NCBI GenBank assembly: GCA_015233195.1 | Contig: JADFYE010000004.1 | Span: 66,411 to 130,410 of the forward strand | Origin: Candidatus Omnitrophota bacterium | Lineage (GTDB): Bacteria > Omnitrophota > Gorgyraeia > Zapsychrales > Zapsychraceae | Direction of reading: 5' to 3' | Length of the DNA stretch: 64,000 nt | In this document: piece after piece, positions 1-64,000 of the stretch | How positions within the stretch are numbered: the first letter of the stretch is position 1 | How the letters are laid out: each line of letters begins with the position of its first letter | The notes under the pieces: model-generated | Told to the model about the DNA's origin: nothing | Database searches by the model: none | Seen by the model: the letters and a program-made list of their open reading frames with translations, nothing else | Program-made: the position numbers and the translations under genes

Positions 1-2
1 CT

Positions 3-524
3 GTTGGAATGGATGTGCGCGGATTTTTTATTTTAGGATATCCTGAAGAAACGCGTGCGGAAATTCAGGCTACGGTTGATTTCGCGAAAAAGATTGAACT
101 GGATTGGGCGTATTTCTCAATTTTTTCTCCATTACCCAAAACCCATGCTTATAAAATCTGTATTGAAAAAGGATACATTAAAGACGGGGATTTTGACCCG
201 GTTCGCAGTTTTCATCGCAGTATTGTTAAGACTCCAGAATTTGATCCCGCGTATTTGCATGAGGTGCGGGAACAGGCGATCATTGATACGTGTTTTAAAT
301 ATAACCCCAACTTGCTGAAGTATGATGTGAACAAAGCGATCGAGAATTTTGAGTCAGTTGTCCGAAGATATCCGCATTTTGATTTTGCGAATTTTTATTT
401 GGGTGAAGCCTATTTACGGAAAAATGATTTGGTTTCAGCACGTGCGGCTTACAAAAATACTTTGAAAGCCAATCCGCGGCATGAAGAGGCACAACAACGG
501 CTAAAGGAGTTGGGCGATGAATAA
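3..524 (+). CDS. C-terminal fragment of a B12-binding-domain (class B) radical SAM protein with a TPR-like tail; the 5' end lies outside the window
   Basis: The frame is open from base 3. GFFILGYPEET...DFAKK...FSPLPKTHAYKICIEKGYIKD is collinear with the C-terminal halves of the complete paralogs at 6235..7620 and 12847..14406. The tail FYLGEAYLRKNDLVSARAAYKNTLKANP looks like a TPR repeat. Confidence 0.55.
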   Translation, partial: VGMDVRGFFILGYPEETRAEIQATVDFAKKIELDWAYFSIFSPLPKTHAYKICIEKGYIKDGDFDPVRSFHRSIVKTPEFDPAYLHEVREQAIIDTCFKYNPNLLKYDVNKAIENFESVVRRYPHFDFANFYLGEAYLRKNDLVSARAAYKNTLKANPRHEEAQQRLKELGDE

Positions 525-1464
525 TGAATTGCGGAGCCCGGAGAATATTCTGGTTATGGGTTATGGTTCGATTGGTAAACGGCATGTGGGGAATCTTTTA
601 ACTTTGGGATATCATCCGATGGTTTTGACTCGGCATCCTGACAATAATCCCCGTGTTAAGTTTTTATCAGATCCTGATCAAATTGTTGATGTGTCGCATG
701 CGGTAATCTGTTCTCCGACAGCAAGCCATGCGCAAGATATTGATATTCTGAGCGCGAGGGGAATAAAGAATTTTTTAGTTGAGAAGCCGATTGAAAAAGA
801 TTTAAGTTCGGCAGAACAAATCTGCACGATGGCAAAGGACCTTTCATTACGGATATCCGTAGCTTATAATATGCGCTTTTTTCGGTGTTTTGATGTGGCC
901 CGTGATTTTATTCAGGAAAATAAAAATGATATCAGATTAGTTCGAATGGGCGGTGGACAATATTTACCGGATTGGCGACCGCAGCAGGATTATCGCCAGT
1001 CATATAGTAGTCACAAGGATCAGGGTGGAGGAGTTGCTCTTGACCTATCGCATGAAATTGATTATATGCTGTGGCTTTTTGGTTTGCCCGTTAAATGGCG
1101 TGTGCTGAAATCTAAGATCAGCAGGTTGGAAATCGATTCTGATGACATTTTCAGCAGCGCGTATCTTTATCCGTCTTTTATGGTCGAGATTGAATTGGAT
1201 TATATACGGCGCAGGCGCATGCGATTTTTGAGCGTGATTTGCGAGAGCGGTAAATCACTTTACTGTGATTTTATAAATAAAAACATTTTAATCGAATCAT
1301 TAGACGCTGATCCTATTATATTGGAGGATGAAGTTCTTTTTGATGTCCAACAGGTTTATTTGGATGAAATGAAGGAGTTTTTATCGGTATCTCCGGTCAC
1401 TAATCCGAAATTAGCGGCGTTATCAGAAGCCATAACAGTTATGAAATTATTAGAGGAGCAGTAA
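517..1464 (+). CDS. Gfo/Idh/MocA-family NAD(P)-dependent sugar oxidoreductase
   Basis: N-terminal Rossmann motif ILVMGYGSIGKRH. The 315-aa two-domain layout is typical of the family. It overlaps the upstream CDS by 8 nt. Confidence 0.65.
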   Translation: MNNELRSPENILVMGYGSIGKRHVGNLLTLGYHPMVLTRHPDNNPRVKFLSDPDQIVDVSHAVICSPTASHAQDIDILSARGIKNFLVEKPIEKDLSSAEQICTMAKDLSLRISVAYNMRFFRCFDVARDFIQENKNDIRLVRMGGGQYLPDWRPQQDYRQSYSSHKDQGGGVALDLSHEIDYMLWLFGLPVKWRVLKSKISRLEIDSDDIFSSAYLYPSFMVEIELDYIRRRRMRFLSVICESGKSLYCDFINKNILIESLDADPIILEDEVLFDVQQVYLDEMKEFLSVSPVTNPKLAALSEAITVMKLLEEQ

Positions 1465-2180
1465 TGTATAAAGGAAAAAAAATTATTGCGATTATCCCGG
1501 CGCGGGGAGGCTCAAAAGGTCTTCCTCAAAAAAATATTCTGCCAGTCGCTGGTAAACCTTTGATTGCGTATTCTATAGAGCAAGCTTTAGCGTGTCCATA
1601 TATTGACCAGGTGCTCGTATCAACCGATTCAGCAGAGATCGGTGATATTGCGAAAAAATATGGAGCAGAAGTGCCATTTTTACGTCCAGCTCATCTGGCT
1701 TTGGATAAAAGCTCAACCATGGATGTACTTTTGCACGCGGTCACATTTTTGGAGGAACACGGGGAAAAATTTGAGGTGATGGTTCTTTTGCACGTAACTG
1801 CGCCGTTAAGGTCAGTTGATGATATCAGCAATTCAATCTCAATGCTGGTGGACGGTGATTATGATGATGTGTTTTCCGTATCAGACGCGCATCGAAGCCC
1901 GTATTTTAATATGGTGGAGAAAAAAGATCACTTTTACGCGCCCGTTATATCTACGGATTTTGTTTCACGTCAGCAGACTCCGCAGGTTTATGATCTTAAC
2001 GCGTCTATTTATGTTTGGTGGGTTGAGGTATTTAAAAGATCGCCTAAAGTCTATTTACCGAAGAGCGGAGTGTATGTTATGCCCAAAGAACGGTCGGTTG
2101 ATGTTGATGATGCTTTTGATTTTTTTATGGTGCAATGTTTGATGGATCACAAAAATCATGAGGGTAACCATGGTGAGTGA
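1464..2180 (+). CDS. Acylneuraminate (nonulosonate) cytidylyltransferase family protein, CMP-sugar synthetase of NeuA/LegF type
   Basis: N-terminal IIAIIPARGGSKGLPQKNI motif of the CTP_transf_3 family. Length is 238 aa. TAATG start/stop overlap with the upstream gene. Confidence 0.8.
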   Translation: MYKGKKIIAIIPARGGSKGLPQKNILPVAGKPLIAYSIEQALACPYIDQVLVSTDSAEIGDIAKKYGAEVPFLRPAHLALDKSSTMDVLLHAVTFLEEHGEKFEVMVLLHVTAPLRSVDDISNSISMLVDGDYDDVFSVSDAHRSPYFNMVEKKDHFYAPVISTDFVSRQQTPQVYDLNASIYVWWVEVFKRSPKVYLPKSGVYVMPKERSVDVDDAFDFFMVQCLMDHKNHEGNHGE

Positions 2181-3657
2181 AGCCAATAAAATACAATATA
2201 AATTTTTGTTTAAGAATATCTCGTGGCTGTTCTTGGGACGGATATTCGCGAAATTTATTTCTTTGTTGGTTTTGCCAATTGTGACGCGGTATATGTCGCC
2301 TGAGTCGTATGGTATTGTGGATTTATTTTTGGTAGAGGCTGCATTGCTTGGGGAATTATTCAGTTTGAGTTTTACGGGATTCGCGGCGCGTATTATTTAC
2401 AAATATGATCGTACTAATCATGAATTATGCAGGCAGTATATAGGTGTGATTTTATTCTATATCTTGATATTATCGACGATAGGATTATGTATTGCGTTGC
2501 CATTTGCGCAAAAGATTAATACCCTGATTATCGGACCGGTTCCGATGCCTAATCCGTATATAACAAGTTTTCCAATTATCTATGCGTTTTTCATGAGTTT
2601 TTTCACATTTACCACTAATGGTTTTATCAGCCTTCAACAGAATAAGAAATTATTTTTATGTGAATTCGCGGAATTTTTGCTGATTCTTCCTGCGCAGCTG
2701 GTCGGGCTGGTTTGGTTTAAATTCACGTGGGTTGAGGTCGTGACTCTGCAATTGATCGGAAAGATTATTGTGACTGTGTTTTCATTGTGGTTAATGCGTA
2801 AGGATATCGGATTTTCTGTAAAGCGCTTGAGAATATTCAAGAAAGCTTTTTGGTACAGCATTCCGTTTGTTCCTTTGAATTTCAGCTCTTGGATACAGGA
2901 ACAGACTGGTAAGATTTTTCTTGGTCATTTTGGGGCGATCTCCAGCGTTGGGGTTTATTCTGTCGGTAATAAATTGAGCACCGGATTCCAATTGTTTTCC
3001 AGACCGGTTATGACTTCTTTGAAACCTGAGATCTCAAAACGCTTGGATCAAAATAATGTGAATGTTCAAAAAGACATTAAAGATTTTTTTGGATTGTTTT
3101 TTACCGGTTCGTTATTTTTGATTTTTATTATTGCGGTATTCAGTCCTGAATTGGTCGCGTTTTTTGCTGATTCGAGATATGCCTCTGCCAGCCATGTTAT
3201 TCCTTTCATGGTTTTGGCGTTAATGTTTAATGAATTAACCGGAGTGTTCCAACTAAAATTTATTTATAAAAATTTGACTGTATATTTTCCCATTATCACA
3301 TTTACTACCGCGGTCATAACCGTTATTCTTAATTACTTTTTAATTGCCCGGTTTAAAATCGTCGGTGTTGCCATGTCAGCTTTAATCGTAAGTTTTTTGA
3401 CATTTTTTATGACTTATGTATTATCGCAAAGACTGCATCGCACATATTACGCGTTGCGGGAAAATTTTGGTTTTTTAATTTTGGGAGCGGGATTATTCGC
3501 TTTGCAGTATTTCGTGGGTTTTTGTCAACATTGGGTGGTTAAGCTTATATTGATCATGGTGTACACGGTGATTCTTTACAGGGATTTATTAAAAACGAAT
3601 GGACGATTCGCGGAGATAAAGAAGATGGTATCTCAAAAACTCGGGTTTAATATTTAA
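2158..3657 (+). CDS. Wzx-like polysaccharide/oligosaccharide flippase (MOP superfamily)
   Basis: 499-aa polytopic protein. N-terminus SWLFLGRIFAKFISLLVLPIVTRYMSPESYGIV is typical of Wzx-type polysaccharide biosynthesis proteins. An alternative ATG lies at 2170. Confidence 0.65.
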   Translation: MRVTMVSEANKIQYKFLFKNISWLFLGRIFAKFISLLVLPIVTRYMSPESYGIVDLFLVEAALLGELFSLSFTGFAARIIYKYDRTNHELCRQYIGVILFYILILSTIGLCIALPFAQKINTLIIGPVPMPNPYITSFPIIYAFFMSFFTFTTNGFISLQQNKKLFLCEFAEFLLILPAQLVGLVWFKFTWVEVVTLQLIGKIIVTVFSLWLMRKDIGFSVKRLRIFKKAFWYSIPFVPLNFSSWIQEQTGKIFLGHFGAISSVGVYSVGNKLSTGFQLFSRPVMTSLKPEISKRLDQNNVNVQKDIKDFFGLFFTGSLFLIFIIAVFSPELVAFFADSRYASASHVIPFMVLALMFNELTGVFQLKFIYKNLTVYFPIITFTTAVITVILNYFLIARFKIVGVAMSALIVSFLTFFMTYVLSQRLHRTYYALRENFGFLILGAGLFALQYFVGFCQHWVVKLILIMVYTVILYRDLLKTNGRFAEIKKMVSQKLGFNI

Positions 3658-3700
3658 GGGATATGTAAATTAAAATTTATTTAGTCAAGGGGCTTATATC

Positions 3701-5131
3701 ATGTTATTTAATTCGTTTCAGTTTGCTATATTTTTTTTAATTGTTACAGCTTTATATTTTAAACTCCCACATAAATATCGCTGGGCGCTGCTTTTATCGG
3801 CGAGCTGCGGGTTTTATATGGCGTTTATTCCGGTTTATATTTTTATTCTGTTCACCACGATCATTGTGGATTATTGGGCTGGGATGCAAATTGAAAGAAC
3901 ACAGGGAGCTGCGCGTAAATACTGGCTGATTTTTAGTTTGGTAGTAACCTGTGCGATTTTGTTTGTTTTTAAATATTTTAATTTTTTTAATTCTAATCTG
4001 GCTGCAGTAGCGAATTTTTTTGACTGGAATTATTCATTAGAGAATTTGCGATTAATCCTTCCGATCGGGCTTTCGTTTCATACGTTCCAAAGTATGAGCT
4101 ATGTTATTGAAGTTTATCGCGGTAATCAGAAAGCGGAAAAGAATTTCGGGATTTATTCGCTGTATGTCATGTTCTATCCACAATTGGTTGCTGGACCGAT
4201 TGAACGACCGCAAAATCTTCTTCACCAATTTTATGAGGAGCATACGTTTGATTTTAATCGAGTTGTTGGTGGATTACGGCTTATGGTTTGGGGTTTATTT
4301 AAAAAGATTGTAGTAGCGGATCGGTTGGCTGTGATCGTTAACCAAGTTTATAATAATCCTCATGAATATACCGGTATCCCGGTCATTCTCGCGACTGTGG
4401 CATTTGCTTTCCAGATATACTGTGACTTTTCTGGTTATTCGGAAATTGCGATTGGTGCCGCTCAAGTGATGGGGTTCCGCTTGATGCAGAACTTTAATCG
4501 TCCGTACAGTTCACGTTCGGTAGCTGAATTCTGGAAACGGTGGCATATTTCATTATCTTCGTGGTTTAGGGATTATTTTTATATTTCACTGGGAGGTAAC
4601 AGGGTGTCAAAACCGCGGTGGTTTTTTAATTTACTGATTACGTTCATGGTCAGTGGATTATGGCATGGGGCGAATTGGACATTTTTGATTTGGGGGATTT
4701 TAAACGGATTTTATTTAACCTGCGGGATATGGACTCAGGATATTAGAAAAAAAATTGTTTCCACGATCGGACTGGATCAATTGCCGTATTTGCATAATTT
4801 AATTCGGGTAGGTTGTACGTTTGCATTGATCTGTTTTTCCTGGATCTTTTTTAGGGCTTCGTCGTTATCGGATGCGGTATGGCTGATTAAGCATATGTTC
4901 TCATGGGGTAACGGGTGGGATTGGATATCATTCAGTCAAATTATGATATTGATCTTATGCGCGGCATTGGGGATGGTCAAACGGTCTTATGACCGGATCG
5001 CTTCTGGTCTAGCGGTTGATGTTAGGGGTTGGTCGGCGGTGATGAATTATTTGATACCGGCGTTAGCAATAAACTATATGATATTTTTTGGAGTTAGAAC
5101 ACATGCACAATTCATTTATTTCCAATTTTAA
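3701..5131 (+). CDS. MBOAT-family membrane O-acyltransferase (AlgI/DltB-like), copy 1
   Basis: 476-aa polytopic protein. MBOAT signature with the conserved His in FWKRWHISLSSWFRDYFYISLGGNR, plus a downstream WHGANW. Confidence 0.85.
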   Translation: MLFNSFQFAIFFLIVTALYFKLPHKYRWALLLSASCGFYMAFIPVYIFILFTTIIVDYWAGMQIERTQGAARKYWLIFSLVVTCAILFVFKYFNFFNSNLAAVANFFDWNYSLENLRLILPIGLSFHTFQSMSYVIEVYRGNQKAEKNFGIYSLYVMFYPQLVAGPIERPQNLLHQFYEEHTFDFNRVVGGLRLMVWGLFKKIVVADRLAVIVNQVYNNPHEYTGIPVILATVAFAFQIYCDFSGYSEIAIGAAQVMGFRLMQNFNRPYSSRSVAEFWKRWHISLSSWFRDYFYISLGGNRVSKPRWFFNLLITFMVSGLWHGANWTFLIWGILNGFYLTCGIWTQDIRKKIVSTIGLDQLPYLHNLIRVGCTFALICFSWIFFRASSLSDAVWLIKHMFSWGNGWDWISFSQIMILILCAALGMVKRSYDRIASGLAVDVRGWSAVMNYLIPALAINYMIFFGVRTHAQFIYFQF

Positions 5132-6221
5132 AGATAATCGAAAAGATATTAAAGTATTTTTTTTAACGGTTGCCGCAATTTTTGTTGTGATCGTTTTGAT
5201 CCTGGAGGGATATTTTTATTGGACAGGGGAAACCTTGCCCTATGATCAGGTTATCCAGAGACAGGCGCGTACCGGGGAATATTATGCGCCGAAATATTTT
5301 AATGTTTACCGGCAATATAAAATGCTGGGGATTAAGCGGCTCAAGCCGGAAGTGCTGGTGCTGGGTACATCCCGAATGATGCGGTTTGAGAAAAAACATT
5401 TCCCGGGAAAGAGATTTTATAATGGCGCGGTCGATGCTGTAACAGCCTGGGGAAGTGAAGGTGTTTTGGATATTCTTCATTCTTTAAAGGATGATGAGCT
5501 CCCGCATAAGATAATTTTAGGGATTGATCCGTGGATCTTTAATCCCAATTATGCCCAGAACCGGGAATTTAAGATGTATCAGTTGAAAAAGAAATTCCGG
5601 GATGTCGCAATTATTAAGGGTGGGTATTTGTTTTTGAAGTCATTGAAAGAACATATAATGGCTTACGATTTGGTGATCAATGAAACAAAAAAACCTCTGG
5701 AGTTTTTGCCTGAGGTTTTTAAAAAAAAGGGAATAGGATTGAATGCGGTTATTTTTCATACTGGGTTTAGTATTGACGGAAATTTTGTATTTCCAGTTAC
5801 CCGGGAGCGGAATGATTTTACAGATATCCCTCAGACCATGGACGCGTGGCAAAAGAAATTAGCGCATGAAAATTCATTTTTTCCGCCGGCTCATGATGTG
5901 GATCAGAATGCGGTTAAATCGTTTGAGGAATTATTGGATTATTGCAAATCCAGGAATGTTGATGTGATTGTTATGGTTGCGCCTTTCCGTCCGGATTATT
6001 ATGACGCGTTAACCACGCTGGATACTCATAAGGAGTTTTTCCAAAAATTTCGAGAAGTTCTTCCGAAGCTCGTAACAGCGAGAGGATATTTGTTTTTTGA
6101 TTATGCTTCGCCGTATTCACTAAAATTGGGCAATGATGATTTTGATGATAATATGCATGCTTATACTAAATTCAACGATATTGTAAGTCTTCAAATTGGT
6201 AAAGCCGGCTGGTTAAATTGA
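5103..6221 (+). CDS. Membrane-anchored protein of unknown family; by position, a possible extracytoplasmic partner of the upstream MBOAT acyltransferase
   Basis: One N-terminal TM helix (VFFLTVAAIFVVIVLIL) followed by a soluble domain of about 330 aa with no motif I can name. The ORF opens at TTG 5088, and ATG 5103 is preceded by GGAG. The functional guess rests only on adjacency, by analogy with AlgJ/AlgX/DltD partners. Confidence 0.35.
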   Translation: MHNSFISNFKDNRKDIKVFFLTVAAIFVVIVLILEGYFYWTGETLPYDQVIQRQARTGEYYAPKYFNVYRQYKMLGIKRLKPEVLVLGTSRMMRFEKKHFPGKRFYNGAVDAVTAWGSEGVLDILHSLKDDELPHKIILGIDPWIFNPNYAQNREFKMYQLKKKFRDVAIIKGGYLFLKSLKEHIMAYDLVINETKKPLEFLPEVFKKKGIGLNAVIFHTGFSIDGNFVFPVTRERNDFTDIPQTMDAWQKKLAHENSFFPPAHDVDQNAVKSFEELLDYCKSRNVDVIVMVAPFRPDYYDALTTLDTHKEFFQKFREVLPKLVTARGYLFFDYASPYSLKLGNDDFDDNMHAYTKFNDIVSLQIGKAGWLN

Positions 6222-6234
6222 GAAGAGGTTAAAT

Positions 6235-7620
6235 ATGAGAATTTTATTGGTTGCTTATGATAATGATTCGTATATTCATTGGTTTCCGCAAGGATTAGCC
6301 TATATTGCTGCAGTTCTGTTGAAGGCGGGACATGACGTGTCAATATATAATCAAGATCTGCATCATTATCCCTCTGAGCATCTATTAGACTACTTGAATG
6401 CGAACCGTTTTGACGCTGTGGGTGTCGGTGTTATAGCCGGGTATTATCAATATCGTAAATTATTGGAAATTTCAAGAGCTATTAATGAATCTAAACATCG
6501 TCCATATTATTTCCTGGGTGGGCATGGACCAAGTCCGGAACCAGAGTATTTTATGCGCAAAACTTCTGCTGATGCCGTTATTATCGGCGAAGGAGAAGAA
6601 ACTGTGGTTGAGCTTTTTTCGTTTCTCGAAAGTAAAAAATCTTTATCAGGTGTTAATGGGATTGCATTTAGAAATGGTGATGAGATTGTTATTAATCCGA
6701 GAAGACCGTTGATTGAAAATATTGATAGTATCCCTTATCCGGCATATGAATTATTTCCGATGGAGTATTATCGTCTTTTACGGATCCCGCATTGCGGGAA
6801 TAAATTTGCATTGCCGCTTTTATCCGGACGAGGATGTACGTTTAAATGTAATTTTTGTTATCTCATGGATGAAGGATTTCGTCCTCGCAGTAATGAGTCA
6901 ATTATTGAAGAAATTAAATTATTGAAAAAAAAATATAATATTAGCTATATTGTGTTTTCAGATGAGTTATTAATGTCATCCAGAGAGCGCACCGAAAGTT
7001 TGTGCCGGGATTTTATTAAAGCGAAATTAGGAATCAAATGGGATTGCAATGGTCGTTTAAATTATGCTTTTCTTGATTTGTTGAAATTGATGAAAGAGTC
7101 TGGATGCGTGTTTATTAATTATGGTATTGAAGCTATGGATGACCAAATCTTAAAAAATATGAATAAAGCATTAACAACCAAACAGATTATTAATGGTATT
7201 GAGGCGACTTTAAAAGCTGGCATCAGCCCAGGATATAATGTGATTTTTGGAAATATTGGCGAGAACAAAGAAACTTTAAAAAAGGGTGTTGATTTTTTGT
7301 TGAAGTATGATGATGGCGCTCAGTTGCGGACCATTCGTCCAGTAACCCCTTATCCAGGTTCTCCGCTTTATTATTACGCTATTGAAAAAGGATTGTTAAA
7401 AGATTGTCAGGATTTTTATGAAAATAAGCATCTGAATTCAGATTTATTAGCGGTTAATTTTACTAATATGTCCGACGAAGAATTTTATCGCGAGCTTTGT
7501 GAAGCAAACAAAATTTTAATTAAAAATTATTTTGATAAAAAGGAAAAGGCTGCGGTACAAGAGGTGGAAGATTTGTATTTTAACAAAAATGTTGGGTTTA
7601 GAGGATTTCGGCAAACTTAA
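6235..7620 (+). CDS. B12-binding-domain radical SAM protein (class B), paralog 2
   Basis: N-terminal flavodoxin-like B12-binding region (MRILLVAY...AVGVGVIAG). Radical SAM cluster motif CTFKCNFC (CxxxCxxC). Confidence 0.8.
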   Translation: MRILLVAYDNDSYIHWFPQGLAYIAAVLLKAGHDVSIYNQDLHHYPSEHLLDYLNANRFDAVGVGVIAGYYQYRKLLEISRAINESKHRPYYFLGGHGPSPEPEYFMRKTSADAVIIGEGEETVVELFSFLESKKSLSGVNGIAFRNGDEIVINPRRPLIENIDSIPYPAYELFPMEYYRLLRIPHCGNKFALPLLSGRGCTFKCNFCYLMDEGFRPRSNESIIEEIKLLKKKYNISYIVFSDELLMSSRERTESLCRDFIKAKLGIKWDCNGRLNYAFLDLLKLMKESGCVFINYGIEAMDDQILKNMNKALTTKQIINGIEATLKAGISPGYNVIFGNIGENKETLKKGVDFLLKYDDGAQLRTIRPVTPYPGSPLYYYAIEKGLLKDCQDFYENKHLNSDLLAVNFTNMSDEEFYRELCEANKILIKNYFDKKEKAAVQEVEDLYFNKNVGFRGFRQT

Positions 7621-7662
7621 TGGTAAACAGTGACGCTGGTTGGTTAAATAAGGAAAACGTCA

Positions 7663-9390
7663 ATGACCGTGAAAAAAAATAAACAGGTTTCTATTTTAGA
7701 TTGTACTATCCGGGATGGCGGATATTTGAATGAATGGGATTTTTCAGAAACCATGGTTAGAGATGTGTATCGCCAAGTTTCCAAATCTGGTGTTGATTAT
7801 ATTGAGTTGGGATTTTTTAATTCAAAAACCTCCAGACCAAGTAATCCTTGGCAATGTGTATCTGAGAAAACATTAAAAAAAATCGTTGAAGGAATACCTG
7901 GTGTTCCAATAGCTTTGATGCTGGATTATGGAAAATTTCGGGTGACAGATATTGGACGAGCAAAGGATACTTTAGTCCGGATGTTCCGGATCGCAGTTCA
8001 CAAGAATGAAGTTAAAAATGCGGCAATGCAAGTAGCAAAGATCAAAGCAAAAGGGTATATGGTTACTTTGCAATTAATGGGTATCAACGGATATTCAGAT
8101 GAAGATTTTCGGTCGCTGGTACCGGTTTTAAAGGCTGTAGATTTGGATTATTTATATTTTGCTGATAGTTATGGTTCGCTTCTACCGGTTGATCTTCCTC
8201 GGATTTTTCAATGGTTGCGTAAGACTGGGCAGAAAATTGGGTATCATCCACATAATAATTTGGAATTAGGATTTGCAAATACGCTGACTGCAATCACGGA
8301 AGGTGCCGCGATTGTAGATGCTACTGTATATGGAATGGGACGAGGGGCTGGAAATTTACCGTTAGAAGTTTTGATCATGTATTTGGCTAAAGTTTCAGGA
8401 GAACCTCGGTATAATTGTATACCTTTATTGGATTTGATTGATCGTTATTTTTTAACTTTGCATAAAAAATTAGGTTGGGGATATTCTCTTCCGTATATGT
8501 TATCTGGAATGTTTGAGTTGCACCCTAACTATGCCACTGCGGTAATTGATCGTCGGGAATTTGATATGGCTGCAGTATCGCGTATTCTTGAATGGGTTAA
8601 GAACCAGGATCCTGAAGGATTTGATAAGACCAAACTCGACCGGGTGTTGAAAAAGGGAACTGTATCTGATCATTCCCGTTCGGTCGATGAAAAAGATATC
8701 ACGTCAGAAACTAACGGTAAACTTGTCCCGTATCTGGACAGGCATAAAGGCAGGGATTTTTTGATATTGTCTAACGGTCCTTCTTTAAAAAAATACCGCA
8801 AACAGATTCAGGCATTTATTCGCAAGTATAAGCCGGTTGTTATTGGAGTGAACTTTTTGGACCAGTTATTCATACCTGATTATCATGGGTTTAGTAATAA
8901 AAAACGTTTTACGCAGTACGTGGATAAGGTTTCTCCTCGATCCACACTTCTTGTGTCCTCACAATTTGAGCCGGAATTTATAGCGGAATACACAAACCGT
9001 AAGTATGAACGCGTATATCATTTGGATCGGATGGATGCTGCAATGGATATTAAGAGCGGGGTAATCACGACCAATGGACGGACAGTCGGATTATTAATGG
9101 CTGGTGTTGCAACTGCCATGGGTGCGAAGCGTATTTTTATTGCGGGAATGGATGGATATCATCCGTCCAGGAAAAATGATTTGCCTGAACTGCATTTTTA
9201 TAAAGAAGCGGAAGAAGCAGCAGATCTAAGTGTACTTGCGGAAAAACACCATAATAATCAGGAGATGATGGATGGGATTAATGATTATTTGACTGCAAAG
9301 GGAAAAGAAGGACTTCATATTATTACCCCGACGAGTTATGGCCGTTTTTACACGGATGTAGAGCTTTGGTTAAAAAGTGATCACACTTAG
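7663..9390 (+). CDS. Fusion protein: N-terminal DRE-TIM metallolyase (HMGL-like, 4-hydroxy-2-oxovalerate-aldolase-type) domain plus C-terminal DUF115/MptE-like domain
   Basis: N-terminal motifs ILDCTIRDGGY and YHPHNNLELGFANTLTAITEGAAIVDATVYGMGRGAGNLPLE. C-terminal motifs FLILSNGPSLKKY...VVIGVN...PDYH and GAKRIFIAGMDGY, as seen in DUF115 / motility-accessory-factor / MptE proteins. Confidence 0.7.
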   Translation: MTVKKNKQVSILDCTIRDGGYLNEWDFSETMVRDVYRQVSKSGVDYIELGFFNSKTSRPSNPWQCVSEKTLKKIVEGIPGVPIALMLDYGKFRVTDIGRAKDTLVRMFRIAVHKNEVKNAAMQVAKIKAKGYMVTLQLMGINGYSDEDFRSLVPVLKAVDLDYLYFADSYGSLLPVDLPRIFQWLRKTGQKIGYHPHNNLELGFANTLTAITEGAAIVDATVYGMGRGAGNLPLEVLIMYLAKVSGEPRYNCIPLLDLIDRYFLTLHKKLGWGYSLPYMLSGMFELHPNYATAVIDRREFDMAAVSRILEWVKNQDPEGFDKTKLDRVLKKGTVSDHSRSVDEKDITSETNGKLVPYLDRHKGRDFLILSNGPSLKKYRKQIQAFIRKYKPVVIGVNFLDQLFIPDYHGFSNKKRFTQYVDKVSPRSTLLVSSQFEPEFIAEYTNRKYERVYHLDRMDAAMDIKSGVITTNGRTVGLLMAGVATAMGAKRIFIAGMDGYHPSRKNDLPELHFYKEAEEAADLSVLAEKHHNNQEMMDGINDYLTAKGKEGLHIITPTSYGRFYTDVELWLKSDHT

Positions 9391-9396
9391 GTGCTT

Positions 9397-10185
9397 ATGG
9401 AAGAATGGCAATTTAAAATTGGATCCCACGTTTGGGATGATGTGGATCTGGTGGTTTTTGATAAAGACGGCACGATCATTGATTTTTATTATTATTGGTC
9501 TCAAATGGTTGAATTACGAGCAAAACAGATCAGCGATTTGTCTGGATGGAACAGCAAAGAATTAATCGCGGGATTGGTTGACGTGATGGGGATAGATACG
9601 ACCCATCAGACATTTAAACCCGAAGGTCCGGTCGGACTTTTCCCTCGGACTGTGGTGTGCCAGACCGCTTTTGCATTTGCGAATCAACAGGATCCTCGGG
9701 TTTCATTGGATCTTTGCCAAAAAGCTTTTGAGCGCGCAGATGAGATTTCCGCAAAGAATTTGAATGGATTGATTCGTCCAGTGGAGGGTGTTTTAGATTT
9801 GATCCGTAAACTGCATGAGAAAAAATTTAGTTTGGCAGTTGCGACTACCGACCGCACAGATCGCGCAGAATTGGCATTGGATATTTTAGGGATCCGGAAT
9901 TTGTTTAGGGTCGTCGCTGGTTTTGATAAAGCGGAAAAATTAAAACCGCATCCGGATTTATTATTTTTTGTTAATGAGCAAACCGGCTGTTTGCCGGAAC
10001 AGTCGCTTATGATCGGAGATACGGATATGGATGTTGAAATGGCTAGACGGGCGGATTATGCGGGCGCGGTACGAATTAAAGGTCATGGGGTAATTACTGA
10101 GAAGTGGGAACGCATGGCTGTGATTGAAAATATTAATGAGATTCATGTTCTGGCGCGAACTGATCAAAAATTGGGAAAGGGGTAA
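9397..10185 (+). CDS. HAD-superfamily hydrolase (phosphatase, subfamily IA-like)
   Basis: HAD motif I VVFDKDGTIIDF and motif IV MIGDTDMDVEMA, with KPHPD in between. The ORF opens at GTG 9391, and ATG 9397 follows AGGTG. Confidence 0.75.
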   Translation: MEEWQFKIGSHVWDDVDLVVFDKDGTIIDFYYYWSQMVELRAKQISDLSGWNSKELIAGLVDVMGIDTTHQTFKPEGPVGLFPRTVVCQTAFAFANQQDPRVSLDLCQKAFERADEISAKNLNGLIRPVEGVLDLIRKLHEKKFSLAVATTDRTDRAELALDILGIRNLFRVVAGFDKAEKLKPHPDLLFFVNEQTGCLPEQSLMIGDTDMDVEMARRADYAGAVRIKGHGVITEKWERMAVIENINEIHVLARTDQKLGKG

Positions 10186-10186
10186 T

Positions 10187-10936
10187 ATGAAAGTCGTTGG
10201 TATTATACCAGCACGATTGGAATCATCACGTCTACCGCAAAAAGCGTTAGCTGATATTTGCGGCATCCCGATGGTCGGGCATACTTATTGCCGCGCAAAA
10301 CTATCTACTGCGTTGAATGAGCTTTATGTGGCTACGGATAGTGAAGCAATAAAAGCTGTGATTGAAAAGGTCGGAGGGAAGGTTATCATGACGAGCCGTG
10401 CGCATAAGACTGGTTCGGATAGGATTGCGGAAGCTGCTCGCATGATTGATGCGGATATTATCGTCAATATTCAGGGTGATGAACCGCTTTTGAACCCTGA
10501 TCATATAGACCAAGCAGTTCAGGCACTGATGCAGGATAAAAATATTCAAGTTTCGATGTTGGTAACGCCTTATACGAAAAAAAATAGTCCATCTGATATT
10601 AAAGCGGTATTGGATCTGGAGGATCATATTTTATATTCTTCCCGCGACGATTTACCGAGCAGCGCGCGTTCTGCGGTTGATGTGATGTGGAAAGTGTGTT
10701 TCATTGTTCCATTTAGAAAAGAGTTTTTATTGAGGTTTTCCTCCTGGGAACAAACGCCGCTTGAGAAGATTGAATATCAGGAATATTTAAGAATCTTGGA
10801 GCATGGGGTTAAGATCAAAGCGGTGCGCGTGGATCACGCGGATATCAGTGTGGATACGCCCGAAGATTTGAATATTGTTAAAGAATTAATGCGCACGGAT
10901 AAAATTTTTACTCGTTATAGTCAACTATGGATATAA
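10187..10936 (+). CDS. kdsB: KdsB-family cytidylyltransferase (3-deoxy-manno-octulosonate cytidylyltransferase-like CMP-sugar synthetase)
   Basis: Collinear with KdsB along its whole length: KVVGIIPARLESSRLPQKAL, VNIQGDEPLL, EKIEYQEYLRILEHGVKIK, VDTPEDL. ATG 10187 follows GGAAAGGGG and the upstream stop. The 10124 extension is unlikely. The true substrate may not be Kdo. Confidence 0.7.
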   Translation: MKVVGIIPARLESSRLPQKALADICGIPMVGHTYCRAKLSTALNELYVATDSEAIKAVIEKVGGKVIMTSRAHKTGSDRIAEAARMIDADIIVNIQGDEPLLNPDHIDQAVQALMQDKNIQVSMLVTPYTKKNSPSDIKAVLDLEDHILYSSRDDLPSSARSAVDVMWKVCFIVPFRKEFLLRFSSWEQTPLEKIEYQEYLRILEHGVKIKAVRVDHADISVDTPEDLNIVKELMRTDKIFTRYSQLWI

Positions 10937-10939
10937 ATT

Positions 10940-12850
10940 ATGGATCAACCGGCATTGAAACTTTGGATTTGCTGGGAATATCCGACGAGGGATATTCCTC
11001 AGGATGTTAGCATATTAAGTTTTATGCTTCCGAGTGAGGAAATAGAATTTCAAAAACAAAATTCTTCAATTAATTTTATTTTTGGAAGGCAGCGTTCCGT
11101 AGGGGTAAAAAAAATAGCGCTTGCTCAATATATTCGTATGGTAGCTAATGCGGGTATTGTCAAAGATAAAAATGACCGGACTTTGCGAGAAGCTTTGAAG
11201 AATAAAGATGGGCAGAGTGTTTGGTGGTTTCACAAGGTTACAGAAAAGGATTGTGAGAGCAGTCCGATTTTTGACCAGATCATCCAAATTTTGACCATAA
11301 AGGATGTGATCCGAGAATATACATTTAAACAAATTGAATTGTTCGGTTGTCCTTTGGAAATTACTCAAGTTTTGAAATCAAAATTTGCAATCATTGATTA
11401 TTCTCGTCGTAAAACTAAGGGGAGGGAGTTATTATTAGGCAGAGCGCTGTGGGGAAGGTTTAAATTTTTGTTAAAGACAATTAATGATTGTTTAGCGGTA
11501 AAGTCTTTGCGAAAAGTGGAAGGGCAAGCTGCGGATATTTTTATATCCGGATTTTGGGATTGGAGTGTAAAAAAAGATGAATCTGGTCAGATAAATGATC
11601 GGTATTTTCGGTCAGTACCTGATTTACTTTTATCAGCTGGAAAAAAAATAGGATGGATAGTTTGGTTGGACCCGAATTATGAATCTGGTCAAGCACATCG
11701 TTCGGCTGCATCGGCAGTAAAATCTATTACCCAGGACACTCGTTTTGTTATCGCGCAAAGTTTTTTGAAAATCTTGGATGTATTAGTCGCGTGTTTTAGA
11801 TTTAGCTATTTTTTTATTTTTATGTCATATCAAAAATTACCGGCTTTTAAAAGTGTTTTTGAATTTGAAGAGATGGATTTCTATCCATTGTTTAAAAATG
11901 AATTCCGTATTGAATTTTTAGATCGGAATATTCCTCGTCAGGAATTGATTTATAAATCGCATCAGCGGTTTAGTTCTGAATTTGCGCCTAAAGTTGTTTT
12001 AACTTTTTTAGATTTATTTTTATACGCAAGAGCGGTTTATGCGGGAGTTCGTAAAGGCAGTCCAGCTACTAAGTTAATTGATATGCAGCATGCCAGCTGT
12101 TCGCGGGAAAAAGTTTTTTATGTTATTGATAGTCAAAAAGAGTTTAATGGCTTGCCGGATGGCTGCTTATTGCCATCGCCGGATAAAGTTTTGGCAATGG
12201 GAAACCTTGGTCAGGAGATTTTTTTAGAAAGTGGATTTAAAAGCGAGCAAGTCGTTGTAACTGGTTGCAGTCGATATAATAAATTAATTATTGGTAAAGC
12301 GGGTACTGGACATATTTCAGGTATAGGAACATTAAATATTTTAATTGTTTCAAGTATGGATATTGAAAAAGAATTGGTGATGGTTGATTGTGTTAGTGCT
12401 GTTACTGCTTTGGATAAAAATTTGATGATTAAACTGAGGTCTCATCCTTTTGCAGATATTAGAAAATATACTGGTTTTGAAAAATATGCTGATAAAATTA
12501 AATGTACCCACGGAACAACGTTGGATGAAGATTTAAAATTTGCTGATATTGTAGTTTTTTCATATTCTACGGTTGGAGAAGAGGCTTTCTTGAAAGGAAA
12601 AATTGTCTGGCAATGGGTGTCAGAAGGATATAATGGGTCTGTTTTCCGTGATCTTGGTATTATTTCATCATTTTCAGATGTTAATGGTTTGTTAAAATTG
12701 ATCCAGAGTTATAGAGCGGATCCAATAAAATTTATTCCAAATGAAATAGATCAGAATAAAGTTGCTTGGGAGTGTTTTGGTTTTAAGGATGGACAAAATA
12801 ATATTGACCAACAGATCACGGATCAGATATTAAAGGAAGTAAAGATATGA
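10940..12850 (+). CDS. 636-aa hypothetical protein; the C-terminal third loosely resembles the nucleotide-sugar-binding half of GT-B-type or capsule/teichoic-type transferases
   Basis: Long uninterrupted ORF tightly packed between the KdsB-like gene and a radical SAM gene. C-terminal region NILIVSS...LRSHPF...ADIVVFSYSTVGEEAFLKGKIV resembles a GT-B C-lobe, but I recognise no diagnostic motif. Confidence 0.3.
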   Translation: MDQPALKLWICWEYPTRDIPQDVSILSFMLPSEEIEFQKQNSSINFIFGRQRSVGVKKIALAQYIRMVANAGIVKDKNDRTLREALKNKDGQSVWWFHKVTEKDCESSPIFDQIIQILTIKDVIREYTFKQIELFGCPLEITQVLKSKFAIIDYSRRKTKGRELLLGRALWGRFKFLLKTINDCLAVKSLRKVEGQAADIFISGFWDWSVKKDESGQINDRYFRSVPDLLLSAGKKIGWIVWLDPNYESGQAHRSAASAVKSITQDTRFVIAQSFLKILDVLVACFRFSYFFIFMSYQKLPAFKSVFEFEEMDFYPLFKNEFRIEFLDRNIPRQELIYKSHQRFSSEFAPKVVLTFLDLFLYARAVYAGVRKGSPATKLIDMQHASCSREKVFYVIDSQKEFNGLPDGCLLPSPDKVLAMGNLGQEIFLESGFKSEQVVVTGCSRYNKLIIGKAGTGHISGIGTLNILIVSSMDIEKELVMVDCVSAVTALDKNLMIKLRSHPFADIRKYTGFEKYADKIKCTHGTTLDEDLKFADIVVFSYSTVGEEAFLKGKIVWQWVSEGYNGSVFRDLGIISSFSDVNGLLKLIQSYRADPIKFIPNEIDQNKVAWECFGFKDGQNNIDQQITDQILKEVKI

Positions 12851-14406
12851 GCGCAAATAAAACAATTGTGTTAGTTAATTTCCCGCCGTTTAATCGATTT
12901 GATTATATTTATTCCGGCACAATATATCCCGCTACTGGGTTAATGATCATCGGATCTATTTACAAGGAAAAAGGGTTTGAGGTGCAATTAATTGATGGGG
13001 CGTTAGATAAAGATTATGAAGAAAGAGTTTTAAAAAGTTTGTCAAATGGGGTTTTGTTTGTTGGATTTTCTTTAATGACGTCACAACTTCGCATGGCGCA
13101 CGTTTTGGCTAATAAAATTAAAGACCAGTATCCAAATGTTCCTATTGTTTTTGGCGGGATGCATCCGACTTTATATCCTGAACAAGTAGCGAATGAGAAA
13201 TATGTGGATGTTGTGGTCGTAAATGAAGGAGCAAGGGCTGCGGTTGAATTGTTGGAATATTTTGTTAATAAGAAAGCCTTAAAAGATATCCGCGGGATTG
13301 CTTATAGTGATGATAAAGGGCAAGTTCACGTTAATCCTCCTCAAGAATTTGATGATATTGAATCTATTCCTCATTTTGATTTTAGTTTGTTGGATTTACC
13401 GCGTTATTTGAACGCGGATAATTATTTGAATCGTGAGCTTGATCTGGCTCCGGGTGAAAAGATCAAATTAATGCCAATATTAACGGGTTTAGGTTGTTGT
13501 TATCGGTGTAATTTCTGTGTTAATGTTATTCTCAAACGTAAATACCGACATCGCTCAGCCGAGTCTATTGTCGAGGAGATTAAACGGCTTCAAAAAACTT
13601 ATGGCGCAAATACTTTTTGGTTTTTAGATGAGGATTTTTTTATTAATCGTGAAAGATTAGAAAAATTGGTGGTACTGGTTAAAAAAGAAAACCTTAAGTT
13701 TCTTGCCCGTACTTGGGTAAGAGTTTCATATTTTAGTAATCCTAATTATAAAGATTGTATTGCCAATCTGGAAAGTATTGGAATACGTTCTTTAGCTATG
13801 GGAGCTGAAAGTGGTTCGCAGAAGATGCTGGATTTCCTTTGCAAGGGAATTAAAGTTGAAGATATCGTCGCTGCTGTAAAAAGTTTATCGAATACCCGGA
13901 TAATGCCGCGCTTATCTTTTATGATCGGGCTGGATACTGAGACAAAAGATGATGTAATGAAAACTTATAAGTTATGCGGTAAATTGATGAAAATCAATGA
14001 GCGCACTGACATTGCTGGTCCGTATGTCTATCGTTACCATCCTGGATCACCGATGTTTAATTCATTATTAAAAAAACATAATATCACGCTTCCTTCGGCT
14101 ATTGAAGAATGGGATTCCATGTTAAATGATGATGGGTCTTTAAAGGTCGGCGCACAAAAGTATTGCTGGCCCGGATTTTTGAAATATCAAGAGGCAATGA
14201 ATACGTATATTATTTTATGTTGTGAAGTTTTCCGTCAGTCTAATTTGCGGAATAAAAAATTGATAAAAATCATGCGCTCTTTTTTTATTTGGAGATTAAT
14301 GCATTGTGAACATTTATATATAATCGATTATTATTTTTTTAAAATTTTAAAAGGGTTAAGAGTTTTTATCAAAAAAGTTAAAAAGATAAAAATTAAACGG
14401 GCATAA
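12847..14406 (+). CDS. B12-binding-domain radical SAM protein (class B), paralog 3
   Basis: N-terminal B12-binding-like region. Cluster motif GLGCCYRCNFCV (CxxxCxxC). ATGA start/stop overlap with the upstream gene. Lys-rich C-terminal tail. Confidence 0.8.
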   Translation: MSANKTIVLVNFPPFNRFDYIYSGTIYPATGLMIIGSIYKEKGFEVQLIDGALDKDYEERVLKSLSNGVLFVGFSLMTSQLRMAHVLANKIKDQYPNVPIVFGGMHPTLYPEQVANEKYVDVVVVNEGARAAVELLEYFVNKKALKDIRGIAYSDDKGQVHVNPPQEFDDIESIPHFDFSLLDLPRYLNADNYLNRELDLAPGEKIKLMPILTGLGCCYRCNFCVNVILKRKYRHRSAESIVEEIKRLQKTYGANTFWFLDEDFFINRERLEKLVVLVKKENLKFLARTWVRVSYFSNPNYKDCIANLESIGIRSLAMGAESGSQKMLDFLCKGIKVEDIVAAVKSLSNTRIMPRLSFMIGLDTETKDDVMKTYKLCGKLMKINERTDIAGPYVYRYHPGSPMFNSLLKKHNITLPSAIEEWDSMLNDDGSLKVGAQKYCWPGFLKYQEAMNTYIILCCEVFRQSNLRNKKLIKIMRSFFIWRLMHCEHLYIIDYYFFKILKGLRVFIKKVKKIKIKRA

Positions 14407-14432
14407 ATGATAAATAATATTTAAGGAGGATT

Positions 14433-15212
14433 ATGAAAGTTGTTATTTTATGCGGCGGACAAGGCATGAGATTACGAGAAGAAACCGAAACAAAACCCAA
14501 GCCGATGGTTGAGATCGGAGGTATGCCGATTTTATGGCATATCATGAAGACGTACGCTACGTATGGTTTTAAAGATTTTATTTTATGTTTGGGTTATAAG
14601 GGTGAAGTCATTAAAGAGTATTTTTATAACTATGAATTCCTATCTAATGATTTTACAATCGAGCTTGGATCTAAGAATGTTACGGTTTATCCTCGGCACG
14701 AGGAGCAAGGCTGGAAAGTAACTTTGGTTGACACTGGTATTAATGCTATGACTGGCAGCCGGGTTAAGAAGATCGAGAAATTTATTGATGGCGATACTTT
14801 TATGCTTACTTATGGTGATGGTGTAATTGATATGGATATTAATCTTTTAAATAAATTTCATAAAGATCATGGGCGGATCGCGACTGTTACTGGTGTTTCT
14901 CCGCAATCGCGTTATGGGGAATTGGTTATCAGGAATGATCATGTCGTCTCATTTAGTGAAAAACCTACAGATAATCAGAATCTTATTAGCGGAGGATATT
15001 TTGTATTTAATAAAAAAATATTTTCATATTTGTCAGAGCTGGACGAATGTGTTCTGGAAAAAGACGCGCTACAGAAGTTGGCAGCTGATGGTGAGTTAAA
15101 AGTACACGCGCACAAAGGATTCTGGCAGTGTATGGATACGTATCGTGATTATGTGTATTTGCAAGAATTGTGGAAAAAAGGGAACGCTTCCTGGAAAAGG
15201 TGGGATAAATGA
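14433..15212 (+). CDS. rfbF: Glucose-1-phosphate cytidylyltransferase
   Basis: MKVVILCGGQGMRLREETETKPKPMVEIGGMPILWHIM is the canonical RfbF/DdhA N-terminus. Length is 259 aa. Strong AAGGAGGA RBS. Confidence 0.9.
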   Translation: MKVVILCGGQGMRLREETETKPKPMVEIGGMPILWHIMKTYATYGFKDFILCLGYKGEVIKEYFYNYEFLSNDFTIELGSKNVTVYPRHEEQGWKVTLVDTGINAMTGSRVKKIEKFIDGDTFMLTYGDGVIDMDINLLNKFHKDHGRIATVTGVSPQSRYGELVIRNDHVVSFSEKPTDNQNLISGGYFVFNKKIFSYLSELDECVLEKDALQKLAADGELKVHAHKGFWQCMDTYRDYVYLQELWKKGNASWKRWDK

Positions 15213-16303
15213 ACCAATTGTTCAATGGCGTTTATAAAGGGAAAAAAGTTCTTGTAACTGGAGATACTGGATTTAAAGGATCTTGGCTGAGTTTGTGGCT
15301 TTCCGCATTAGGCGCAGAGGTGTTAGGAGCGGCTAAATATTTACCCTCTCAACCGTGTCATTTTGAAGTGGCTTCGTTAGCAGGTTCTATTAATCACGTT
15401 GAGACGGATATTCGATATTATTTGGAGCTTAAAAAAATTTTTGATTCATTTCAGCCTGAAATTGTTTTTCATTTGGCTGCTCAGCCTATAGTGACTACTT
15501 CTTATGATCAGCCGCAATTAACTTTTGAGACGAATGTCGGCGGGACTATTAATGTCCTGGAGAGTATCCGGCATACTCCAAGCGTCAAAGCAGCTGTCAT
15601 CATTACTAGTGACAAATGTTATGAGAACAAGGGCTGGGATTGGGGATATCGCGAGACTGATAGTTTAGGAGGATCTGATCCTTACAGCGCGTCAAAAGCT
15701 TGCGCGGAGATAGCGTTCTCGTCTTATTTTCGTTCATATTTTCAAAAACCAAATATGACTCAAATCGTCACGGTTCGCGCTGGTAACGTAATCGGCGGCG
15801 GTGATTGGGCTGAGAATCGGATAGTTCCGGATTGTGTGCGGGCTTTTAGTCAGAATAAAGAATTGGGAATTCGTAATCCACATGCAACGCGACCATGGCT
15901 TTATGTTTTGGAACCGTTAAGCGGATATTTATGGTTGGGGGCATTGTTGTATCCGGGAGCTGAAAATTTAAATGGAGAATCGTTTAATTTTGGACCAGAT
16001 GTGGAAACAGTTCATTCAGTTGGTGATTTAGTTAAATCCTTATCTGAACATTGGGGTGGTGGAAAATGGCGGGTTGTACCATCGGATAAAAAAGAAGCAG
16101 GTCTTTTAAAGTTATCTTTTGACAAAGCGTTAAAACGTATAGATTGGATGCCGGTATTATCATTTCAACAGACCATGGATATGACCTCAAAGTGGTATAA
16201 ACAGTATTATGCGCAATTATCTAATATGAAAGAATTTTCTTTGTCACAGATATCTCAGTACGTTGGTGAGGCAACTAAAAAACAATTAAGGTGGGCACAA
16301 TGA
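15209..16303 (+). CDS. rfbG: CDP-glucose 4,6-dehydratase
   Basis: GKKVLVTGDTGFKGSWL Rossmann motif and catalytic YSASK (YxxxK). Length is 364 aa. Immediately follows rfbF with an ATGA overlap. Confidence 0.9.
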   Translation: MNQLFNGVYKGKKVLVTGDTGFKGSWLSLWLSALGAEVLGAAKYLPSQPCHFEVASLAGSINHVETDIRYYLELKKIFDSFQPEIVFHLAAQPIVTTSYDQPQLTFETNVGGTINVLESIRHTPSVKAAVIITSDKCYENKGWDWGYRETDSLGGSDPYSASKACAEIAFSSYFRSYFQKPNMTQIVTVRAGNVIGGGDWAENRIVPDCVRAFSQNKELGIRNPHATRPWLYVLEPLSGYLWLGALLYPGAENLNGESFNFGPDVETVHSVGDLVKSLSEHWGGGKWRVVPSDKKEAGLLKLSFDKALKRIDWMPVLSFQQTMDMTSKWYKQYYAQLSNMKEFSLSQISQYVGEATKKQLRWAQ

Positions 16304-16737
16304 TAGACGGAGTTATTATAAAAGATTTAAGGATCATTCCTGATGAAAAAGGAGATGTTCGGCATATGTTACGTTGTGATGATCCTTTTTTCACTGAATT
16401 TGGTGAAGTATATTTTTCGTTCATAAATCCCGGACAGGTAAAAGGCTGGAAAAAACATTTAAAACAAACGCAATGTTTTGCAGTTCCTATCGGTACAATT
16501 AAATTGGTTATTTATGACGATCGTCAGCAGTCTCTGACAAAAGGAAACATCGAAGAGATCGTTGTAGGTGCGGATGCGTATAAGCTGGTTCGTATTCCTC
16601 CGGGCTTGTGGTACAGTTTTAGCGCAATGAATAAACAAGTCGCAATGATCACGAATTGTACAGACATCCCGCATGATCCAAATGAAGCGATTCGTAAAGA
16701 GTTGAACGATCTTGCAATCCCGTATGTGTGGAAATAA
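16300..16737 (+). CDS. Cupin-fold sugar nucleotide epimerase/isomerase (RmlC/WxcM-like)
   Basis: About 145-aa beta-rich protein after a 4,6-dehydratase. Sequence includes DEKGDVRHML, GEVYFSFINPGQVKGWKKH and RIPPGLWYSF. ATG 16300 overlaps the rfbG stop (ATGA) and follows AAGGTGGG. Confidence 0.6.
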   Translation: MIDGVIIKDLRIIPDEKGDVRHMLRCDDPFFTEFGEVYFSFINPGQVKGWKKHLKQTQCFAVPIGTIKLVIYDDRQQSLTKGNIEEIVVGADAYKLVRIPPGLWYSFSAMNKQVAMITNCTDIPHDPNEAIRKELNDLAIPYVWK

Positions 16738-16739
16738 AT

Positions 16740-17690
16740 ATGAAAATTCTTATTACAGGCGCGATGGGTTATGTTGGCGGTCGGTTGAGTGAGTATTTAC
16801 TATCGTTATATTCGAAAGAACAATTATTTTTAGCTACAACCAGAATAGATCCGCCGGTTTGGGCGCAGGGCTTTCCTTTAGTCAGAATGGATCTTACTGA
16901 TTTTTTGTCGGTTGAACGGGTTATAAAAAATACGCGTCCGGATGTGGTTATTCATTTAGCAGGTTTGTCTCAGTCTGAATGCGAACAAGATCCTGCGTTG
17001 GCTGATCGGGTTAATGTTGATGGTACAAAAACATTGGTTCAAATATGCGGTGCAAATGGGGTAAGTAGATTTTTATTCATGTCTACTTTTCAAGTTTACG
17101 GACGAGCGTCCGGTGAAATATCAGAAACACAAACGGTTGATCCCAGAAATGAATATGCTCGGACTAAATTACTAGCTGAAACTATGGTACGGGATGGATC
17201 GGTCAGGGGTATGGTCCCTATAATTTTCAGGTTATCGAATGGTTTTGGTTATCCGATGGACGCGCGGGTCGCGGAAAGTGTTTTAAAATTAGCAGTGAAT
17301 TCTTTTTGTCGTCAAATAGTACGGGAACAGAAAATTCATGTTCATTCTGACCAGTATCGTAATTTTATTTCTTTAAATAATGTAGCACGGGCAGTTGAGT
17401 TTGTATTAGCGCAAGATCCGAATAATTTTGTTAACCCAGTTTTTAATGTTGGTGGTTTAGCTAATTTTTCGATGGGTGAACTAGCTCGGAAGATCGCATT
17501 GGTGTATAAGAATATGTATCAGGATAGGGATATTCCTATAACTGTGAACAAGGATCGCAGCGGCATTGGTATATGGTCGCCATTTATTTATAAGTATGAT
17601 CGTTTATCGGCTTTAGGATTTACAATAAAGGATGATATGGATCTGGAGATTAAAAAAACAATAATGTTTTTTGAGGAAAACAAATTATGA
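16740..17690 (+). CDS. NAD-dependent epimerase/dehydratase-family SDR, likely the 4-reductase or epimerase of the CDP-sugar branch
   Basis: MKILITGAMGYVGG (GxxGxxG) and YARTK (YxxxK). The ATG at 16740 comes directly after the upstream stop. Confidence 0.75.
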   Translation: MKILITGAMGYVGGRLSEYLLSLYSKEQLFLATTRIDPPVWAQGFPLVRMDLTDFLSVERVIKNTRPDVVIHLAGLSQSECEQDPALADRVNVDGTKTLVQICGANGVSRFLFMSTFQVYGRASGEISETQTVDPRNEYARTKLLAETMVRDGSVRGMVPIIFRLSNGFGYPMDARVAESVLKLAVNSFCRQIVREQKIHVHSDQYRNFISLNNVARAVEFVLAQDPNNFVNPVFNVGGLANFSMGELARKIALVYKNMYQDRDIPITVNKDRSGIGIWSPFIYKYDRLSALGFTIKDDMDLEIKKTIMFFEENKL

Positions 17691-18565
17691 GCGAGGTTTT
17701 GATTTCGGTTGTAATGCCGACTTATAATTTTGGACATTTAATTTCTCGGGCTATTGATTCAGTGATCCAACAGAAATATGGTGGTTGGGAACTGATAATC
17801 ATTGATAATTTTTCGTCGGATAATACTGAACAGGTTGTATCTGAATATAAAGATCATAGGATCCGCTATCTTAAGTTTGCAAATAATGGAGTTATTGCGG
17901 CTTCTCGGAATAAAGGTATTGAACTTGCTTGTGGAAAATTTGTAGCATTTCTTGATTCGGACGATTTATGGTATCCGTCTAAATTGGAAAAAGTTATTTT
18001 ATATTTCAAGGCGCATCCGGATTGTGATTTTCTTTGTCATGATGAGAATTTGTTGTATGAAGATGGTCATAGTAAAGCTATTAGATATGGTCCTTGGAAA
18101 AAGTATAAAGAATTATTATATTGTGGAAATAGTTTTTCAACCTCAGCGGTGGTAGCGAAAAAAAATATATTAACTTTATGTGATTGTTTTTCAACGGATT
18201 TGGATGAAGTTGGGGTTGAGGATTATGATCTTTGGTTGAAGATCTCGCGGGTTGGACGAATGGAATTTTTACATGAAGTATTGGGTGCATATTATATCCA
18301 TGAGGGCGCATTTTCTTCAAAAGTTGAACGGTTGTATAGTCATTTGTTAAATGTTTTGATGCGGCATTATTCTGAAATTGAATCAAAGAGTTGGTTGGAT
18401 TCTTTAAGAATGAGAATTCGTTTGGCAGAGATCTTGCGGCAAACCGCACGAGATTTACTTAAAAAAGGGGAAAAATCTGCTGCGTTACCATATAGCAAAA
18501 AGGCATTACTAACAAATCCGTTTTCATTTAAAGCAATTTATACTTTTTGTTCTGCAATTTTATAA
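17687..18565 (+). CDS. Glycosyltransferase family 2
   Basis: ISVVMPTYNFGHLISRAIDSV, IIIDNFSSDNT and a FLDSDD DxD motif. Confidence 0.85.
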   Translation: MSEVLISVVMPTYNFGHLISRAIDSVIQQKYGGWELIIIDNFSSDNTEQVVSEYKDHRIRYLKFANNGVIAASRNKGIELACGKFVAFLDSDDLWYPSKLEKVILYFKAHPDCDFLCHDENLLYEDGHSKAIRYGPWKKYKELLYCGNSFSTSAVVAKKNILTLCDCFSTDLDEVGVEDYDLWLKISRVGRMEFLHEVLGAYYIHEGAFSSKVERLYSHLLNVLMRHYSEIESKSWLDSLRMRIRLAEILRQTARDLLKKGEKSAALPYSKKALLTNPFSFKAIYTFCSAIL

Positions 18566-18582
18566 TTAAATAAAATTTTGGG

Positions 18583-19662
18583 GTGAGTGGAATGTTTTTA
18601 AATTCTTTATTTTTAAAACAATTTAAAGATTTATTAATTGTCGGGTTGATGGCGGTTCTGGTGATTGGTTTGCTTGAAGGAGGATTACGGATATTCTGGC
18701 CGCAACCTTTTAAAACTGTTTATTTCGGTCAGCCTCCAGGTTTGATTGATCCAGATGTAGGCGTGATTCTTCGACCAGGCGCGAAATGGATGATGCAGAA
18801 ACCGGAATTTAATACAGTATTTGAATTAAGTCCGGAAGGATTCAGGGATAAAGTTGATCATTCCTTGCCAGTACCTTTTGATACTAAGCGGATTTTAATC
18901 ATTGGGAGTTCTCATACTTTAGGTGCCGGAGTTGAGTATGAGGGTATATGGTCAGTAATTTTTGAGAAATATTTACTTGATAATCATGTAAAGGCTGATG
19001 TTATAAAAGCTGGAATGAATGCTTTTGATACAGCATCAAGCGTTCGGTTTGTTGAAAAGTTATTCCCGCGTTATAAGCCTAATTTAGTTATTATTGAACT
19101 ATCTACTGCGGTGATTATGTCTAATCCGTCTTATTCTGAAACAAAACCTAGTGTTAATGCGGATGGTTTTATAAAAATTGTAAGTGAGGAAAAACATGAT
19201 CTTTATTTTATTTCAGTGATTAAGCGTTTATTGCGGATTAATGATGTTTTTTTTGCTAATTATAATATGAAAAAAGGATGGGGACCGATTCTGACCGTGG
19301 ATAGTAGTTCACGTAAACATCAAGTTGAGGTTACTGAACAATGGTTAGCTAGGGCAGCAAAATATTTAAAGTCGCAAGGCACAAAATTAGTGGTAGTAAC
19401 TATTCCGGAAAATACGCAGATGTTGATTAATGCTCGCAAAATAAAGATCCCCGGAATAGATCCGCAGGTTAATGACCGGGAGCTTGAAAAATTTTGTAAA
19501 GAGCAGGGAATTTTTTGGATATCTCCACTTGATTATTTTTCGCAGCAATATCTTTTACAAAAAAAAGAATTGTATTATCGTTTAGATGGGCACATGAACA
19601 GTCTAGGACATAAAGCTTTAGCTGAATATGTGTTTCGCAATTTATATTCGACGCTTAATTAA
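18583..19662 (+). CDS. Membrane-anchored SGNH/GDSL-like hydrolase or acyl-esterase family protein
   Basis: N-terminal TM helix. Block I-like ILIIGSSHTLG and block V-like LDGHMNSLGH (DxxH). Convergent with, and abutting, the second MBOAT gene. Start is GTG 18583 or ATG 18592. Confidence 0.5.
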   Translation: MSGMFLNSLFLKQFKDLLIVGLMAVLVIGLLEGGLRIFWPQPFKTVYFGQPPGLIDPDVGVILRPGAKWMMQKPEFNTVFELSPEGFRDKVDHSLPVPFDTKRILIIGSSHTLGAGVEYEGIWSVIFEKYLLDNHVKADVIKAGMNAFDTASSVRFVEKLFPRYKPNLVIIELSTAVIMSNPSYSETKPSVNADGFIKIVSEEKHDLYFISVIKRLLRINDVFFANYNMKKGWGPILTVDSSSRKHQVEVTEQWLARAAKYLKSQGTKLVVVTIPENTQMLINARKIKIPGIDPQVNDRELEKFCKEQGIFWISPLDYFSQQYLLQKKELYYRLDGHMNSLGHKALAEYVFRNLYSTLN

Positions 19663-21077
19663 AACATTTGATAAACAAATTGCGGTTTATCATAGGCTGA
19701 CATGGATAGAACTAAGCTTAATAAAAGTAATTTTAAAGCTAAAGCAAAATGTTTGCTAAATGGAAACTCAGCCAGTTTTGTTCTTATCAAAACAGAGTGA
19801 TCAAAAAAAGTCTCATATAGAAATCTTAACATACCCCAAACGATAGCTCCAAGTAATAGTACGTTTAGAGTTCCTTGCCAGGATAAAATTTCAAAAAAAT
19901 GTTGTAGTTGTTGAAAATTAGCAAATAAACAGCTTATACAAATGCTCATATAGCTAAAAGTCAATCCACTCATCAGATTATTGTATAGTTTGTGACTATG
20001 CAAAGATTCAAATTGGCGTTTATTCAGTCGGTAGCGTAATAGGACTTCATATAATTTATTTGCGCTTACCCCGCATCCTAATAGTATTCCATAAACCATG
20101 GCTGCGGCTGTTGATCCATGCCATATGCCTGCGGCAAAAAATGTGATAAAAAAAGCGATAATTCCATACCAAGGTGTGAATTTAGGATCAGTTGATTTAG
20201 ACATCATCCATTTCATTAAAGGATTAAAAATATAAATTTTTATCCAAGCTGATAGGGTGATATGCCAACGGTTCCAGAATTCTAGAAGTCCTTTGGATTT
20301 AAAAGAATGGTTAAAATTTTCCGGAAACGTAAATCCCGCAAAATGACCTAAACTAATAATAATATCCATATATCCTGAAAAATTGAAATATAGAAAAATA
20401 AGGTAGCAGAAGGTGCTAGTTGAGAATGTTATGATTATAGATTGATGGTTGGTAAATGCTGCCAATTGATTTTGATGAAAGTAAAAAAATATCGGGCATA
20501 AGACTATGATTTTTATATATCCGTTAATTAGGCGGTTGACGTGGTCAAAAAGTGCTAAATTTAAAAAAATCTCTTTTTTTGAATTGGAGAACTGGGCTTT
20601 AAATTCAGGATATAATTGGATCGGTCCAGATATAAAACTTAAAGGACAACAGGTATAGGTAAAAAAATCAGTGAAAGTGAATTTTTTTTCAATTTGTCCT
20701 TCTTTAGCGTCTATTAATAAATGGAGGCAACGAAATAAAATATAGGATAAGCCTAAAACTTGGTAAGGTGATTTTATAAATGGTAGAAAAGATAAAAGAG
20801 AATATTTTTTTAGATATGCAAAAAACAATACCAAGAAACTGATCATTATAAAAATTAAATTTTTTGAAGGATATTTTAGAATAATTTTTATAAATGCATA
20901 GTTAAGTATTAAAAAAAAGAAAAAGTAAATGCTTTGACCTGGAGGGAAAATAAGAAAGATAAAGCACAAGTTAAATATACTTAGACCCCATGATTTCCAT
21001 ACCTTGGCTGGCAATATATAATATCCGCTAATAAACGCTAACATATATAATATGAACTGTTTAGAAGTGAAGTCCAT
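19659..21077 (-). CDS. MBOAT-family membrane O-acyltransferase, copy 2
   Basis: 472-aa polytopic protein. Contains FWNRWHITLSAWIKIYIFNP and WHGST. One of only two minus-strand genes in the window. Confidence 0.8.
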   Translation of the reverse strand: MDFTSKQFILYMLAFISGYYILPAKVWKSWGLSIFNLCFIFLIFPPGQSIYFFFFLILNYAFIKIILKYPSKNLIFIMISFLVLFFAYLKKYSLLSFLPFIKSPYQVLGLSYILFRCLHLLIDAKEGQIEKKFTFTDFFTYTCCPLSFISGPIQLYPEFKAQFSNSKKEIFLNLALFDHVNRLINGYIKIIVLCPIFFYFHQNQLAAFTNHQSIIITFSTSTFCYLIFLYFNFSGYMDIIISLGHFAGFTFPENFNHSFKSKGLLEFWNRWHITLSAWIKIYIFNPLMKWMMSKSTDPKFTPWYGIIAFFITFFAAGIWHGSTAAAMVYGILLGCGVSANKLYEVLLRYRLNKRQFESLHSHKLYNNLMSGLTFSYMSICISCLFANFQQLQHFFEILSWQGTLNVLLLGAIVWGMLRFLYETFFDHSVLIRTKLAEFPFSKHFALALKLLLLSLVLSMSAYDKPQFVYQMF

Positions 21078-21113
21078 AACTGCAGCATCCCTTTGTATAA
21101 ATAATTTAATAGA

Positions 21114-21141
21114 TTGATATAATTTTTAACTCTAATATAAT
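21114..21141 (+). promoter_or_regulatory. Candidate sigma70-type promoter for the 21211..27854 block
   Basis: TTGATA (21114-21119), a 16-nt spacer, then TATAAT (21136-21141), about 70 nt upstream of the GTG at 21211. It lies in the only sizeable divergent intergenic gap of the glycan locus. The region is very AT-rich, so a chance match is possible. Confidence 0.3.
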
Positions 21142-21210
21142 ATCAGTTAATTTGTTGCGTAAAATAATTAATTAATATTTCATTTTATTGAAAAAAATGT
21201 AGGAGTTTTT

Positions 21211-21609
21211 GTGAATAATAGCATAAAGCTTGATCTATTTGGACCAGACGTTTTTTTTCACCACGTGGGAATCGCAACTTTATGCGGGGACAATATTTGT
21301 CCAGAAGCAAAAGTGGTAGAAGAGCCTATTCAAAAGGTTAAAGTTCGTTTTGCTGATATGCATGGGTTAAATGTTGAAATTATTGAACCGCTTACAGAAA
21401 AATCTCCTATAAGGAATTTTCTTAAAAAGCATCAGTATTTTTATCATTTATGTTTTATGGTAGAGGATATTGATCGTGCAATTGAACTAGCAGAACAGAA
21501 AAATTTTCGTTGTGTTGCTTTGCCAGCGTCTTCCAATGCTTTTAATGGCAAGTCTATTGCATGGGTATATAGTTCTACATATGGTCTAGTTGAATTCGTG
21601 AGTCGATAA
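21211..21609 (+). CDS. VOC-family protein (glyoxalase / methylmalonyl-CoA-epimerase-like fold)
   Basis: 132 aa. FFHHVGIAT near the N-terminus and a second half-domain with YHLCFMVEDI. GTG start preceded by GTAGGAG. Confidence 0.55.
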   Translation: MNNSIKLDLFGPDVFFHHVGIATLCGDNICPEAKVVEEPIQKVKVRFADMHGLNVEIIEPLTEKSPIRNFLKKHQYFYHLCFMVEDIDRAIELAEQKNFRCVALPASSNAFNGKSIAWVYSSTYGLVEFVSR

Positions 21610-21623
21610 TTAGTAGATGGAGT

Positions 21624-23447
21624 TTGATAAAAAGTTTTATGGATAAATTTAAAACAATTAAAGAATTAGTTGCTAATAAATCGTATACAGAAGCTTTTGA
21701 GCTGTTAAAACAAGCGTTGCATAAAGATGATGATTTTATCGTTCAGCATAAAGCCGCTTTGGTTTGGAAAAATTTTCCTAAACAACATTTAGATTTAAAA
21801 AAAATAAAAGTTTCAGTACTTTCTTCTTCAACAACTTCTCATCTCTTGCCGGTTTTGGATGTTTGGTTAGCTAAAAATGGGTTAAATGCTCAGTTGTGGG
21901 AATCGGAATTTGATACTTTTGACCAGATGATCATTGATTCCAAGAGTGATTTATATAAATTCAACCCTGAGATTGTTTTTATTTTAATAAATTATAGAGA
22001 TATTGATCAAGACGTGGAGAATAGGATTGCTCATTTTCAAGGACTTTGGGATTTGCTTCAGCAGCGGTTGGATTGTTTTGTGATTCAAAGTAATGTTGAT
22101 GTTCCGCTTACCCGAATTATGGGAAACTATGAAGCAGTTTTAAGCAGTAGTAACCAAAATTTGTTGCGGAAATTTAATTCTAGGTTAGGCGAAGCAGTTA
22201 AGACGGGTGTTACAGTATTTGATCTTGAATATATTGCAGGCATGTTTGGAAAGAAACAATGGTTTGATAATCGTTATTGGTATCATTCTAAACACGCGTT
22301 CAATCTGGAAGCTATTGGGTTAGTGGCTTTCTATTTATCGCGTTTGATCGCAGGGGTAAAAGGATTATCAAAAAAATGTTTAGTTTTGGATTTGGATAAT
22401 ACTTTATGGGGCGGGGTTATTGGGGATGATGGCATTAATGGCATTATTCTAGCTAATGGCGCGGTAGGAGAGGCTTTTGTTGATTTTCAAAAATATATTC
22501 GAGGTTTAAAGGAGCGGGGTATCATTCTTACTATTTGCAGTAAAAATGAAGAATTAAACGCTAAAGAACCTTTTTTAAAACATCCTGAAATGATATTGAA
22601 GCTGGATGATATAGCAGTATTCAACGCGAATTGGAATAATAAGGCTGATAATATATGTTCTATAGCTGAGACTTTGAATATTGGATTAGATTCAATGGTG
22701 TTTATAGATGATAATCCTGCTGAAAGGGAATTGGTTCGATCTATTTTACCTCAGGTTACTGTAGTTGATATGCCAGAGGATCCTGCGGATTATATTCGGG
22801 CTTTGGATGAACAGGCATTATTTGAAACTATTGCGTTTTCAGATGAGGATAGAATTCGTAATGATTTTTATCGGGATAATTCAAAACGGCAAGCTTTGCA
22901 AAAACAATTCACTGATTTGAATGAATATTTAAAAAGTTTAGAAATGAGTTCGGTAGTAGGTGATTTTGATGAAGTAAATTTAGGTCGGATAGCTCAGCTG
23001 ATTAATAAAAGCAATCAGTTTAACCTTACAACAAATAGATATACTGAAGTTCAGATTAAATCTATGATGAATGATCCTGCTTATTCAACTAGATTTTTTC
23101 GTTTGAAAGATCGTTTAGGGGATAATGGATTAATTTCCGCGGTTATTTTAAAAGATTTTGGTCAGGGAGTATTAGGAATTGATACGTGGGTGATGAGTTG
23201 CCGGGTTTTATCCAGAGGAATGGAAGAATTTATTTTTAATGAAATTATTTCTTTAGCTAAGACAAAACAGTATAAATCTATTCAAGGTCAGTACATCCCA
23301 ACCAAGAAAAACGGGCTAGTAGCTGATCTTTTAAAAAATTTAGGTTTTGTTTTGGAAAGAAATGAAAATGGTGTAACGTGGTGGCATTGCGAGGTAAGTA
23401 ATGTGGAATTGAAAAAGGTTCATATTAAGAAAGAAAATTATTCTTAG
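21624..23447 (+). CDS. FkbH-like HAD-superfamily IIIC protein (phosphatase / acyl-loading enzyme) with a C-terminal acyltransferase-like region
   Basis: LVLDLDNTLWGGVIGDDG, TICSKN and FIDDNPAE motifs of HAD-IIIC/FkbH domains. C-terminal DTWVMSCRVLSRGMEEF. Start is uncertain: TTG 21624 or ATG 21639. Confidence 0.8.
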   Translation: MIKSFMDKFKTIKELVANKSYTEAFELLKQALHKDDDFIVQHKAALVWKNFPKQHLDLKKIKVSVLSSSTTSHLLPVLDVWLAKNGLNAQLWESEFDTFDQMIIDSKSDLYKFNPEIVFILINYRDIDQDVENRIAHFQGLWDLLQQRLDCFVIQSNVDVPLTRIMGNYEAVLSSSNQNLLRKFNSRLGEAVKTGVTVFDLEYIAGMFGKKQWFDNRYWYHSKHAFNLEAIGLVAFYLSRLIAGVKGLSKKCLVLDLDNTLWGGVIGDDGINGIILANGAVGEAFVDFQKYIRGLKERGIILTICSKNEELNAKEPFLKHPEMILKLDDIAVFNANWNNKADNICSIAETLNIGLDSMVFIDDNPAERELVRSILPQVTVVDMPEDPADYIRALDEQALFETIAFSDEDRIRNDFYRDNSKRQALQKQFTDLNEYLKSLEMSSVVGDFDEVNLGRIAQLINKSNQFNLTTNRYTEVQIKSMMNDPAYSTRFFRLKDRLGDNGLISAVILKDFGQGVLGIDTWVMSCRVLSRGMEEFIFNEIISLAKTKQYKSIQGQYIPTKKNGLVADLLKNLGFVLERNENGVTWWHCEVSNVELKKVHIKKENYS

Positions 23448-23471
23448 TATATAATTTGAAAGGGTATATTG

Positions 23472-23723
23472 ATGGGTGAAATGCGAGAGTCAATTAAAGC
23501 ACAGCTTAATAAAGTTTTTCAAAAGGTTTTTGATGATGAAGATATTCAAATAACTGATGCTACTGCGGCTAAGGATATTGATCAGTGGGATTCGTTGATG
23601 CATATAACGTTGATTGTATCTATAGAAAAAGAATTTAAGGTTCGTTTTAATACTTCAGAAGTTGGAAAACTCGAGAATGTTGGACAACTAATTAATCTAT
23701 TATTACAGCGTTTAGGAAAATGA
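23472..23723 (+). CDS. Acyl carrier protein
   Basis: About 83 aa. Phosphopantetheine attachment motif DQWDSLMHITL (DSL). Sits immediately downstream of the FkbH-like gene. Confidence 0.8.
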   Translation: MGEMRESIKAQLNKVFQKVFDDEDIQITDATAAKDIDQWDSLMHITLIVSIEKEFKVRFNTSEVGKLENVGQLINLLLQRLGK

Positions 23724-24733
23724 AAGCCAAAACCTTCTTAAATATTTTATACGGTTTAAAGGTTCATGTATTAGCGAGAAGAATTAATTTTCGTAATGCT
23801 GTCATTTTGTCATATCACCGTGTTGCGTCTTCAAACACATTTGAAGAATTGTATCCAGGGATGATAGTTACTGCAGATAATTTTAAATTGCAGATGGATT
23901 TTCTTAAAAAAAATTATCAAATAATATCTTTGGAGGAGTTGATATCAGCTAAGGATAAAGCTTCTTTTCCGCATAATACTGCAGTTATAACTTTTGATGA
24001 TGGTTACTATGATAATTATGAATTTGCTTACCCTGTCCTTAATGAATTGAATTTACCTGCTACTATTTTTATTTCAACTGATTTTATTGAAAAAGGGCGG
24101 TCTTTTTTCTGGGATGAAGTAGCTTACATGGTTTTTAATACTAAGCGTTCTAATTTTCAGTTACAGTTAGGCAATGAGAGGGTTTCATTTAATTTAGAAT
24201 TAAAGTCACAGGCTGTCACCCAACTTTGTTTACGAATGAAACAACTCTCACAGATGGAGCAGGAAATAATATTAGATACGCTTAGCGCGTTTTTGGCTGT
24301 ACCGCGTAACCGCGCAGTATCTAATTTTCTTACGTGGTCGGTAATGAAAGAAATGCAACAGCATAAAATTTCGTTTGGAGCTCACACTCATTCGCATGGC
24401 GCTTCCTCAGTTGGAGGTTTTAATGAGATTATGTCAGATATCCTTAAATCAAAAGAGGTATTGGATAATAAGTTATCTCAGAATACAAAAATATTTGCTT
24501 ATCCGTTTGGGGATAAGACTGATATTGCATTAGATGTAAGCCAGGGTTTAGCTAAATATGGATTTAAATGCGCGGTAACTCTCGAGGCTGGTTTGGTTAA
24601 AATACAAGATGATCCTTTTTTATGGAAGAGAGTTGGTATTGGCGGTCATGATGATCGAGTACGGTTTGCTTTGAAAACCAGCGGCGTGTTGCCGTTATTA
24701 AGTAAATTTAAGGCAAAAATGCAGGGATGTTAA
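23720..24733 (+). CDS. Polysaccharide deacetylase (NodB homology domain) family protein
   Basis: NodB motifs VITFDDGYYDNY and GAHTHSH, plus LPATIFI. ATGA overlap with the ACP gene. Confidence 0.8.
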   Translation: MKAKTFLNILYGLKVHVLARRINFRNAVILSYHRVASSNTFEELYPGMIVTADNFKLQMDFLKKNYQIISLEELISAKDKASFPHNTAVITFDDGYYDNYEFAYPVLNELNLPATIFISTDFIEKGRSFFWDEVAYMVFNTKRSNFQLQLGNERVSFNLELKSQAVTQLCLRMKQLSQMEQEIILDTLSAFLAVPRNRAVSNFLTWSVMKEMQQHKISFGAHTHSHGASSVGGFNEIMSDILKSKEVLDNKLSQNTKIFAYPFGDKTDIALDVSQGLAKYGFKCAVTLEAGLVKIQDDPFLWKRVGIGGHDDRVRFALKTSGVLPLLSKFKAKMQGC

Positions 24734-24745
24734 GGAAGATAATTT

Positions 24746-25822
24746 ATGTATCGTAGGCTTTCAGAAGCGGCTTATTTGCATTGGTTATTTCGTCAACCTG
24801 CGGATAATACCACACAACCTTACAAGTTTGCGTATGGTCGTACGGCATTAAAATATGGTTTAAAATGTCTGGGACTTGATAATGCGGTTGGGTCTGCTCA
24901 ATTTAAAATTTTAATTCCGTCGTTTATTTGTGAAGTTGTGCCGCAGGCTTTGGAGCAGTTAGGAATTAAACCGGTTTTTTATGAAGTAACTCCAAATTTA
25001 ACTCCGGTATGGAGTCAAGTCGAATCTTTGATTAGTAATGATGTTAAGGGTTTAATGATTGTACATTATTTCGGACATGCTCAAGACATTAATTTTTGTG
25101 AAAAATTTTGTAAGAACCACGGGATTTTATTGATTGAAGATAATGCGCATGGATATGGCAGTAAATATAATGGACAAGCTTTAGGCACGTTTGGTGATTT
25201 GGGGATAGTTTCGGTTCATAAAACTTATCCATTGTTAAATGGCGCGTACTTATATCTTAAAAATAATTTTTTAAATATACCAAATCTTCCGCTTGAACCA
25301 TGTAATATATTTTTCAAGCAATTTAAAAAATGGGTAAAACAAATAGTCGGGTTTGTGCCAGTTTTAGAAAAAAATATTCGAAAAAAATATGATTATGCCT
25401 CACAAAATGAGTTTCGGGAACCTATGGTTCCGGATTATGTGATGGACAGTGCTACGCATTTATTTATTCAAAATCAAAATTTAGAATTTAATAGTAATAT
25501 TCGACGAAGAATTTATTACATATGGCAAAAGTGGGCTGAATTACAAAATTTGGTTTCAGTTTGGTCGAATTTAGCTGAAGAAGCAGTACCCATGAATTAC
25601 GCGGCATGGGTAACCTCGAATGAGCAAAGAAAGAAATGGTTTAAGTGGGGATATGAAAATGGGATTGATATACATTCATGGCCGACTTTACCCAGGGAAG
25701 TAATTCAGAGTAATAGCAATGCTTTAAAATATTGGGAAAAATTAATTTGTTTTCCGATACATTCAGGAATGAACCCTGAACAGCTAGAGCGCAAATTAAA
25801 TAAACTTTCTTTTAAGGAATAA
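24746..25822 (+). CDS. DegT/DnrJ/EryC1/StrS-like PLP-dependent enzyme (divergent)
   Basis: ILIPSFICEVVPQA, MIVHYFGHAQD, LLIEDNAHGYG, and SVHKTYPL containing the candidate PLP lysine. These are collinear with sugar aminotransferases but divergent. Confidence 0.55.
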   Translation: MYRRLSEAAYLHWLFRQPADNTTQPYKFAYGRTALKYGLKCLGLDNAVGSAQFKILIPSFICEVVPQALEQLGIKPVFYEVTPNLTPVWSQVESLISNDVKGLMIVHYFGHAQDINFCEKFCKNHGILLIEDNAHGYGSKYNGQALGTFGDLGIVSVHKTYPLLNGAYLYLKNNFLNIPNLPLEPCNIFFKQFKKWVKQIVGFVPVLEKNIRKKYDYASQNEFREPMVPDYVMDSATHLFIQNQNLEFNSNIRRRIYYIWQKWAELQNLVSVWSNLAEEAVPMNYAAWVTSNEQRKKWFKWGYENGIDIHSWPTLPREVIQSNSNALKYWEKLICFPIHSGMNPEQLERKLNKLSFKE

Positions 25823-25827
25823 TTATT

Positions 25828-26829
25828 GTGAGATGGGAATTGATAGGGCATGAAACGGCTAGTCGAGAATGGGATAAAAATCTTATTCAACTTAAGGAAT
25901 ATAATGTTTATCAAAGTTTTGGCTGGGCTGAATCAAGAAAATTTTTAGGGTGGACACCTTTGCGGTTGATGGCATTTTCAGATGATAATCAAATAGTAGC
26001 GATGTTTCAGGGTTTGGTCCGTAAATATTTTAATGTTTCACTTTTTTTTGCTCAAGGCGCGCCAGCTGGTGATGTAAAAATTTTAGATAAAGATTTTAAA
26101 AAGGCTATAAGTAGTTTTTTGGGAGCAAAGCATTGGTTTTGCCGTATATATGCGCATCATCTTTATGAAGAAGATCAAGCTTTGTTTTTAAAAAATAATA
26201 ATTGGGTTGTTTCAAAATATATCGCTCAAAGCGGTTTGAGCATGATCATGGATCTTTCGAAGAGCAAAGACGAGATTTTTTCAGCTTTTTCAAAAAATTG
26301 GCGGCATAACCTTCGCCGGTCTTTAAATGAAAATTTGACAGTTGAAAAGTGGATTGATCCTTCTTTGGATGAAGTACAAAAAGTTTTTGCATCAATGGAA
26401 GGAGTTAAGAAGTTAAAATCCATTTTTTCAAATGATGAATTACACGCGATATTCAATTATTTAGGCAAAGATATTATTTTGTATCGTTGTCTGGACGCAA
26501 ATAATGAGGTGTTTGCGTTACGCGGCTGTGTTATTACTGGAGATAGAGCTGTGGATTTTTTTGCCGCCACATCGGAAACAGGCAGAAAAACCTATGCATC
26601 TTATATATTGTTTTGGACTTTGATACAAGATTGTATTGAAAGAAAAATAAAAACCTATGATTTAAATGGAATTGATCCTGCTCAGGGATTAGGAGTTTAT
26701 AATTTTAAAAAGGGCACTGGAGCGGTTCCTGTAAAATATTTGGGAGCGTGGGATTGTGCTAGTTCAGAAATTATTCGCAGGGTTGTTAATTTTATTTATA
26801 ACGTCCGAAAACAAATAAGGGGATATTAG
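25828..26829 (+). CDS. FemAB-like / GNAT-fold (BioF2-like) acyl- or aminoacyl-transferase
   Basis: 333 aa. Sequence includes YNVYQSFGWAESRKFLGW and a C-terminal YDLNGIDP...GVYNFKKGTGA. The layout resembles FemAB-family proteins found in exopolysaccharide loci. GTG start. Confidence 0.55.
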   Translation: MRWELIGHETASREWDKNLIQLKEYNVYQSFGWAESRKFLGWTPLRLMAFSDDNQIVAMFQGLVRKYFNVSLFFAQGAPAGDVKILDKDFKKAISSFLGAKHWFCRIYAHHLYEEDQALFLKNNNWVVSKYIAQSGLSMIMDLSKSKDEIFSAFSKNWRHNLRRSLNENLTVEKWIDPSLDEVQKVFASMEGVKKLKSIFSNDELHAIFNYLGKDIILYRCLDANNEVFALRGCVITGDRAVDFFAATSETGRKTYASYILFWTLIQDCIERKIKTYDLNGIDPAQGLGVYNFKKGTGAVPVKYLGAWDCASSEIIRRVVNFIYNVRKQIRGY

Positions 26830-26903
26830 TTTTATAAGCTGGGCATAGCGCGGTTAAAATATTTTTTAAAATATGGTAGAAATTAGAACGGAGGAATTGC
26901 CGC

Positions 26904-27854
26904 ATGGCGCAGGATCTTCTAGAAAATAATCCTTTGTATGTGGTGGATGTTGGGGCAAGCGGTGGTATCGACCCAAGATGGGCGAAATTTACTTCGTTTT
27001 ATAAAGGCATTTTATTTGAACCTGATCCTAGAGAATATGAAACGCTAAAAGCAAAAAGTGGAAATAATTTAGTTGTTATAAATTCAGCATTATCAGATTC
27101 AGCGGATATGGTAGATTTTAATTTGTGTAGAAAACAGGAGGTATCATCGGTTTATTTACCTAATTTTAATTTCCTAAATAAATTTCCAGAATGCGATAGA
27201 TTTGAAGTAATTAAAAGTATAAAAATTCAAACTGAAACCTTGGATAATCAACTGCGAAAAAATAGTATCTCAGAAATTGATTTTATTAAAATTGATACTC
27301 AAGGCTATGAGTTGCCTATTTTGAAGGGGGGAAGGGAGTGTCTTAATAATGTTATTGGGTTAGAACTAGAAGTGGAATTTGCGTCATTATATAAAAACCA
27401 ACCTTTATTCAATGAGGTTGATAATTTTATTAGAGAAAAAGGTTTTGAGCTTTTTGATATTAAAAGATGTTATTGGAAAAGAAACCGATGTAAAAATACT
27501 GGAAGCCATAAGGGGCAATTGGTATTTGGTGATGCATTATATTTTAAAAGTCCGGAACAAGTGTTATTAATTAAGGGAGTATCACCAGAAAAGATAATTC
27601 GTTCGATCTGTGTTTATTTGGTTTATGGTTATTTAGATTTAGCACAAATATTATTTAATTTGGCTAATGAAAAAGGACTATTTACAAAAGAAATACATGA
27701 TCAGATGGCATTGATCCTTGCTAAGCATGAAAAAATAAATTTTATGCCTAATTTTAAAGGAAAAAATAGAATATGGGGAGTTTTAGAGAAAATGACCCGT
27801 ATGTTTAGTCATTGCGAGTGGTATTCCGGTACAGATAAGTCAATAGGCAATTGA
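26904..27854 (+). CDS. FkbM-family SAM-dependent methyltransferase
   Basis: VVDVGASGG SAM-binding motif and the IDFIKIDTQGYELPILKG FkbM signature. Confidence 0.75.
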   Translation: MAQDLLENNPLYVVDVGASGGIDPRWAKFTSFYKGILFEPDPREYETLKAKSGNNLVVINSALSDSADMVDFNLCRKQEVSSVYLPNFNFLNKFPECDRFEVIKSIKIQTETLDNQLRKNSISEIDFIKIDTQGYELPILKGGRECLNNVIGLELEVEFASLYKNQPLFNEVDNFIREKGFELFDIKRCYWKRNRCKNTGSHKGQLVFGDALYFKSPEQVLLIKGVSPEKIIRSICVYLVYGYLDLAQILFNLANEKGLFTKEIHDQMALILAKHEKINFMPNFKGKNRIWGVLEKMTRMFSHCEWYSGTDKSIGN

Positions 27855-27899
27855 TTTTAAAAACCAATTTTTATTTAAACATATAGTCATGGTTTTATT

Positions 27900-29072
27900 A
27901 TGAAAATATTGATCGCGCATAATTATTATTTGGAACCTGGAGGAGAAGACCGGGTATTTTTAGCTGAGGTTGAACTTTTAAGGTCTCATGGGCATGAAGT
28001 GCGGACTTATGAAGATAGTAATAAACGCATTTCAAAATTAAGTAAATGGAAAACTGCTTTATCCTTTATTTGGAATAAAGAATCAGCATTGAGATTTGGT
28101 CAAGCGTTGGACGAGTTTTCTCCTGAGGTGGTGCATTTTCATAATACTTTTCCTTTAATTTCTCCTTCGGTTTATTATGAATGCAGTAAACGAAAAGTAC
28201 CTGTAGTGCAAAGTTTGCATAATTCCCGTCTTATATGTCCGGCAGCCAGATTTTTCCGTGATGGAAAATTATGTATGGAGTGCGCAGTTAAGCGGTCTTT
28301 TTGGTCTGGGGTAAAATATAAATGTTATCACCAATCAAGGCTACAAACTTTTTTGGTTGGTTTTATGAGTTGGTGGCATAGGCGCAGGGGTACTTGGAAT
28401 AAGCATATTAATGCGTATATAGTTTTTTCAGAATTTTATAAGCAAATTTTTATAAAATGGGGATTACCAAAAGAAAAAATTTTTGTAAAACCGCATTTTT
28501 TGATCAATGATCCTGGTTGCCGTCCAGAAGGAACATTGGGAGAATTTGCTTTATTTGTCGGACGTTTTTCAGCGGATAAAGGTCTGCGGCGTTTATTGAA
28601 TTCTTGGTTAAGGCTTAAGGATATTCCTTTGATGATTATTGGTGATGGGGAAGACCGTTCTTATGCGGAAGATTTTATTCGTAAACATTCGTTAAAAAAT
28701 ATTAAACTGCTCGGAGCACTTTCAAATGAAGAAGTTATTTCTTACATGAAACGCAGTAAATTTGTAGTAGTACCGTCGGAAGTGGCTGAAACTTTCGGAT
28801 TGGTGGTTTTAGAGGCTTTTGCCTGCGGGGTACCAGTGGTTGCTGCAAAAGTCGGAGCATTGCCTGAGATGGTCAAAGAACGGGGTAATGGCAGACTTTT
28901 TATGCCGAGTAATGGTCAGCAAATGATTGAGATGATATTAGGTATAGTCAGTGATCCACAAAAATTATTGGCGTTAGGTGAACAGGCAAGAAAGACGTTT
29001 GAAAACCGGTATTCAAAAGAAAAAAATTATCAGCAATTATTGGAAATTTATATAAAGGTGGGGGGAAAATGA
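27900..29072 (+). CDS. Glycosyltransferase family 4 (GT-B, group 1)
   Basis: MKILIAHNYY...GGED N-terminus. C-terminal EX7E motif in PSEVAETFGLVVLEAFACGVPVV. Confidence 0.85.
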   Translation: MKILIAHNYYLEPGGEDRVFLAEVELLRSHGHEVRTYEDSNKRISKLSKWKTALSFIWNKESALRFGQALDEFSPEVVHFHNTFPLISPSVYYECSKRKVPVVQSLHNSRLICPAARFFRDGKLCMECAVKRSFWSGVKYKCYHQSRLQTFLVGFMSWWHRRRGTWNKHINAYIVFSEFYKQIFIKWGLPKEKIFVKPHFLINDPGCRPEGTLGEFALFVGRFSADKGLRRLLNSWLRLKDIPLMIIGDGEDRSYAEDFIRKHSLKNIKLLGALSNEEVISYMKRSKFVVVPSEVAETFGLVVLEAFACGVPVVAAKVGALPEMVKERGNGRLFMPSNGQQMIEMILGIVSDPQKLLALGEQARKTFENRYSKEKNYQQLLEIYIKVGGK

Positions 29073-30544
29073 TAAAAGTTTTTACTGCAGTCAGAAAGTC
29101 TTATGAAACTATTTATCCCTGGTTATTTTTTGCTTATATTTTTTGTTTGATGTCGTTTGGTCGAGCATTTTTGGTCTTGTCTGTTTTTAAGCTATGGGTA
29201 CCTTTATTTGTTACGGAATTCTTTTTATTAATTTCTTTACCATATATTTTTATAAATCGAAAATTATTAAGTGAACTGCCTTCAGTAATTAAGTGGGTTG
29301 TCGGCTTATTTTGGTTACAAGCAATAATTCATTTCATAGTACCAATATCAGAAGGAAATCTTTTTGCTTTAAGAGATATTGTTTTTTGGGGATATCCGCT
29401 TTTTTTCTTGTTAGGTTTTATGATGTTTAGAGAACAAAAATATTGGTATAAGTTTTTTATTCTTATTTTAGTTGGAATGACATTTGTAATAATTGAAAGC
29501 CGGTTTTTTATGTTAACTCAGCCGATATTTCAAGATTCACGTATGATAATACCGTATTTTAATTCTTTCTTCACCATTATTCGCGGATTTCATCTAACAT
29601 TTTTTTTGGGATTAGGGATTTCATTTATTACTGGATTTTATTTTTTTGAAAAAAATCGGATATTCCGATTCTTTATGCTTTTCTTATTGTTATTTGGATA
29701 TTATTTAGTAGTAATAATGTTATGTCGGTCAGCATGGGTTGGTATGTTAGGATGTTTACTTGTTTCCGGAGCTGTTTTGTTAAAGTTTTCGGTACGATTG
29801 AATAAATCTTGGTTGATTTTATGTGGTTTATTAATTTTGCTAGTATGCATTTTTGATTTCAATATTGGAGATCCAGGAACTGCAGCATTAAAAGGAAAAA
29901 TTAGCAGTTTGTCCGAACTTAGTTTACGAACTTTGAATTTAGTTGAAAAACCGGAAAATAAAGGTTTTGTTCAAATAAAAGAAAATAACAAAAAAAGAAA
30001 TGAAGTTAAATATTCTGAAAAAATTAATGATAACACGAATATTGAAAATGTTGTTTTTGACAAAACTAAATCAGTATCGGTAGCTACTGCTAATTGGCGT
30101 TATTTAATCTGGTCTCAAGGTATAGAATTTGGTTTACAATCTCCAATCTGGGGTAAAGGGTTTGGAGTTTATCCTCAATATCATTATTCAGATGGTAGTT
30201 TAATGACGGAAATCAAGGGCTTTGGTTTGAACTCTCGCATAATTCCTTCTCATAATTTTTTAATAACCGTATTTTTTAAAATGGGTATTATCGGCTTATT
30301 TTTGGTATTGATGTTTTTTGGTTTTATTTTTAATAAAGCCTGGGATTTTATTAAGCAACAGAAAGTTATCGGAGATATTCGGTTTGCTATGGTTTTATCG
30401 TTGTCCCTTTGTTTATTATGGTGGGTTCTGATCGGATTATTTAGTGATATGATCGAATCGCCGATTAATGCGGCATTTCTTTGGTTATTATCGGGAATGT
30501 TTTTTTCGATACCAATGAAAAATAGGAGCGGTGATGGGATCTAA
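29069..30544 (+). CDS. O-antigen ligase/polymerase-like (Wzy_C domain) polytopic membrane protein, copy 1
   Basis: 491 aa with more than 10 hydrophobic helices. CRSAWVGMLG, and a large loop followed by IPSHNFLITVFFKMGIIG, as in the O-antigen ligase domain. Confidence 0.6.
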   Translation: MIKVFTAVRKSYETIYPWLFFAYIFCLMSFGRAFLVLSVFKLWVPLFVTEFFLLISLPYIFINRKLLSELPSVIKWVVGLFWLQAIIHFIVPISEGNLFALRDIVFWGYPLFFLLGFMMFREQKYWYKFFILILVGMTFVIIESRFFMLTQPIFQDSRMIIPYFNSFFTIIRGFHLTFFLGLGISFITGFYFFEKNRIFRFFMLFLLLFGYYLVVIMLCRSAWVGMLGCLLVSGAVLLKFSVRLNKSWLILCGLLILLVCIFDFNIGDPGTAALKGKISSLSELSLRTLNLVEKPENKGFVQIKENNKKRNEVKYSEKINDNTNIENVVFDKTKSVSVATANWRYLIWSQGIEFGLQSPIWGKGFGVYPQYHYSDGSLMTEIKGFGLNSRIIPSHNFLITVFFKMGIIGLFLVLMFFGFIFNKAWDFIKQQKVIGDIRFAMVLSLSLCLLWWVLIGLFSDMIESPINAAFLWLLSGMFFSIPMKNRSGDGI

Positions 30545-31556
30545 AATATTAAGAATTATTACAGTATGGATTTTATTTTTTTGTGCTGCAGGTTCTATTA
30601 CGTATTGGGCTATCGCAAAATATAAAGTTAGTGATGATTTCAGGGCGGTTAAGGATGCTCGTTCATATATTCAAATGAGCTTGGGTAATTATATCGATAT
30701 TGAGTCGCGTTATACAAAGCGGTTTTTGATGCCTGAAATAGTTGGATTATTAAATAGGAATTTACATGTTACGGAATTTTTGGACAAATATTATGAGAAT
30801 GTAGAAGAAAAAGTAATCCAATTGAATTTTGGTTTGGTAAATATCTTATTTATTACATTTACAGCTTTTGTATTTTATTTATTTTGTAAAGATTTGGATT
30901 TTTCAGAAATGGAAAGTTTATTGGCTGGGTTTTTATTTATTACATCATTTAATGTTGTCACATATTTTACCGTACCTTTAGTAGATTCAGCCGGGTGTTT
31001 TTTTGTTATGGCTTGTTTTTATGCTCTTAAACGAAAAAATTGGTTTGGATTGGCGTTGTTTTTCTTATTGGGATTAATGACTAAAGAGTCAACTTTTGTG
31101 GTTGTATTAATGGTCATGTTGGATAAAGGTAAAATTGAATGGCGTAAATGGGCAGCTTTGGTTCCGGGTATTGTTGCTTATTTTTTTATCCTTAGTTTTT
31201 ATGGGGGAGTCAGTAGGGGCGGTGTAAATGTTTTACAAATAATTACACATTTTGATTTATTGCAGGCATCAGTTCAGCAAGGGTTAAGCTCTTTTAGCAT
31301 ATTTACGATTATTGAATGGATTCAAACGTTTTTGTTTATGTGGGTATTATTTATTTATGGTCTTTTAAAATGTCGTATTCCTGAATTTTTAAAATCGCAA
31401 GCTTGGTTGATGTTTTTACCATTTATTATGCCGTTCACGGTAGGTGAGTCTAGCGTTGGAAGAGTGTCTTTCTATTTATTTCCAATTGTTATTTGTATTT
31501 CGCTATTAGCATTGCGAAAGATTTTAAATACTGAAAGCTTAGAAAATGTTAAATAA
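30531..31556 (+). CDS. Polytopic membrane protein, possible GT-C-like glycosyltransferase
   Basis: 341 aa with about 9 hydrophobic helices. Acidic VSDDF motif just after TM1. No family assigned. Confidence 0.35.
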   Translation: MMGSKILRIITVWILFFCAAGSITYWAIAKYKVSDDFRAVKDARSYIQMSLGNYIDIESRYTKRFLMPEIVGLLNRNLHVTEFLDKYYENVEEKVIQLNFGLVNILFITFTAFVFYLFCKDLDFSEMESLLAGFLFITSFNVVTYFTVPLVDSAGCFFVMACFYALKRKNWFGLALFFLLGLMTKESTFVVVLMVMLDKGKIEWRKWAALVPGIVAYFFILSFYGGVSRGGVNVLQIITHFDLLQASVQQGLSSFSIFTIIEWIQTFLFMWVLFIYGLLKCRIPEFLKSQAWLMFLPFIMPFTVGESSVGRVSFYLFPIVICISLLALRKILNTESLENVK

Positions 31557-32991
31557 AAATAATACTGAGACGTGGAATTTAAATAAAATCGCAGGATTTA
31601 TATGGTTTTTACCTATATTAGTATTTATTTTTATTATTTTTATAGGTCGGTGGTCGTGGGGGTTAATGGATGACTTTCAATTATTAAATCAGCCGGGTAA
31701 TATTTTAGAACGTTTTAATTTTTTTATGAAAGGGTATGGTAATTTTGGGGAATTTAAACCAGTGTATGTATTTTATGTGAGTTTTTTTTATCCGTTGTTT
31801 GAAAATTTTGTACAATTTTTTTATGTGTTTAAATTAGGATTGGCTGTATTGTCCGTCTGGATATTTGGGCACAGTGCTTACCGTTTGACTAAAAATAAAA
31901 TAAGTATTTTATTTGTCGGTATAATTACATTTTCTTTCCCATATTTTTACGATACTTTTGTTTATCTTTCCAGTCATGAAATATTAGGGTTAATTTTTAC
32001 TGGATGCGCGTTTTGGGTGTGGTTAAATTGGATGGATGCGGTTGATAATATAACAGTTTCAACACCAAAAATATGGTTAAATTGGTTGTGGGTAGTGTTT
32101 TTTGTTTTTTTGGCTGCTTTTGCAAAAGAAACTTTTTTGGTTTGTGGTATAGCTTTTGCGGGTGCTATGTTTATCTTGGCTTGGTGTTCGCGCTCAAAAA
32201 GAACTGGAATTGTATTCTTACAATCTATAATTTTGTTTTTGATATTTTTATCATATGGGTGTTTATTGAAATTTGGGGTGCAGCGGTCTTACACCTCTCA
32301 TTATCAGTTGAATAATTTTACGACTATTGCGTCTAATTTATCCGCATGGATAAAGAAAGATTTCATTGTTCATATACCATGGTTATTAGTTATGTTTTGT
32401 TTTTTTATTTCGAATTTTAATTTTTGGCGTAGTTTTTCAAAACAAATGTTGTCTGGTATAGCGGCGGGGATTTTGTTATACATTTGTTATTTGTTAATAT
32501 TACTTCCTTGGGTGACTACCAGTTATTATGCTGCTCCGTTAGGTATATTTTTTGCTTTTGTAGTAGCTATGGTTTTGACTGTAATATGGGAAAATATAAG
32601 TTTGCCGTTTAAGAAATGTTTGTTGGCTATAATGTTTTTATTAAATGCCACAGTATGCTGGTATGTAATTGGACGGGAAAATCGGTATCAGAATGATACC
32701 AGGTTGTTAAAACAATGGTTGATTGCTAATGAGAAAAATTTTCGGCAGGGTAGCGAAATACCGCTTTGGACTAATGCTATGGAAGCTGGAGATGCAATTC
32801 CTGGTTTTATAAATTTAGACAATGTTATACAGTTAAGGCATTTTGCTTATTCGTCGAGTTTAGAATCGATTAAAAATAGTTTGCAGGGATATTATTTATA
32901 TTCACCCAGGTTTGGTAAAATACCTGCTGATAGTTTTGGTCAATTTGAAAAAGTTTTTTCGAGCCGTAATTGGATATTGCTGCGCAAATAA
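31546..32991 (+). CDS. Polytopic membrane protein, possible GT-C-like glycosyltransferase
   Basis: 481 aa with more than 10 hydrophobic helices. WGLMDDFQ acidic motif after TM1. C-terminal soluble region of about 100 aa. Confidence 0.4.
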   Translation: MLNKNNTETWNLNKIAGFIWFLPILVFIFIIFIGRWSWGLMDDFQLLNQPGNILERFNFFMKGYGNFGEFKPVYVFYVSFFYPLFENFVQFFYVFKLGLAVLSVWIFGHSAYRLTKNKISILFVGIITFSFPYFYDTFVYLSSHEILGLIFTGCAFWVWLNWMDAVDNITVSTPKIWLNWLWVVFFVFLAAFAKETFLVCGIAFAGAMFILAWCSRSKRTGIVFLQSIILFLIFLSYGCLLKFGVQRSYTSHYQLNNFTTIASNLSAWIKKDFIVHIPWLLVMFCFFISNFNFWRSFSKQMLSGIAAGILLYICYLLILLPWVTTSYYAAPLGIFFAFVVAMVLTVIWENISLPFKKCLLAIMFLLNATVCWYVIGRENRYQNDTRLLKQWLIANEKNFRQGSEIPLWTNAMEAGDAIPGFINLDNVIQLRHFAYSSSLESIKNSLQGYYLYSPRFGKIPADSFGQFEKVFSSRNWILLRK

Positions 32992-33008
32992 TGATCGAGG
33001 AGGATGGC

Positions 33009-33764
33009 ATGTTATTTATTGTTATACCGGTTTACAATGAAGAACAAAACATTAAATATTTGATGGATTCTTTACGGCAAAATTTAAAAGACGTGGAATA
33101 TAAAATAGTGGCAGTTAATGACGGCAGTCAGGATAGTTCTTTAAAATTGTTAGAGGGGTTGCAGACGGCGGATCTAGTTATCATAAGTTCTTTGATAAAT
33201 ATGAATGTTGGAGCGGTATTTTCTGCAGGTATTGATCGGGTATTACAAGAGGCAAATGATAATGATATTTTGATAATCATGGAGGGTGATCAGACCAGTG
33301 ATGTTAAATTGATCAAACTTTTTGTTGAGGAGATTAATAAAGGGCAGGACATTGTGATTGGGTCTCGACATAAACTCGGCGGCGCATATGTTAATTTCCC
33401 TTTTTTGCGGAGAGTATTTAGTTTTGGCGCTAATTGGATGATGCAAAAAATTTTTCCTATAACTGGAGTTAAGGATTATACGATATTTTTCAGGGCATAT
33501 AGAACAAGAATATTAAATCAAGCAGTTAAGATGTATGGAAAATTTGGTTTGATTCAGTCTAAAGGTTTTGTGGCTAATGCGGAGTTGTTGATAAAGTTAT
33601 CTTTATTGACTAATAACATCGAGGAACTGCCGTTGGTATATAATTATGGGAAGAAGAAGGGGGCAAGTAAGATCAATGTTTTTAGGACGATAAATGAATA
33701 TTTTGTTTTAGTAAATTATATGAAACGGATATTTGTAAAAGTTAAAGCGGTTAATAAAATATAG
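33009..33764 (+). CDS. Glycosyltransferase family 2, polyprenyl-phosphate glycosyltransferase (Dpm1/GtrB/ArnC-like)
   Basis: MLFIVIPVYNEEQNI and VNDGSQDSS, about 250 aa. ATG 33009 is preceded by GAGGAGGA. The 32970 extension is unlikely. Confidence 0.7.
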   Translation: MLFIVIPVYNEEQNIKYLMDSLRQNLKDVEYKIVAVNDGSQDSSLKLLEGLQTADLVIISSLINMNVGAVFSAGIDRVLQEANDNDILIIMEGDQTSDVKLIKLFVEEINKGQDIVIGSRHKLGGAYVNFPFLRRVFSFGANWMMQKIFPITGVKDYTIFFRAYRTRILNQAVKMYGKFGLIQSKGFVANAELLIKLSLLTNNIEELPLVYNYGKKKGASKINVFRTINEYFVLVNYMKRIFVKVKAVNKI

Positions 33765-33787
33765 GATATGGTTTTAGGAGAATATAA

Positions 33788-35185
33788 ATGACTTCTTTGG
33801 CTGAACACTATGATAAATTGGCTTTGAAAAGAGATGCGTATAAAAGTAAGCATAAGTATTATTATTCGCTTCTTTATAAGCAATATCGGTATTTTATTCC
33901 TGACGGTAAAAAAGTTTTAGAAGTTGGATGTTCGACTGGAGATCTTTTAAACGCGGTTAAACCTAGTTTGGGTCTGGGCATTGATATTAGCGCAGAGACT
34001 ATTAAAATAGCTAAACATAAATATCCGCATTTAATATTTGAAACTGCAGAGGTAGGCACACTTAAATTACGAGAACAATTTGATTTTATTATTTTATCCG
34101 GAGTCTTGGGAGAGGTTGAAGATATTCAGAAACTGCTGGAGCAGTTAAAGCCTTTTTGTCATAGAGGTACAAGGATAATAATTGAATATTACAGTTATTA
34201 TTGGCAATATATTTTGAAATTTGGCGAAATGATGTGGTCGAAGATTCCGCAAAAGATTCAGAACTGGGTAACTGCTGAAGATTTGTTGAATTTTTTTGAG
34301 TTAGCAGGTTATGAGCCTATACAGCAGGAAAGAGCGATTTTATTGCCTTTTAATATTTGGGGAATAAGTTATCTGATCAATCGTTTTATAGCAAAACTTC
34401 CAATCATAAATACTTTGACTTTAAATCATTTTTTTGTAGTTCGACCAATAATTACTACAAAAGAAGAATTATCAGTCAGCATTTTAGTCCCTTGCCGGAA
34501 TGAAAAAGGTAATATTGAGTCTGCAGTAACTCGGACACCAGTATTTGGTAAACATCAGGAGTTCATGTTCGTTGAAGGTCATTCAAAGGACGGGACTTAC
34601 GAGGAAGTGGAAAGGATCATAAAAAAATATCCGAATAAAGATATCAAATTATTCCGCCAGCCCGGCAAAGGAAAAGGAGATGCTGTTCGTTTTGGGTTTA
34701 ATAAGTCATCAGGTGATGTTTTAATGATCTTAGACGCTGATCTTACGGTTGCGCCTGAAGAATTGCCTAAATTTTATGACGTAATGCGGGATAATCGGGC
34801 GGAATTTGTCAATGGATGCAGGCTGGTATATCCTATGGAATCTGAAGCTATGCGTTTTCTGAATTTGTGTGCTAATAAGTTCTTTGGATTATTTTTTTCT
34901 TGGTTGTTGGGACAAAGATTCCGCGATACTTTATGCGGTACAAAAGTAATTTCCAAAAAGAATTATGAAGAACTGGCAGCAAATCGTGCATATTTCGGTG
35001 ATTTTGACCCATTTGGAGATTTTGATTTGATATTCGGAGCTGCAAAAATGAATTTGAAGATTATGGAATTACCGATACGCTATAGAAGTAGGGCGTACGG
35101 CACTACTCAGATTCAAAGATTTAGACATGGTCTGCTCTTATTCAAAATGTGTTTTTTTGCGATGCGGAAGATAAAGTTTAGATGA
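33788..35185 (+). CDS. Bifunctional class I SAM-methyltransferase / GT2 (Dpm1-like) fusion protein
   Basis: N-terminal VLEVGCSTGDLL SAM motif. C-terminal SILVPCRNEKGNIE, GKGDAVRFGF and MILDADL GT2 motifs. Confidence 0.75.
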   Translation: MTSLAEHYDKLALKRDAYKSKHKYYYSLLYKQYRYFIPDGKKVLEVGCSTGDLLNAVKPSLGLGIDISAETIKIAKHKYPHLIFETAEVGTLKLREQFDFIILSGVLGEVEDIQKLLEQLKPFCHRGTRIIIEYYSYYWQYILKFGEMMWSKIPQKIQNWVTAEDLLNFFELAGYEPIQQERAILLPFNIWGISYLINRFIAKLPIINTLTLNHFFVVRPIITTKEELSVSILVPCRNEKGNIESAVTRTPVFGKHQEFMFVEGHSKDGTYEEVERIIKKYPNKDIKLFRQPGKGKGDAVRFGFNKSSGDVLMILDADLTVAPEELPKFYDVMRDNRAEFVNGCRLVYPMESEAMRFLNLCANKFFGLFFSWLLGQRFRDTLCGTKVISKKNYEELAANRAYFGDFDPFGDFDLIFGAAKMNLKIMELPIRYRSRAYGTTQIQRFRHGLLLFKMCFFAMRKIKFR

Positions 35186-35243
35186 AAAAATTTGATATTT
35201 TTTTTAATATTTATTTTTTACTTGTGACTATCGGTTATATTCT

Positions 35244-36872
35244 ATGGAGAATCGTGGTTTTTCTGGCGCGTTAATAGTTCGTCCAGCATATTTGCCAGTA
35301 GTTATGTTGCTGATAGGCACAATATGTTTTTGGATAGAACTTTTTTTTATGCCTTCAGAGTATGGGCGAACCACATGGTTGGCATGGTTTTTTTTCTTGA
35401 TTTATTCTGGATTTTCTTTTATCACGCATCGACAAGGAATAAAGGAAAGTTGGTTTTGGGGAATAGAACAGTTTAAAAATTGTTCGAAATTTGTAAAATA
35501 TTTTTTTTGGGTGATGATATTTTCCGCTTTGCTAATTTTAGTTGTAGCATTTAAACAAGCGTTGTTACCGCCGCACTTACCTCAAGAATATGATGTTATA
35601 AATTATCATTTAACCTTGCCTCGTCAGCATTTGATCCGGCATTCTTTTTCGCACATTTCTTGGTCTGTTGCTGATTTGTATTACGCGCCGTTGGATATAG
35701 CTTTAGCTCCATATTGGTTATCAACATTTTTACCAAATAAATTGCCGCAATATATGTTTATTTTTGGCTTGTTAACCGTGGCGGGATCAATAGTTTATAG
35801 ATCAACTAAAAAGAATTTTGAGGCAATAGTGTTGACGATTGCAGCTTTATTAGGTTCACATGGTTTGTGTATTCAATTTGGTACAGCGATGTTGGATGTG
35901 GTGATGTTATATCTGGTTTTAGTTGCTATTGATAGTTTGTTATCTGGGAAGTATATATTTGCGGCGCTGGCATTCACATTTTATTTGTGGTCTAAAACAT
36001 TTATTCCAATTCAATGTATTGCTGTAGCTTTAATATTTTTGATATTAAAATATTTTTTAGAATGGTTTGGGAAAGTCGAGGTAATCTGGGATAGGGGCGG
36101 TAATCTTTCTTGGAAGATTTTGCTTAAGTGGATGACTGGGTTGATGGTATTATCAATATTTATTGGCGGACCTTTTATTTATAAATCAATCTATTATACT
36201 GGAACGCCTGCATATCCGTTTTTCACAGGTATGGTGCACAATTCCCATTATCAACAGGACCAAATGAAATGGTTGGGTGTTATTAAAAAAAGTAAAGAAC
36301 TGCTAAATATAAAAGATATGTATGGTAAAGGTCGAGGCGGGCGAGAGTTTTTTGAACAGTTTTGGGTTTTGGCTGTTCCTGAAAAAGGGGTTAATAATAG
36401 ATTTGATTATCCTTTAGGTTTGCCGTATTTATTGGCGTTATTGCCATTTTTTTATTTGTTTTATAAACAGATTCAAATAGGTAAGATTGAGGCTGTTTAT
36501 TTATTTATAATTATATTTTGGGTTATTTGGTGGCTAGGATCACAACAAAGCCGTTTTTTATTTGTGCCTTTAGGTCTGATTTTGATTAGAATTTATTCTT
36601 TACCGTTAATGCGGAAGAAGATGGTATTTATTGCATTAACTATCGCTATATTTTTATGTACTTTATCTATTGTTCGAGATAATCGTCGAGATATATTTAA
36701 AAGTGGTTTGGAAGTTTTATCACAAAAAGATAGGGAGTTGATGCGCATATCCGCGACACTTGATAAAAGTAAAACGGTAAAACTCGATTTTTTGGAAATT
36801 GCGTTTGCAGGTTTTCCCGTAGATGTGGACAAAAAAGATTCTTTATTTGTTTTTAATTCATCTAATTTTTAA
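35244..36872 (+). CDS. Polytopic membrane protein, GT-C-like (ArnT/PMT-like) candidate
   Basis: 542 aa with more than 10 hydrophobic helices. Loop motif EYDVINYHLTLP resembles the loop motif WDSMTYHMP of the convergent neighbour. Confidence 0.4.
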   Translation: MENRGFSGALIVRPAYLPVVMLLIGTICFWIELFFMPSEYGRTTWLAWFFFLIYSGFSFITHRQGIKESWFWGIEQFKNCSKFVKYFFWVMIFSALLILVVAFKQALLPPHLPQEYDVINYHLTLPRQHLIRHSFSHISWSVADLYYAPLDIALAPYWLSTFLPNKLPQYMFIFGLLTVAGSIVYRSTKKNFEAIVLTIAALLGSHGLCIQFGTAMLDVVMLYLVLVAIDSLLSGKYIFAALAFTFYLWSKTFIPIQCIAVALIFLILKYFLEWFGKVEVIWDRGGNLSWKILLKWMTGLMVLSIFIGGPFIYKSIYYTGTPAYPFFTGMVHNSHYQQDQMKWLGVIKKSKELLNIKDMYGKGRGGREFFEQFWVLAVPEKGVNNRFDYPLGLPYLLALLPFFYLFYKQIQIGKIEAVYLFIIIFWVIWWLGSQQSRFLFVPLGLILIRIYSLPLMRKKMVFIALTIAIFLCTLSIVRDNRRDIFKSGLEVLSQKDRELMRISATLDKSKTVKLDFLEIAFAGFPVDVDKKDSLFVFNSSNF

Positions 36873-39093
36873 ATATAACCGCTTTATTTTGTAAAACTAA
36901 ATTTATCCATTGGTTTATTTTGTTACGACCTAAGTTGAATGTATTTTGATCCCCATTAGCCAGTCCTTGTATTTGTAATTTTAATCCTTCGATGAATAAC
37001 GTATCATAATAATTACCTAGATCAGGCAAAATTGAATTCATCTCCGACGGCAGTATGCTTTTGATTTGTTTGTTTTGATAATCCAGATATTGATATAAAA
37101 CTGTAAGGTTTTGTAATTGAGGAGGGGGATTTAATATTTGTGAAGAAATTTCTATTGAGTTTTTTAAAGTATTTATAAGGAACTGTTTTTTAAGTTGGTT
37201 GTCAGGATCAGGAAGGTATAAAGATAGCGGATATAAATATTTTACTTTTGAGAAAGTGATATTAGATTTAACGATTTGGGCTTCTCCATTATGGGTGTTG
37301 TTGGTTAGAATAGCGTCTGGAATAAAAGTACCTAAGGGATAAATTTTTGGTGAAAGTGGTATTGTTTCAAGATGTTCTATTCTAGGCGAATTTTTTAATA
37401 ATATTGCAATAGGATATTCCCAGGTTTCTCCGGATAAGCCTAAGCCAAGGTTTCTGATTTTTAGGTTATTTATAGTGTTAGCCATGTCTTGATACGGAAA
37501 AGCTAAATCAGGTTTGTTAGAAAAGTATTGATCAATTCTGGCTATTTTAAAAATGTTTTTATTTGTCCCAAGAATTTTTTTTGAACTATTTTTAAAAGTC
37601 ACTGGCATCGCAAATATAAATGCGAATAGTAGCAAGGTTATTTGTATAATTTTGTGGGTGCGTGAAGTTAGAATTAAAGTTATTAATGGCATGCAAAATA
37701 GAAACCAGGGAGTTTGTAGGCGAGAAACCCAGGGTTGCCATTTTAGCAGGTAGGCAAACATTATCCAGGCAGCAAGAATTGAAAATAAATAAAACCAAAA
37801 AGTTGGTTTAGGTGCAGAGGTATTTTTTATGAAAGACCAGAAACATACGAATCCAAAAAGTATCAGGGTCATATGGATCGGATTTGGAGCAGTGTCTTCA
37901 TGTTTAGTGGCAGAAGTCAAAGCAAATTTGTAATCTGCAAATGTGTTTCGATTGTCTACAATTTTTACTCCTATTAGCGAATGAATGGATTGGACCGCAT
38001 TTTCAATTTGCATATTTAAAGGTTTTATTGAGTAATTAAGATGTAAAGCGGTATTTTTTATGATGTTTGATAAAATTAATTGTGGTTCATGAGATTGATT
38101 GACAACTTCTTTGGTGTCGCATTTTCCTGGATCTATAAAATCTTTTCCTAATGTATAATTACGTAAATATAATCCTAAATTAATACTTATGAAGAGCAAG
38201 GTTCCAGCTATTAAATAGATAATGGCGTTAAGTTTGTATTTTTTAAATATTGATAATGTATACCAGCCCAGGAATGGACACAAAAAAATTAAAGCGGAAC
38301 TTTTAGTTAGAGCTGCCAAACCTGCAGCTATCCATATAAATACATGAAATATTCTGGATGAATCGTTTAATTGCCGGATTATAAAATAAATGCAACTTAA
38401 GACCAAGAAACCGCATATAAGATCATTTTGAGTGCTGGATGATTGCAGGATTGCCATTGGTATAGTAGCAGTTAATAATGCGCATATTATTTGTTGCAGT
38501 CTGGAACCGTAAAGTTCTTTAACTATCAAAGAATTAAGTATTATAGAGCTTATAAACGCTATCCATTGGGGCATATTTGCGAATCTATCTCCGTGGGATA
38601 AGATTTGAAAATGTAAAATGATTAATTCAGCAAAAGGCGCGGACCAGAGTTGGCGTGATTCTGGGGTAGGGTAATAAATTAAACTTTTGTTTTGTATCCA
38701 ATGCATGACTTTAGGCATATGATAAGTCATTGAATCCCAAGTATTTGGAGGAGCTAGGAGCGCTATTATAAGAGTAGGAATGATGATAATGAATATACCG
38801 GCTATACTAGATATTTCAAAAAAAGATAAATTTTTAGGTTTTATAAATGTAATTGAGCGTTTGGTTTGTAGAAAAAGATTTAACATAAGTATAAAACTGC
38901 ATAACCAGAGAAGACTTATGCTAAAATAAGTAATTCCTTTTATAAGGCTAAGAATTTCAGTTGATATCGATAAAAAAAGTCCGCATATCAATATTGCAAT
39001 TATAAAATTTTCACGCAAGCAGGAGATTTTTCTGGTATTGTATAAAAATAAAAATAAAAGCGCGAAAGTAAGAATGGGAAGAATAATAAGCAT
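36862..39093 (-). CDS. Large polytopic membrane protein, GT-C-like (ArnT/PMT-like) candidate with a C-terminal soluble domain
   Basis: 743 aa. The N-terminal 480 aa or so are polytopic, with PPNTWDSMTYHMPKVMHW in the first large loop. Soluble C-terminus. This is the second of only two minus-strand genes, and it overlaps its convergent neighbour by 11 nt. Confidence 0.45.
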   Translation of the reverse strand: MLIILPILTFALLFLFLYNTRKISCLRENFIIAILICGLFLSISTEILSLIKGITYFSISLLWLCSFILMLNLFLQTKRSITFIKPKNLSFFEISSIAGIFIIIIPTLIIALLAPPNTWDSMTYHMPKVMHWIQNKSLIYYPTPESRQLWSAPFAELIILHFQILSHGDRFANMPQWIAFISSIILNSLIVKELYGSRLQQIICALLTATIPMAILQSSSTQNDLICGFLVLSCIYFIIRQLNDSSRIFHVFIWIAAGLAALTKSSALIFLCPFLGWYTLSIFKKYKLNAIIYLIAGTLLFISINLGLYLRNYTLGKDFIDPGKCDTKEVVNQSHEPQLILSNIIKNTALHLNYSIKPLNMQIENAVQSIHSLIGVKIVDNRNTFADYKFALTSATKHEDTAPNPIHMTLILFGFVCFWSFIKNTSAPKPTFWFYLFSILAAWIMFAYLLKWQPWVSRLQTPWFLFCMPLITLILTSRTHKIIQITLLLFAFIFAMPVTFKNSSKKILGTNKNIFKIARIDQYFSNKPDLAFPYQDMANTINNLKIRNLGLGLSGETWEYPIAILLKNSPRIEHLETIPLSPKIYPLGTFIPDAILTNNTHNGEAQIVKSNITFSKVKYLYPLSLYLPDPDNQLKKQFLINTLKNSIEISSQILNPPPQLQNLTVLYQYLDYQNKQIKSILPSEMNSILPDLGNYYDTLFIEGLKLQIQGLANGDQNTFNLGRNKINQWINLVLQNKAVIFKN

Positions 39094-39116
39094 ATTTATA
39101 ATTATATTTTAATAAA

Positions 39117-39145
39117 TTGAATTTATTTTTAGATTGTTGTATATT
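39117..39145 (+). promoter_or_regulatory. Candidate sigma70-type promoter for the 39178..47404 block
   Basis: TTGAAT (39117-39122), a 17-nt spacer, then TATATT (39140-39145), about 30 nt upstream of ATG 39178 in a divergent gap. AT-rich context, so support is weak. Confidence 0.3.
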
Positions 39146-39177
39146 ATCAAAAAATTAAACGTTGAGAAAGATATATT

Positions 39178-39906
39178 ATGAAATTAAGCATCTTGATGTC
39201 GGTTTATAATGAGGAACGGTGGTTACCGCTTATTATACCTAAAGTATTGGCGCAGAAGGTAGAAGGAATAAATGAGGTTGAATTAATTATCGTAGATGAT
39301 TGCTCTAAAGATAGTACGGCAAGTATTATAAAATCTTTTGTAGAAAGATATCCTGTAAATATCCGTAACTTTACTAATGAAGTTAATCAGGGCAAAGGTT
39401 CTTCCATTAAGACTGCAATTTCAAAAGCCAGCGGGGATATTTGTGTGATCCAAGATGCGGATCTGGAGTATGACCCGTCTGAATACCCGAAGATTTTAGA
39501 ACCTATAATTCAAGGTCGAGCTGATTGTGTGTTTGGTTCAAGATTTATGGGCAGTGAAGCAAAAAGGGTTTTGTTTTTTTGGCACTCTGTGGGTAATAAA
39601 TTTTTGACTTTATTGAGCAATATGTTTACGAATTTAAATTTAACTGATATGGAAACCTGTTATAAAGCTTTTAGAACTGATTTATTAAAATCGATTCCTT
39701 TAACTTGTCGGCGCTTTGGATTTGAACCTGAAATAACTTCAAAAGTTGCTAAAAGAAGAGCCCGTATTTATGAAGTTGGAATAAGTTATAATGGTCGTAC
39801 TTATGCTGAAGGGAAAAAGATTAATTGGCTGGATGGAGTTAAAGCTATTTTCTGTATTATATGGTTTGGTTTAACCGTGAAAACACAAAATGATCGAAAA
39901 ATTTGA
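39178..39906 (+). CDS. Glycosyltransferase family 2, Dpm1-like polyprenyl-phosphate glycosyltransferase with a C-terminal TM helix
   Basis: LSILMSVYNEE, IVDDCSKDST and VIQDADLEYDP motifs. C-terminal hydrophobic stretch AIFCIIWFGLTV. Confidence 0.8.
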   Translation: MKLSILMSVYNEERWLPLIIPKVLAQKVEGINEVELIIVDDCSKDSTASIIKSFVERYPVNIRNFTNEVNQGKGSSIKTAISKASGDICVIQDADLEYDPSEYPKILEPIIQGRADCVFGSRFMGSEAKRVLFFWHSVGNKFLTLLSNMFTNLNLTDMETCYKAFRTDLLKSIPLTCRRFGFEPEITSKVAKRRARIYEVGISYNGRTYAEGKKINWLDGVKAIFCIIWFGLTVKTQNDRKI

Positions 39907-40639
39907 TTTGTTCGGCGTGAGGGTTTCAATAACTGACTTGGATCGTTCAGCAAAGCAGATTCAAGAGTGGGTTAAAAATAAATATAAAACATATGTTTGT
40001 GTGGCTCCAGTTGCTACGATTGTTGACGCGTTTAAAGACGAAACGTATAGAAAGATTGTTAATAACGCGGGTATGGTTACGCCTGACGGTGTGCCTATAG
40101 TATGGATGGGTAAAAAATATGGATACACTGATATAAAGCGTACGTGTGGTCCTGATTTGATGAAATTAGTATGTTCTTTTACCGGGTATAAACATTTTTT
40201 TTATGGCGGGGATGATCAGCTATTAAAAAATTTAGCTGCTAATTTAAGAATTTTATATTCTGATATAAAGATAGCTGGATCATATGCTCCAGGTAAATTG
40301 AGGGTTGGTGAAAAAGAATCCGCGTCTGTTATTGAACAGATCAATGCTTCTGACGCGGATATTTTATGGGTGGGGTTAGGTTCGCCTAAACAAGACATTT
40401 GGATGGCGGAGCATAGGGCTGAATTGAATGTTCCAGTAATGGTTGGAGTTGGAGCGGCTTTTGATTTTTTAGCAGGAGTAAAAAAACGTGCGCCGTTATG
40501 GATGCAGAAAATCGGATTAGAATGGTTTTATCGTCTATGTTCAGAGCCGAAACGTTTGTGGAAACGATATCTTTGGGGGAATTTAATATTTTCTGGTTTA
40601 GTAATTCGAGATGTTTTTAAGTTTAGGAAAAATCAATGA
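39890..40639 (+). CDS. WecB/TagA/CpsF-family glycosyltransferase (GT26)
   Basis: VTPDGVPIVW, GLGSPKQDIWM, VGVGAAFDFLAG and LEWFYRL motifs. Confidence 0.85.
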   Translation: MIEKFDLFGVRVSITDLDRSAKQIQEWVKNKYKTYVCVAPVATIVDAFKDETYRKIVNNAGMVTPDGVPIVWMGKKYGYTDIKRTCGPDLMKLVCSFTGYKHFFYGGDDQLLKNLAANLRILYSDIKIAGSYAPGKLRVGEKESASVIEQINASDADILWVGLGSPKQDIWMAEHRAELNVPVMVGVGAAFDFLAGVKKRAPLWMQKIGLEWFYRLCSEPKRLWKRYLWGNLIFSGLVIRDVFKFRKNQ

Positions 40640-42060
40640 AACGACAAATTGAAAAAGTATTTATAAGTCTGGTATATATCATGTTTGATATAGTATCAGC
40701 ATGTTTGGCAATATATTTGGCGTGTTGGTTAAGAGCCAATGGTTTGTTTTTTGAAGTGAATTTTTATAATTTATTTTGGGGAGACGTAAATCCTTTCAGA
40801 TATGTTTTTGCGTTTTGGGTATTTTCAGCGGTTCTTACAAATATTGCCCGGGATTTGCATAAAACTCGGCGGGAGTTGATGCCGGGCGTGGAAATGTTTT
40901 ATATAGTACAATCAGTTTTGATCTCGTCGATTATGCTGGTGGTTTGTATTTATGTTTTTAAGATAAAAGAATTTCCTCGCGGGGTCTTTTTTATCGGGAT
41001 GTTTTTAAATTTCATATTTTTTACAGTATGGCGTTTTTTGAAACGTACCATTGTAAATTTTTTAGTAGCTGGCGGTTATAATAATTTTAATGTGGTAATT
41101 ATAGGCGCAGGAAAAGTTGGTAAGACTTTGTATGAAGAAATTGTTAGAAGACCTGAATTAGGAATTAAAGTAATTGGTTTTTTAGATGATACCAAGACCG
41201 AGTCTCCAGTCATTGATGGTCCGCCAATTTTAGGTAAAGTTTCGGATCTCAAAGTAATAGCTCGTCAAGAATTTATAGATAAAATATTTATAACAACTTT
41301 TTTAGATAGTAAAATTTTTATTAAGGTAATGGAAGTCGCCAAAGCTCTTAATCTTAATATTAGAGTGGTGCCTTTTGGGTTTGAATATTTATCCCATGAA
41401 GTAGAAAAATATAATATAGGAATAATTCCAGTTCTTGAATATTACAATAAGGATTTTTTAAGAAAACAATTTGGTAAGCGTATTTTTGATATAGTATTGG
41501 GTGCATTACTTTTAGTTTTGTTCTTGCCGTTATTTATTATTATTAGTTTGATGATAAAGCTGGATAGTCCTGGTCCAATTTTTCATTTTTCTTATCGTTA
41601 TGGACGAAATGGCTGGAAATTTTTTATGTTTAAATTCCGGAGCATGGTAAAGGATGCTGAAAAAGAATTAATAAAATATAAACATCAGAATGAAGTTGAT
41701 GGACCTATTTTTAAATTAAAGAATGATCCTAGAATAACTAAGATCGGTAAATTTTTGCGTAAGTATAGTATTGATGAATTGCCGCAATTGATTAATGTGA
41801 TAAAAGGGGATATGAGTCTGGTCGGACCTCGGCCATTCGTGGTACAGGAAGTAGAAAAACAAGATTTGTTGCAGTTAAAGCGGTTAGAGGTTCGTCCAGG
41901 TATGACTGGTTTATGGCAAGTACAGGGTCGGAGCGATCTTTCATTTAATCGACTGCTTAAATGGGATGTTTGGTATATAAATAATTGGTCATTTTGGTTA
42001 GATATGAATATTTTGTTAAAAACTATTCCAGTTGTGTTAAAGGGTAGAGGTGCTTATTAA
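40636..42060 (+). CDS. Polyprenyl-phosphate hexose-1-phosphate transferase (WbaP/exopolysaccharide priming sugar transferase)
   Basis: N-terminal TM bundle. Central VVIIGAGKVG Rossmann-like region. C-terminal bacterial sugar transferase domain with KRIFDIVLG, FKFRSM and DELPQLINVIKGDMSLVGPRP. Confidence 0.9.
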   Translation: MKRQIEKVFISLVYIMFDIVSACLAIYLACWLRANGLFFEVNFYNLFWGDVNPFRYVFAFWVFSAVLTNIARDLHKTRRELMPGVEMFYIVQSVLISSIMLVVCIYVFKIKEFPRGVFFIGMFLNFIFFTVWRFLKRTIVNFLVAGGYNNFNVVIIGAGKVGKTLYEEIVRRPELGIKVIGFLDDTKTESPVIDGPPILGKVSDLKVIARQEFIDKIFITTFLDSKIFIKVMEVAKALNLNIRVVPFGFEYLSHEVEKYNIGIIPVLEYYNKDFLRKQFGKRIFDIVLGALLLVLFLPLFIIISLMIKLDSPGPIFHFSYRYGRNGWKFFMFKFRSMVKDAEKELIKYKHQNEVDGPIFKLKNDPRITKIGKFLRKYSIDELPQLINVIKGDMSLVGPRPFVVQEVEKQDLLQLKRLEVRPGMTGLWQVQGRSDLSFNRLLKWDVWYINNWSFWLDMNILLKTIPVVLKGRGAY

Positions 42061-43357
42061 TTTGGATAGTTCAATAAAAGATCTTATTATACGGCGGATT
42101 GATAGCATTATTCGTTTTTTTATATGTGTTATGGTGGTTTTTTTGCCATTAGGCATAGCAGTAGTTGAGATGTCTATTGGTATATGTATATTTTTATGGT
42201 TGGTAAAGCGAATTATATTGTTGTTAAGTTGTTCAGTAAAAAATTCGAGTTGGTTAGTTTGGGTTAAAGGATTTAAGCCGGTTGATACGTCTTTAAATCT
42301 TTGGATAAGTTTTTTTCTATTATTATGTTTAGTATCAAGTTTTTTTGGAGTTCAACCATTGGTTTCGCTGCGAAGTTTTTATGGAAAAATTGTTGAATGG
42401 TTTGTTGTTTTTTTTATTATTATAGAATTTTTTGATACTAAGGAACGTATTCATCGTATTTTATATGTTTTTATCTTAATAGCGTGTATTCTTTCTTTTG
42501 ATGGGCTGATTCAGTTTTATTGGTTAAAAAAAGATGTATTAAAAGGAATAGTTCTGACGTCTTCGGGTCAGGTTTCTGCCACGTTTTCCTCAGCTAATAG
42601 TTTAGGAATTTTTTTAGCTTTAGCAATTCCGATCAGTATTGTGTTTTTGTTTGAAAGTCTTAATAAAAAAATAATTTGGTTAAATTTGCTTAGTGTAGTA
42701 TTGATGTTATGGGTTTTTGTTTTAACAGTTTCCAGAGGCGCATGGCTGGCTTTGACATTTTCAGTGATTTTAACTGGTATTACAATACCGGTTTTAACTA
42801 GTGGCAGATTAAAATCAAAGAATATTTTTATTGGTTTAGTGGGTCTATTAGTGATTGCCAGTATTTTTGTTTTAGAATCTGATTTTGCGCGAGCGCATTT
42901 TTTTCAAGAAAATACGGGTTCTCATAGGATAACTATGTGGGAAGATTCGTTTAAAATGTTAATGGATCGACCAATACTCGGATTTGGTGTAAATACTTTT
43001 ATGAAAAATTTTCAATTTTTTCGAAGGGATCCATATTATTTTTTAACTTATGCGCATAATTGTTATTTACAAATGTTGGTAGAGATTGGGATCGTAGGGT
43101 TTAGTATTTTTGTTGGTATGGTCATAGTTTATTTTAGGCGGTTGTTGCATAATTTGCGCGTATTATTTGATGAAGACAAACAAATGTTTTTGACGGGGAT
43201 TGGAGTATTTGCTAGTTTGGTAGCGTTTTTTGCGCATAGTTTTGTGGATGTAGATTTTTATAGTCTTCCTTTAGCACGTTTATGGTGGGTTTTGATGGGT
43301 ATTGGAGTGGCGATTGGTAAGTTGAGTAATAAAACGAAAATAGGGCGCTGTCCCTAA
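42050..43357 (+). CDS. O-antigen ligase/polymerase-like (Wzy_C domain) polytopic membrane protein, copy 2
   Basis: 435 aa. Contains SRGAWLALTF and YAHNCYLQMLVEIGIVGF, typical of the O-antigen ligase domain. GTG start overlapping the upstream gene. Confidence 0.7.
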   Translation: MLINLDSSIKDLIIRRIDSIIRFFICVMVVFLPLGIAVVEMSIGICIFLWLVKRIILLLSCSVKNSSWLVWVKGFKPVDTSLNLWISFFLLLCLVSSFFGVQPLVSLRSFYGKIVEWFVVFFIIIEFFDTKERIHRILYVFILIACILSFDGLIQFYWLKKDVLKGIVLTSSGQVSATFSSANSLGIFLALAIPISIVFLFESLNKKIIWLNLLSVVLMLWVFVLTVSRGAWLALTFSVILTGITIPVLTSGRLKSKNIFIGLVGLLVIASIFVLESDFARAHFFQENTGSHRITMWEDSFKMLMDRPILGFGVNTFMKNFQFFRRDPYYFLTYAHNCYLQMLVEIGIVGFSIFVGMVIVYFRRLLHNLRVLFDEDKQMFLTGIGVFASLVAFFAHSFVDVDFYSLPLARLWWVLMGIGVAIGKLSNKTKIGRCP

Positions 43358-43372
43358 ATAAAAGGTTAAATT

Positions 43373-44407
43373 ATGGCAAAACAAAAAAAAGCATTGATAA
43401 CTGGTATCACTGGACAAGATGGTTCTTATTTAGCTGAACTTTTATTAGCTAAGGGATACGAAGTTTATGGGCTTATACGTAGGGCTAGTTCATTTAATAC
43501 TGCGCGGATAGATCACTTGTATCAGGATCCTCATGAAAAAGGCGTGAAAATGCGTTTGATTTATGGCGATCTTAATGATGCTAGCTCTTTGAACCAGACT
43601 ATTAAGACTATGAAGCCGGATGAGATATATAATTTGGGGGCGCAAAGCCATGTCAGGGTTAGTTTTGATATTCCAGAATATACCGGTGAGATAACTGCTT
43701 TAGGTACAACGCGTTTGTTGGAAGCCATAAGAGAAACTGGAATAAAAACTAAATTTTATCAGGCGTCCAGTTCAGAAATGTTCGGGGGGACTACTCATAA
43801 AGCTCAAAATGAAAAAACTCCGTTTTATCCTCGCAGTCCGTATGCTGCAGCTAAGGTTTATGCGTATTGGATGACAGTAAATTATCGGGAAGCTTATAAA
43901 ATGTTTGCGTGTAACGGAATATTATTTAATCATGAATCTCCTCGCAGAGGCGAAACTTTTGTTACTCGCAAGATAACTATAGCTTTGGCACGTATAAAAC
44001 ATGGATTGCAAGACGCGCTTTATTTGGGTAATTTGGATTCAAAGCGTGACTGGGGTTTTGCTGGTGATTATGTAGAGGCGATGTGGTTGATGCTCCAGCA
44101 GGATAAACCAGAGGATTATGTTATTGCAACTGGTGAAACTCATTCAGTAAAGGAGTTTCTTCAGGAAGCTTTTGAATATGCGGGATTGGATTGGAAAAAA
44201 TTTGTAAAGATCGATCCTAGGTATTTTCGTCCGACTGAAGTTGATTTTCTTTTGGGGGATGCGGCTAAAGCAAAGAAAAAATTAAAATGGAAACCAAAAG
44301 TAAATTTTAAGACGTTGGTTAGAATGATGGTTGATGCGGATATGGAGAAAGTCCAGTTAGAATTGTACGGAACCCGGAAACAGGATAAAAATTTTAATAA
44401 GGTGTAG
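43373..44407 (+). CDS. gmd: GDP-mannose 4,6-dehydratase
   Basis: [29 protein letters not shown] and [17 protein letters not shown]. Confidence 0.95.
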
Positions 44408-44409
44408 AG

Positions 44410-45444
44410 ATGAACGTATTAATTACCGGCGGGGCAGGGATGGTTGGTTCTCATTCTGCTGAGTATTTTGCTAAGCAGAATAACGGAATGGTGATTGTTT
44501 ATGATAATTTGATGCGTTCTAAAATTTTCCATTCTGATAAAAAATCTGTTGAATATAATTGGCAGTATTTAAAACAATATCCTAATGTTATATTGCTGCA
44601 CAAAGATATTCGGGATATTTCGCAATTACGCGCTTGTTTTAAGAAATACCGTCCGGAAATAGTAATTCACACTGCTGGGCAGCCGGGTGTAAAATTTTCT
44701 CTGAATGATCCACAGGAAGATTTTTCTATTAATGCTTGGGGTACGTTGAATGTTTTGGAGTGTATGAAAGATTTTTCTCCGCAAGGAGTTTTTATATATT
44801 GTTCGACGAATAAGGTTTATGGGGACAATGTAAATGAATTCGAAATTGTTGAGAAAGAAAAACGTTATGATTTCACTTCGATAAAAGGTATTGATGAACA
44901 AGTTTCAATCGATCTTACCGGACATACGCCGTATGGAGTATCAAAATTAACTGGGGATTTATATGTTCAGGATTTTGCTCATACTTATGGAATCAAGACT
45001 GCGGTGTTTAGAATGAGTTGTATTTATGGGACGAGACAATTTGGGTTTGAGGATCAAGGGTGGGTGGCATGGTTCGCCATTAGGTTTTTACAGAAAAAAG
45101 CAATTACGATATTCGGGACTGGGAAACAAGTCAGAGATGTGTTGTGGGTGGGGGATTTGGTAGATGCATATCAGAAATTTATTGATTCAGATTTGAAATT
45201 TGGGGTTTTTAATATTGGAGGAGGTTGTGATAATACTTTGTCGCTGCTTGAATTGATTGATATTTTAAAAGATATAACCGGGTATAAGGTTGAATTGAAG
45301 TTTGAAGATTGGCGCAGGTTCGACCAGAAAATTTATGTTTCAGATGTTACTAAGGTAAAACAGCAGTTGAATTGGTCGCCGACGTGTGCGCCGAAAGAAG
45401 GGGTGCGGCGTATTGTGGAATGGCTAAAGGCTGCAAATATTTAA
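44410..45444 (+). CDS. NAD-dependent sugar epimerase (extended SDR, CDP-paratose-2-epimerase-like)
   Basis: MNVLITGGAGMVGSH and YGVSKLTGD (YxxxK). Length is 344 aa. Confidence 0.7.
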   Translation: MNVLITGGAGMVGSHSAEYFAKQNNGMVIVYDNLMRSKIFHSDKKSVEYNWQYLKQYPNVILLHKDIRDISQLRACFKKYRPEIVIHTAGQPGVKFSLNDPQEDFSINAWGTLNVLECMKDFSPQGVFIYCSTNKVYGDNVNEFEIVEKEKRYDFTSIKGIDEQVSIDLTGHTPYGVSKLTGDLYVQDFAHTYGIKTAVFRMSCIYGTRQFGFEDQGWVAWFAIRFLQKKAITIFGTGKQVRDVLWVGDLVDAYQKFIDSDLKFGVFNIGGGCDNTLSLLELIDILKDITGYKVELKFEDWRRFDQKIYVSDVTKVKQQLNWSPTCAPKEGVRRIVEWLKAANI

Positions 45445-45461
45445 GGTGCAAAGGTATAAAG

Positions 45462-46433
45462 GTGATAAAGGTTAATAAAAATATTATTTTTTCTTGTATA
45501 GTTTTTGTGGTGGTTTTTCTTGTAGCTGAAATAGGTGTACGAATAAAGCAAGCTTTGGTGGACCATATTCCGTTTACTCGTTCGATTATTGATTTTTATG
45601 ATCCGCTTTTGGGGTGGTCTGGTAAAAAGCTTTTTGGCGATCTTAAAACTTCTAAGAGTAGAATCATGGTTCTTGGGGATTCGTTTACCCAAGGTAACGG
45701 CGTGCCTGAAGAGTTTATGTATTATCAGCCTTTGGCAAGAGCTTTTAATGCAGAGCTTTTTGTTTATGGCGCTTATGGGTTTGGGACGCTTCAAGAATAT
45801 TTAGTGCTGGATAAATATATCGATGAGGTTAAGCCGGATTTGATTCTTTTGCAGTTTTGTTACAATGATTTCATAAATAATTCTTGGGTATTAGAAGAAA
45901 ATAGTTTTCAAAATAACAATCTTATGATCAGACCTTATTTGATCGATGGGAAGATCGAATATAGGTATCCACGTTTGTTTGGTCGCTACCGTCTGGAGTT
46001 GAGTAAATGGTCGCGCATTGTTTACTTGGCATTTGCTTTTTATGATAGAGTTATGTTTAAAGCAGCATATGAGGGAAAGATTAAGACTTCTGAAGATGAG
46101 ATCGAAGATAAAGGGTTAGCGTATAAGCCGTTCGCGGATTCTAAAGATATTACTTTAGAGATCCTTAAGCGTTTAAAGACTCGGGCTGGTCAGGTGCCGG
46201 TAATTGCTATGCCGGTAATTCTTAAACAGCCATATCTTGAGCAGTCAATTGATGTTTTTGCTAAAGCCGGTATACCATTTATGACAAGCCCTGCTTTTGC
46301 ACTTCAGGATTTGGCGAATAGGGGAGTGTCAGTTTTTTTTAAGGATAATGTGCATTGGAATGAGAAGGGGAATGAAGTTGCGGGTCTTATTATTTTGCAG
46401 GAGGTGGCAAAAATACACCTGAATGTTAATTGA
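45462..46433 (+). CDS. Membrane-anchored SGNH/GDSL-like hydrolase
   Basis: N-terminal TM helix IIFSCIVFVVVFLVAEIG. Block I IMVLGDSFTQGNG and block V DNVHWNEKGNE (DxxH). Start is uncertain: GTG 45462 has AAGGT 6 nt upstream, ATG 45420 would overlap the upstream gene by 25 nt, and the ORF opens at 45372. Confidence 0.55.
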   Translation: MIKVNKNIIFSCIVFVVVFLVAEIGVRIKQALVDHIPFTRSIIDFYDPLLGWSGKKLFGDLKTSKSRIMVLGDSFTQGNGVPEEFMYYQPLARAFNAELFVYGAYGFGTLQEYLVLDKYIDEVKPDLILLQFCYNDFINNSWVLEENSFQNNNLMIRPYLIDGKIEYRYPRLFGRYRLELSKWSRIVYLAFAFYDRVMFKAAYEGKIKTSEDEIEDKGLAYKPFADSKDITLEILKRLKTRAGQVPVIAMPVILKQPYLEQSIDVFAKAGIPFMTSPAFALQDLANRGVSVFFKDNVHWNEKGNEVAGLIILQEVAKIHLNVN

Positions 46434-46462
46434 TAGTTTTTTTGTTGGCTATTTAAAAGTGA

Positions 46463-47428
<966 letters not shown>

Positions 47429-47474
47429 ACAGGCGCTTAATTTTAAATAAATTACTATAGATAAGGTGGTTGCT

Positions 47475-48692
47475 ATGAATAAACTTACAGTAAAAGACTT
47501 GAATTTAAAGGGAAAAAAAGTTATTGTCCGCTGCGATTTTAATGTGCCGTTGGACGAAAAATTGAACATTACTGATGATCGCCGGATTACGGAGTCATTA
47601 CCTACCATAAAATTTATTCTTGAACAAAAACCTGCTAAATTAATTTTGATGAGCCATTTAGGTCGTCCAGAAGGACAGGTTGTTCCTGAAATGAGCTTGA
47701 AACCTGTTGCTGCACGTTTGGAAAAATTATTAAATCAAAAAGTTCTTATGCTTGATGACTGCGTGGGTGATAAGGTTAAATCCGCGATAGGTGCCAGCAA
47801 GGAAACGGTTGTTCTTCTTGAAAATCTTCGTTTTTATAAAGCAGAGACCAAGAATGATCCTGAATTTTCAAAGAAATTAGCTGATCTGGCAGATGTTTAT
47901 GTTAATGATGCTTTTGGTACAGCTCACCGCGCTCATGCTTCAACTGAAGGGATTACTCATTATTTGAAATCTGCAGCAGGATTCTTACTTGAAAAAGAAA
48001 TTAAATATTTAGGGTTGGCAGTTGAGAATCCGGTTCGTCCGTTCGTAGTTATTTTGGGCGGGAAAAAAGTTTCGGATAAAATTATGCTGATTGAAAATTT
48101 ATTGAGCAAAGCCAATAAGATAATTGTAGGCGGTGGTATGGCATACACTTTTTTGAAAGCGCAAGGTGTGAGTATTGGAAAATCAATTTGTGAAAATGAT
48201 AAGTTGGATTTAGCTAAAGGGTTGTTGGAAAAAGCTAAAGCAGCTGGAGTTGAGATTGTATTAAGTGAAGATTATCTGGTTGTGCAGGATTTTGGCAAAC
48301 CTGAAACTAAAAAATATGTTGCGGGAAATATCGACGCTGATTGGGAAGCTATAGATATCGGACCTAAGACTATTGAAAAATTTAAAAAAGTTATTATGTC
48401 AGCTAAGACTATTGTTTGGAATGGTCCAATGGGCGTATTTGAAAATGATGCTTATGCTGGCGGCACCAAGGCGATTGCTGAATGTTTAGCTGGATTAAAA
48501 GGCGTTTCTACTATTATAGGCGGTGGTGATTCAGCTGCAGCAGTTGCTAAGTTTGGTTTAGAAGATAAAATGACTCACATTTCAACTGGCGGCGGCGCAT
48601 CTTTGGAATATTTGGAAGGGCAAGTTTTGCCGGGTATTGCAGCGTTAACTGAAAAATCAAGCGGATGTGGTTGTGGATGCTCATGTTCGTAA
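47475..48692 (+). CDS. pgk: Phosphoglycerate kinase with an unusual Cys-rich C-terminal tail
   Basis: VIVRCDFNVP, MSHLGRP and ISTGGGASLEYLEG. ATG 47475 lies 5 nt after AAGGTGG. The protein ends ...ALTEKSSGCGCGCSCS. Confidence 0.95.
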   Translation: MNKLTVKDLNLKGKKVIVRCDFNVPLDEKLNITDDRRITESLPTIKFILEQKPAKLILMSHLGRPEGQVVPEMSLKPVAARLEKLLNQKVLMLDDCVGDKVKSAIGASKETVVLLENLRFYKAETKNDPEFSKKLADLADVYVNDAFGTAHRAHASTEGITHYLKSAAGFLLEKEIKYLGLAVENPVRPFVVILGGKKVSDKIMLIENLLSKANKIIVGGGMAYTFLKAQGVSIGKSICENDKLDLAKGLLEKAKAAGVEIVLSEDYLVVQDFGKPETKKYVAGNIDADWEAIDIGPKTIEKFKKVIMSAKTIVWNGPMGVFENDAYAGGTKAIAECLAGLKGVSTIIGGGDSAAAVAKFGLEDKMTHISTGGGASLEYLEGQVLPGIAALTEKSSGCGCGCSCS

Positions 48693-48764
48693 GCAAATTT
48701 TTTAAGTTAAAATCGCAGGTATTTAAGCGGACGTAGATAATTCGAGCGGGCACGGCTCGTACAG
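48693..48764 (+). repeat. Truncated copy (left arm only) of the intercistronic foldback repeat family, copy A
   Basis: GCAAATTTT...GCAGGTATTTAAGCGGACGTAGATAATTCGAGCGGGCACGG is nearly identical to the left halves of copies C and D. Similarity stops inside the apical hairpin region. It starts on the base right after the pgk stop codon. Confidence 0.8.
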
Positions 48765-48780
48765 TAAAAAGGATAAATTA

Positions 48781-49545
48781 ATGAGAAAAATAATTATTGC
48801 TGGGAATTGGAAGTTAAATAAGACGATTAAAGAAGCTGTCGAGCTAGTTAATGGTTTAAAACAAGATTTAGCCCAGACTAAAGAAGTCGATATTGTGGTC
48901 TGTCCGGTATATCCAGCTTTATCCGAAGTCAGCAAATTAACTGCTGGTTCAAATATTGGGCTCGGCGCACAAGATTTATATTGGGAAGACGCTGGCGCGT
49001 TTACAGGTGAAGTTTCAGCGCCTTTATTAAAAGATGCTGGTTGCCAATATGTGATTATCGGACATTCAGAACGCCGTCAATTTTTTGGTGAAACCGACGC
49101 GACTGTTAATAAAAAAATTGGTGCTGCATTAAAACATGGGCTAACTCCGATTGTTTGCGTTGGTGAAGTTTTAGCAGAACGCGAATCAAATAAAACTTTT
49201 GATGTTATAAAAACTCAGGTTACAGGCGCTTTTTCAGGATACAGCGCTGAAGACATGAAAAAGATTATTATTGCTTATGAACCGGTTTGGGCGATTGGCA
49301 CAGGAAAGACTGCGTCTCCTGAACAGGCGCAAGAAGTTCATAAATTTATTCGTGATCTTTTAGTTAAGATGTATGATGTGGGAACAGCACAAACCGTACG
49401 TATCCAATATGGCGGAAGTGTTAAATCAGATAACGCGCGTGAATTGATGAGCCAGCCGGATATAGACGGTGCTTTAGTAGGCGGGGCGAGTTTAAAACGC
49501 GACCAGTTCGTCGCTCTTGTTCAAAACGCGAATGTAAAAAAGTAA
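48781..49545 (+). CDS. tpiA: Triosephosphate isomerase
   Basis: IIAGNWKLN, IIGHSERR, AYEPVWAIGTGKTA and QYGGSV. Confidence 0.95.
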   Translation: MRKIIIAGNWKLNKTIKEAVELVNGLKQDLAQTKEVDIVVCPVYPALSEVSKLTAGSNIGLGAQDLYWEDAGAFTGEVSAPLLKDAGCQYVIIGHSERRQFFGETDATVNKKIGAALKHGLTPIVCVGEVLAERESNKTFDVIKTQVTGAFSGYSAEDMKKIIIAYEPVWAIGTGKTASPEQAQEVHKFIRDLLVKMYDVGTAQTVRIQYGGSVKSDNARELMSQPDIDGALVGGASLKRDQFVALVQNANVKK

Positions 49546-49560
49546 GGCAGGTAAAATATT

Positions 49561-49962
49561 ATGATGGGTTTAGTTATTTTTCTTCATGTTGTTGCTTGTA
49601 TTTTGATCATTGTGGTGGTTTTGATTCAGGCAGGACGACAAGGTGGATTAGCTGCCGGGTTTTCGCAAGTTGAATCTTTGTTTGGCGCAAAGACCAGCGA
49701 ATCTTTGGTAAAAGCTACGACGATTTTTTTAACTATTTTTTTGGTCACAAGTTTGACTTTAACGATTTTGTCTTCTAGAAGAGAAAGATCATTATTGTCT
49801 AATGGATCAGTAAAAAAAGTTAGAGCAGCACAACCGGTTAAGCCTATAACAACACCAGCTGCGCAGCCTGTAACAACTCCAGTTGTTGATGCAGCTAAAT
49901 CTGTAGCTCCAAAAAGTACTCAAACGCAAGTAGTAGTTCCGGAACAAAAACCGGTGAAATAA
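49561..49962 (+). CDS. secG: Preprotein translocase subunit SecG with an extended Pro/Thr/Val-rich C-terminal tail
   Basis: Two-TM core with LIQAGRQGGLAAGF...LFGAKTSESLVKATTIFLTIFL, typical of SecG. The conserved pgk-tpiA-secG gene order supports the call. The tail carries AAQPVKPITTP / AAQPVTTPVV repeats. Confidence 0.75.
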   Translation: MMGLVIFLHVVACILIIVVVLIQAGRQGGLAAGFSQVESLFGAKTSESLVKATTIFLTIFLVTSLTLTILSSRRERSLLSNGSVKKVRAAQPVKPITTPAAQPVTTPVVDAAKSVAPKSTQTQVVVPEQKPVK

Positions 49963-49968
49963 TATTTC

Positions 49969-51705
49969 GTGAGAATGCGAATAAAAAAACTCTTAGATAG
50001 GTCTAAATTCTGTCTGGGAGTTTTTTTATTTTTTGGAATATTATTTTGTGTCAATACGGGTTTTGCTGCAGTCCCACAGTATGGTGGACAACTTGTAATG
50101 TCAACGACTAGTGATCCAAAGTCTTTTAATGATATTCTTGCCAAAGAAACCTCTACCAGCGACGTAACTGAATTGATATTTGAAGGGCTGACCCGCACCA
50201 ATGCTTATGATTTAAGTGTTGAGCCGAATTTGGCAGAGAGCTGGTCTGTAAGTGAAGATGGATTGAATTGGATATTTAACCTTCGTAAAGATGTGCTTTG
50301 GAATGATGGAAAGCCATTTACTGCGGATGATGTAGTCTTCACTTTTAATGATTTAATATTTAATCCTGACATCCCAAGCTCTTCCCGTGATATTTTTACA
50401 ATAGACGGAAAAGAATTTAAAGTTGAGAAAGTCGATGAGCACACTATAAAATTTATCCTTCCGACTAAATTTGCGCCGTTCTTACGCAGTATGTCACAAG
50501 CCATCCTTCCTAAACATAAATTAGAAAATGCAGTTAAAGAAAAAAAATTTAACTTTACTTGGGGTATTGATACTCCTCCGTCAGAGATCGTAGGTACTGG
50601 TCCGTTTTGTTTAAAAGAGTACAAGCCTGGCGAGCGGTTAGTGTTTACGCCGAATCCATATTATTGGAAAAAAGGAAAACAGGGAGAGCTTTTGCCGTAT
50701 TTAGGCAGGATTATTTATCTTATAGTGCAAAGTACGGATACCATGCTTTTAAAATTTATGGACGGAGAAATTGATTCTGTGGTTTTAAGGGGAACAGATT
50801 ATCCTTTGTTAAAAGAACGTGAAGCAAAAGGTAATTTTAAGATTTATGATTTGGGCCCGGATACTGGCACGAATTTTTTGGTATTTAATGAGAATACAGG
50901 AATAAATTCAAAAACAAGACAACCTTACGTGCCAGCTTACAAAATTAAATGGTTTAGTAATCCTGATTTTCGACGAGCAGTAGCGTATGCAGTTGATAAG
51001 AAACGTATTTTAGAAATAGTGCTGAATGGTTTGGGGTATGAACAATATTCAGCAATAAGTCAGACGCGGAAAGATTTTTATAATCCTAACGTTACAAAAT
51101 ATGAGTATGACCTTGATAAGGCGCGGGAATTTTTACATAAAGCGGGTTTTGTGGATAAAGATAGTGATGGAGTGCTTAAAGATACGGAGGGTAATAAATT
51201 AGAGTTTACTTTATTGACCAATGCTGGAGCTACTGAACGGATTCAAATGGCTGGGATTATTCGTCGGGATCTTGAAAATTTAGGCATGAAAGTTAATTTT
51301 CAGCTGGTTGAGTTTAATACCTTGGTCAGTAAATTGACTGGTACTTATGATTGGGATGCAATTATTTTAGGATTAACCGGCGGCGGATCTGACCCGCATT
51401 TTGGAAATAACGTATGGATGTCAAGCGGTCAGTTGCATATGTGGTATCCAGCGCAGAAAACTCCTGCCACAGAGTGGGAAAAAAGGATTGATGAAATATT
51501 TATTGCCGGAGTGCAGGAATTAGACGAGAAAAAACGTAAAGTTTTGTACGACGAATATCAGCAAATTGTGTCAGACCAAGTGCCGCTGATATACACTGTG
51601 CTTAATTCTAAATTAGTGGCAGTCAGAAATAAATTCGGCAACCTGCATCCGACTGAGTTTGGGGGAGTATTCCATAATTTGGAAGAAATTTATCAAATTA
51701 AATAA
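49969..51705 (+). CDS. ABC transporter substrate-binding protein, family 5 (peptide/nickel, OppA/DppA-like)
   Basis: 578 aa with an N-terminal signal peptide. Contains LAESWSVSEDGLNWIFNLRKDVLWNDGKPFTADDVVFTF, typical of SBP_bac_5. Start is GTG 49969 or ATG 49975. Confidence 0.85.
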   Translation: MRMRIKKLLDRSKFCLGVFLFFGILFCVNTGFAAVPQYGGQLVMSTTSDPKSFNDILAKETSTSDVTELIFEGLTRTNAYDLSVEPNLAESWSVSEDGLNWIFNLRKDVLWNDGKPFTADDVVFTFNDLIFNPDIPSSSRDIFTIDGKEFKVEKVDEHTIKFILPTKFAPFLRSMSQAILPKHKLENAVKEKKFNFTWGIDTPPSEIVGTGPFCLKEYKPGERLVFTPNPYYWKKGKQGELLPYLGRIIYLIVQSTDTMLLKFMDGEIDSVVLRGTDYPLLKEREAKGNFKIYDLGPDTGTNFLVFNENTGINSKTRQPYVPAYKIKWFSNPDFRRAVAYAVDKKRILEIVLNGLGYEQYSAISQTRKDFYNPNVTKYEYDLDKAREFLHKAGFVDKDSDGVLKDTEGNKLEFTLLTNAGATERIQMAGIIRRDLENLGMKVNFQLVEFNTLVSKLTGTYDWDAIILGLTGGGSDPHFGNNVWMSSGQLHMWYPAQKTPATEWEKRIDEIFIAGVQELDEKKRKVLYDEYQQIVSDQVPLIYTVLNSKLVAVRNKFGNLHPTEFGGVFHNLEEIYQIK

Positions 51706-51712
51706 AAATTAT

Positions 51713-52678
51713 ATGACCAAATATATTTTAAAACGTATTTTGATCGCGATACCTTTGTTGCTCGTGATGTCTATGCTGACATTTTTGCTCATGCATATGA
51801 CACCTGGCAATTTTTTTGATTCGCTCCGTCTTGACCCGCAAATATCCAAAGATACTATTGCCCGGTATGAACAATTATATAAATTAGACAAGCCTTGGTG
51901 GTACCAGTATGGGTATTGGCTAAAAAATATCGGACAGCTGCAATTCGGGTATTCGTTTTTTTACAATATTCCAGTAACCCAAGTTTTAGCGCCTCGTCTT
52001 TGGAATACTTTTATTTTGGCTTTTTCAAGTCTGTTGTTGACGTGGCTGGTAGCCATACCTTTAGGTATATGGGCTGCAGTTAACCGTGGTAAATGGGTCG
52101 ATAAAACTTTATCATTCTTATCTTTTTGCGGATTATCTATTCCAAGTTTCTTTTTGGCTTTACTGCTGTTGTATGTTGTTAGCATTATCGGCGGATTGCC
52201 TTTGGGTGGGATGCATAGCGCGTCGTATGATCTTATGCCGTGGTGGGGGAAGTTTTTTGATTTACTTAGGCATTTAATAATCCCAACGCTGGTAATTTCA
52301 GTAGGGTCTTTAGCTGCAATACAAAGGATCATGCGTGGGAATTTTCTTGAGGTTATGCGGCAGCAATATATTTTGACAGCAAGGGCAAAAGGTCTTCCAG
52401 AGACGAGAGTGTTGTATGTTCATGCTTTACGTAATGCTATAAATCCTTTGATAACATTGTTTGGTTATGAATTGTCGGGCTTGTTAAGCGGCGCGGCTTT
52501 GACTGAGATTATTTGTAATTGGCCGGGTTTAGGGTCATTGATGTTGACTGCGGTACGGTCGAAAGATATTTATTTGGTTATGGCGAGTATGTTGATGGGC
52601 GGGGTTTTGTTAGTATTAGGGAATTTGGTAGCGGATATTTTGTTGGCGTGGTCGGATCCGAGAATTAGGATTAAATAG
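51713..52678 (+). CDS. ABC transporter permease (OppB/DppB-like)
   Basis: MTKYILKRILIAIPLLLVMSMLTFLLMH N-terminus. EAA-loop region YILTARAKGLPETRVLYVHALRNA. The 51659 extension is unlikely. Confidence 0.9.
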   Translation: MTKYILKRILIAIPLLLVMSMLTFLLMHMTPGNFFDSLRLDPQISKDTIARYEQLYKLDKPWWYQYGYWLKNIGQLQFGYSFFYNIPVTQVLAPRLWNTFILAFSSLLLTWLVAIPLGIWAAVNRGKWVDKTLSFLSFCGLSIPSFFLALLLLYVVSIIGGLPLGGMHSASYDLMPWWGKFFDLLRHLIIPTLVISVGSLAAIQRIMRGNFLEVMRQQYILTARAKGLPETRVLYVHALRNAINPLITLFGYELSGLLSGAALTEIICNWPGLGSLMLTAVRSKDIYLVMASMLMGGVLLVLGNLVADILLAWSDPRIRIK

Positions 52679-52840
52679 GTTGAAAAGTCTCCGGTATTAC
52701 GCGGAACGCTTGTTTAACCCGGCGTGTTAAACTACGCTCGGCGATAATTCTCGCTCTCATACGCTTTTCGCGTATGAACCGTGCCCGCTCGAATTATCAA
52801 CGTCCGTTTAAATACCAGTGACTTTTCAACTAAAGTTTTC
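52679..52840 (-). repeat. Intercistronic foldback repeat, copy B (inverted orientation relative to C and D)
   Basis: The reverse complement aligns along its whole length with copies C and D (GGTATTTAAACGGACGTTGATAATTCGAGCGGGCACGG ... GAGAGCGAGAATTATCGCCGAGCGTAGTTTAACACGCCGGGTTAAACAAGCGTTCCGCGTAATACCGG). Its termini are degenerate. It begins right after the oppB-like stop codon. Confidence 0.85.
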
Positions 52841-52925
52841 TCCTCTCCGACCTTTGGGGAGAGGGCAGGGGCCGTTCGCGGGAGCTCCCGGCACGCCCTC
52901 GGGACATTACGTCCTCGGTTGTGAG
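52841..52925. other. GC-rich, strongly self-complementary 85-bp insert of unknown nature
   Basis: By my count 58 of 85 bases are G or C, in an otherwise AT-rich genome. Contains CCTCTCC...GGAGAGG, CCGTTCGCGG and the 12-nt perfect palindrome CGGGAGCTCCCG. Lies between repeat copy B and the oppC-like start. Confidence 0.5.
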
Positions 52926-52944
52926 GGGTTATAAAATTAGATAT

Positions 52945-54042
52945 ATGAAAAATATTACACATAGATCTACAAGTCCTACGGTTGAAGCGTGGCGGAATTT
53001 TTTTAAAGCGCGCTGGGCGGTGGTCTGTCTTTTTATTTTGTTGAGTTTTTATGCAGGCGCATTATTTGCTGATTTTATATCGCCATATGCTTATGACAAT
53101 GAAGACCGTAATTTATCTTACGCTCCTGCGACTAAGATTCACTTTATTTCTAAAGGGATGCCTGCGTGGCCATATATTTATCCGGTATCATTTACTTTTG
53201 ATCAGGTACATAAGCGGGTTTATGTGGAAGATAAAACGCAAGCCATGCCTTTGAAATTTTTTCATTCAGGTGATGAATATAAGTTTTTAGGATTGTTTAA
53301 AACTAAATTGCATTTATTTGGCGTTAAAGAGCCAGCGCGTATTTATTTATTCGGCGGGGATAGCCGGGGACGGGATATGTTCTCACGGATTTTATTTGGC
53401 GGTCGTATTTCTTTGACTATTGGTTTGATAGGTGTGGCGATCTCATTTACTTTAGGCTTGCTGGTCGGAGGCATTGCTGGTTATTTTGGCGGACGAGTGG
53501 ATTCAATTTTGATGAGGGTGTGTGAAATGTTCATGTTAGTGCCGGGTTTTTATTTGATGTTGGCTTTGCGCAGTGCAGTACCGAATAATTTTAATTCATG
53601 GCAAATTTATTTTTCGATTGTTGTGATTTTGTCGTTTATAGGGTGGGCGGGCTTAGCTCGGATTATTCGTGGGATGAGTATTTCTTTACGCGAACGCGAT
53701 TATGTTTTAGCTGCGAAAACTATGGGCTTGTCTGATTTTCAAATAATTGTGCGCCATATTTTACCGCATACAGTTTCATATTCTATCGTCGCAATAATGT
53801 TGTCGATCCCTGGATATATTTTAGGTGAAGCTGCATTAAGTTTGATTGGGTTGGGGATCCAGGATCCATTACCGAGTTGGGGAAACATGTTATCTGATGC
53901 TATGGCAATAGCTCATGTTCAATTGCATCCGTGGGTGTTGATACCAGGTGTGTTTATTTTTCTTACTGTGATGTGTTTTAATGTGATTGGAGATAGATTA
54001 AGGGATTGTCTTGATCCGATGATGCGTGGTGAAAAATGTTAA
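52945..54042 (+). CDS. ABC transporter permease (OppC/DppC-like)
   Basis: N-terminal WRNFFKARWAVVCLFILL, the core transmembrane domain, and YVLAAKTMGLSDFQIIVRHILPH. ATG at 52945. The GTG at 52921 lies inside the GC-rich insert. Confidence 0.9.
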   Translation: MKNITHRSTSPTVEAWRNFFKARWAVVCLFILLSFYAGALFADFISPYAYDNEDRNLSYAPATKIHFISKGMPAWPYIYPVSFTFDQVHKRVYVEDKTQAMPLKFFHSGDEYKFLGLFKTKLHLFGVKEPARIYLFGGDSRGRDMFSRILFGGRISLTIGLIGVAISFTLGLLVGGIAGYFGGRVDSILMRVCEMFMLVPGFYLMLALRSAVPNNFNSWQIYFSIVVILSFIGWAGLARIIRGMSISLRERDYVLAAKTMGLSDFQIIVRHILPHTVSYSIVAIMLSIPGYILGEAALSLIGLGIQDPLPSWGNMLSDAMAIAHVQLHPWVLIPGVFIFLTVMCFNVIGDRLRDCLDPMMRGEKC

Positions 54043-54791
54043 AAATCGAAAAATTAAATGTTGAGGTTGCTGATCGAGCTTTGATCAAAGATGTAAGTTT
54101 TGAAATTGGTCAAGGTCAGATTTCTGCTTTGGTCGGAGGATCAGGTAGCGGTAAGACTACAATTGGTTTATCTATTCTACGCTTATTGAATCCGGCGTTA
54201 AGGATAATTAGTGGTAAGGTATTGCTATCTGGACAAGACCTGATGGGCTTATCAGAAAATGAAATGCGTGAGGTTAGGGGAAAAGATATTGGTATGGTTT
54301 TTCAAGAGCCATTGAATGCGTTTAATCCACTTTTTACTCTTGGCTTTCAGATCGATGAAGTTTTACGTTTTCATACTCAGTTAAGTAAGGCTGTGAGGGA
54401 AAAACGGATTTTAGAATTGTTGGATATGGTCGGGTTACCTGAACCGCGTCGGGTTATAAAAAGCTATCCGCATCAATTAAGCGGAGGAATGCGGCAACGA
54501 GCTATGATAGCTCAGGCAATAGCGGTTAGACCAAAACTTTTAATTGCAGATGAGCCCACCAGCAGTTTGGACGTAACATTGCAGGCAACGATAATGGAAT
54601 TATTTAAGAAGCTCCAGAAGGATTTGGGCTTGACCATGATATTGATCACGCATGATTTGCCTATGGCGCAGCACATGGCGGATGAGTTGGTGGTTTTGTC
54701 AGAGGGGAAAGTGGTTGAGCAAGGCGATTGCATGAGTGTGATGAATGCCCCGCAATCGGAATATACGAAAATATTGATGGATTGTATGTGA
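54036..54791 (+). CDS. ABC transporter ATP-binding protein (OppD/DppD-like, short form)
   Basis: Walker A GGSGSGKT, signature LSGGMRQR, Walker B LLIADEPTSSLD. Confidence 0.9.
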   Translation: MLKIEKLNVEVADRALIKDVSFEIGQGQISALVGGSGSGKTTIGLSILRLLNPALRIISGKVLLSGQDLMGLSENEMREVRGKDIGMVFQEPLNAFNPLFTLGFQIDEVLRFHTQLSKAVREKRILELLDMVGLPEPRRVIKSYPHQLSGGMRQRAMIAQAIAVRPKLLIADEPTSSLDVTLQATIMELFKKLQKDLGLTMILITHDLPMAQHMADELVVLSEGKVVEQGDCMSVMNAPQSEYTKILMDCM

Positions 54792-54819
54792 ATTGAGGTA
54801 AGAGATAGAGAGGTAAAAA

Positions 54820-54987
54820 GCAAATTTTAAAAGTGAAAAGCGAAGGTATTTAAGCGGACGTAGATAATTAGAGCGGGCACGGATCCACGCGAAAGCGTGG
54901 AGAGCGAGAATTATCTTCGAGCGTAGTTTAATACGCCGGATTAAACAAGCGTTCCGCGTAATGCCGAAGATTTTCATAAAAATTTGC
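54820..54987 (+). repeat. Intercistronic foldback repeat, copy C (full length)
   Basis: Terminal inverted repeats GCAAATTTT (54820) and AAAAATTTGC (54978-54987). Inner arms GGTATTTAAGCGGACG / CGTTCCGCGTAATGCC and GATAATT.. / GAATTATC. Apical hairpin TCCACGC-GAAA-GCGTGGA at 54884-54901. Confidence 0.85.
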
Positions 54988-55001
54988 TTAACATACGTAT
55001 T

Positions 55002-55766
55002 ATGACGCCTATTTTAGAATTAAATAATGTTAAAAAATATTTCGGCTCAGTCAAAGCTGTTGACGGGGTGGATCTGTCTATTGTGCCAGGCGAAAGTTTG
55101 AGTATTGTCGGTGAATCCGGATGCGGTAAGACTACTTTAGTCCGTATGATGATCGGACTTTATGCTTGTGATAAAGGCTCAATAATTTTTTACGGTAACA
55201 ATATAACTTCTGCTGACCGATCAGCGCGTCAGTATTTAAAATCTATGCAAATGGTTTTCCAGGACCCATTCAGCAGCTTAGATCCTCGTTATACTATTCG
55301 CCGGGTTTTATATGAACCTATGAGCTTAAAGCCGGAGATGTTTCGATCTGCGTCTGAAAAAGATTTGCGAGTAAAACAATTATTAAAAGCGGTTGGTTTA
55401 TCAAACGACATGTTGGATCGCTATCCGCACGAATTCAGCGGGGGAGAAAGACAACGTATTGCTATAGCCAGGGCTTTGGTAGTTAATCCAAAGATGCTTA
55501 TTTTAGATGAGGCTATTTCAGCTTTAGATGTTTTGATCCAAAAACAAATTTTGGATCTGTTAGTAGAGTTACGAAAACAATTTGCGCTTACTTATGTTTT
55601 TATTACGCATAATATGCGGGTTGCCCGAAAGATCAGCGATCGAATTGCAGTAATGTATCAGGGAAAAATAGTTGAATTGGGTGAGACTGAGCAGGTTTTT
55701 AACGCGCCGAACCATATTTATACTAAACAGTTGATTGACTCTGCTATACAGTATAAGGTAAACTAA
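55002..55766 (+). CDS. ABC transporter ATP-binding protein (OppF/DppF-like)
   Basis: Walker A GESGCGKTT, signature FSGGERQR, Walker B LILDEAISALD. ATG 55002 lies 15 nt after the repeat end and has no obvious SD. Confidence 0.9.
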   Translation: MTPILELNNVKKYFGSVKAVDGVDLSIVPGESLSIVGESGCGKTTLVRMMIGLYACDKGSIIFYGNNITSADRSARQYLKSMQMVFQDPFSSLDPRYTIRRVLYEPMSLKPEMFRSASEKDLRVKQLLKAVGLSNDMLDRYPHEFSGGERQRIAIARALVVNPKMLILDEAISALDVLIQKQILDLLVELRKQFALTYVFITHNMRVARKISDRIAVMYQGKIVELGETEQVFNAPNHIYTKQLIDSAIQYKVN

Positions 55767-55798
55767 CCATCCGTAACCCCAGGGGTTACGGATGGTTT
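55767..55798 (+). terminator. Candidate intrinsic terminator or attenuator (near-perfect palindrome directly after the oppF-like stop)
   Basis: CCATCCGTAACCCC-A-GGGGTTACGGATGG gives a 14-bp GC-rich stem followed by TTT. The T-tract is short and the next gene starts only 15 nt later, so termination may be partial. Confidence 0.5.
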
Positions 55799-55812
55799 AA
55801 AATGGGATATCA

Positions 55813-58035
55813 ATGTTCGAAAAAATTTTAAAACAACTTAATTTTTTTATCGGGATAATAGCCCTTGGCATTTTGTTTGGGTTTGTATTCCAAGCTGCTC
55901 AGGTCGAGATACGTGATCTTGACCTTTGGCTGCATTGGGGTTTGGGAAAATATATCACCCAGACCGGAATGATTCCGCACGTTGATATGTTGTCTTGGAC
56001 TATGACTGGTAAGTCGTGGATCGACCATGAATGGTTGTTTCAAGTTGTGATTTACAATATTCAAAATTTGTGGGGGTGGAACGGATTGTTGGTGATGCAG
56101 GGGTTGGTAGTATTGGCGATTTTAGGTCTATTATTTTTTATGGCGAATGATAGAAATAAGCAGATAATTGTTATTTTGCTTTTGTATATTGTCGCTACCA
56201 TAATGGAACAAAGGTTTACGGTTAGACCTGATCTTTTCAGTCTTTTATTTTTTTCTTTATATATTTTTGTGTTAGCTTTACACCTTGATAAAAAATGGGC
56301 AATGCCGTTTTTGGTGTTTATTCAGATAATTTGGGTAAATGTTCATGGGTTTTTCTTTTTTGGTCCGTTGTTTGTTTTAATAGGAATATTATCTGAGTTT
56401 ATTAAACGAAAAGTTAAGTTACCGTGGGAATGGAATTCTATCGGACGGTTGAATGATTCAGAGTATAAAAATTTAAAAATCATGTTTGGGTTAATGGTCT
56501 TGGCATGTTTCGTGAATCCATATTTTTGGAGAGGGGCAGGATATCCGGTAGATGTTTTTATTTCAACCTTAACTGGCGCTAACAAAGTGTTTTTTGCTTA
56601 TATTCAGGAACTTAAAAAACCTTTGATCTGGCGGGATTTGTTTTCATTGGAGCATGAAGGCTCATATAAATTGATGATTTTGTTCTCGGGTATATCATTT
56701 ATTTTTAACCGCCGTAAGGTGGATATCAGTGCTTTATTTTTATGGTTATTGTTCTTAGGCTTTTCTTTGGGCGCGGTACGGAATCTGCCGTTTTTTGCTG
56801 TAGCAGCGTATTTGGTTTTTATAACAAATATTTACGAACTTAAAGCCGCTGATATTGTTCCAGTGACTTTTAAAAAACCTATTTTTATTCCGATTACTGA
56901 GATTGCGGTAAAATTATTATTAATGGTGAGTATTTTTAACGCGTTTAATCAGGATATTTTCACCGGATATTATGATTTTGACACTAATAAACGAAAAAGT
57001 GAGTATGGTGATGTGTCATTAAGAGAATATCCCAGCCATGCGGTTGATTTTTTGGTTGAGAATAAAATTAAAGGTAAATTTTTTAATGATTTTAATTCCG
57101 GCGCGTATTTGATAGGAAGGGCTTGGCCGAATATTAAGGTTTTTATAGACGGAAGAACTGAATTTTATGGCAAGGATTTTTTTGAGAATTATATTAAGGT
57201 CTGGCAAAAAGGCGAAAAAGACGCGATCAAAAAATATGTGGAAGATGCCGGGGCTACTGGCGCGTTTTTGAATTCCGCGCGGCAAAATATACCTAAAGAG
57301 ACGTTGCGTAATTTTTATAATTCTCCAAATTGGAAAGTAATATATTTTGATTGGGATGCTGTGATATTTTTGAGGGATATCGAGGAGAATAAAGCGCTGA
57401 TTAAACAGTTTGGGATTGATCTGGCTAAGTGGCAGCCTAAAGAAGAAGATATTTATAAATTGCGCACTGAACGGGTCAGACCGTTTCGTAATCAAAATCG
57501 GGCGGATATGTTGTTGAATTTAAAATTATATGGTCCGGCTATGGCAGAAGCTAAAGAAGCTATGAAAGTATCGCCCGGATTTTATGAGGCGCATTACACC
57601 ATCGGTAGAATTTATTTTGAGGAGAAAAAATTTAAAGAAGCTTTTCCATATTTGCGTTTTGCGGCTGCAGTAGAGCCGTCGGATGATGCGGCGCAGTATG
57701 ACTTTGCGGAATGCTACTATAATTTAAAAATGTATGATCTGGCGCTAAAGCAATATAATGATATCAAAGCATCTTGGCCCAAAGATCTGGTAGCGCGCTA
57801 TTGGATTGCTAAAGTGTTGGCTAAACAGGAAAAATACGAGGAGGCTTTTAAGGAAATAAGCGCCTTTCACAAGAGTAAACCAAAAGAGGTGCTAAAAGTT
57901 TTAGAAGTCGGGGATATTGCGTTTGAGCAGAAAAATATAGAGCAGGCGAAAAAGATTTATGATTTGGTTAAGAATGCAGAAACGGATAAGGCGGAAGTGA
58001 AAGCAAGGTTTGAAAAGTTAAAGAGCGGAAAATAA
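55813..58035 (+). CDS. Polytopic membrane protein with C-terminal TPR repeats (GT-C-like glycosyltransferase candidate)
   Basis: 740 aa. The N-terminal 400 aa or so are polytopic, with the acidic loop VEIRDLDLWLHWG after TM1. The C-terminal 200 aa are TPR-like (YEAHYTIGRIYFEEKKFKEAFPYLRFAAAVEP, AQYDFAECYYNLKMYDLALKQY). Confidence 0.5.
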   Translation: MFEKILKQLNFFIGIIALGILFGFVFQAAQVEIRDLDLWLHWGLGKYITQTGMIPHVDMLSWTMTGKSWIDHEWLFQVVIYNIQNLWGWNGLLVMQGLVVLAILGLLFFMANDRNKQIIVILLLYIVATIMEQRFTVRPDLFSLLFFSLYIFVLALHLDKKWAMPFLVFIQIIWVNVHGFFFFGPLFVLIGILSEFIKRKVKLPWEWNSIGRLNDSEYKNLKIMFGLMVLACFVNPYFWRGAGYPVDVFISTLTGANKVFFAYIQELKKPLIWRDLFSLEHEGSYKLMILFSGISFIFNRRKVDISALFLWLLFLGFSLGAVRNLPFFAVAAYLVFITNIYELKAADIVPVTFKKPIFIPITEIAVKLLLMVSIFNAFNQDIFTGYYDFDTNKRKSEYGDVSLREYPSHAVDFLVENKIKGKFFNDFNSGAYLIGRAWPNIKVFIDGRTEFYGKDFFENYIKVWQKGEKDAIKKYVEDAGATGAFLNSARQNIPKETLRNFYNSPNWKVIYFDWDAVIFLRDIEENKALIKQFGIDLAKWQPKEEDIYKLRTERVRPFRNQNRADMLLNLKLYGPAMAEAKEAMKVSPGFYEAHYTIGRIYFEEKKFKEAFPYLRFAAAVEPSDDAAQYDFAECYYNLKMYDLALKQYNDIKASWPKDLVARYWIAKVLAKQEKYEEAFKEISAFHKSKPKEVLKVLEVGDIAFEQKNIEQAKKIYDLVKNAETDKAEVKARFEKLKSGK

Positions 58036-58037
58036 AT

Positions 58038-58913
58038 TTGAAAAAATTATTTATATTAACAATTTTGGCATTGTTTATTACCGGATCTGCGTTTGGCGAA
58101 TTTGTTAAGAAGCTAAATGTTATTACGACGATATTTCCGCTTTATGATATGGCTAGGGAGGTGGGAGGGGATAAAGTTGAAGTTACGAAATTGTTGCCTG
58201 CTGGAGTAGAAGCGCATACTTTTGATCCTAAAGCTAAAGATATTGTTAAGATAAATAATGGTGATGTTTTTGTTTATACGGGGGAATTTATGGAGCCGTG
58301 GGCGAAAGATATTTTTCGCGGCGTATCAAATTCGTCCTTGTTAATTGTAGACGCTAGTAAAGGTGTCACATTAATGAAAGGAAATGATCCACATATTTGG
58401 CTTGATCTTTCTTATGCTAAGATTATGACTGATAACATTGCAAAGGCTTTCGGTCAGAAGGATCCAGCGAATAAAGATTTTTATATGGCTAATGCTTCAG
58501 CATACAAAGCGCGTCTAGCTGATCTTGACCAGAGGTTTACTTCTGATTTAACTTCTTGTAAAATTAAAACAATTGTTTATGCCGGTCATTTTGCATTTGG
58601 TTATTTTGCTAAGCGTTATGGGTTAGCACAAGTTTCTCCGTATAAAGGTTTTTCTCCTGACGCTGAACCGTCGCCTAAAAGTGTAGCAGAACTAATTAAT
58701 ACTTTGAAAAGTTCAGGGTCAAAAGTTATTTATTATGAAGAATTGATAGACCCTAAAATCGCTCGTGTGATCTCGGAAGAAACCGGCGTAAAAATGGATT
58801 TATTAAATGGCGGGCATAATGTTTCGGATGATGAAATGAAGTCAGGGATAACGTTTTTGTCTATCATGGAAGAGAATTTGAAAAAATTAAGGCAAGGATT
58901 GCAATGTCAGTAA
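58038..58913 (+). CDS. znuA: Metal (zinc/manganese) ABC transporter substrate-binding protein, TroA/ZnuA family
   Basis: Signal peptide MKKLFILTILALFITGSAFG. Contains VITTIFPLYDM, GVEAHTFDP and DPHIWLD. TTG start 3 nt after the upstream stop. Confidence 0.8.
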   Translation: MKKLFILTILALFITGSAFGEFVKKLNVITTIFPLYDMAREVGGDKVEVTKLLPAGVEAHTFDPKAKDIVKINNGDVFVYTGEFMEPWAKDIFRGVSNSSLLIVDASKGVTLMKGNDPHIWLDLSYAKIMTDNIAKAFGQKDPANKDFYMANASAYKARLADLDQRFTSDLTSCKIKTIVYAGHFAFGYFAKRYGLAQVSPYKGFSPDAEPSPKSVAELINTLKSSGSKVIYYEELIDPKIARVISEETGVKMDLLNGGHNVSDDEMKSGITFLSIMEENLKKLRQGLQCQ

Positions 58914-59656
58914 GCGCGATCAAAGTTCAGGACTTAACAGTTTTTTATCAAAATTCAGAGGTTTTAAGCGGAGTTTCACTTGAAATTGCTTTGGGCGATT
59001 ATGTTGGTATCGTCGGACCAAATGGTTCGGGAAAAACTACATTGATAAAATCTATGGTCGGATTGATTGAGCCGGCACAGGGAAATATTGAGATATTAGG
59101 CACTGCGCTTGCTGCTTTTACTAAATGGTCAAGTGTTGGTTATCTGCCCCAGAAGAATAATGTAATGGATCCGCGTTTTCCGGCTAACGTATATGAGGTT
59201 ATAGCTTCAGGAATATTATCTGCAAAACGTTTTCCTAAGATTTTGAACAAACAGGATCAAATGCGAATTGAAAATACTTTGGAAATTTTGAATATTGTTG
59301 ATCTGCGAGATCATTTGATCGGCAGGCTTTCCGGCGGGCAGCAACAGCGGGTTATGTTAGCGCGCGCTTTAGTTAATCAGCCGTCAATTTTGCTTTTGGA
59401 TGAGCCGACAGTGGCTTTGGATCCGCATACGCGTGAAAGTTTTTATACGCTTTTGCAAAAACTTAATAAAGAACAGAACATTACAATTCTGTTAGTTTCA
59501 CATGATCCGGTTACTGTGGGCAATTTCGCGACCAAGTTGTTGTATTTAGATAAGAAAGTAATTTTTTATGGAAAATTTGGGGAATTTTGCAGTGCTAAAA
59601 ATATGAAAGATTATTTTGGTTTAGAAGCGCAGCATTTAATGTGTCATCAGCATTAA
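58904..59656 (+). CDS. znuC: Metal ABC transporter ATP-binding protein
   Basis: Walker A GPNGSGKTT, signature LSGGQQQR, Walker B LLLDEPTVALD. Confidence 0.85.
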   Translation: MSVSAIKVQDLTVFYQNSEVLSGVSLEIALGDYVGIVGPNGSGKTTLIKSMVGLIEPAQGNIEILGTALAAFTKWSSVGYLPQKNNVMDPRFPANVYEVIASGILSAKRFPKILNKQDQMRIENTLEILNIVDLRDHLIGRLSGGQQQRVMLARALVNQPSILLLDEPTVALDPHTRESFYTLLQKLNKEQNITILLVSHDPVTVGNFATKLLYLDKKVIFYGKFGEFCSAKNMKDYFGLEAQHLMCHQH

Positions 59657-59701
59657 CGTCAGAAGATAGACGATAGAAGTAAGAGGGTAAAAAAATAACA
59701 A

Positions 59702-59872
59702 GCAAATTTTTATATGGAAAATTGCAGGTATTTAAGCGAACGTTGATAATTCGAGCGGGCACGGTTCGTATGCTGTAAGCAGACGAGAGCGAGAATTATC
59801 GTCGAGCGCAGTTTAATACGCCGGATGAAACAAGCGTTTCGCGTAATGCCGAATATTTTCACAAAAATTTGC
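59702..59872 (+). repeat. Intercistronic foldback repeat, copy D (full length)
   Basis: Terminal inverted repeats GCAAATTTTT (59702) and AAAAATTTGC (59863-59872). Arms GGTATTTAAGCGAACG / CGTTTCGCGTAATGCC. Apical hairpin TCGTATGC-TGTAA-GCAGACGA at 59766-59786. Lies between the znuC-like and znuB-like genes. Confidence 0.85.
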
Positions 59873-59907
59873 GGACGAAAAATTTATATTATTAACTATG
59901 GGCGGAT

Positions 59908-60735
59908 ATGAATAGTTTCAGTAGTCAGATAATTGACGCGTTACATTATGCTTTTATCCAACGGGCAATATTAGCCGGGGTATTGATCGCTTTATGCTGT
60001 TCTTTTTTGGGAATTTTTCTGGTCTTAAGACGATTTTCACTTATTGGCGACGGTCTGGCTCATGTAAGTTTCGCTGCAATAGCTCTTGGACTTTTGCTTA
60101 AGCAATCGCCTTTATTGATTTCAGTACCAATCGTTGTGGTGGCTTCATTATTGATATTTCGCATGACTGAAAAGTCAGTTATGTATGGCGATGCTGCAAT
60201 CGGGCTTTTATCAGCAGTAGGTATTGCAGTAGGCGTGACTCTTGCCAGTATATCCGGCGGATTTAATGTTGATATTTTTAGCTATCTTTTTGGAAATATT
60301 TTATCAATCAGCAAAGAAGAAATTGTTTTGACTGTAATTTTGTCTGCAATCGTGATTTTCTCGGTTTTATTTTTTTATCACGACCTTTTTGCGGTAAGTT
60401 TTGATAATGATAACGCAAAGGTGATGGGGGTCAAGACTTCGAGAGTAAATTATGTGCTGCTGATGCTCACATCACTTACGGTTGTCTTAGGTATAAAGGT
60501 AGTTGGTACAATGTTAGTTTCAAGTTTGATCATATTCCCTGCAGTAAGTGCTTTACAGATCGCCCGAAATTTTAAAGCTGCAATTTTATTTGCATCAATA
60601 TTAGCGATTTTATCGGTGCTTATAGGCATAGCAGTTTCTTATGTATTTGACCTTCCGGCTGGAGCAACAATTGTTGAAGTAAATTTTACGTTTTTTGTTT
60701 TAGCATTTCTCGCCCGTAGATTATTTAAATTATGA
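59908..60735 (+). CDS. znuB: Metal ABC transporter permease (ZnuB/TroC family)
   Basis: 275-aa polytopic protein. Contains FIQRAILAGVLIALCCSFLGIFLVLRRFSLIGDGLAHVSF, typical of ABC-3 permeases. Confidence 0.85.
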   Translation: MNSFSSQIIDALHYAFIQRAILAGVLIALCCSFLGIFLVLRRFSLIGDGLAHVSFAAIALGLLLKQSPLLISVPIVVVASLLIFRMTEKSVMYGDAAIGLLSAVGIAVGVTLASISGGFNVDIFSYLFGNILSISKEEIVLTVILSAIVIFSVLFFYHDLFAVSFDNDNAKVMGVKTSRVNYVLLMLTSLTVVLGIKVVGTMLVSSLIIFPAVSALQIARNFKAAILFASILAILSVLIGIAVSYVFDLPAGATIVEVNFTFFVLAFLARRLFKL

Positions 60736-61739
60736 AAAATAAATTATTCGCACTTATTGGGTTATTAATTATTTGGTTTGTCGGGTACAGTTTTTTACCG
60801 GCATTCTCAAAATTTTTAACTTATGATTTGATGCGTTTATCGCCTGGAACACATTGGGCGTCCTCAGTAGAATTTTTTTTATATGATTATCCTAAAGTTA
60901 TGCTGTTGCTTGCAATTGTAGTTTTTGGTATAGGGATTATTCGCACCTTTTTTACCGCGCAACGTACTCGTCAGATATTGGCAGGGAAGAATGAATTTGT
61001 AGGAAATATCTTAGCAGCTTTATTAGGCGTGGTTACACCATTTTGTTCTTGTTCAGCTGTTCCATTATTTATTGGTTTTGTTACTGCAGGAGTGCCTTTA
61101 GGTGTTACGTTCTCATTTCTCATATCAGCTCCTATGATAAATGAAATCGCTTTGGTGCTTTTATTTGGACTTTTTGGGTGGAAGATTGCTTTGATATATT
61201 TGTGCACTGGTCTTACAATTGCGGTTGTTTCAGGATGGGTTATTGGTCATCTGCATATGGAAAAATTTGTAGCTGAATGGGTGAAGCATTCAATCGCTGA
61301 TATTGGAAATGATAAAAAATTAAATTGGTCTGATCGTATTGCTGCTGGATGGTACGCGGTTATTGATATCGTCTCAAAAGTATGGATTTTTGTGATGTTA
61401 GGAATAGCGGTTGGGGCTTTTATTCATGGTTTTGTTCCAGAGAATTTTTTGGTGGCTATCATGGGTAAAAAAGCTTGGTGGTCAGTTCCTCTTGCAGTTG
61501 TAATTGGAATCCCGCTTTATTCTAATGCTGCAGGAATAATTCCAATAGTGCAAGCTTTACTTGAAAAAGGAGCAGCACTTGGTACAGTTCTGGCATTTAT
61601 GATGTCTGTTATTGGTTTATCGTTACCGGAAATCATTATTTTGCGCAAAGTTTTAAAACCTAAATTAATTGCAGTGTTTGTAGGCGTAGTTGGTTGCGGA
61701 ATATTGATCGTTGGGTTTTTATTTAATTTGATATTTTAG
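60732..61739 (+). CDS. Predicted permease of the UPF0718/ArsP_1-type family (CSC-motif permease)
   Basis: 335-aa polytopic protein. The TPFCSCSAVPLFIGF motif is characteristic of this permease family. ATGA overlap with the znuB-like gene. ACR3 lies directly downstream. Confidence 0.55.
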   Translation: MKNKLFALIGLLIIWFVGYSFLPAFSKFLTYDLMRLSPGTHWASSVEFFLYDYPKVMLLLAIVVFGIGIIRTFFTAQRTRQILAGKNEFVGNILAALLGVVTPFCSCSAVPLFIGFVTAGVPLGVTFSFLISAPMINEIALVLLFGLFGWKIALIYLCTGLTIAVVSGWVIGHLHMEKFVAEWVKHSIADIGNDKKLNWSDRIAAGWYAVIDIVSKVWIFVMLGIAVGAFIHGFVPENFLVAIMGKKAWWSVPLAVVIGIPLYSNAAGIIPIVQALLEKGAALGTVLAFMMSVIGLSLPEIIILRKVLKPKLIAVFVGVVGCGILIVGFLFNLIF

Positions 61740-61748
61740 GAGATTTTT

Positions 61749-62795
61749 ATGAACGGGAAAAACATTGTCAGTAAATTGTCATTTTTAGATAGGCATTTGA
61801 CGTTGTGGATATTTTTAGCTATGGCTATTGGTGTAGGTGCTGGATATTTTTGGTCGGGAGTGGCTAAATTTTGGGATCGTTTTCAGGTCGGAACAACTAA
61901 TATTCCAATTGCGATTGGTCTGATTTTAATGATGTATCCGCCATTGGCAAAAGTCAAATATGAGGAAATAGGCGACGTATTCCGCAATGTTCGGGTGTTG
62001 GCTTTATCATTGGTTCAGAATTGGATCATTGGTCCGATTTTAATGTTTTTATTAGCAATTATATTTTTACGTGGATATCCGGAGTATATGGTCGGGTTGA
62101 TTTTAATTGGTCTTGCTCGCTGCATTGCTATGGTGATCGTATGGAATGAGTTGGCAGAAGGGGATACGGAATATTGCGCAGGACTGGTAGCATTTAATTC
62201 GGTTTTTCAGGTTTTATTTTTTTCGGTTTATGCTTGGGTTTTTATTACGATTCTTCCGGCGTGGTTTGGATTAAAGGGAGTAGTAGTTAATGTTACTATA
62301 GTCCAAATCGCTAAGAGTGTATTTATTTATCTTGGTATTCCGTTTATTGCGGGGTTTTTAACGCGGTTCATTTTGATAAGAATAAAGACTAAAGAATGGT
62401 ATGAGAAAAAATTTATTCCATTGATCAGTCCACTGACTTTGATAGCTTTGTTGTTTACTATTTTGGTGATGTTTTCCCTTAAAGGAGAATTTATTGTTCG
62501 GATACCTTTAGATGTTATTCGTATAGCAGTTCCGCTGCTTATATATTTTGTAATTATGTTTTTTGTTTCTTTTTACATGAGTAGAAAGGTTGGAGCAGAT
62601 TATGGTAAAACCGTGTCATTGTCGTTTACTGCTGCTAGTAATAATTTTGAGTTAGCAATTGCAGTTGCGGTTGCAGTGTTTGGGATAAATTCAGGTGTAG
62701 CGTTTGCCGCTGTAATAGGTCCGTTGGTAGAAGTGCCGGTTTTGATAGCATTAGTAAATGTGTCTTTGTATTTTCAGAAGAAGTATTTTAAATAA
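61749..62795 (+). CDS. acr3: Arsenite efflux transporter, ACR3 family
   Basis: [26 protein letters not shown]-terminus and the [21 protein letters not shown] motif with the conserved Cys. Length is 348 aa. Confidence 0.9.
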
Positions 62796-62908
62796 AAAAT
62801 AGACGTATAATCAAATTCCGGTTATAAAAAAATTACTATTTTTTAAAATCCTAGTGTATAATATCCCCACTGTTTTTACTTTAATTGATATTAATATGGG
62901 GAGTAGTT

Positions 62909-64000
62909 TTGTTACGAGATGTTTTAACTTTTATTTTAGCAGGCGGACGCGGACAGCGGCTTGATCCTTTGACTAGGGATAGGGCTAAGCCAGCGGTTCC
63001 TTTCGGCGGGATATATCGTATTATTGATTTTACTCTAAGTAACTGCGTAAATTCAGGCTTACGCCGGGTTCATGTTTTAACCCAATATAAATCTTTTTCA
63101 CTTCAAAAACATCTTTTAGCTGGTTGGGATGTGGTATCTAGTCAATTGGGTGAGTTTATTGATGTTATTCCTGCTCAACAGCGTATCGGGTCTGATTGGT
63201 ACCGAGGCACAGCCGACGCAATTTTTCAAAATATTTACACTATTCAAGACGCTAATCCTAAATGGGTCTTGGTCCTTTCCGGTGACCATATTTATAAAAT
63301 GAATTATGCTGAAATGTTTGAACAACATTTAGCGCAAGAGGCAGATGTTACAGTTGCTTGTTTGACTATGCCTAAAGATACGTCCCGTGATTTTGGAGTA
63401 ATTGAAGTTGATGGTAAAAATAGAGTAAAAGGTTTTCAGGAAAAACCTGAAAAGCCAAAGCTCATTCCGCATGCCAAAGATAAAATCTATGCTTCAATGG
63501 GCGTTTATTTGTTTAATCGGGAAATTTTGGAACGGGAGCTTGAAATTGATTCTACCGATGATGCTTCACAGCATGATTTTGGTCGGGATGTTATTCCAAA
63601 AATGATTAAAAGTAAGCACAAAATATTCGCGTATAATTTTGCGGATGAGAAGGGCGCGTCAAAGTACTGGCGCGACATTGGAACTCGGGACGCGTATTAT
63701 CAAGCTAACATGGATTTATTAAAAGCGGATTCAGAGTTTAATCTTTATGATAAAAATTGGCCGGTCAGAACTTACCATGAACAATATCCGCCGATTAAAA
63801 TGGTGCGTACAGAATCAGGATCAGGGACAGTTATTAATTCTATGTTATCCGGTGGATGTATTATTGAGGGCGGTTATGTTGATCGTTCTATATTATCTCC
63901 AAATGTCAAAATAGGCGATGGGGCTGAAGTACGTAATTCAGTTATTATGGAAGGCGTGGTTATTGAAAAAGGCGCTAAGATCCAAAATGCTATCATAGAT
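62909..64000 (+). CDS. glgC: Glucose-1-phosphate adenylyltransferase (3' end beyond the window)
   Basis: My own translation from TTG 62909, which lies 5 nt after GGGGAG: [49 protein letters not shown]...WYRGTADA...[11 protein letters not shown]. This ORF is not in the supplied track because it runs off the window. Confidence 0.9.

Follow-up and report, generated by a model that had tools for sequence, protein, structure and literature searches.

A Candidatus Omnitrophica surface-glycan locus is predicted to encode at least three GT-C-type membrane enzymes and three lipid-carrier-loading GT2 enzymes

The window analyzed here, a 64,000-nucleotide stretch of a Candidatus Omnitrophica MAG contig, contains a surface-glycan locus (approximately 0.5 to 47.4 kb) that is predicted to encode at least three GT-C-type membrane enzymes and three GT2 enzymes that load a lipid carrier. 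The middle of this locus (29069–39906) holds three GT2 genes, designated as D, E, and H, and three or four GT-C genes (C, F, G, and possibly B) within 11 kb. We consider this region to be probably the center of a Wzx/Wzy-type surface-glycan locus with several two-step lipid-P-sugar pathways for side branches. The combination of GT2 and GT-C enzymes is a well-known strategy; the families of C and F are without a match in either the Pfam or the NCBIfam library.

The locus also encodes a phosphoglycosyl transferase (PGT), WecG, GT4, Wzx, two Wzy_C proteins, sugar-nucleotide enzymes, and O-acyl and methyl modifiers (Table 1). The ORFs named in an earlier reading of this DNA (the original prediction) are all present at the coordinates given there, and its assignment of A and K as Wzy_C-like proteins agrees with their Pfam matches. 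The transmembrane (TM) profile of A shows approximately 12 segments and a 129-residue loop. Wzy_C proteins such as A belong to the other GT-C class, GT-C_B, and their donors are Und-PP-glycans (PMC10920833). K matches the NCBIfam models for IctB and a putative O-glycosylation ligase, both below the cutoff, and synteny identifies it as a conserved partner of the PGT. Neighborhood comparison with 73 related loci revealed that most of them have a GT4 gene upstream of F, that I is kept downstream of F, and that J is conserved; I is predicted to act on an Und-PP-linked intermediate. The Wzx gene was the only flippase-like gene found in the locus; small flippases of the GtrA, ArnE/F, or MATE type were not found.

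Table 1. Genes of the glycan locus considered in this study, with positions in the window
Gene	Position	Strand	Assignment	Basis
Wzx	2158..3657	+	Wzx-type flippase	Pfam Polysacc_synt, 71.8 bits; 13 hydrophobic segments
GT4	27900..29072	+	GT4 (GT-B) cytoplasmic glycosyltransferase	Pfam Glycos_transf_1, 118.6 bits
A	29069..30544	+	Wzy_C-domain protein, O-antigen ligase/polymerase class (GT-C_B)	Pfam Wzy_C, 45.7 bits vs gathering score 31.7
B	30531..31556	+	341-aa polytopic protein, possibly GT-C-type core	Sub-threshold matches only
C	31546..32991	+	481-aa enzyme, GT-C_A fold (predicted)	AlphaFold model and Foldseek
D	32970..33764	+	Predicted Dpm1/GtrB/ArnC-type GT2	Pfam GT2; PDB best match 5mlz
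E	33788..35185	+	SAM methyltransferase (residues ~36-180) fused to predicted Dpm1-type GT2 (residues ~230-455)	Pfam Methyltransf_23 and GT2
F	35244..36872	+	542-aa enzyme, GT-C fold (predicted)	AlphaFold model and Foldseek
G	36862..39093	-	743-aa PMT_2/GT39-like GT-C enzyme	Pfam PMT_2, 28.4 bits vs gathering score 26.1
H	39178..39906	+	Predicted Dpm1/ArnC-type GT2, 242 aa	PDB best match 5mlz
I	39890..40639	+	WecG/TagA-family glycosyltransferase	Pfam Glyco_tran_WecG, 203 bits
J	40636..42060	+	Initiating phosphoglycosyl transferase, Bac_transf with CoA_binding_3 domain	Pfam Bac_transf, 231.9 bits
K	42050..43357	+	Wzy_C-domain protein, O-antigen ligase-like	Pfam Wzy_C, 78 bits

Sequence comparisons support the assignment of D, E, and H specifically to the Dpm1/ArnC/GtrB type of GT2, as the original prediction had proposed. 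Among solved structures, all three are closest to 5mlz, the Dol-P-Man synthase of the archaeon P. furiosus (PfDPMS), which is followed by GtrB sll0501 and ArnC for D (5mlz, 4e-18), by ArnC for E (5mlz, 1.9e-15), and by ArnC at 6e-13 for H (5mlz, 1.7e-16, with the full catalytic domain covered). Their top NCBIfam models are AglJ, which is the best match of E, ArnC, PgfS, PpgS, and a Dol-P-hexose transferase, with scores that all lie far under the equivalog cutoffs (35–65 bits for ArnC vs a cutoff of 529 bits). A control GT2 encoded at 17687 in the same window matches chondroitin synthase, GalT1, TarP, and SpsA instead. Hydrophobicity profiles of D, E, and H show neither the C-terminal TM helices of GtrB and ArnC nor the TM helices of PfDPMS; a single weak hydrophobic stretch is present toward the C terminus of H. 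The methyltransferase of E is N-terminal to its GT2 domain, a fusion that the original prediction had missed while recognizing the GT2 part. The fusion recurs in more than 10 related loci, and L094 has the two domains in the reverse order. The type of D was likewise predicted correctly; its start codon is ambiguous, with TTG 32970 and ATG 32991 possible in addition to ATG 33009, and its reading frame overlaps the end of C.

The C and D genes constitute a conserved two-gene module, in which D is the partner of C: in 16 of the 20 loci, D is the next gene after C, with a spacing of -30 to +17 bp. The module is inside a glycan locus in most cases; the pair in L003 is outside the F locus and beside a gene of the YdjC family (putative deacetylase). 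C has no Pfam match, even at E<=10, and no NCBIfam match. Its AF2 model (pLDDT 88.4), with 11 predicted TM segments and a C-terminal periplasmic domain, retrieved ArnT (5ezm, E 6e-6, TM-score 0.51), then DPY19, STT3, ALG3, PglB, and AftA in a Foldseek search; C resembles ArnT at the level of the fold only (11% identity). The motif MDDFQ, which shares its MDD with the sequence WSWGLMDD after TM1, has M41, D42, and D43 invariant in all 23 sequences, and K194 and E195 are also invariant. These residues are all located in non-cytoplasmic loops according to the positive-inside rule (13 K+R inside, 5 outside).

F is a conserved core component of the Omnitrophota locus GT4-F-WecG-PGT-Wzy_C. It matched no Pfam model at E<=10, STT3 included, and no NCBIfam model; its AF2 model (pLDDT 92.9) retrieved STT3, ArnT, ALG9, ALG12, PglB, Pmt4, and PimE. 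The protein has approximately 12 hydrophobic segments and extends approximately 65 residues past the last TM segment. All 44 sequences share E115, D117, Y121, and H122 of the motif EYDVINYH, which lies in the loop that follows TM3. In an hhalign comparison, the F and G families aligned over 287 columns (E 1.8e-4), including the PP..D...YH motif.

The gene for G is convergent with that for F, which it overlaps by 11 bp. G has approximately 14 hydrophobic segments and a predicted C-terminal periplasmic domain of approximately 245 aa, and belongs to a large family (6220 representatives), the profile of which matches ArnT 5ezm (E 9e-4); NCBI lists its ortholog under the name 'glycosyltransferase family 39 protein'. 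D120, Y124, and H125 of its motif WDSMTYH are invariant (31/31), and the motif loop is placed outside by the positive-inside rule (17 K+R inside, 3 outside). A Dpm1-like GT2 of the H or E type adjoins G in three of the five loci. B resembles GT-C enzymes only weakly. It has approximately eight hydrophobic segments with a topology that is ambiguous by the positive-inside rule, no PDB match, and sub-threshold matches to PMT (6.5e-4), DUF2079, EpsG, and NCBIfam AZOBR_p60025 (2e-8, far below the cutoff). All aligned members of its family share D42, D152, K185, and E186, and an H-type GT2 gene directly precedes B in L093 and L094. We leave B without a firm class because its matches to the GT-C clan are sub-threshold only.

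The original prediction had described B, C, F, and G as GT-C-like proteins with an acidic or aromatic loop motif. The in silico results place C and F by predicted fold and G by the PMT_2 family among GT-C enzymes and so support this interpretation for three of the four proteins, whereas B did not follow. The top structural matches of C and F were exclusively GT-C enzymes rather than transporters, with moderate Foldseek TM-scores (0.33–0.51) obtained from predicted structures. The conserved acidic loops of C, of G, and of the N-terminal part of F were all computed to be non-cytoplasmic. All four motifs exist, with invariant acidic positions in those of C, F, and G; in VSDDF of B, D35 is found in only 2 of 19 sequences and D36 in 17, while D42, outside the motif, is present in all 19. 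The proposed tandem GT2/GT-C pairs are conserved one-to-one only for C and D. Of 77 cases of F, 20 have an adjoining Dpm1-like GT2, most often an H-type enzyme (18 loci), and 41 have one no farther than 8 kb away; many F loci have the order GT4-F-WecG-PGT and lack a GT2 of this kind. The protein at 55813, suggested to be a further GT-C-like protein, is polytopic and has TPR repeats, but its membrane part matched nothing; its gene lies outside the glycan locus, past pgk, tpi, secG, and an opp-type ABC transporter.

In the pathway that we propose, a repeat unit would be assembled on undecaprenyl pyrophosphate by J and I together with GT4 and GT2 enzymes of the cytoplasm, flipped across the membrane by a Wzx-like protein, and polymerized and/or ligated by A and K. 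In parallel, D, E, and H, as soluble or peripheral enzymes at the cytoplasmic face of the membrane, would charge undecaprenyl phosphate with one sugar taken from a nucleotide sugar. We infer that the resulting lipid-P-sugars are moved across the membrane by a putative flippase and serve as donors for C, F, G, and possibly B, which would attach the sugars to the glycan on the periplasmic side; the conserved acidic residues in the first loops are predicted to participate in catalysis. D probably feeds C, and E and H may supply the remaining GT-C enzymes. The scheme of GT2, flippase, and GT-C enzyme has an established precedent (PMC11127046), and lipid-P-monosaccharides are the donors for most GT-C_A families (PMC10920833).

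Other donors and acceptors were also considered. PMT, PgfM, and mycobacterial Pmt transfer sugars from lipid-P-sugars to Ser/Thr of proteins, and G in particular, perhaps with others of the GT-C enzymes, could similarly glycosylate envelope proteins. G passes the PMT_2 threshold and has a GT39-named ortholog, its periplasmic domain could bind a protein acceptor, its position varies among related loci, with the gene here on the opposite strand, and the Wzy_C family also includes protein O-oligosaccharyltransferases. However, PMT_2 spans ArnT-like and glycan-modifying enzymes as well, and thus the family name does not fix the acceptor; moreover, the GT-C genes are all inside a polysaccharide assembly locus, and no Ser/Thr-rich candidate substrate was identified. 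We regard protein O-glycosylation as unlikely. For C and D, the structural match of C to ArnT, the match of D to ArnC, and the independent movement of the pair, exemplified by the L003 copy, are consistent with decoration of lipid A or another envelope lipid. This is very improbable given that the pair is embedded in a glycan locus in most cases, that the window has no ArnA-, ArnB-, or ArnD-type gene beside it, and that C resembles ArnT only in its fold.

It is also conceivable, albeit improbable, that F and perhaps B constitute a new GT-C family of polymerases, ligases, or en-bloc transferases that use the Und-PP-oligosaccharide made by the PGT, WecG, and GT4. F is a core gene beside GT4, WecG, PGT, and Wzy_C in 73 loci, approximately half of the loci have no Dpm1-like GT2 within 8 kb, and STT3 and PglB, which are users of lipid-PP-oligosaccharides, are among its best structural matches; for B, the EpsG (Wzy-like) match covers most of its length, and a Wzy_C gene adjoins it in four of six loci. 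Against this, F is devoid of both the C-terminal domain of PglB/STT3 and an STT3 Pfam match, is homologous to the PMT_2-like G family, and has the H-type GT2 as its most frequent immediate neighbor, B is preceded by the same GT2 type in two loci, and Wzy_C proteins are already on hand as possible polymerase and ligase. We favor lipid-P-sugar donors for the GT-C enzymes of this locus.

The closest precedents are GtrA/GtrB/GtrC, which glucosylate the O-antigen of Shigella and Salmonella, and the broader class of 'three-component' systems for periplasmic glycosylation, including Citrobacter GT136 (PMC11127046). As predicted here, polyprenyl phosphate in these systems receives one sugar from a cytoplasmic enzyme, a polytopic GT-C enzyme on the periplasmic side passes that sugar to a surface glycan, and the genes lie in or near a glycan locus with synthase and GT-C adjacent, as in C-D. 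The Omnitrophota locus differs in having no GtrA- or MATE-type flippase gene, in GT2 enzymes without the two C-terminal TM helices of GtrB, one of them (E) fused to a methyltransferase, in the dense packing of three GT2 and three or four GT-C genes, and in C and F, for which the Pfam and NCBIfam models gave no match. ArnC (GT2) and ArnT (GT83), which modify lipid A with L-Ara4N, share the Und-P-monosaccharide donor logic and are matched by D, E, and H and by C and the G family, respectively; identity to ArnT is approximately 11%, arnA, arnB, arnD, and arnEF are absent, and the context is a polysaccharide locus. Dol-P-Man synthase with PMT/ALG/PIG enzymes and mycobacterial Ppm1 with PimE/Emb/Aft are represented by PfDPMS and by Pmt4, ALG9/12, PimE, and AftA among the matches, although these systems are not clustered operon pairs in a Wzx/Wzy locus. 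As in D, E, and H, TM helices are lacking from the soluble catalytic domains of human DPM1 and M. tuberculosis Ppm1. PglB/STT3 (GT66), the donors of which are lipid-PP-oligosaccharides, share with F and C the GT-C_A core and an acidic first external loop and are among their top fold matches; in contrast to GT66, an STT3 Pfam match and a WWDYG-type motif are lacking here, and F has no large C-terminal domain. The Gram-positive multi-component systems, namely CsbB/GtcA/YfhO, GacI/GacJ/GacL, and SccN/M and PgfS/PgfM of S. mutans (PMC8035078, PMC11754754), belong to another phylum and envelope type and have other GT-C families, and no GtcA- or GacJ-like small partner was found here. Nevertheless, they too employ several parallel GT2 and GT-C sets to decorate one polymer, in their case of the cell wall, and their GT-C enzymes, like C and F, are often recognizable only through structure prediction.

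All the ORFs named in the original prediction were present in the window, including four that encode polytopic proteins (designated B, C, F, and G) and were proposed to be GT-C-like enzymes using lipid-linked sugars outside the membrane. A hydropathy scan detected about 8, 11, 12, and 14 hydrophobic segments in B, C, F, and G, respectively, and the helices of the AlphaFold2 models of C and F agreed with these numbers. The models, built with family alignments as input, had a pLDDT of 88.4 and a pTM of 0.88 for C and values of 92.9 and 0.94 for F. When they were compared with the PDB by Foldseek, GT-C enzymes alone occupied the top of both lists: C matched ArnT (E 6e-6, TM-score 0.51), followed by DPY19, STT3, ALG3, PglB, and AftA, while F matched STT3 (E 2.9e-4), followed by ArnT, ALG9, ALG12, PglB, Pmt4, and PimE. 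A transporter identity of C and F was rejected, as transporters and GPCRs appeared in this search only at E > 0.1 with TM-scores of about 0.1. Neither protein had a Pfam match even at E <= 10 or an NCBIfam match, and the precomputed PF26626 tag on some F homologs was not reproduced with the Pfam copy used. We found 23 homologs of C and at least 136 of F, one of which carries the UniRef name 'RgtA/B/C/D-like'.

G passes the gathering score of Pfam PMT_2, and its family profile matched ArnT (5ezm) in the PDB at E 9.4e-4, where G as a single sequence gave no match. The family comprises 6220 representatives at E < 1e-3, and NCBI names a G ortholog 'glycosyltransferase family 39 protein'. In the public record (P0164, 674 aa), G begins at residue 70 of a 743-aa ORF; since its homologs align from residue 1 (e.g., P0167, residues 1-742), the protein as annotated probably lacks its first three TM helices. 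For B, the matches to PMT, DUF2079, and EpsG (E about 7e-4 to 1e-3) were all below the gathering scores, as was a match to AZOBR_p60025; a PMT or EpsG match was seen in only 3 of 20 family members, and the family profile had no match in the PDB. The proposed GT-C identity is thus upheld in silico by predicted structure for C and F and by sequence for G, and B is left with sub-threshold matches. Comparison of the family alignments by hhalign identifies F and G as remote homologs at the profile level (E 1.8e-4, probability 49%, 287 columns), with PPHLxQExDALNYH of F aligned to PPNTWDSMTYH of G. B matched the F and G families with a probability of only 2-6%, yet the same D...K(E) motif was in register, and no relationship was detectable among the remaining pairs of B, C, F, and G (probability <=6%). 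The four proteins are therefore not recent paralogs, F and G being the sole related pair.

The acidic or aromatic loop motifs predicted to follow an early TM helix occur in all four proteins, and those of C, F, and G lie on invariant positions. In family alignments of database homologs, M41, D42, and D43 of C were invariant in 23/23 sequences, E115, D117, Y121, and H122 of F in 44/44, and D120, Y124, and H125 of G in 31/31. D35 of the B motif is not conserved; D36 was found in 17 of 19 sequences and D42 in all 19. In all four families, an invariant Lys also lies 26-50 residues downstream of an Asp or Glu that is itself invariant or nearly so. Topology was assessed by a simple hydropathy scan for TM segments and positive-inside scoring of the loops rather than by a dedicated predictor. 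In C, the alternate short loops grouped with the N-terminus (inside) contain 13 Lys and Arg residues versus 5 in the others (outside), and all the invariant residues examined fall in the low-charge outside set. For G the counts are 17 versus 3, and both its motif loop and its C-terminal domain belong to the less charged set; the N-terminal part of F gives 10 versus 1 and has its motif loop in the outside set. The acidic loops, checked for cytoplasmic facing, are thus predicted to be oriented outward in C, F, and G, whereas the topology of B (9 versus 8) is ambiguous.

The GT2 enzymes D, E, and H, which were expected to be Dpm1/GtrB/ArnC-like and to charge polyprenyl phosphate, all matched Pfam Glycos_transf_2. 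Their best PDB match was the Dol-P-Man synthase of P. furiosus (5mlz; E 4e-18, 2e-15, and 2e-16, respectively), and the next were GtrB (sll0501) or ArnC over the whole catalytic domain. AglJ, ArnC, PgfS, PpgS, and Dol-P-hexose transferase were the top NCBIfam models, none of whose equivalog cutoffs was reached (best 63-93 bits versus cutoffs of 325-529). D, E, and H fall within the Dpm1/ArnC/GtrB subgroup but outside each of these named ortholog groups. This assignment is specific because a control, the other GT2 of the window, matched chondroitin synthase, GalT1, TarP, SpsA, and PglI, with no lipid-phosphate enzyme among its 25 PDB matches; the expected subgroup was borne out accordingly. The pairwise identity of D, E, and H is 21-27%, and they therefore probably make different products. 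The C-terminal TM helices of GtrB, ArnC, and PfDPMS were absent from D and E, and H has only a weak stretch at residues 218-234; the hydrophobic stretches of D, at residues 3-19 and 69-85, are both N-terminal. Such helices are not universal in the subgroup, as human DPM1 and the catalytic domain of Mtb Ppm1 have none.

E carries an N-terminal SAM methyltransferase domain in front of its GT2 domain. The order is reversed in a related locus (L094, 3616-4998), and fusions of a methyltransferase with a Dpm1-type GT2 occur in more than 10 loci. In two others (L001 and L038), a separate methyltransferase gene adjoins an H-type GT2 gene. Such a Rosetta-stone pattern is suggestive of methylation of the lipid-linked sugar or of its precursor.

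To examine gene pairing, the F alignment was scanned over one genome per species and the loci were annotated with local HMMs. The resulting 73 F loci were nearly all from Omnitrophota, several being labelled 'uncultured Planctomycetales', and a few distant relatives came from Bdellovibrionota-, Oligoflexia-, and Elusimicrobia-labelled MAGs. The recurring core consists of GT4, F, an optional H-type GT2, WecG, a phosphoglycosyl transferase (PGT), and Wzy_C, often in two copies. One locus (L093, 7466-9451) encodes GT4 and WecG fused in a single 661-aa protein directly upstream of PGT, and this fusion supports the consecutive action of GT4 and WecG on an Und-PP-linked intermediate.

The D-type GT2 gene lay directly downstream of the C gene in 16 of 20 informative loci, a count that includes a metagenome scan, with a spacing of -30 to +17 bp; in one further C locus, an H-type GT2 came next after C. 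In JADFXQ01, some 40 kb separate the C-D pair (L003) from the F locus (L028), and this separation, together with the conserved adjacency, indicates that C-D is a portable two-gene module. A Dpm1-like GT2 directly adjoined F in 20/77 cases (18 of them H-type, 12 of which were immediately downstream on the same strand) and was found within 8 kb in 41/77. G, which is typically convergent with F, adjoined an H- or E-type GT2 in 3/5 loci. B adjoined a Wzy_C gene in 4/6 loci, and in two others the gene immediately before it encodes an H-type GT2, which in L094 is the GT2-methyltransferase fusion. The H-type GT2 thus pairs variously with F, B, and G. These adjacency counts led us to reject a strict pairing of one GT2 per GT-C protein except for C-D, so that of the tandem GT2/GT-C pairs originally envisaged, C-D stands and the others do not hold in strict form. 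Only two genes of the locus in the window are clearly on the minus strand, and G is one of them; at their 3' ends, G and F overlap by 11 bp.

Domain scans showed that these genes are part of one large surface-glycan locus of about 0.5-47.4 kb, which ends before pgk and tpi and whose exact database matches have the locus tags HQL25_0276x to HQL25_0278x. In addition to the features listed in the table, it encodes several epimerases and dehydratases and GT2 and GT4 transferases. The Wzy_C proteins A and K are very divergent from each other. G+C content is 30-35% in the locus versus about 37-41% in the flanks; GC skew is strong and of uniformly positive sign throughout the 64 kb (+0.17 to +0.35 per 2 kb), where nearly every gene lies on the plus strand.

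Features of the glycan locus and its surroundings (positions in the window)
Feature	Coordinates	Pfam match	Asp/Glu...Lys pair
CTP_transf_3 cytidylyltransferases and HMGL-like/MptE-like fusion	1464-2180, 7663-9390, 10124-10936		
Wzx-type flippase	2158-3657	Polysacc_synt	
MBOAT and AlgX/SGNH genes	3701-6221, 18583-21077, 45372-46433		
377-aa ORF	5088-6221	none	
B12-binding radical-SAM enzymes	6235-7620, 12847-14406		
636-aa ORF	10940-12850	none	
Control GT2	17687-18565		
FkbH-like to FkbM block	21624-27854		
A, Wzy_C protein	29069-30544	Wzy_C, 45.7 bits (gathering score 31.7)	
B, polytopic protein	30531-31556		D152/K185-E186
C, polytopic protein	31546-32991		E145/K194-E195
D, GT2	32970-33764	Glycos_transf_2, 60.6 bits	
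E, methyltransferase-GT2	33788-35185	Glycos_transf_2, 76.2 bits	
F, polytopic protein	35244-36872		D218/K251
G, polytopic protein	36862-39093 (minus strand)	PMT_2, 28.4 bits (gathering score 26.1)	D224/K264
H, GT2	39178-39906	Glycos_transf_2, 107 bits	
I, WecG/TagA enzyme	39890-40639		
J, Bac_transf phosphoglycosyl transferase	40636-42060		
K, Wzy_C protein	42050-43357	Wzy_C, 78 bits (gathering score 31.7)	
pgk and tpi	47466-49545		
TPR protein	55813-58035		

Other genes of the locus bear on the composition of the glycan. The presence of a CMP-activated sugar of the nonulosonic acid or Kdo type is suggested by two cytidylyltransferases together with an HMGL-like/MptE-like fusion. The block containing FkbH-like, polysaccharide deacetylase, DegT aminotransferase, FemAB/GNAT-like, and FkbM methyltransferase genes suggests an amino sugar with an acyl or aminoacyl substituent. 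The locus has two MBOAT genes: a single-TM protein is encoded after the first, and the other (minus strand) lies beside the gene for an AlgX-like SGNH protein; with a further GDSL/AlgX-like protein, these genes look like polysaccharide O-acylation sets of the AlgI/AlgJ/AlgX type. B12-binding radical-SAM enzymes, of which the window has two, lie three in a row beside the B-family gene in L092, are present in L003 as well, and may perform unusual C-methylation or other radical sugar chemistry. Two further sizeable ORFs of the locus (636 and 377 aa) had no Pfam match, and a comparable 608-aa ORF without a match lies beside a GT2 gene in L001.

A TPR-containing protein had been proposed as a fifth GT-C-like protein. 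It has 740 aa, about 9 TM segments, and the sequence EIRDLDLWLH after TM1; its C-terminal TPR repeats were confirmed, but its place in the system was not. The N-terminal 536 aa matched no Pfam (E <= 10), NCBIfam, or PDB entry and none of the B, C, F, and G profiles. The gene is flanked by an opp-type ABC transporter on one side and a znuA-like gene on the other, and is outside the glycan locus because it comes after secG and this transporter; membership is unsupported, with housekeeping and transporter genes separating it from the locus.

The locus data fit the established scheme in which a GT2 would charge undecaprenyl phosphate with one sugar, the lipid-P-sugar would be flipped across the membrane, and a GT-C enzyme would attach the sugar to a glycoconjugate on the periplasmic side. 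Under this scheme, D would supply C, and E and H may supply F, G, or B; the acceptor could be the glycan, a protein, or lipid A. The only flippase-like gene is the Wzx-type one: no small flippase gene (GtrA, GtcA, ArnE/F, or MATE) was found among nearly all ORFs of >100 aa in the locus (about 0.5-47.4 kb), which has neither a small 4-TM ORF nor intergenic room for one. A CAZy-based overview assigns lipid-P-monosaccharide donors to the GT-C_A families apart from GT66, and places O-antigen ligases and related polymerases in GT-C_B, with lipid-PP-oligosaccharide donors (PMC10920833). Being of the latter class, A and K are assigned to backbone assembly and not to GT2-fed steps.

The same proteins admit other roles. 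The core gene product F might use an Und-PP-glycan: many F loci consist of GT4-F-WecG-PGT without a Dpm1-like GT2, and its structural matches include PglB and STT3 of GT66, the exception among GT-C_A; F shows no STT3 signature and no Pfam match at E <= 10, and lacks a large C-terminal periplasmic domain, having about 65 residues after the last TM segment. B, which adjoins a Wzy_C gene in 4/6 loci and has sub-threshold EpsG matches, might have a Wzy-like role; an H-type GT2 gene precedes it elsewhere. The PMT-like G might perform protein O-glycosylation. C-D might act on an ArnT-like lipid target; ArnT heads the structural matches of C. We consider it improbable, but worth stating, that F (542 aa) represents a phylum-wide Omnitrophota GT-C family, obligatory in a core with GT4, WecG, PGT, and a WaaL-like protein. 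Instead of transferring side branches, F would be a GT-C_A polymerase or ligase of a novel type that acts on the Und-PP-linked glycan itself, and with the C-D module and the H-type GT2 it would form a modular set of tools for diversifying periplasmic glycans.

A principal source of surface-antigen diversity, the periplasmic addition of sugars by GT-C enzymes from lipid-P-sugar donors, is poorly charted outside model pathogens. Omnitrophota is a phylum of ultra-small, possibly host-dependent bacteria, and a literature search on its glycosyltransferases found nothing on the glycan locus. The mechanism class is already known, Gram-positive loci for cell-wall polysaccharides offer earlier examples of several parallel sets side by side, and no concept is overturned. 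What is new is two predicted GT-C families, C and F, that have no Pfam or NCBIfam model and are seen only by predicted structure, their conserved placement in a locus architecture that recurs across Omnitrophota, the portable C-D module, and the fusions of methyltransferases with lipid-phosphate-type GT2 enzymes. These findings would allow better annotation through new family models, offer candidate enzymes for glycoengineering, and provide a start for predicting the surface glycan of Omnitrophota; the C-D pair, as a conserved two-gene module, is suited to heterologous testing. The three-step scheme is known from GtrABC, ArnC/ArnT, CsbB/YfhO and GacI/GacL (both Gram-positive), and the GT136 system (PMC11127046; PMC8035078). 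Compared with the three-component system of the GtrABC type, the locus is missing the small flippase gene but has a similar genetic linkage between synthase and GT-C enzyme, as represented by C-D in 16/20 loci.

Follow-up and report, generated by a model that had tools for sequence, protein, structure and literature searches.

Four foldback copies at cistron junctions

The 64,000-nucleotide stretch of Omnitrophota DNA analysed here (the window) carries four copies of a foldback repeat at the pgk/tpiA, oppB/oppC-like, oppD/oppF-like and znuC/znuB-like junctions (Table 1). All four had been claimed by a first-pass annotation, and all are present where it placed them; its description of a foldback repeat that carries no coding gene is also borne out. 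Copy A is indeed a truncated 5′ half (85–89% identical to the corresponding part of B, C and D), but its similarity reaches about 48769 rather than stopping at 48764. Pairwise identities between the copies are 82–89%. The 20-mer GATAATTNGAGCGGGCACGG occurs four times in the window, still four times with three mismatches allowed, and is absent from 100 dinucleotide-preserving shuffles. As noted earlier, the copies are richer in GC than their surroundings (0.40–0.46 compared with about 0.36–0.41); their RNA minimum free energies are about −50 to −67 kcal/mol. The window copies sit inside housekeeping operons.

Table 1. Copies of the element in the window and parts of the conserved core in copy C (CM R2, covariance model R2).
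Feature	Positions	Strand	Core	CM R2 score	Description	Neighbouring genes
Copy A	48693–48769	+		only 12 bits	truncated 5′ half: left terminal repeat, 5′ arm of outer stem, loop GAGCGGGCACGG	between pgk stop (48690–48692) and tpiA start (48781)
Copy B	52679–52840	−	52702–52799	91.7 bits, E 1.3e-20	full length, inverted	between oppB-like stop (TAG 52676–52678) and oppC-like gene
Copy C	54820–54987	+	54862–54956	76.6 bits, E 6.9e-17	full length	between oppD-like stop (54789–54791) and oppF-like start (about 55003)
Copy D	59702–59872	+	59744–59841	84.4 bits, E 8.2e-19	full length	between znuC-like stop (59654–59656) and znuB-like start (59908)
5′ internal-loop sequence GAGCGGGCACGG (copy C)	54871–54882	+			identical in the four window copies; half of the search pattern
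P3 variable apical hairpin TC-CACGCGAAAGCGTG-GA, including GCGAAAGC (copy C)	54884–54901	+
3′ internal-loop sequence GAGAGCGAG (copy C)	54900–54908	+			second half of the search pattern
P4 hairpin GTTTAAT-ACGCCGG-ATTAAAC (copy C)	54926–54946	+			stem covaries family-wide; loop NCGCYGG(G) conserved

The ends of the copies are less uniform than first described. The terminal inverted repeat attributed to all full copies is found in C and D, as (AA)GCAAATTTT / AAAATTTGC(TT) over 10–11 nt, and also at the left end of A, but not in B, which is closed by its own 11-bp stem GTTGAAAAGTC/GACTTTTCAAC. Likewise, a start close to the upstream stop codon holds for A (0 nt) and B (which overlaps the TAG), but not for C and D, which begin 28 and 45 nt after it. 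Beyond the terminal repeat, the flanks of C and D are no more similar than shuffled sequence. The immediate flanks are AA...TT for copy C and AA...GG for copy D, and each of A, C and D is preceded by AA on its left side, although these are only three sites in an AT-rich genome. In agreement with the earlier reading, the window copies show no clear target-site duplication, and no transposase was found near them or among the 20 window proteins scanned.

Comparison with relatives distinguishes an insertion from an ancestral spacer. At two loci with the same gene order and a pgk 75% identical (L003 and L004), pgk and tpiA overlap, while the oppB/oppC and oppD/oppF pairs overlap or lie at most 40 nt apart; at two further loci (L122 and L123), znuC and znuB overlap or are separated by 2 nt. 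In a sister MAG (locus L121, pgk 92% identical), oppB and oppC overlap and oppD and oppF are 19 nt apart, with no match to the covariance model across 21 kb; the element is absent from this sister genome at three of the four window sites. Because the junctions of relatives are compact at all four sites and the sister is element-free at three, the window copies are insertions into cistron junctions, as the first-pass annotation had proposed. They account for the 90–250-nt spacers at four junctions that otherwise overlap, and would have separated genes that once overlapped and were probably translationally coupled. The stronger claim that the element inserts only between cistrons is uninformative in this window, since the latter consists almost entirely of packed co-directional genes and offers little other non-coding space.

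The conserved junction and its distribution

The whole unit is a long imperfect hairpin whose outer stems are lineage-specific. Within it lies a core of about 95 nt, common to distant phyla, that forms a three-way junction: helix P2, an internal loop (GAGCGGGCACGG opposite GAGAGCGAG), the variable hairpin P3 and the hairpin P4 (loop NCGCYGG). The two loop sequences are predicted to be able to form a tandem G.A and two G–C pairs. About 30 unpaired nucleotides of the core are constant; the 21 ‘invariant’ loop positions are so partly by construction, since the loci were retrieved with them. The stems differ by lineage yet covary: 80.9% of cells are paired, compared with 32–49% with slid partners, and the covariation score of 0.501 (0.143 in shuffles) was reached by none of 500 shuffles. 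Among B, C and D, as in the family at large, the P3 stems covary; in helix 4, 91% of cells are paired and seven of eight pairs have changed on both sides. The inner arms pair, and the central block is conserved, as the first-pass annotation described. The third helix is the hairpin AGTTTAAT-ACGCCGG-ATTAAAC with its conserved loop, and not the pairing obtained by folding three sequences. The 5′ arm often carries a CGT(C/A/T) motif at its inner end, in an internal position.

The family was searched in one genome per species with a pattern made of the unpaired loop nucleotides only (GAGCGGGCACGG...GAGAGCGAG). At least 116 loci were found, with chance matches estimated at about 8. The full architecture is present in about 95 of the 118 pattern matches, among the matches listed, and covariance model R2 gives about 110 matches, at least ten of which are copies without the exact pattern. 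At least 100 copies, from Omnitrophota, Aminicenantes, many Patescibacteria lineages and a few other groups, retain the core, the taxon labels being crude for many third-party (TPA) MAGs. The hosts belong to phyla most of which are uncultured, ultra-small or host-dependent. The element is absent from the phage and plasmid collections, and copy C has no match at E ≤ 0.01 in 5,426 complete E. coli genomes (blastn, word size 11). With Rfam 15, neither the element in the window nor 17 family loci gave a match at the gathering score, and three copies gave nothing relevant at E ≤ 10; the element corresponds to no riboswitch or sRNA family in Rfam. We found no description of the family in the literature searched.

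As a rule, small foldback repeats are confined to one lineage and recognizable by their ends. The opposite holds for this family: a junction of about 95 nt persists across phyla while every stem is rewritten. It is therefore not a lineage-restricted MITE with conserved ends, the ends varying by lineage. Conservation of the junction across phyla implies a specific molecular partner or activity. If the partner is an enzyme acting on single-stranded DNA, the family would represent a new DNA-moving system in candidate phyla; should RNA be the active form, the family would be a new widespread structured RNA.

Strand preference and loop repertoire

One strand, called the GA strand, folds more stably than the complementary strand in 90 of 93 elements (mean difference 10.9 kcal/mol) and carries 459 G.U pairs against 274; for B, C and D the preference is also obtained when DNA parameters are used. 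This strand runs antisense to both neighbouring genes 35 times and sense 17 times. Its flanks are C-rich for 57 of 91 elements, the count being 44 against 17 among those with strong skew. The bias in orientation (about 2:1) is moderate, and loci of 8 kb do not allow gene direction to be told apart from replication direction. Three of the four window copies have the less common orientation, with the GA strand sense to the genes and on the G-rich strand.

The loops give a second indication, taken from minimum free energy predictions with RNA parameters in which some hairpins share a common ancestor. Of the 78 distinct P3 hairpins, 39 are capped by triloops; 20 of these are GNA and 16 of the latter are closed by C–G, while the 18 tetraloops include two GNRA and no UNCG. 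Tandem GA occurs in 97 of the 158 predicted 2×2 internal loops, in the form CGAG/CGAG in 57 of them. The d(GCGAAGC) and d(GCGAAAGC) hairpins melt at 76.5 °C, compared with 39 °C for r(GCGAAAGC), and d(GCGAAAGC) is a canonical DNA mini-hairpin (PMC13037366); C–G closure matters for d(GNA) loops (PMC3201870). As modelled, the C-GNA-G triloops in P3 and the tandem G.A mismatches in the rod look like hallmarks of DNA hairpins, even if the G.T wobbles and tandem G.A mismatches fit RNA as well.

We may wonder whether the core is instead a functional structured RNA, with the foldback repeat only as its vehicle: an mRNA element acting in cis on processing, stability or insulation between cistrons, a small self-cleaving ribozyme, or a free-standing non-coding RNA whose repeated GAGC(G) and tandem-GA motifs are bound by a protein. 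Constant unpaired nucleotides, covarying helices and a hairpin of variable length are typical of riboswitches and ribozymes, and the marked strand asymmetry in folding, the G.U enrichment on one strand and the three sense copies inside window operons are all in keeping with it. Tandem sheared G.A pairs are moreover common protein-binding and tertiary motifs in RNA. However, antisense placement relative to both neighbours is about twice as common for the folding strand as sense placement, and this strand would then need its own promoter inside spacers of 60–200 nt; P3 is capped mainly by C-GNA-G triloops, with few RNA-type tetraloops; nothing in Rfam 15 matches, even at E ≤ 10; and the adjoining genes are functionally unrelated. 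We therefore consider a structured RNA fairly unlikely. The mRNA-level role suggested earlier by analogy with Correia, ERIC and BOX elements is disfavoured family-wide by the same orientation count and by the DNA-like loops and mismatches.

Propagation of the element

The reading that we favour, and to which we give an even chance, is that the family is a non-autonomous foldback element recognized as single-stranded DNA by a postulated enzyme. The GA strand would fold when it is single-stranded DNA, as at replication forks or upon strand separation, and the conserved junction would be what a trans-acting enzyme recognizes when copying or moving the element; this enzyme would perhaps be of the HUH/Y1 type or another single-strand-specific recombinase, as for REP/REPINs and IS200/IS605 ends. 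The four window sequences, including the truncated A, would then be old copies that have become passengers in polycistronic mRNAs, to which they may add stable hairpins; if they influence the stability or processing of these mRNAs, this would be incidental and not the conserved function. Since no trans-acting enzyme was found, this mechanism is drawn from the anatomy of the element. More broadly, and only tentatively, the family might define a new class of prokaryotic mobile element, set by a folded single-stranded three-way junction and not by its ends or a protein, the junction being either a module for a single-strand-specific enzyme or a catalytic or protein-sequestering nucleic acid serving its own propagation.

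The copies are multiple and scattered among unrelated housekeeping genes. Clustering of neighbouring ORFs by blastp revealed no recurrent neighbour. The 146 nearest ORFs match 196 Pfam families, none of them matched by more than three members, and the 25 families listed, which cover all those with three members, include no transposase, integrase or reverse transcriptase. The neighbouring genes are functionally unrelated. A phmmer search with an approximate IS200 TnpA query sequence gave no match among 5,213 ORF segments from about 1 Mb around copies.

An ordinary MITE, moved by a DDE transposase acting on terminal inverted repeats, with the core as a passenger or a remnant of the parent IS, would account for a short, multicopy element lacking an ORF and for the 10–11-nt terminal repeats of C and D. 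In the Aminicenantes MAG D4M11_12, three copies do have 9–10-bp direct repeats (ATCCAAGGA, ACCATCCCT and GGGATCAAG) beside their terminal repeats, which points to a DDE transposase there. Elsewhere, however, duplications beside the inverted-repeat ends of 88 elements show no excess over displaced controls, the sole other long match being a palindrome that belongs to the stem. Near-identical copies such as the L027 pair, which are recent because of this near-identity, have no consistent duplication. The termini differ wholly between lineages while the centre is conserved, the reverse of what an end-acting transposase would preserve; strand-specific folding is unexpected for a double-stranded substrate, and no transposase lies near the copies examined. 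We thus regard this explanation as improbable for the family. Finally, a host-useful single-stranded DNA signal (an ssi-like priming site or hairpin promoter), spread by recombination and kept by selection rather than selfish, would fit the strand-specific fold, the orientation bias relative to GC skew and the GAA/GGA-triloop mini-hairpins of the phage G4 origin, the ssiA priming signal and the phage N4 virion RNA polymerase promoters (PMC13037366), but is very unlikely given the patchy presence even among sister genomes, truncated and decayed copies such as A, uneven copy density with repeat-like assembly breaks, and insertions that split operons intact in relatives.

A single-stranded DNA element recognized in trans has a close parallel in REP/REPINs, mobilized by RAYT (Y1 HUH) enzymes. 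These are likewise short, non-coding, extragenic and multicopy, form long imperfect single-strand hairpins without target duplication (PMC3733652), and lie between genes, often directly past stop codons. Their enzyme works in trans from a single-copy gene located elsewhere, and for CGTC-tagged REPs no enzyme is known (PMC3733652). However, REP units are simple stem-loops of 20–40 bp with a terminal GTAG/CGTC tag, usually in head-to-head pairs (PMC3733652), whereas here an asymmetric junction of about 95 nt replaces the dimer of small stem-loops and the CGT(C/A/T) motif is internal. REP families are also mostly species- or genus-specific, unlike a core common to phyla, and the approximate query found no RAYT/IS200-like gene in about 1 Mb around copies. 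IS200/IS605 ends, PATEs (derivatives of these that lack an ORF) and integron attC sites share the recognition of folded single-stranded DNA, the conservation of structure and a few unpaired bases rather than of stem sequence, a single active strand and an orientation related to replication. Yet IS200/IS605 ends have small subterminal hairpins, lack terminal inverted repeats and insert beside a fixed tetra- or pentanucleotide, features not apparent here; on inspection, the flanks of multicopy sets in other genomes showed no fixed motif. Integron attC sites carry R′′/R′ core sites (RYYYAAC / GTTRRRY) at their ends and lie in cassette arrays next to the integrase gene intI, whereas C and D terminate in GCAAATTTT / AAAATTTGC and copies lie within housekeeping operons.

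Correia/NEMIS, ERIC/IRU and pneumococcal RUP/BOX elements are also foldback repeats of 100–200 nt without ORFs, inserted in intergenic or intercistronic positions, co-transcribed, and present or absent at orthologous sites. Each is nevertheless confined to one genus or family and defined by its ends plus duplications or by modular boxes, whereas this family crosses phyla with a conserved core and variable ends. Correia/NEMIS elements have 26-bp terminal repeats and a TA duplication and occur only in Neisseria, in contrast to these Omnitrophota copies without TA duplication; the 127-bp ERIC/IRU consensus is enterobacterial, and the E. coli genomes contain nothing similar to our element. Rfam-type motifs of unassigned function, widespread structured RNAs identified by comparative genomics, offer another likeness, with a covarying multi-helix junction, constant loops, a variable hairpin and a distribution mainly in uncultured lineages; the present family differs in lacking an Rfam 15 match, in being multicopy, in occurring in both orientations to genes and in its RNA-atypical loops.

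Copy density is very uneven: some loci hold several copies per 8 kb, and many copies are found at contig ends, assemblies breaking at them as at repeats. The covariance model can be used for copy counts, for following the spread between phyla and for phylogenetic profiling in search of the partner, and it can flag a common cause of assembly breaks in the MAGs of these groups.

Insertions at four operon junctions

All four copies that the first-pass annotation described are present at the positions it claimed. A repeat finder detects A, C and D as direct repeats of one another, with B inverted relative to all three, and the central 20-mer GATAATTNGAGCGGGCACGG occurs four times in the window versus never in 100 shuffles. 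The full copies measure 162–171 nt and share 82–89% mutual identity; copy A consists of the 5′ half only. They are indeed richer in G+C than their surroundings (42–46% versus about 36–41% in the region). Two further details hold in part: terminal inverted repeats are found in C and D but not in B, which is without the GCAAATTTT repeat, and, where three copies were said to start within a few bases of the upstream stop codon, only A and B abut it, C and D starting 28 and 45 nt downstream. Outside the terminal repeats the likeness between the flanks of C and D is within the range of shuffles, and a repeat unit extending further was dropped on this ground. Next to copy B, a stretch of 80 nt has a G+C content of about 72%, in a genome of 36%, and is unique in the window; 31 nt of it, CCGAGGACGNAATGTCC(C)GAGGGNGTGCCG, show a borderline match (90% identity, E 0.077) to locus L114, where a family member again lies close by, at a distance of about 70 nt. 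This stretch may be a second small structured repeat.

The window, part of a Candidatus Omnitrophota MAG, encodes a pgk product identical to MBF0483621.1, and its genes are nearly all on the + strand (all but about three), tightly packed or overlapping, with a strongly positive GC skew (0.17–0.35) across positions 1–64000. Counted by reading the ORF list, six spacers between listed ORFs exceed about 80 nt, and four of these six are due to the copies. The earlier statement that the elements are inserted only between cistrons is thus accurate for all four, but it is mostly uninformative because the window offers almost no other non-coding DNA. Much of the coding content concerns envelope polysaccharide biosynthesis. 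Two further long non-coding spacers were seen, one in the window and one in the sister genome, the latter including additional hairpin-forming sequence. The pgk product has an unusual Cys/Gly C-terminal tail ending in EKSSGCGCGCSCS; by eye, a similar Cys-rich run is present in the sister MAG and absent in 75%-identical relatives.

The possibility that the copies are ancestral spacers was checked against orthologous junctions. In loci L003 and L004 (pgk 75% identical, same gene order), pgk and tpiA overlap by 4 nt, oppB and oppC overlap or are 13 nt apart, and oppD and oppF are 1–40 nt apart; znuC and znuB overlap in locus L122, and in L123 a gap of 2 nt separates them. In the sister genome GCA_015233115.1 (locus L121, pgk 92% identical), oppB and oppC overlap and 19 nt separate oppD from oppF; the 21 kb of this locus contain no match to the covariance model of the family, even with filters off. 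Because the relatives' genes overlap or nearly abut, never more than 40 nt apart, comparison of these sequences identifies the four copies as insertions and not ancestral spacers. The sister locus carries two foldback repeats of its own, both unrelated to the family, and these operon junctions have therefore been colonised repeatedly by different elements.

Positions of the repeats and of neighbouring features
Feature	Locus	Position	Strand	Detail
Copy A	window	48693–48769	+	pgk/tpiA
Copy B	window	52679–52840	−	oppB/oppC
Copy C	window	54820–54987	+	oppD/oppF
Copy D	window	59702–59872	+	znuC/znuB
P4 hairpin	window copies			AGTTTAAT-ACGCCGG-ATTAAAC
G+C-rich stretch	window	52841–52920		adjoins copy B
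Match to G+C-rich stretch	L114	200–229		
pgk C-terminal tail	window	48651–48692		
Long spacer	window	23448–23719		
Long spacer	L121	12652–12972		
Unrelated foldback repeat	L121	11219–11441		pgk/tpiA, arms GTATGTAGTATGTCGTATGTGGTATGT
Unrelated foldback repeat	L121	17563–17747		oppC/oppD, arms GTTGTAGGGGCGATCTCCTGATCGCCCGC
D4M11_12 copy	L011	4955–5170		
D4M11_12 copy	L016	4400–4625		
D4M11_12 copy	L055	40–265	−	
Opposite-orientation pair	L050	2525–2802		
Opposite-orientation pair	L076	2738–3058		
Opposite-orientation pair	L079	3865–4551		
Opposite-orientation pair	L027	2405–3597		
Fluoride riboswitch	L015	3246–3313		RF01734, 56 bits

A cross-phylum family with a folded core

An exact 20-mer including helix P2 had no match in a search of one genome per species, and its two matches in JGI metagenomes, where the rest of the element is missing, were set aside as chance. 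Since these scans failed to recover a family, the helix sequence is not conserved; when B, C and D are folded together, the apical hairpin likewise differs in sequence and keeps its pairing. We therefore adopted a pattern restricted to the loops (GAGCGGGCACGG, a gap of 8–38 nt, GAGAGCGAG), again with one genome per species. This pattern was found in at least 116 loci, with 118 matches among those listed; about eight would be expected by chance, assuming uniform base composition. Among the matches listed, about 95 of 118 share the architecture of the window copies: long outer stems, P2, two loop strands around the variable apical hairpin P3, a junction containing GAGCG and a P4 loop NCGCYGG(G). 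The 23 others of the 118 failed this filter, about half being chance matches in GC-rich coding DNA and the remainder family members truncated where a contig stops or having an unusual P4 loop. Going by record titles, the hosts among the matches listed are Omnitrophota (about 28 loci), Aminicenantes (about 16) and many classes of Patescibacteria (about 20), with further labels of Planctomycetia, Eubacteriales, Deltaproteobacteria, Margulisiibacteriota and Makaraimicrobium MAGs. A range of at least three phyla is solid, and some third-party taxon labels are probably crude. Among the carriers are complete or long-read sequences such as OY970122.1 and CAVSCD010000012.1.

The core forms a three-way junction. 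In the 61-sequence core alignment (A5), its four helices have 80.9% of cells paired, compared with 32–49% when the partners are slid by one to three columns. The covariation score is 0.501 versus 0.143 in shuffles, none of 500 shuffles reaching the observed value, and 20 of the 26 pairs have changes on both sides. Because the search pattern contained none of the helices, this support does not depend on the way in which the loci were retrieved; the invariance of the loop nucleotides is partly by construction. The covariance model built from A5 (R2) scores copies B, C and D at 77–92 bits, all three being in its training set, and gives about 110 matches in the genome loci, at least ten of which are additional copies in which the exact pattern is missing, as in one where GAAGAGCGAAG replaces GAGAGCGAG. 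Several loci hold two or three copies per 8 kb and many copies are at contig ends, which fits a high-copy repeat. Family members are often found close together in pairs of opposite orientation (minus then plus), 85 to about 1000 nt apart.

At gathering score, Rfam 15 has no match to the element, whether in the window or in 17 loci of the family, and at E ≤ 10 it returned nothing relevant for three copies; a match to a known riboswitch or sRNA family was one of the outcomes that the first-pass annotation had named as refuting its reading. One of the loci, L015, also contains a fluoride riboswitch. Our literature searches found no description of the loop sequence or of such an element, and blastn found no match in 5,426 E. 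coli genomes. The new result is thus a family that spans phyla and conserves its folded core, and that neither Rfam 15 nor the literature searched contains. We assign it to the non-autonomous foldback repeats, so that the first-pass reading of a MITE-like foldback was partly right; membership of the Correia, ERIC or RUP families, whose behaviour it was said to resemble, is unsupported. There is a real chance, though less than even, that the family will turn out to represent a class of element, or a functional nucleic acid, that is new. A phage or plasmid origin was dropped, as blastn gave no match in PLSDB plasmids or INPHARED phages and IMG/VR had none to the two-loop pattern (the 5′ loop alone gave 47, all within GC-rich coding sequence). 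Readings of the internal loop as a K-turn or as group II intron domain V were rejected by eye on geometry or sequence, and the Rfam scans matched no family at all in the copies tested.

The strand that folds

In 90 of 93 elements the GA strand, which reads GAGCGGGCACGG, has the lower minimum free energy of the two strands, by a mean of 10.9 kcal/mol. It also contains more G·U pairs (459 versus 274 in the complement). Its advantage persists when B, C and D are folded with DNA parameters, so selection for the structure acts on one single strand. The GA strand runs antisense to both flanking genes in 35 cases, compared with 17 in which it is sense, so that host transcription would give the wrong strand in most copies. 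C-rich flanks surround it in 57 of 91 cases (44 versus 17 where the skew is strong). Two kinds of selection could produce this orientation bias: one acting against stable hairpins when they lie on the lagging-strand template, the other against the presence of the folded strand in mRNAs. The window departs from the trend, with three of its four copies sense and on the G-rich strand.

In RNA families, GNRA or UNCG loops typically cap the variable hairpins; the 18 tetraloops of P3 include two GNRA and no UNCG. Among 78 distinct P3 hairpins, 39 have triloops, of which 20 are GNA; a C-G pair closes 16 of these 20, with nine instances of C-GAA-G and four of C-GGA-G. C-GNA-G and GCGAAAGC are classic hyperstable DNA mini-hairpins, melting at 76.5 °C as DNA versus 39 °C for r(GCGAAAGC) (PMC13037366), and GNA loops in DNA depend on their closing pair (PMC3201870). 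Copy C contains the exact GCGAAAGC. Moreover, tandem G·A mismatches are present in 97 of the 158 predicted 2×2 internal loops, 57 of them in the symmetric form CGAG/CGAG, a context in which sheared tandem G·A is especially stable. Orientation, the P3 loop repertoire and the tandem mismatches lead us to favour DNA over RNA as the folded strand, each of the three being also compatible with RNA.

Consequences and movement

In the window, the insertions would have separated cistrons that overlap in relatives, and translational coupling has thus probably been lost; the downstream genes begin 16–90 nt past the element. In RNA form, the sense copies are predicted to fold into hairpins with energies of about −50 to −67 kcal/mol, which could alter mRNA decay or processing, as REP and ERIC elements do. 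Nothing family-wide suggests that such effects are the reason for the conservation of the core.

No recurrent gene family accompanies the elements: when ORFs lying up to 3 kb from 98 elements were clustered by blastp, the largest cluster covered six loci at varying distances, and the 146 nearest ORFs matched 196 Pfam families, none by more than three members, the 25 most often matched of the 196 being all housekeeping. The idea of a linked gene was dropped accordingly. A phmmer search of about 1 Mb with an approximate IS200 TnpA query gave no match. The idea that some elements are coding versions, with an ORF placed in the variable hairpin, was also discarded, the half-sites in the loci being merely truncated or diverged copies.

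Target-site duplications are no general feature of the family. The exception is the Aminicenantes MAG D4M11_12, in which three copies have 9–10-bp duplications beside their terminal repeats. Compared with the copies in L011 and L016, the one in L055 has its core inverted with respect to the outer arms, and the polarity of arms and core is the same in all 15 other comparable pairs; a rolling-hairpin ‘flip/flop’, as in parvovirus terminal repeats, was dropped because the inversion is confined to this copy. In D4M11_12 a conventional MITE may have captured a copy, or an inversion may have taken place between the arms. Elsewhere, enzymes acting on folded single-stranded DNA would fit better than a DDE transposase, because duplications are absent, the ends are lineage-specific, the centre is conserved and the fold is specific to one strand. 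The closest models for such movement are the REP/RAYT and IS200/IS605 systems, with a putative partner enzyme here.

Follow-up and report, generated by a model that had tools for sequence, protein, structure and literature searches.

A probable mobile palindromic repeat family at operon junctions in Omnitrophota, with a fold apparently kept by compensatory changes

The spacer between oppD and oppF in an uncultivated Omnitrophota MAG contains a hairpin that recurs, with a different stem sequence but with its pairing kept, in other spacers of the same 64-kb stretch of DNA (the whole stretch analysed, hereafter the window). This raises the question of whether the folded form, as RNA or as DNA, is under selection or whether the copies are merely decaying repeats. 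The initial annotation had argued for selection, on thin evidence of its own, which came down to the apical stem and little more than one arm pair in three copies. We find that the repeat adds a new family to the known small palindromic mobile repeats (ERIC, REPIN or MITE-like) and is not a new type of system.

Repeat copies and their genomic setting

Repeat searches of the window revealed three full copies (B, C and D) of a repeat of ~175 nt and one left-half remnant (A); a fifth, full-length copy (E) was found in a second Omnitrophota MAG (Table 1). The interval first proposed for the structure, 54853-54958, covers only the inner part of the 172-nt copy C. For 20-22-mers of the family the chance expectation is 0 (0.00 in shuffles), so the family is real. 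Neither an nhmmer profile nor a covariance model found a copy beyond A-D in the 64-kb window. Copy E was the single match to the pattern GAGAGCGAGAATTATCNNCGAGCG in a search of GTDB species representatives; it is ~77-83% identical to the window copies (86-92% in the core), and a sampled housekeeping protein of its genome is at most 78% identical to the closest database relative. The pattern GATAATTNGAGCGGGCACGG had no matches in genome contigs or viral contigs and two in metagenome contigs, which cover the 20-mer only and look like chance. All six matches to GAGAGCGAGAATTATC in viral contigs were due to chance, one of two degenerate patterns gave a chance match in a coding region and the other none, and blastn against plasmids and phages found no match to the element. 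Subfamilies can be recognised among the copies: B and E share AATACC, TTTAAC and GGGTT in the right half, and A and E share a 19-nt left arm, CAAATTTTTTAAGTTAAAA.

Table 1 Coordinates of the repeat copies, of the structural elements of copy C and of related features. Positions are those of the window unless a contig handle is given; column pairs refer to the structural alignment of copies B, C, D and E.
Feature	Position	Strand	Remarks
Copy A	48691-48762	+	Left half only; pgk/tpiA spacer; nhmmer E 2e-20; CM 12.5 bits
Copy B	52668-52841	-	Full length; oppB/oppC spacer; inverted relative to genes; CM 142 bits
Copy C	54818-54989	+	Full length, 172 nt; oppD/oppF spacer; CM 131 bits
Copy D	59700-59874	+	Full length; spacer between zinc-type ABC ATPase and ABC-3 permease; CM 138 bits
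Copy E	L005:1727-1901		Full length; MAG nDJH6bin5 (GCA_015233115.1), contig JADFYJ010000024.1
Copy C P1	54820-54828/54979-54987	+	
Copy C P2	54833-54841/54969-54977	+	
Copy C P3	54845-54850/54960-54965	+	
Copy C P4	54854-54861/54949-54957	+	
Copy C P5	54862-54874/54904-54916	+	
Copy C apical hairpin	54884-54901	+	
Copy C side hairpin P6	54917-54925/54932-54939	+	
Copy C 9-nt junction	54940-54948	+	
Asymmetric internal loop around variable apical stem	54873-54905	+	Invariant in window copies
6-8-mer run by copy C	54795-54817		GAGGTAAGAGATAGAGAGGTAAAA
6-8-mer run by copy D	59660-59699		
6-8-mer run by copy B	52841-52860		GGAGAGGAGAAAA; reverse complement
6-8-mer run by copy A	48662-48690		TGTGGTTGTGGATGC
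6-8-mer run by copy E	L005:1697-1726		CAGAGAGTACCAGAGTACAGAGTA
127-nt family of L012	4996-5122, 6021-6147, 8881-9007, 15746-15872		Own apical hairpin; four copies in 21 kb
Further palindromic repeats	L012:10996-11116; L014:9850-9950; L017:17767-18077		
Open frame opposite element strand in B, C, D	52693-52816; 54845-54965; 59727-59850		...GITRNAC.IRR.KLRS.IILAL...RARSNYQR..KY
Double change, columns	3/181		G-C to A-U in E
Double change, columns	20/167		G-C to U-A in E
Double change, columns	25/162		G-C vs U-A
Double change, columns	26/161		C-G vs U-A
Double change, columns	40/147		G-C to U-A in E
Double change, columns	43/144		G-C to A-U in D; 54857/54954 in C
Double change, columns	48/106		A-U vs U.G
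Double changes, columns	72/89, 73/88, 75/86		Apical stem
Double change, columns	115/122		A-U to G-C in E; B has the A.C intermediate

The window has a GC content of ~36% and a GC skew of +0.18 to +0.33, with nearly all genes on the plus strand. Its copies are clustered within 12 kb, after a 47-kb polysaccharide cluster, and each separates two cistrons of a core operon. That cluster (1-47400, O-antigen-type) has almost no spacers and no repeat copy; it encodes glycosyltransferases, Wzy-like ligases, B12-radical-SAM enzymes, MBOAT and FkbH/FkbM-like proteins, and the GC content falls to 32-34% between 20 and 44 kb. The spacers that carry copies A, B and C measure 88, 266 and 210 nt, respectively, and copy D lies between ABC genes at 58904-59656 (ATPase) and 59908-60735 (permease). 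Copy B begins directly 3' of the oppB stop codon (TAG, 52676-52678). Copy A breaks off within the apical hairpin, and the tpiA ribosome-binding site and ATG (48781) come next; the copy has no fold of its own (z +0.99) and is a truly decayed half-copy.

Several features adjoin the copies. Copy A overlaps the PGK stop codon (TAA) with its first bases, and the encoded C-terminus (48659-48692) ends in an odd tail, SSGCGCGCSCS, where relatives have a conserved ...DKEKxxxR that overlaps tpiA; insertion of copy A seems to have remodelled the end of the gene. Beside copy B, a GC-rich stretch of ~85 nt (52840-52925) fills the rest of the oppB/oppC spacer. It has no Rfam match and folds no better than shuffles (z = -1.2), and may be a second, unrelated insertion. 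Directly 5' of every copy there is a degenerate, tandem-like run of 6-8-mers, mostly purine-rich and SD-like, and in L012 arrays of (GAGTAACN)n adjoin other repeats. The short spacer between oppF and the TPR gene contains a perfect palindrome with a 15-bp stem and a 3-nt loop (55765-55797, AACCATCCGTAACCCCTGGGGTTACGGATGGTT), which was terminator-like in the scan on the minus strand only.

Three relatives (L003, L004 and L013; PGK ~75% identical) share the gene order pgk-tpiA-secG-oppABCDF-TPR. At pgk/tpiA, oppB/oppC and oppD/oppF their genes overlap or lie at most 40 nt apart, with no element; gene ends at these junctions were checked by alignment of N- and C-termini, and the comparisons are between genera, not strains. 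A fourth syntenic relative (L017) has an unrelated palindromic insert at oppD/oppF, and L014 has one at pgk/tpiA. Copy E likewise interrupts an operon; its neighbours, a radical-SAM haem gene on one side and an ahbA-like gene on the other, run in the same direction as the copy. Its site is unoccupied in L016, where the two genes overlap, and is taken by an unrelated palindrome in L012. Since at the same junctions the genes of relatives overlap or abut, or are separated by a different insert, the copies are lineage-specific insertions, and the different palindromes found there in other Omnitrophota make the junctions appear to be recurrent landing sites for such elements. Membership of the hairpin in a mobile insertion, shown by these copy-free junctions, was missed by the initial annotation. 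We infer mobility from the copy-free sites only, because no transposase, integrase or reverse transcriptase Pfam domain was detected among ~60 window ORFs tested.

Unrelated palindromic repeat families also occupy intercistronic spacers in other Omnitrophota (Table 1). The nDJH6bin5 bin (L005 and L012; GCA_015233115.1) contains two versions of the haem operon with 78% protein identity, so it probably mixes two organisms. Genes with Magnetochrome (MCR) domains lie beside the haem operon in L012 (1-3524) and L016 (1-3235) and point to magnetotactic Omnitrophota.

Predicted fold and pattern of change

Copies B, C, D and E were folded separately and gave the same rod architecture with a three-way junction. 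The rod starts with the outer helices P1 (GCAAATTTT/AAAATTTGC) and P2 (GAAAA.../...TTTTC) and continues through P3 (GGTATT/AATRCC, six pairs), P4 (GCGGA-CG/CG-T-TCCGC, with a bulged T) and P5 (GATAATT.../...AATTATC plus GC/GC). Beyond P5 comes an asymmetric internal loop, with GGGCACGGN on the 5' side and GA on the 3' side, and then the apical hairpin. A side hairpin, P6 (CGAGCGTA-GTTTAA-TACGCCGG), makes the three-way junction together with a 9-nt junction strand. Copy B differs in that its outermost helix P1 is degenerate, and its P2 is a perfect 11-bp stem (GTTGAAAAGTC/GACTTTTCAAC). All window copies agree exactly in the internal-loop flanks GAGCGGGCACGG (54871-54882) and GAGAGCGAG (54900-54908) and in GAGAGCGAGAATTATC; copy E has a single C>T change in the internal-loop flanks.

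The apical hairpins described in the initial annotation were located as claimed in copy C (TCCACGC-GAAA-GCGTGGA) and copy D (TCGTATGC-TGTAA-GCAGACGA, 59766-59786, one A.G mismatch); that of copy B exists as well, although at 52757-52777 on the minus strand, one base off the proposed 52758-52778. Of these three loops, two of which had been called GNRA-like, only the GAAA tetraloop of C is truly GNRA; B has the pentaloop GAAAA, and copy E has GAA. The apical stem of copy C is one base pair shorter, lost symmetrically.

As RNA, the element strand has a minimum free energy of -58.6 kcal/mol in copy C (z -6.35 against shuffled controls), -49.2 kcal/mol in D (z -2.5), -65.0 kcal/mol in B (z -5.5) and -68.4 kcal/mol in E (z -7.2). 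The complement folds 6-15 kcal/mol worse in all four full copies; for the inverted copy B, the window plus strand gives -57.6 kcal/mol (z -5.4). Folded as ssDNA, copy C gives -33.7 kcal/mol (z -5.5).

Covariation was counted in a hand-built structural alignment of the four full copies, in which gaps were written as N to preserve columns in MAFFT. Over 58 pairs, standard pairs make up 93.9% of cells, against 87.9±1.1% in shuffles (0/500), and the covariation score is 0.224 against 0.113±0.021. Double-sided changes are seen at 13 of the 58 pairs; shuffles give 5.0±1.6 (0/500 reach the observed count), and sliding the 3' partner by 1-3 columns gives 0-2. Two of the 13 (columns 4/180 and 8/176) fall in the degenerate P1 of copy B and are unreliable, which leaves 11 (Table 1). 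These counts come from only four full copies, with outer arms and apical stem aligned by hand to the structure, which favours the structure, and independent events are fewer than the cell counts suggest because the copies are paralogous and share subfamily ancestry. The core, being ungapped, leaves no freedom to the alignment; 97.0% of its cells are paired, which 1/500 shuffles matched, and four of its 33 pairs have double-sided changes (1.9±0.9 in shuffles, reached in 13/500; slid controls 0-1). The core-only test thus agrees with the full-structure covariation, more weakly.

Double-sided changes are found in every helix but one, the six-pair GGTATT/AATRCC stem, which alternates only between U.G and U-A. 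Among the double changes is the one on which the initial annotation had built its case: G54857 pairs with C54954 in copy C, and A59739 and T59839 are the homologous bases in copy D. Its reading of AATACC in copy B, against AATGCC in C and D, as repair of a wobble pair was correct as to the sequences; the T-A pair is shared with E, however, and is a subfamily trait rather than a repair specific to B. The claim that compensatory changes keep the pairing therefore holds, in a formal count and after addition of a copy from a second genome, and we regard constraint on the fold, with base pairing preserved by matching changes on both strands of the stems, as supported by the alignment.

Substitutions are very unevenly spread. 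In the core (103 columns) 16.5% of columns are variable, and the unpaired ones are the most conserved (4/37 variable, against 13/66 paired). Variable columns rise to 55% in the apical hairpin (Fisher p = 4e-4 against the core) and to 71% in the outer arms (p = 1e-11), whose termini are the least conserved part. Conservation of the core, loops included, far exceeds that of the apical stem and outer arms. Uniform, neutral decay is therefore rejected, and the earlier statement that the copies are not merely decaying is borne out. On this pattern the core is constrained in sequence, and the apical stem and outer arms only to pair.

Comparison with known repeats and signals

The closest likeness is to ERIC (IRU) elements, which are also imperfect palindromes (~127-175 bp across the two families) in transcribed intergenic regions of operons, found in either orientation, with short terminal inverted repeats and a long, co-transcribed stem-loop. 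The central region of ERIC is reportedly better conserved than its ends, the same pattern as in the present element. The two share no sequence similarity and come from different phyla; a side hairpin gives the Omnitrophota element a three-way junction, and no TA target duplication is visible. The effect of ERIC on mRNA stability is orientation-dependent, and bacterial repeats of 100-200 bp generally give long stem-loops in transcripts (PMC2229807).

REPINs are likewise non-autonomous, hairpin-forming repeats, with a stem part that conserves length and pairing but not sequence, and compensatory changes are common in their hairpins (PMC3116915). They also lack an obvious target duplication and leave singlets or half remnants, of which copy A would be the counterpart here. 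In REPINs two conserved REP 16-mers bound a variable spacer; our element, in contrast, has a conserved centre and variable ends, and it is larger and not GC-rich; no gene for a RAYT or other Y1/HUH transposase is present in the 64-kb window. Membership of the REPIN/REP class was rejected on this reversed conservation and the lack of Y1/HUH in the window.

Correia/NEMIS, RUP, BOX and CIR elements resemble ours in size (100-200 bp), in being multi-copy and placed between genes, and in the stable structure of their transcripts, and have no sequence similarity to it. In CIR RNAs two arms are joined by a linker (PMC2229807), as is also seen here. Correia elements differ in their conserved 24-26-bp TIRs, TA duplication and IHF site, none of which was seen.

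By size (~175 bp, under ~300 bp), copy number (four in the window and one in the other MAG) and lack of coding capacity the element resembles a MITE. It has terminal inverted repeats, GCAAATTTT(T)/(A)AAAATTTGC, of 9-11 bp in C, D and E and degenerate in B, and unoccupied sites at the L003, L004 and L013 junctions and, for E, in L016, between genera in each case. The least-conserved termini are atypical, the opposite of a classical TIR-dependent MITE, and inspection by eye found no consistent direct repeat (target-site duplication) flanking A-E. Membership of the MITE class in the strict sense is not established, given no target duplication and no known transposase.

Other identities were considered and rejected. 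Rfam 15 gave no match at the gathering score over the whole window, and those at E ≤ 10 around copies B and C are only chance. Integron attC sites are imperfect palindromes that bound cassettes near intI and conserve only their R and L boxes; here the flanks are syntenic core operons (pgk-tpiA, oppABCDF, znu) and not cassettes, the window has no integrase, and conservation is high at the element's centre. An intrinsic terminator is rejected because the scan placed no terminator-like site on any of the copies. For an internal promoter there is no acceptable -35/-10 spacing and no hit in the promoter scan, and the IHF consensus does not fit. A split Shine-Dalgarno, in which the rod juxtaposes an upstream GAGAGG and the downstream start, would have an effective spacing of ~19 nt or more in copy C. 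The GA-containing internal loop is not a canonical K-turn (bulge of 6-7 nt, position 69 variable). The outer arms do not derive from pre-existing hairpins of the target: they are homologous from copy to copy, and the corresponding junctions of relatives contain no hairpin. A frame opposite the element strand is open through B, C and D (Table 1). It has no consistent start codon, a search of 5.8 billion proteins found nothing homologous to it, and it is probably not a gene.

Selection on the fold: propagation, host function or mutation

We think it probable that the copies are non-coding, non-autonomous mobile repeats of ~175 bp, inserted at the cistron junctions of operons, with fold and core under purifying selection. 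The element strand would fold into the outer helices P1 and P2, a conserved core (P3-P5) that ends in the fast-evolving apical hairpin, and the side hairpin P6. Copies would differ by compensatory changes since only element lineages that keep the fold leave descendants. Recognition of a single-stranded form by an enzyme has been proposed for REPIN/RAYT and IS200/IS605-type elements, and our best guess is that a trans-acting enzyme recognises the single-stranded form of the present repeat during mobilisation. Inside operons the element would be co-transcribed, placing an intercistronic RNA structure of -50 to -68 kcal/mol in the message that may behave like REP or ERIC RNA, blocking exonucleases or serving as an RNase processing site, and the inserted element would replace the ancestral translational coupling. 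On this reading, the fold is likely required for propagation of the element itself, and RNA consequences are likely, though secondary. Selection on the folded form, as the initial annotation proposed, is supported as a constraint on the fold, with the caveat that it may act on propagation of the element and not on the host.

The main rival is a role selected in the host: a beneficial cis-acting RNA module whose fold is selected in place at each locus, as mRNA stabiliser, RNase III/E processing site or insulator setting the relative expression of cistrons, with mobility only the route of arrival. We consider this unlikely. All five copies are inside operons, the sense-strand fold is very stable, ERIC provides a precedent (PMC2229807), and conserved unpaired nucleotides and the GAAA, GAAAA or GAA apical loop would suit an RNA-protein or tertiary contact. 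Four of the five are co-oriented with the genes, but this bias is not significant (binomial p ≈ 0.19), and copy B folds better on the non-transcribed strand (-65.0 against -57.6 kcal/mol). The single-sided A.C changes of B (40/147 and 115/122) become G.U on its transcribed strand, yet B has also kept two U.G pairs for which its transcript has A.C, so that it has two G.U and two A.C pairs whichever strand is read. Across the copies only three A.C cells occur on the element strand, and the excess of G.U over A.C amounts to five against three distinct positions, which cannot separate RNA from ssDNA. This strand asymmetry is also confounded by GC skew, as C>T and A>G changes on the plus strand alone yield G.T and not A.C on the transcribed strand. 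Furthermore, relatives have no element at these junctions and others have unrelated palindromes there, which looks like tolerated insertion sites rather than a required function, and no promoter- or terminator-like feature is tied to the element.

A bolder version would make the core itself, with its three-way junction, invariant GAGCGGGCACGG/GAGAGCGAG loop and 9-nt junction, an RNA module with a function in the polycistronic transcript, spread as a mobile element and perhaps serving as a protein-binding or self-processing insulator between cistrons. This we hold to be quite improbable; if true, the core would be a new Omnitrophota-specific class of structured RNA and not a passive selfish repeat.

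Pairing could also be kept up at the DNA level without selection, by intrastrand template switching or gene conversion between the arms of a quasi-palindrome. Most compensated pairs are Watson-Crick on both strands, the most variable parts (palindrome centre and outer arms) are those where hairpin-templated repair is expected, and the truncation point of copy A coincides with the palindrome centre. However, G.U pairs on the element strand (G.T in DNA) have been inherited uncorrected, at 47/139 in all four copies, 107/129 in three, and 33/153 and 48/106 in two each, and this stable inheritance disfavours both a symmetric DNA cruciform and arm-to-arm templated correction; like the better folding of the element strand over its complement, it favours a strand-specific, single-stranded fold. 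The A-T to T.G compensation at 48/106 would not arise by templating, the element is no simple palindrome (33-nt side hairpin plus junction, bulged T in P4), and the high conservation of unpaired core nucleotides would be left unexplained, which makes this route very unlikely.

That the copies are plain decaying duplicates with covariation by small-sample chance is hardly credible: full copies number only four, copy A is a decayed remnant and the core-only excess is modest, but no shuffle and no slid control reached the double-sided count of the full structure, apical-stem changes on the two arms hit the same pairs, substitution rates are strongly heterogeneous, and so similar a copy as E is found in a genome whose housekeeping protein is this far from its closest relative.

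Mobile repeats selected to keep their fold remain our preferred reading. A full-text literature search for Omnitrophota together with MITEs found no paper on repeat content. The repeat family, together with the unrelated insertions at the same junctions, suggests that the intercistronic junctions of compact operons are recurrent landing sites in Omnitrophota. Such elements make gene callers mis-set gene ends, and their conserved core and variable, paired periphery lend themselves to a compact covariance model (R1) that is usable on full assemblies. By breaking ancestral translational coupling and putting very stable structures inside mRNAs, they may shape the expression of operons.
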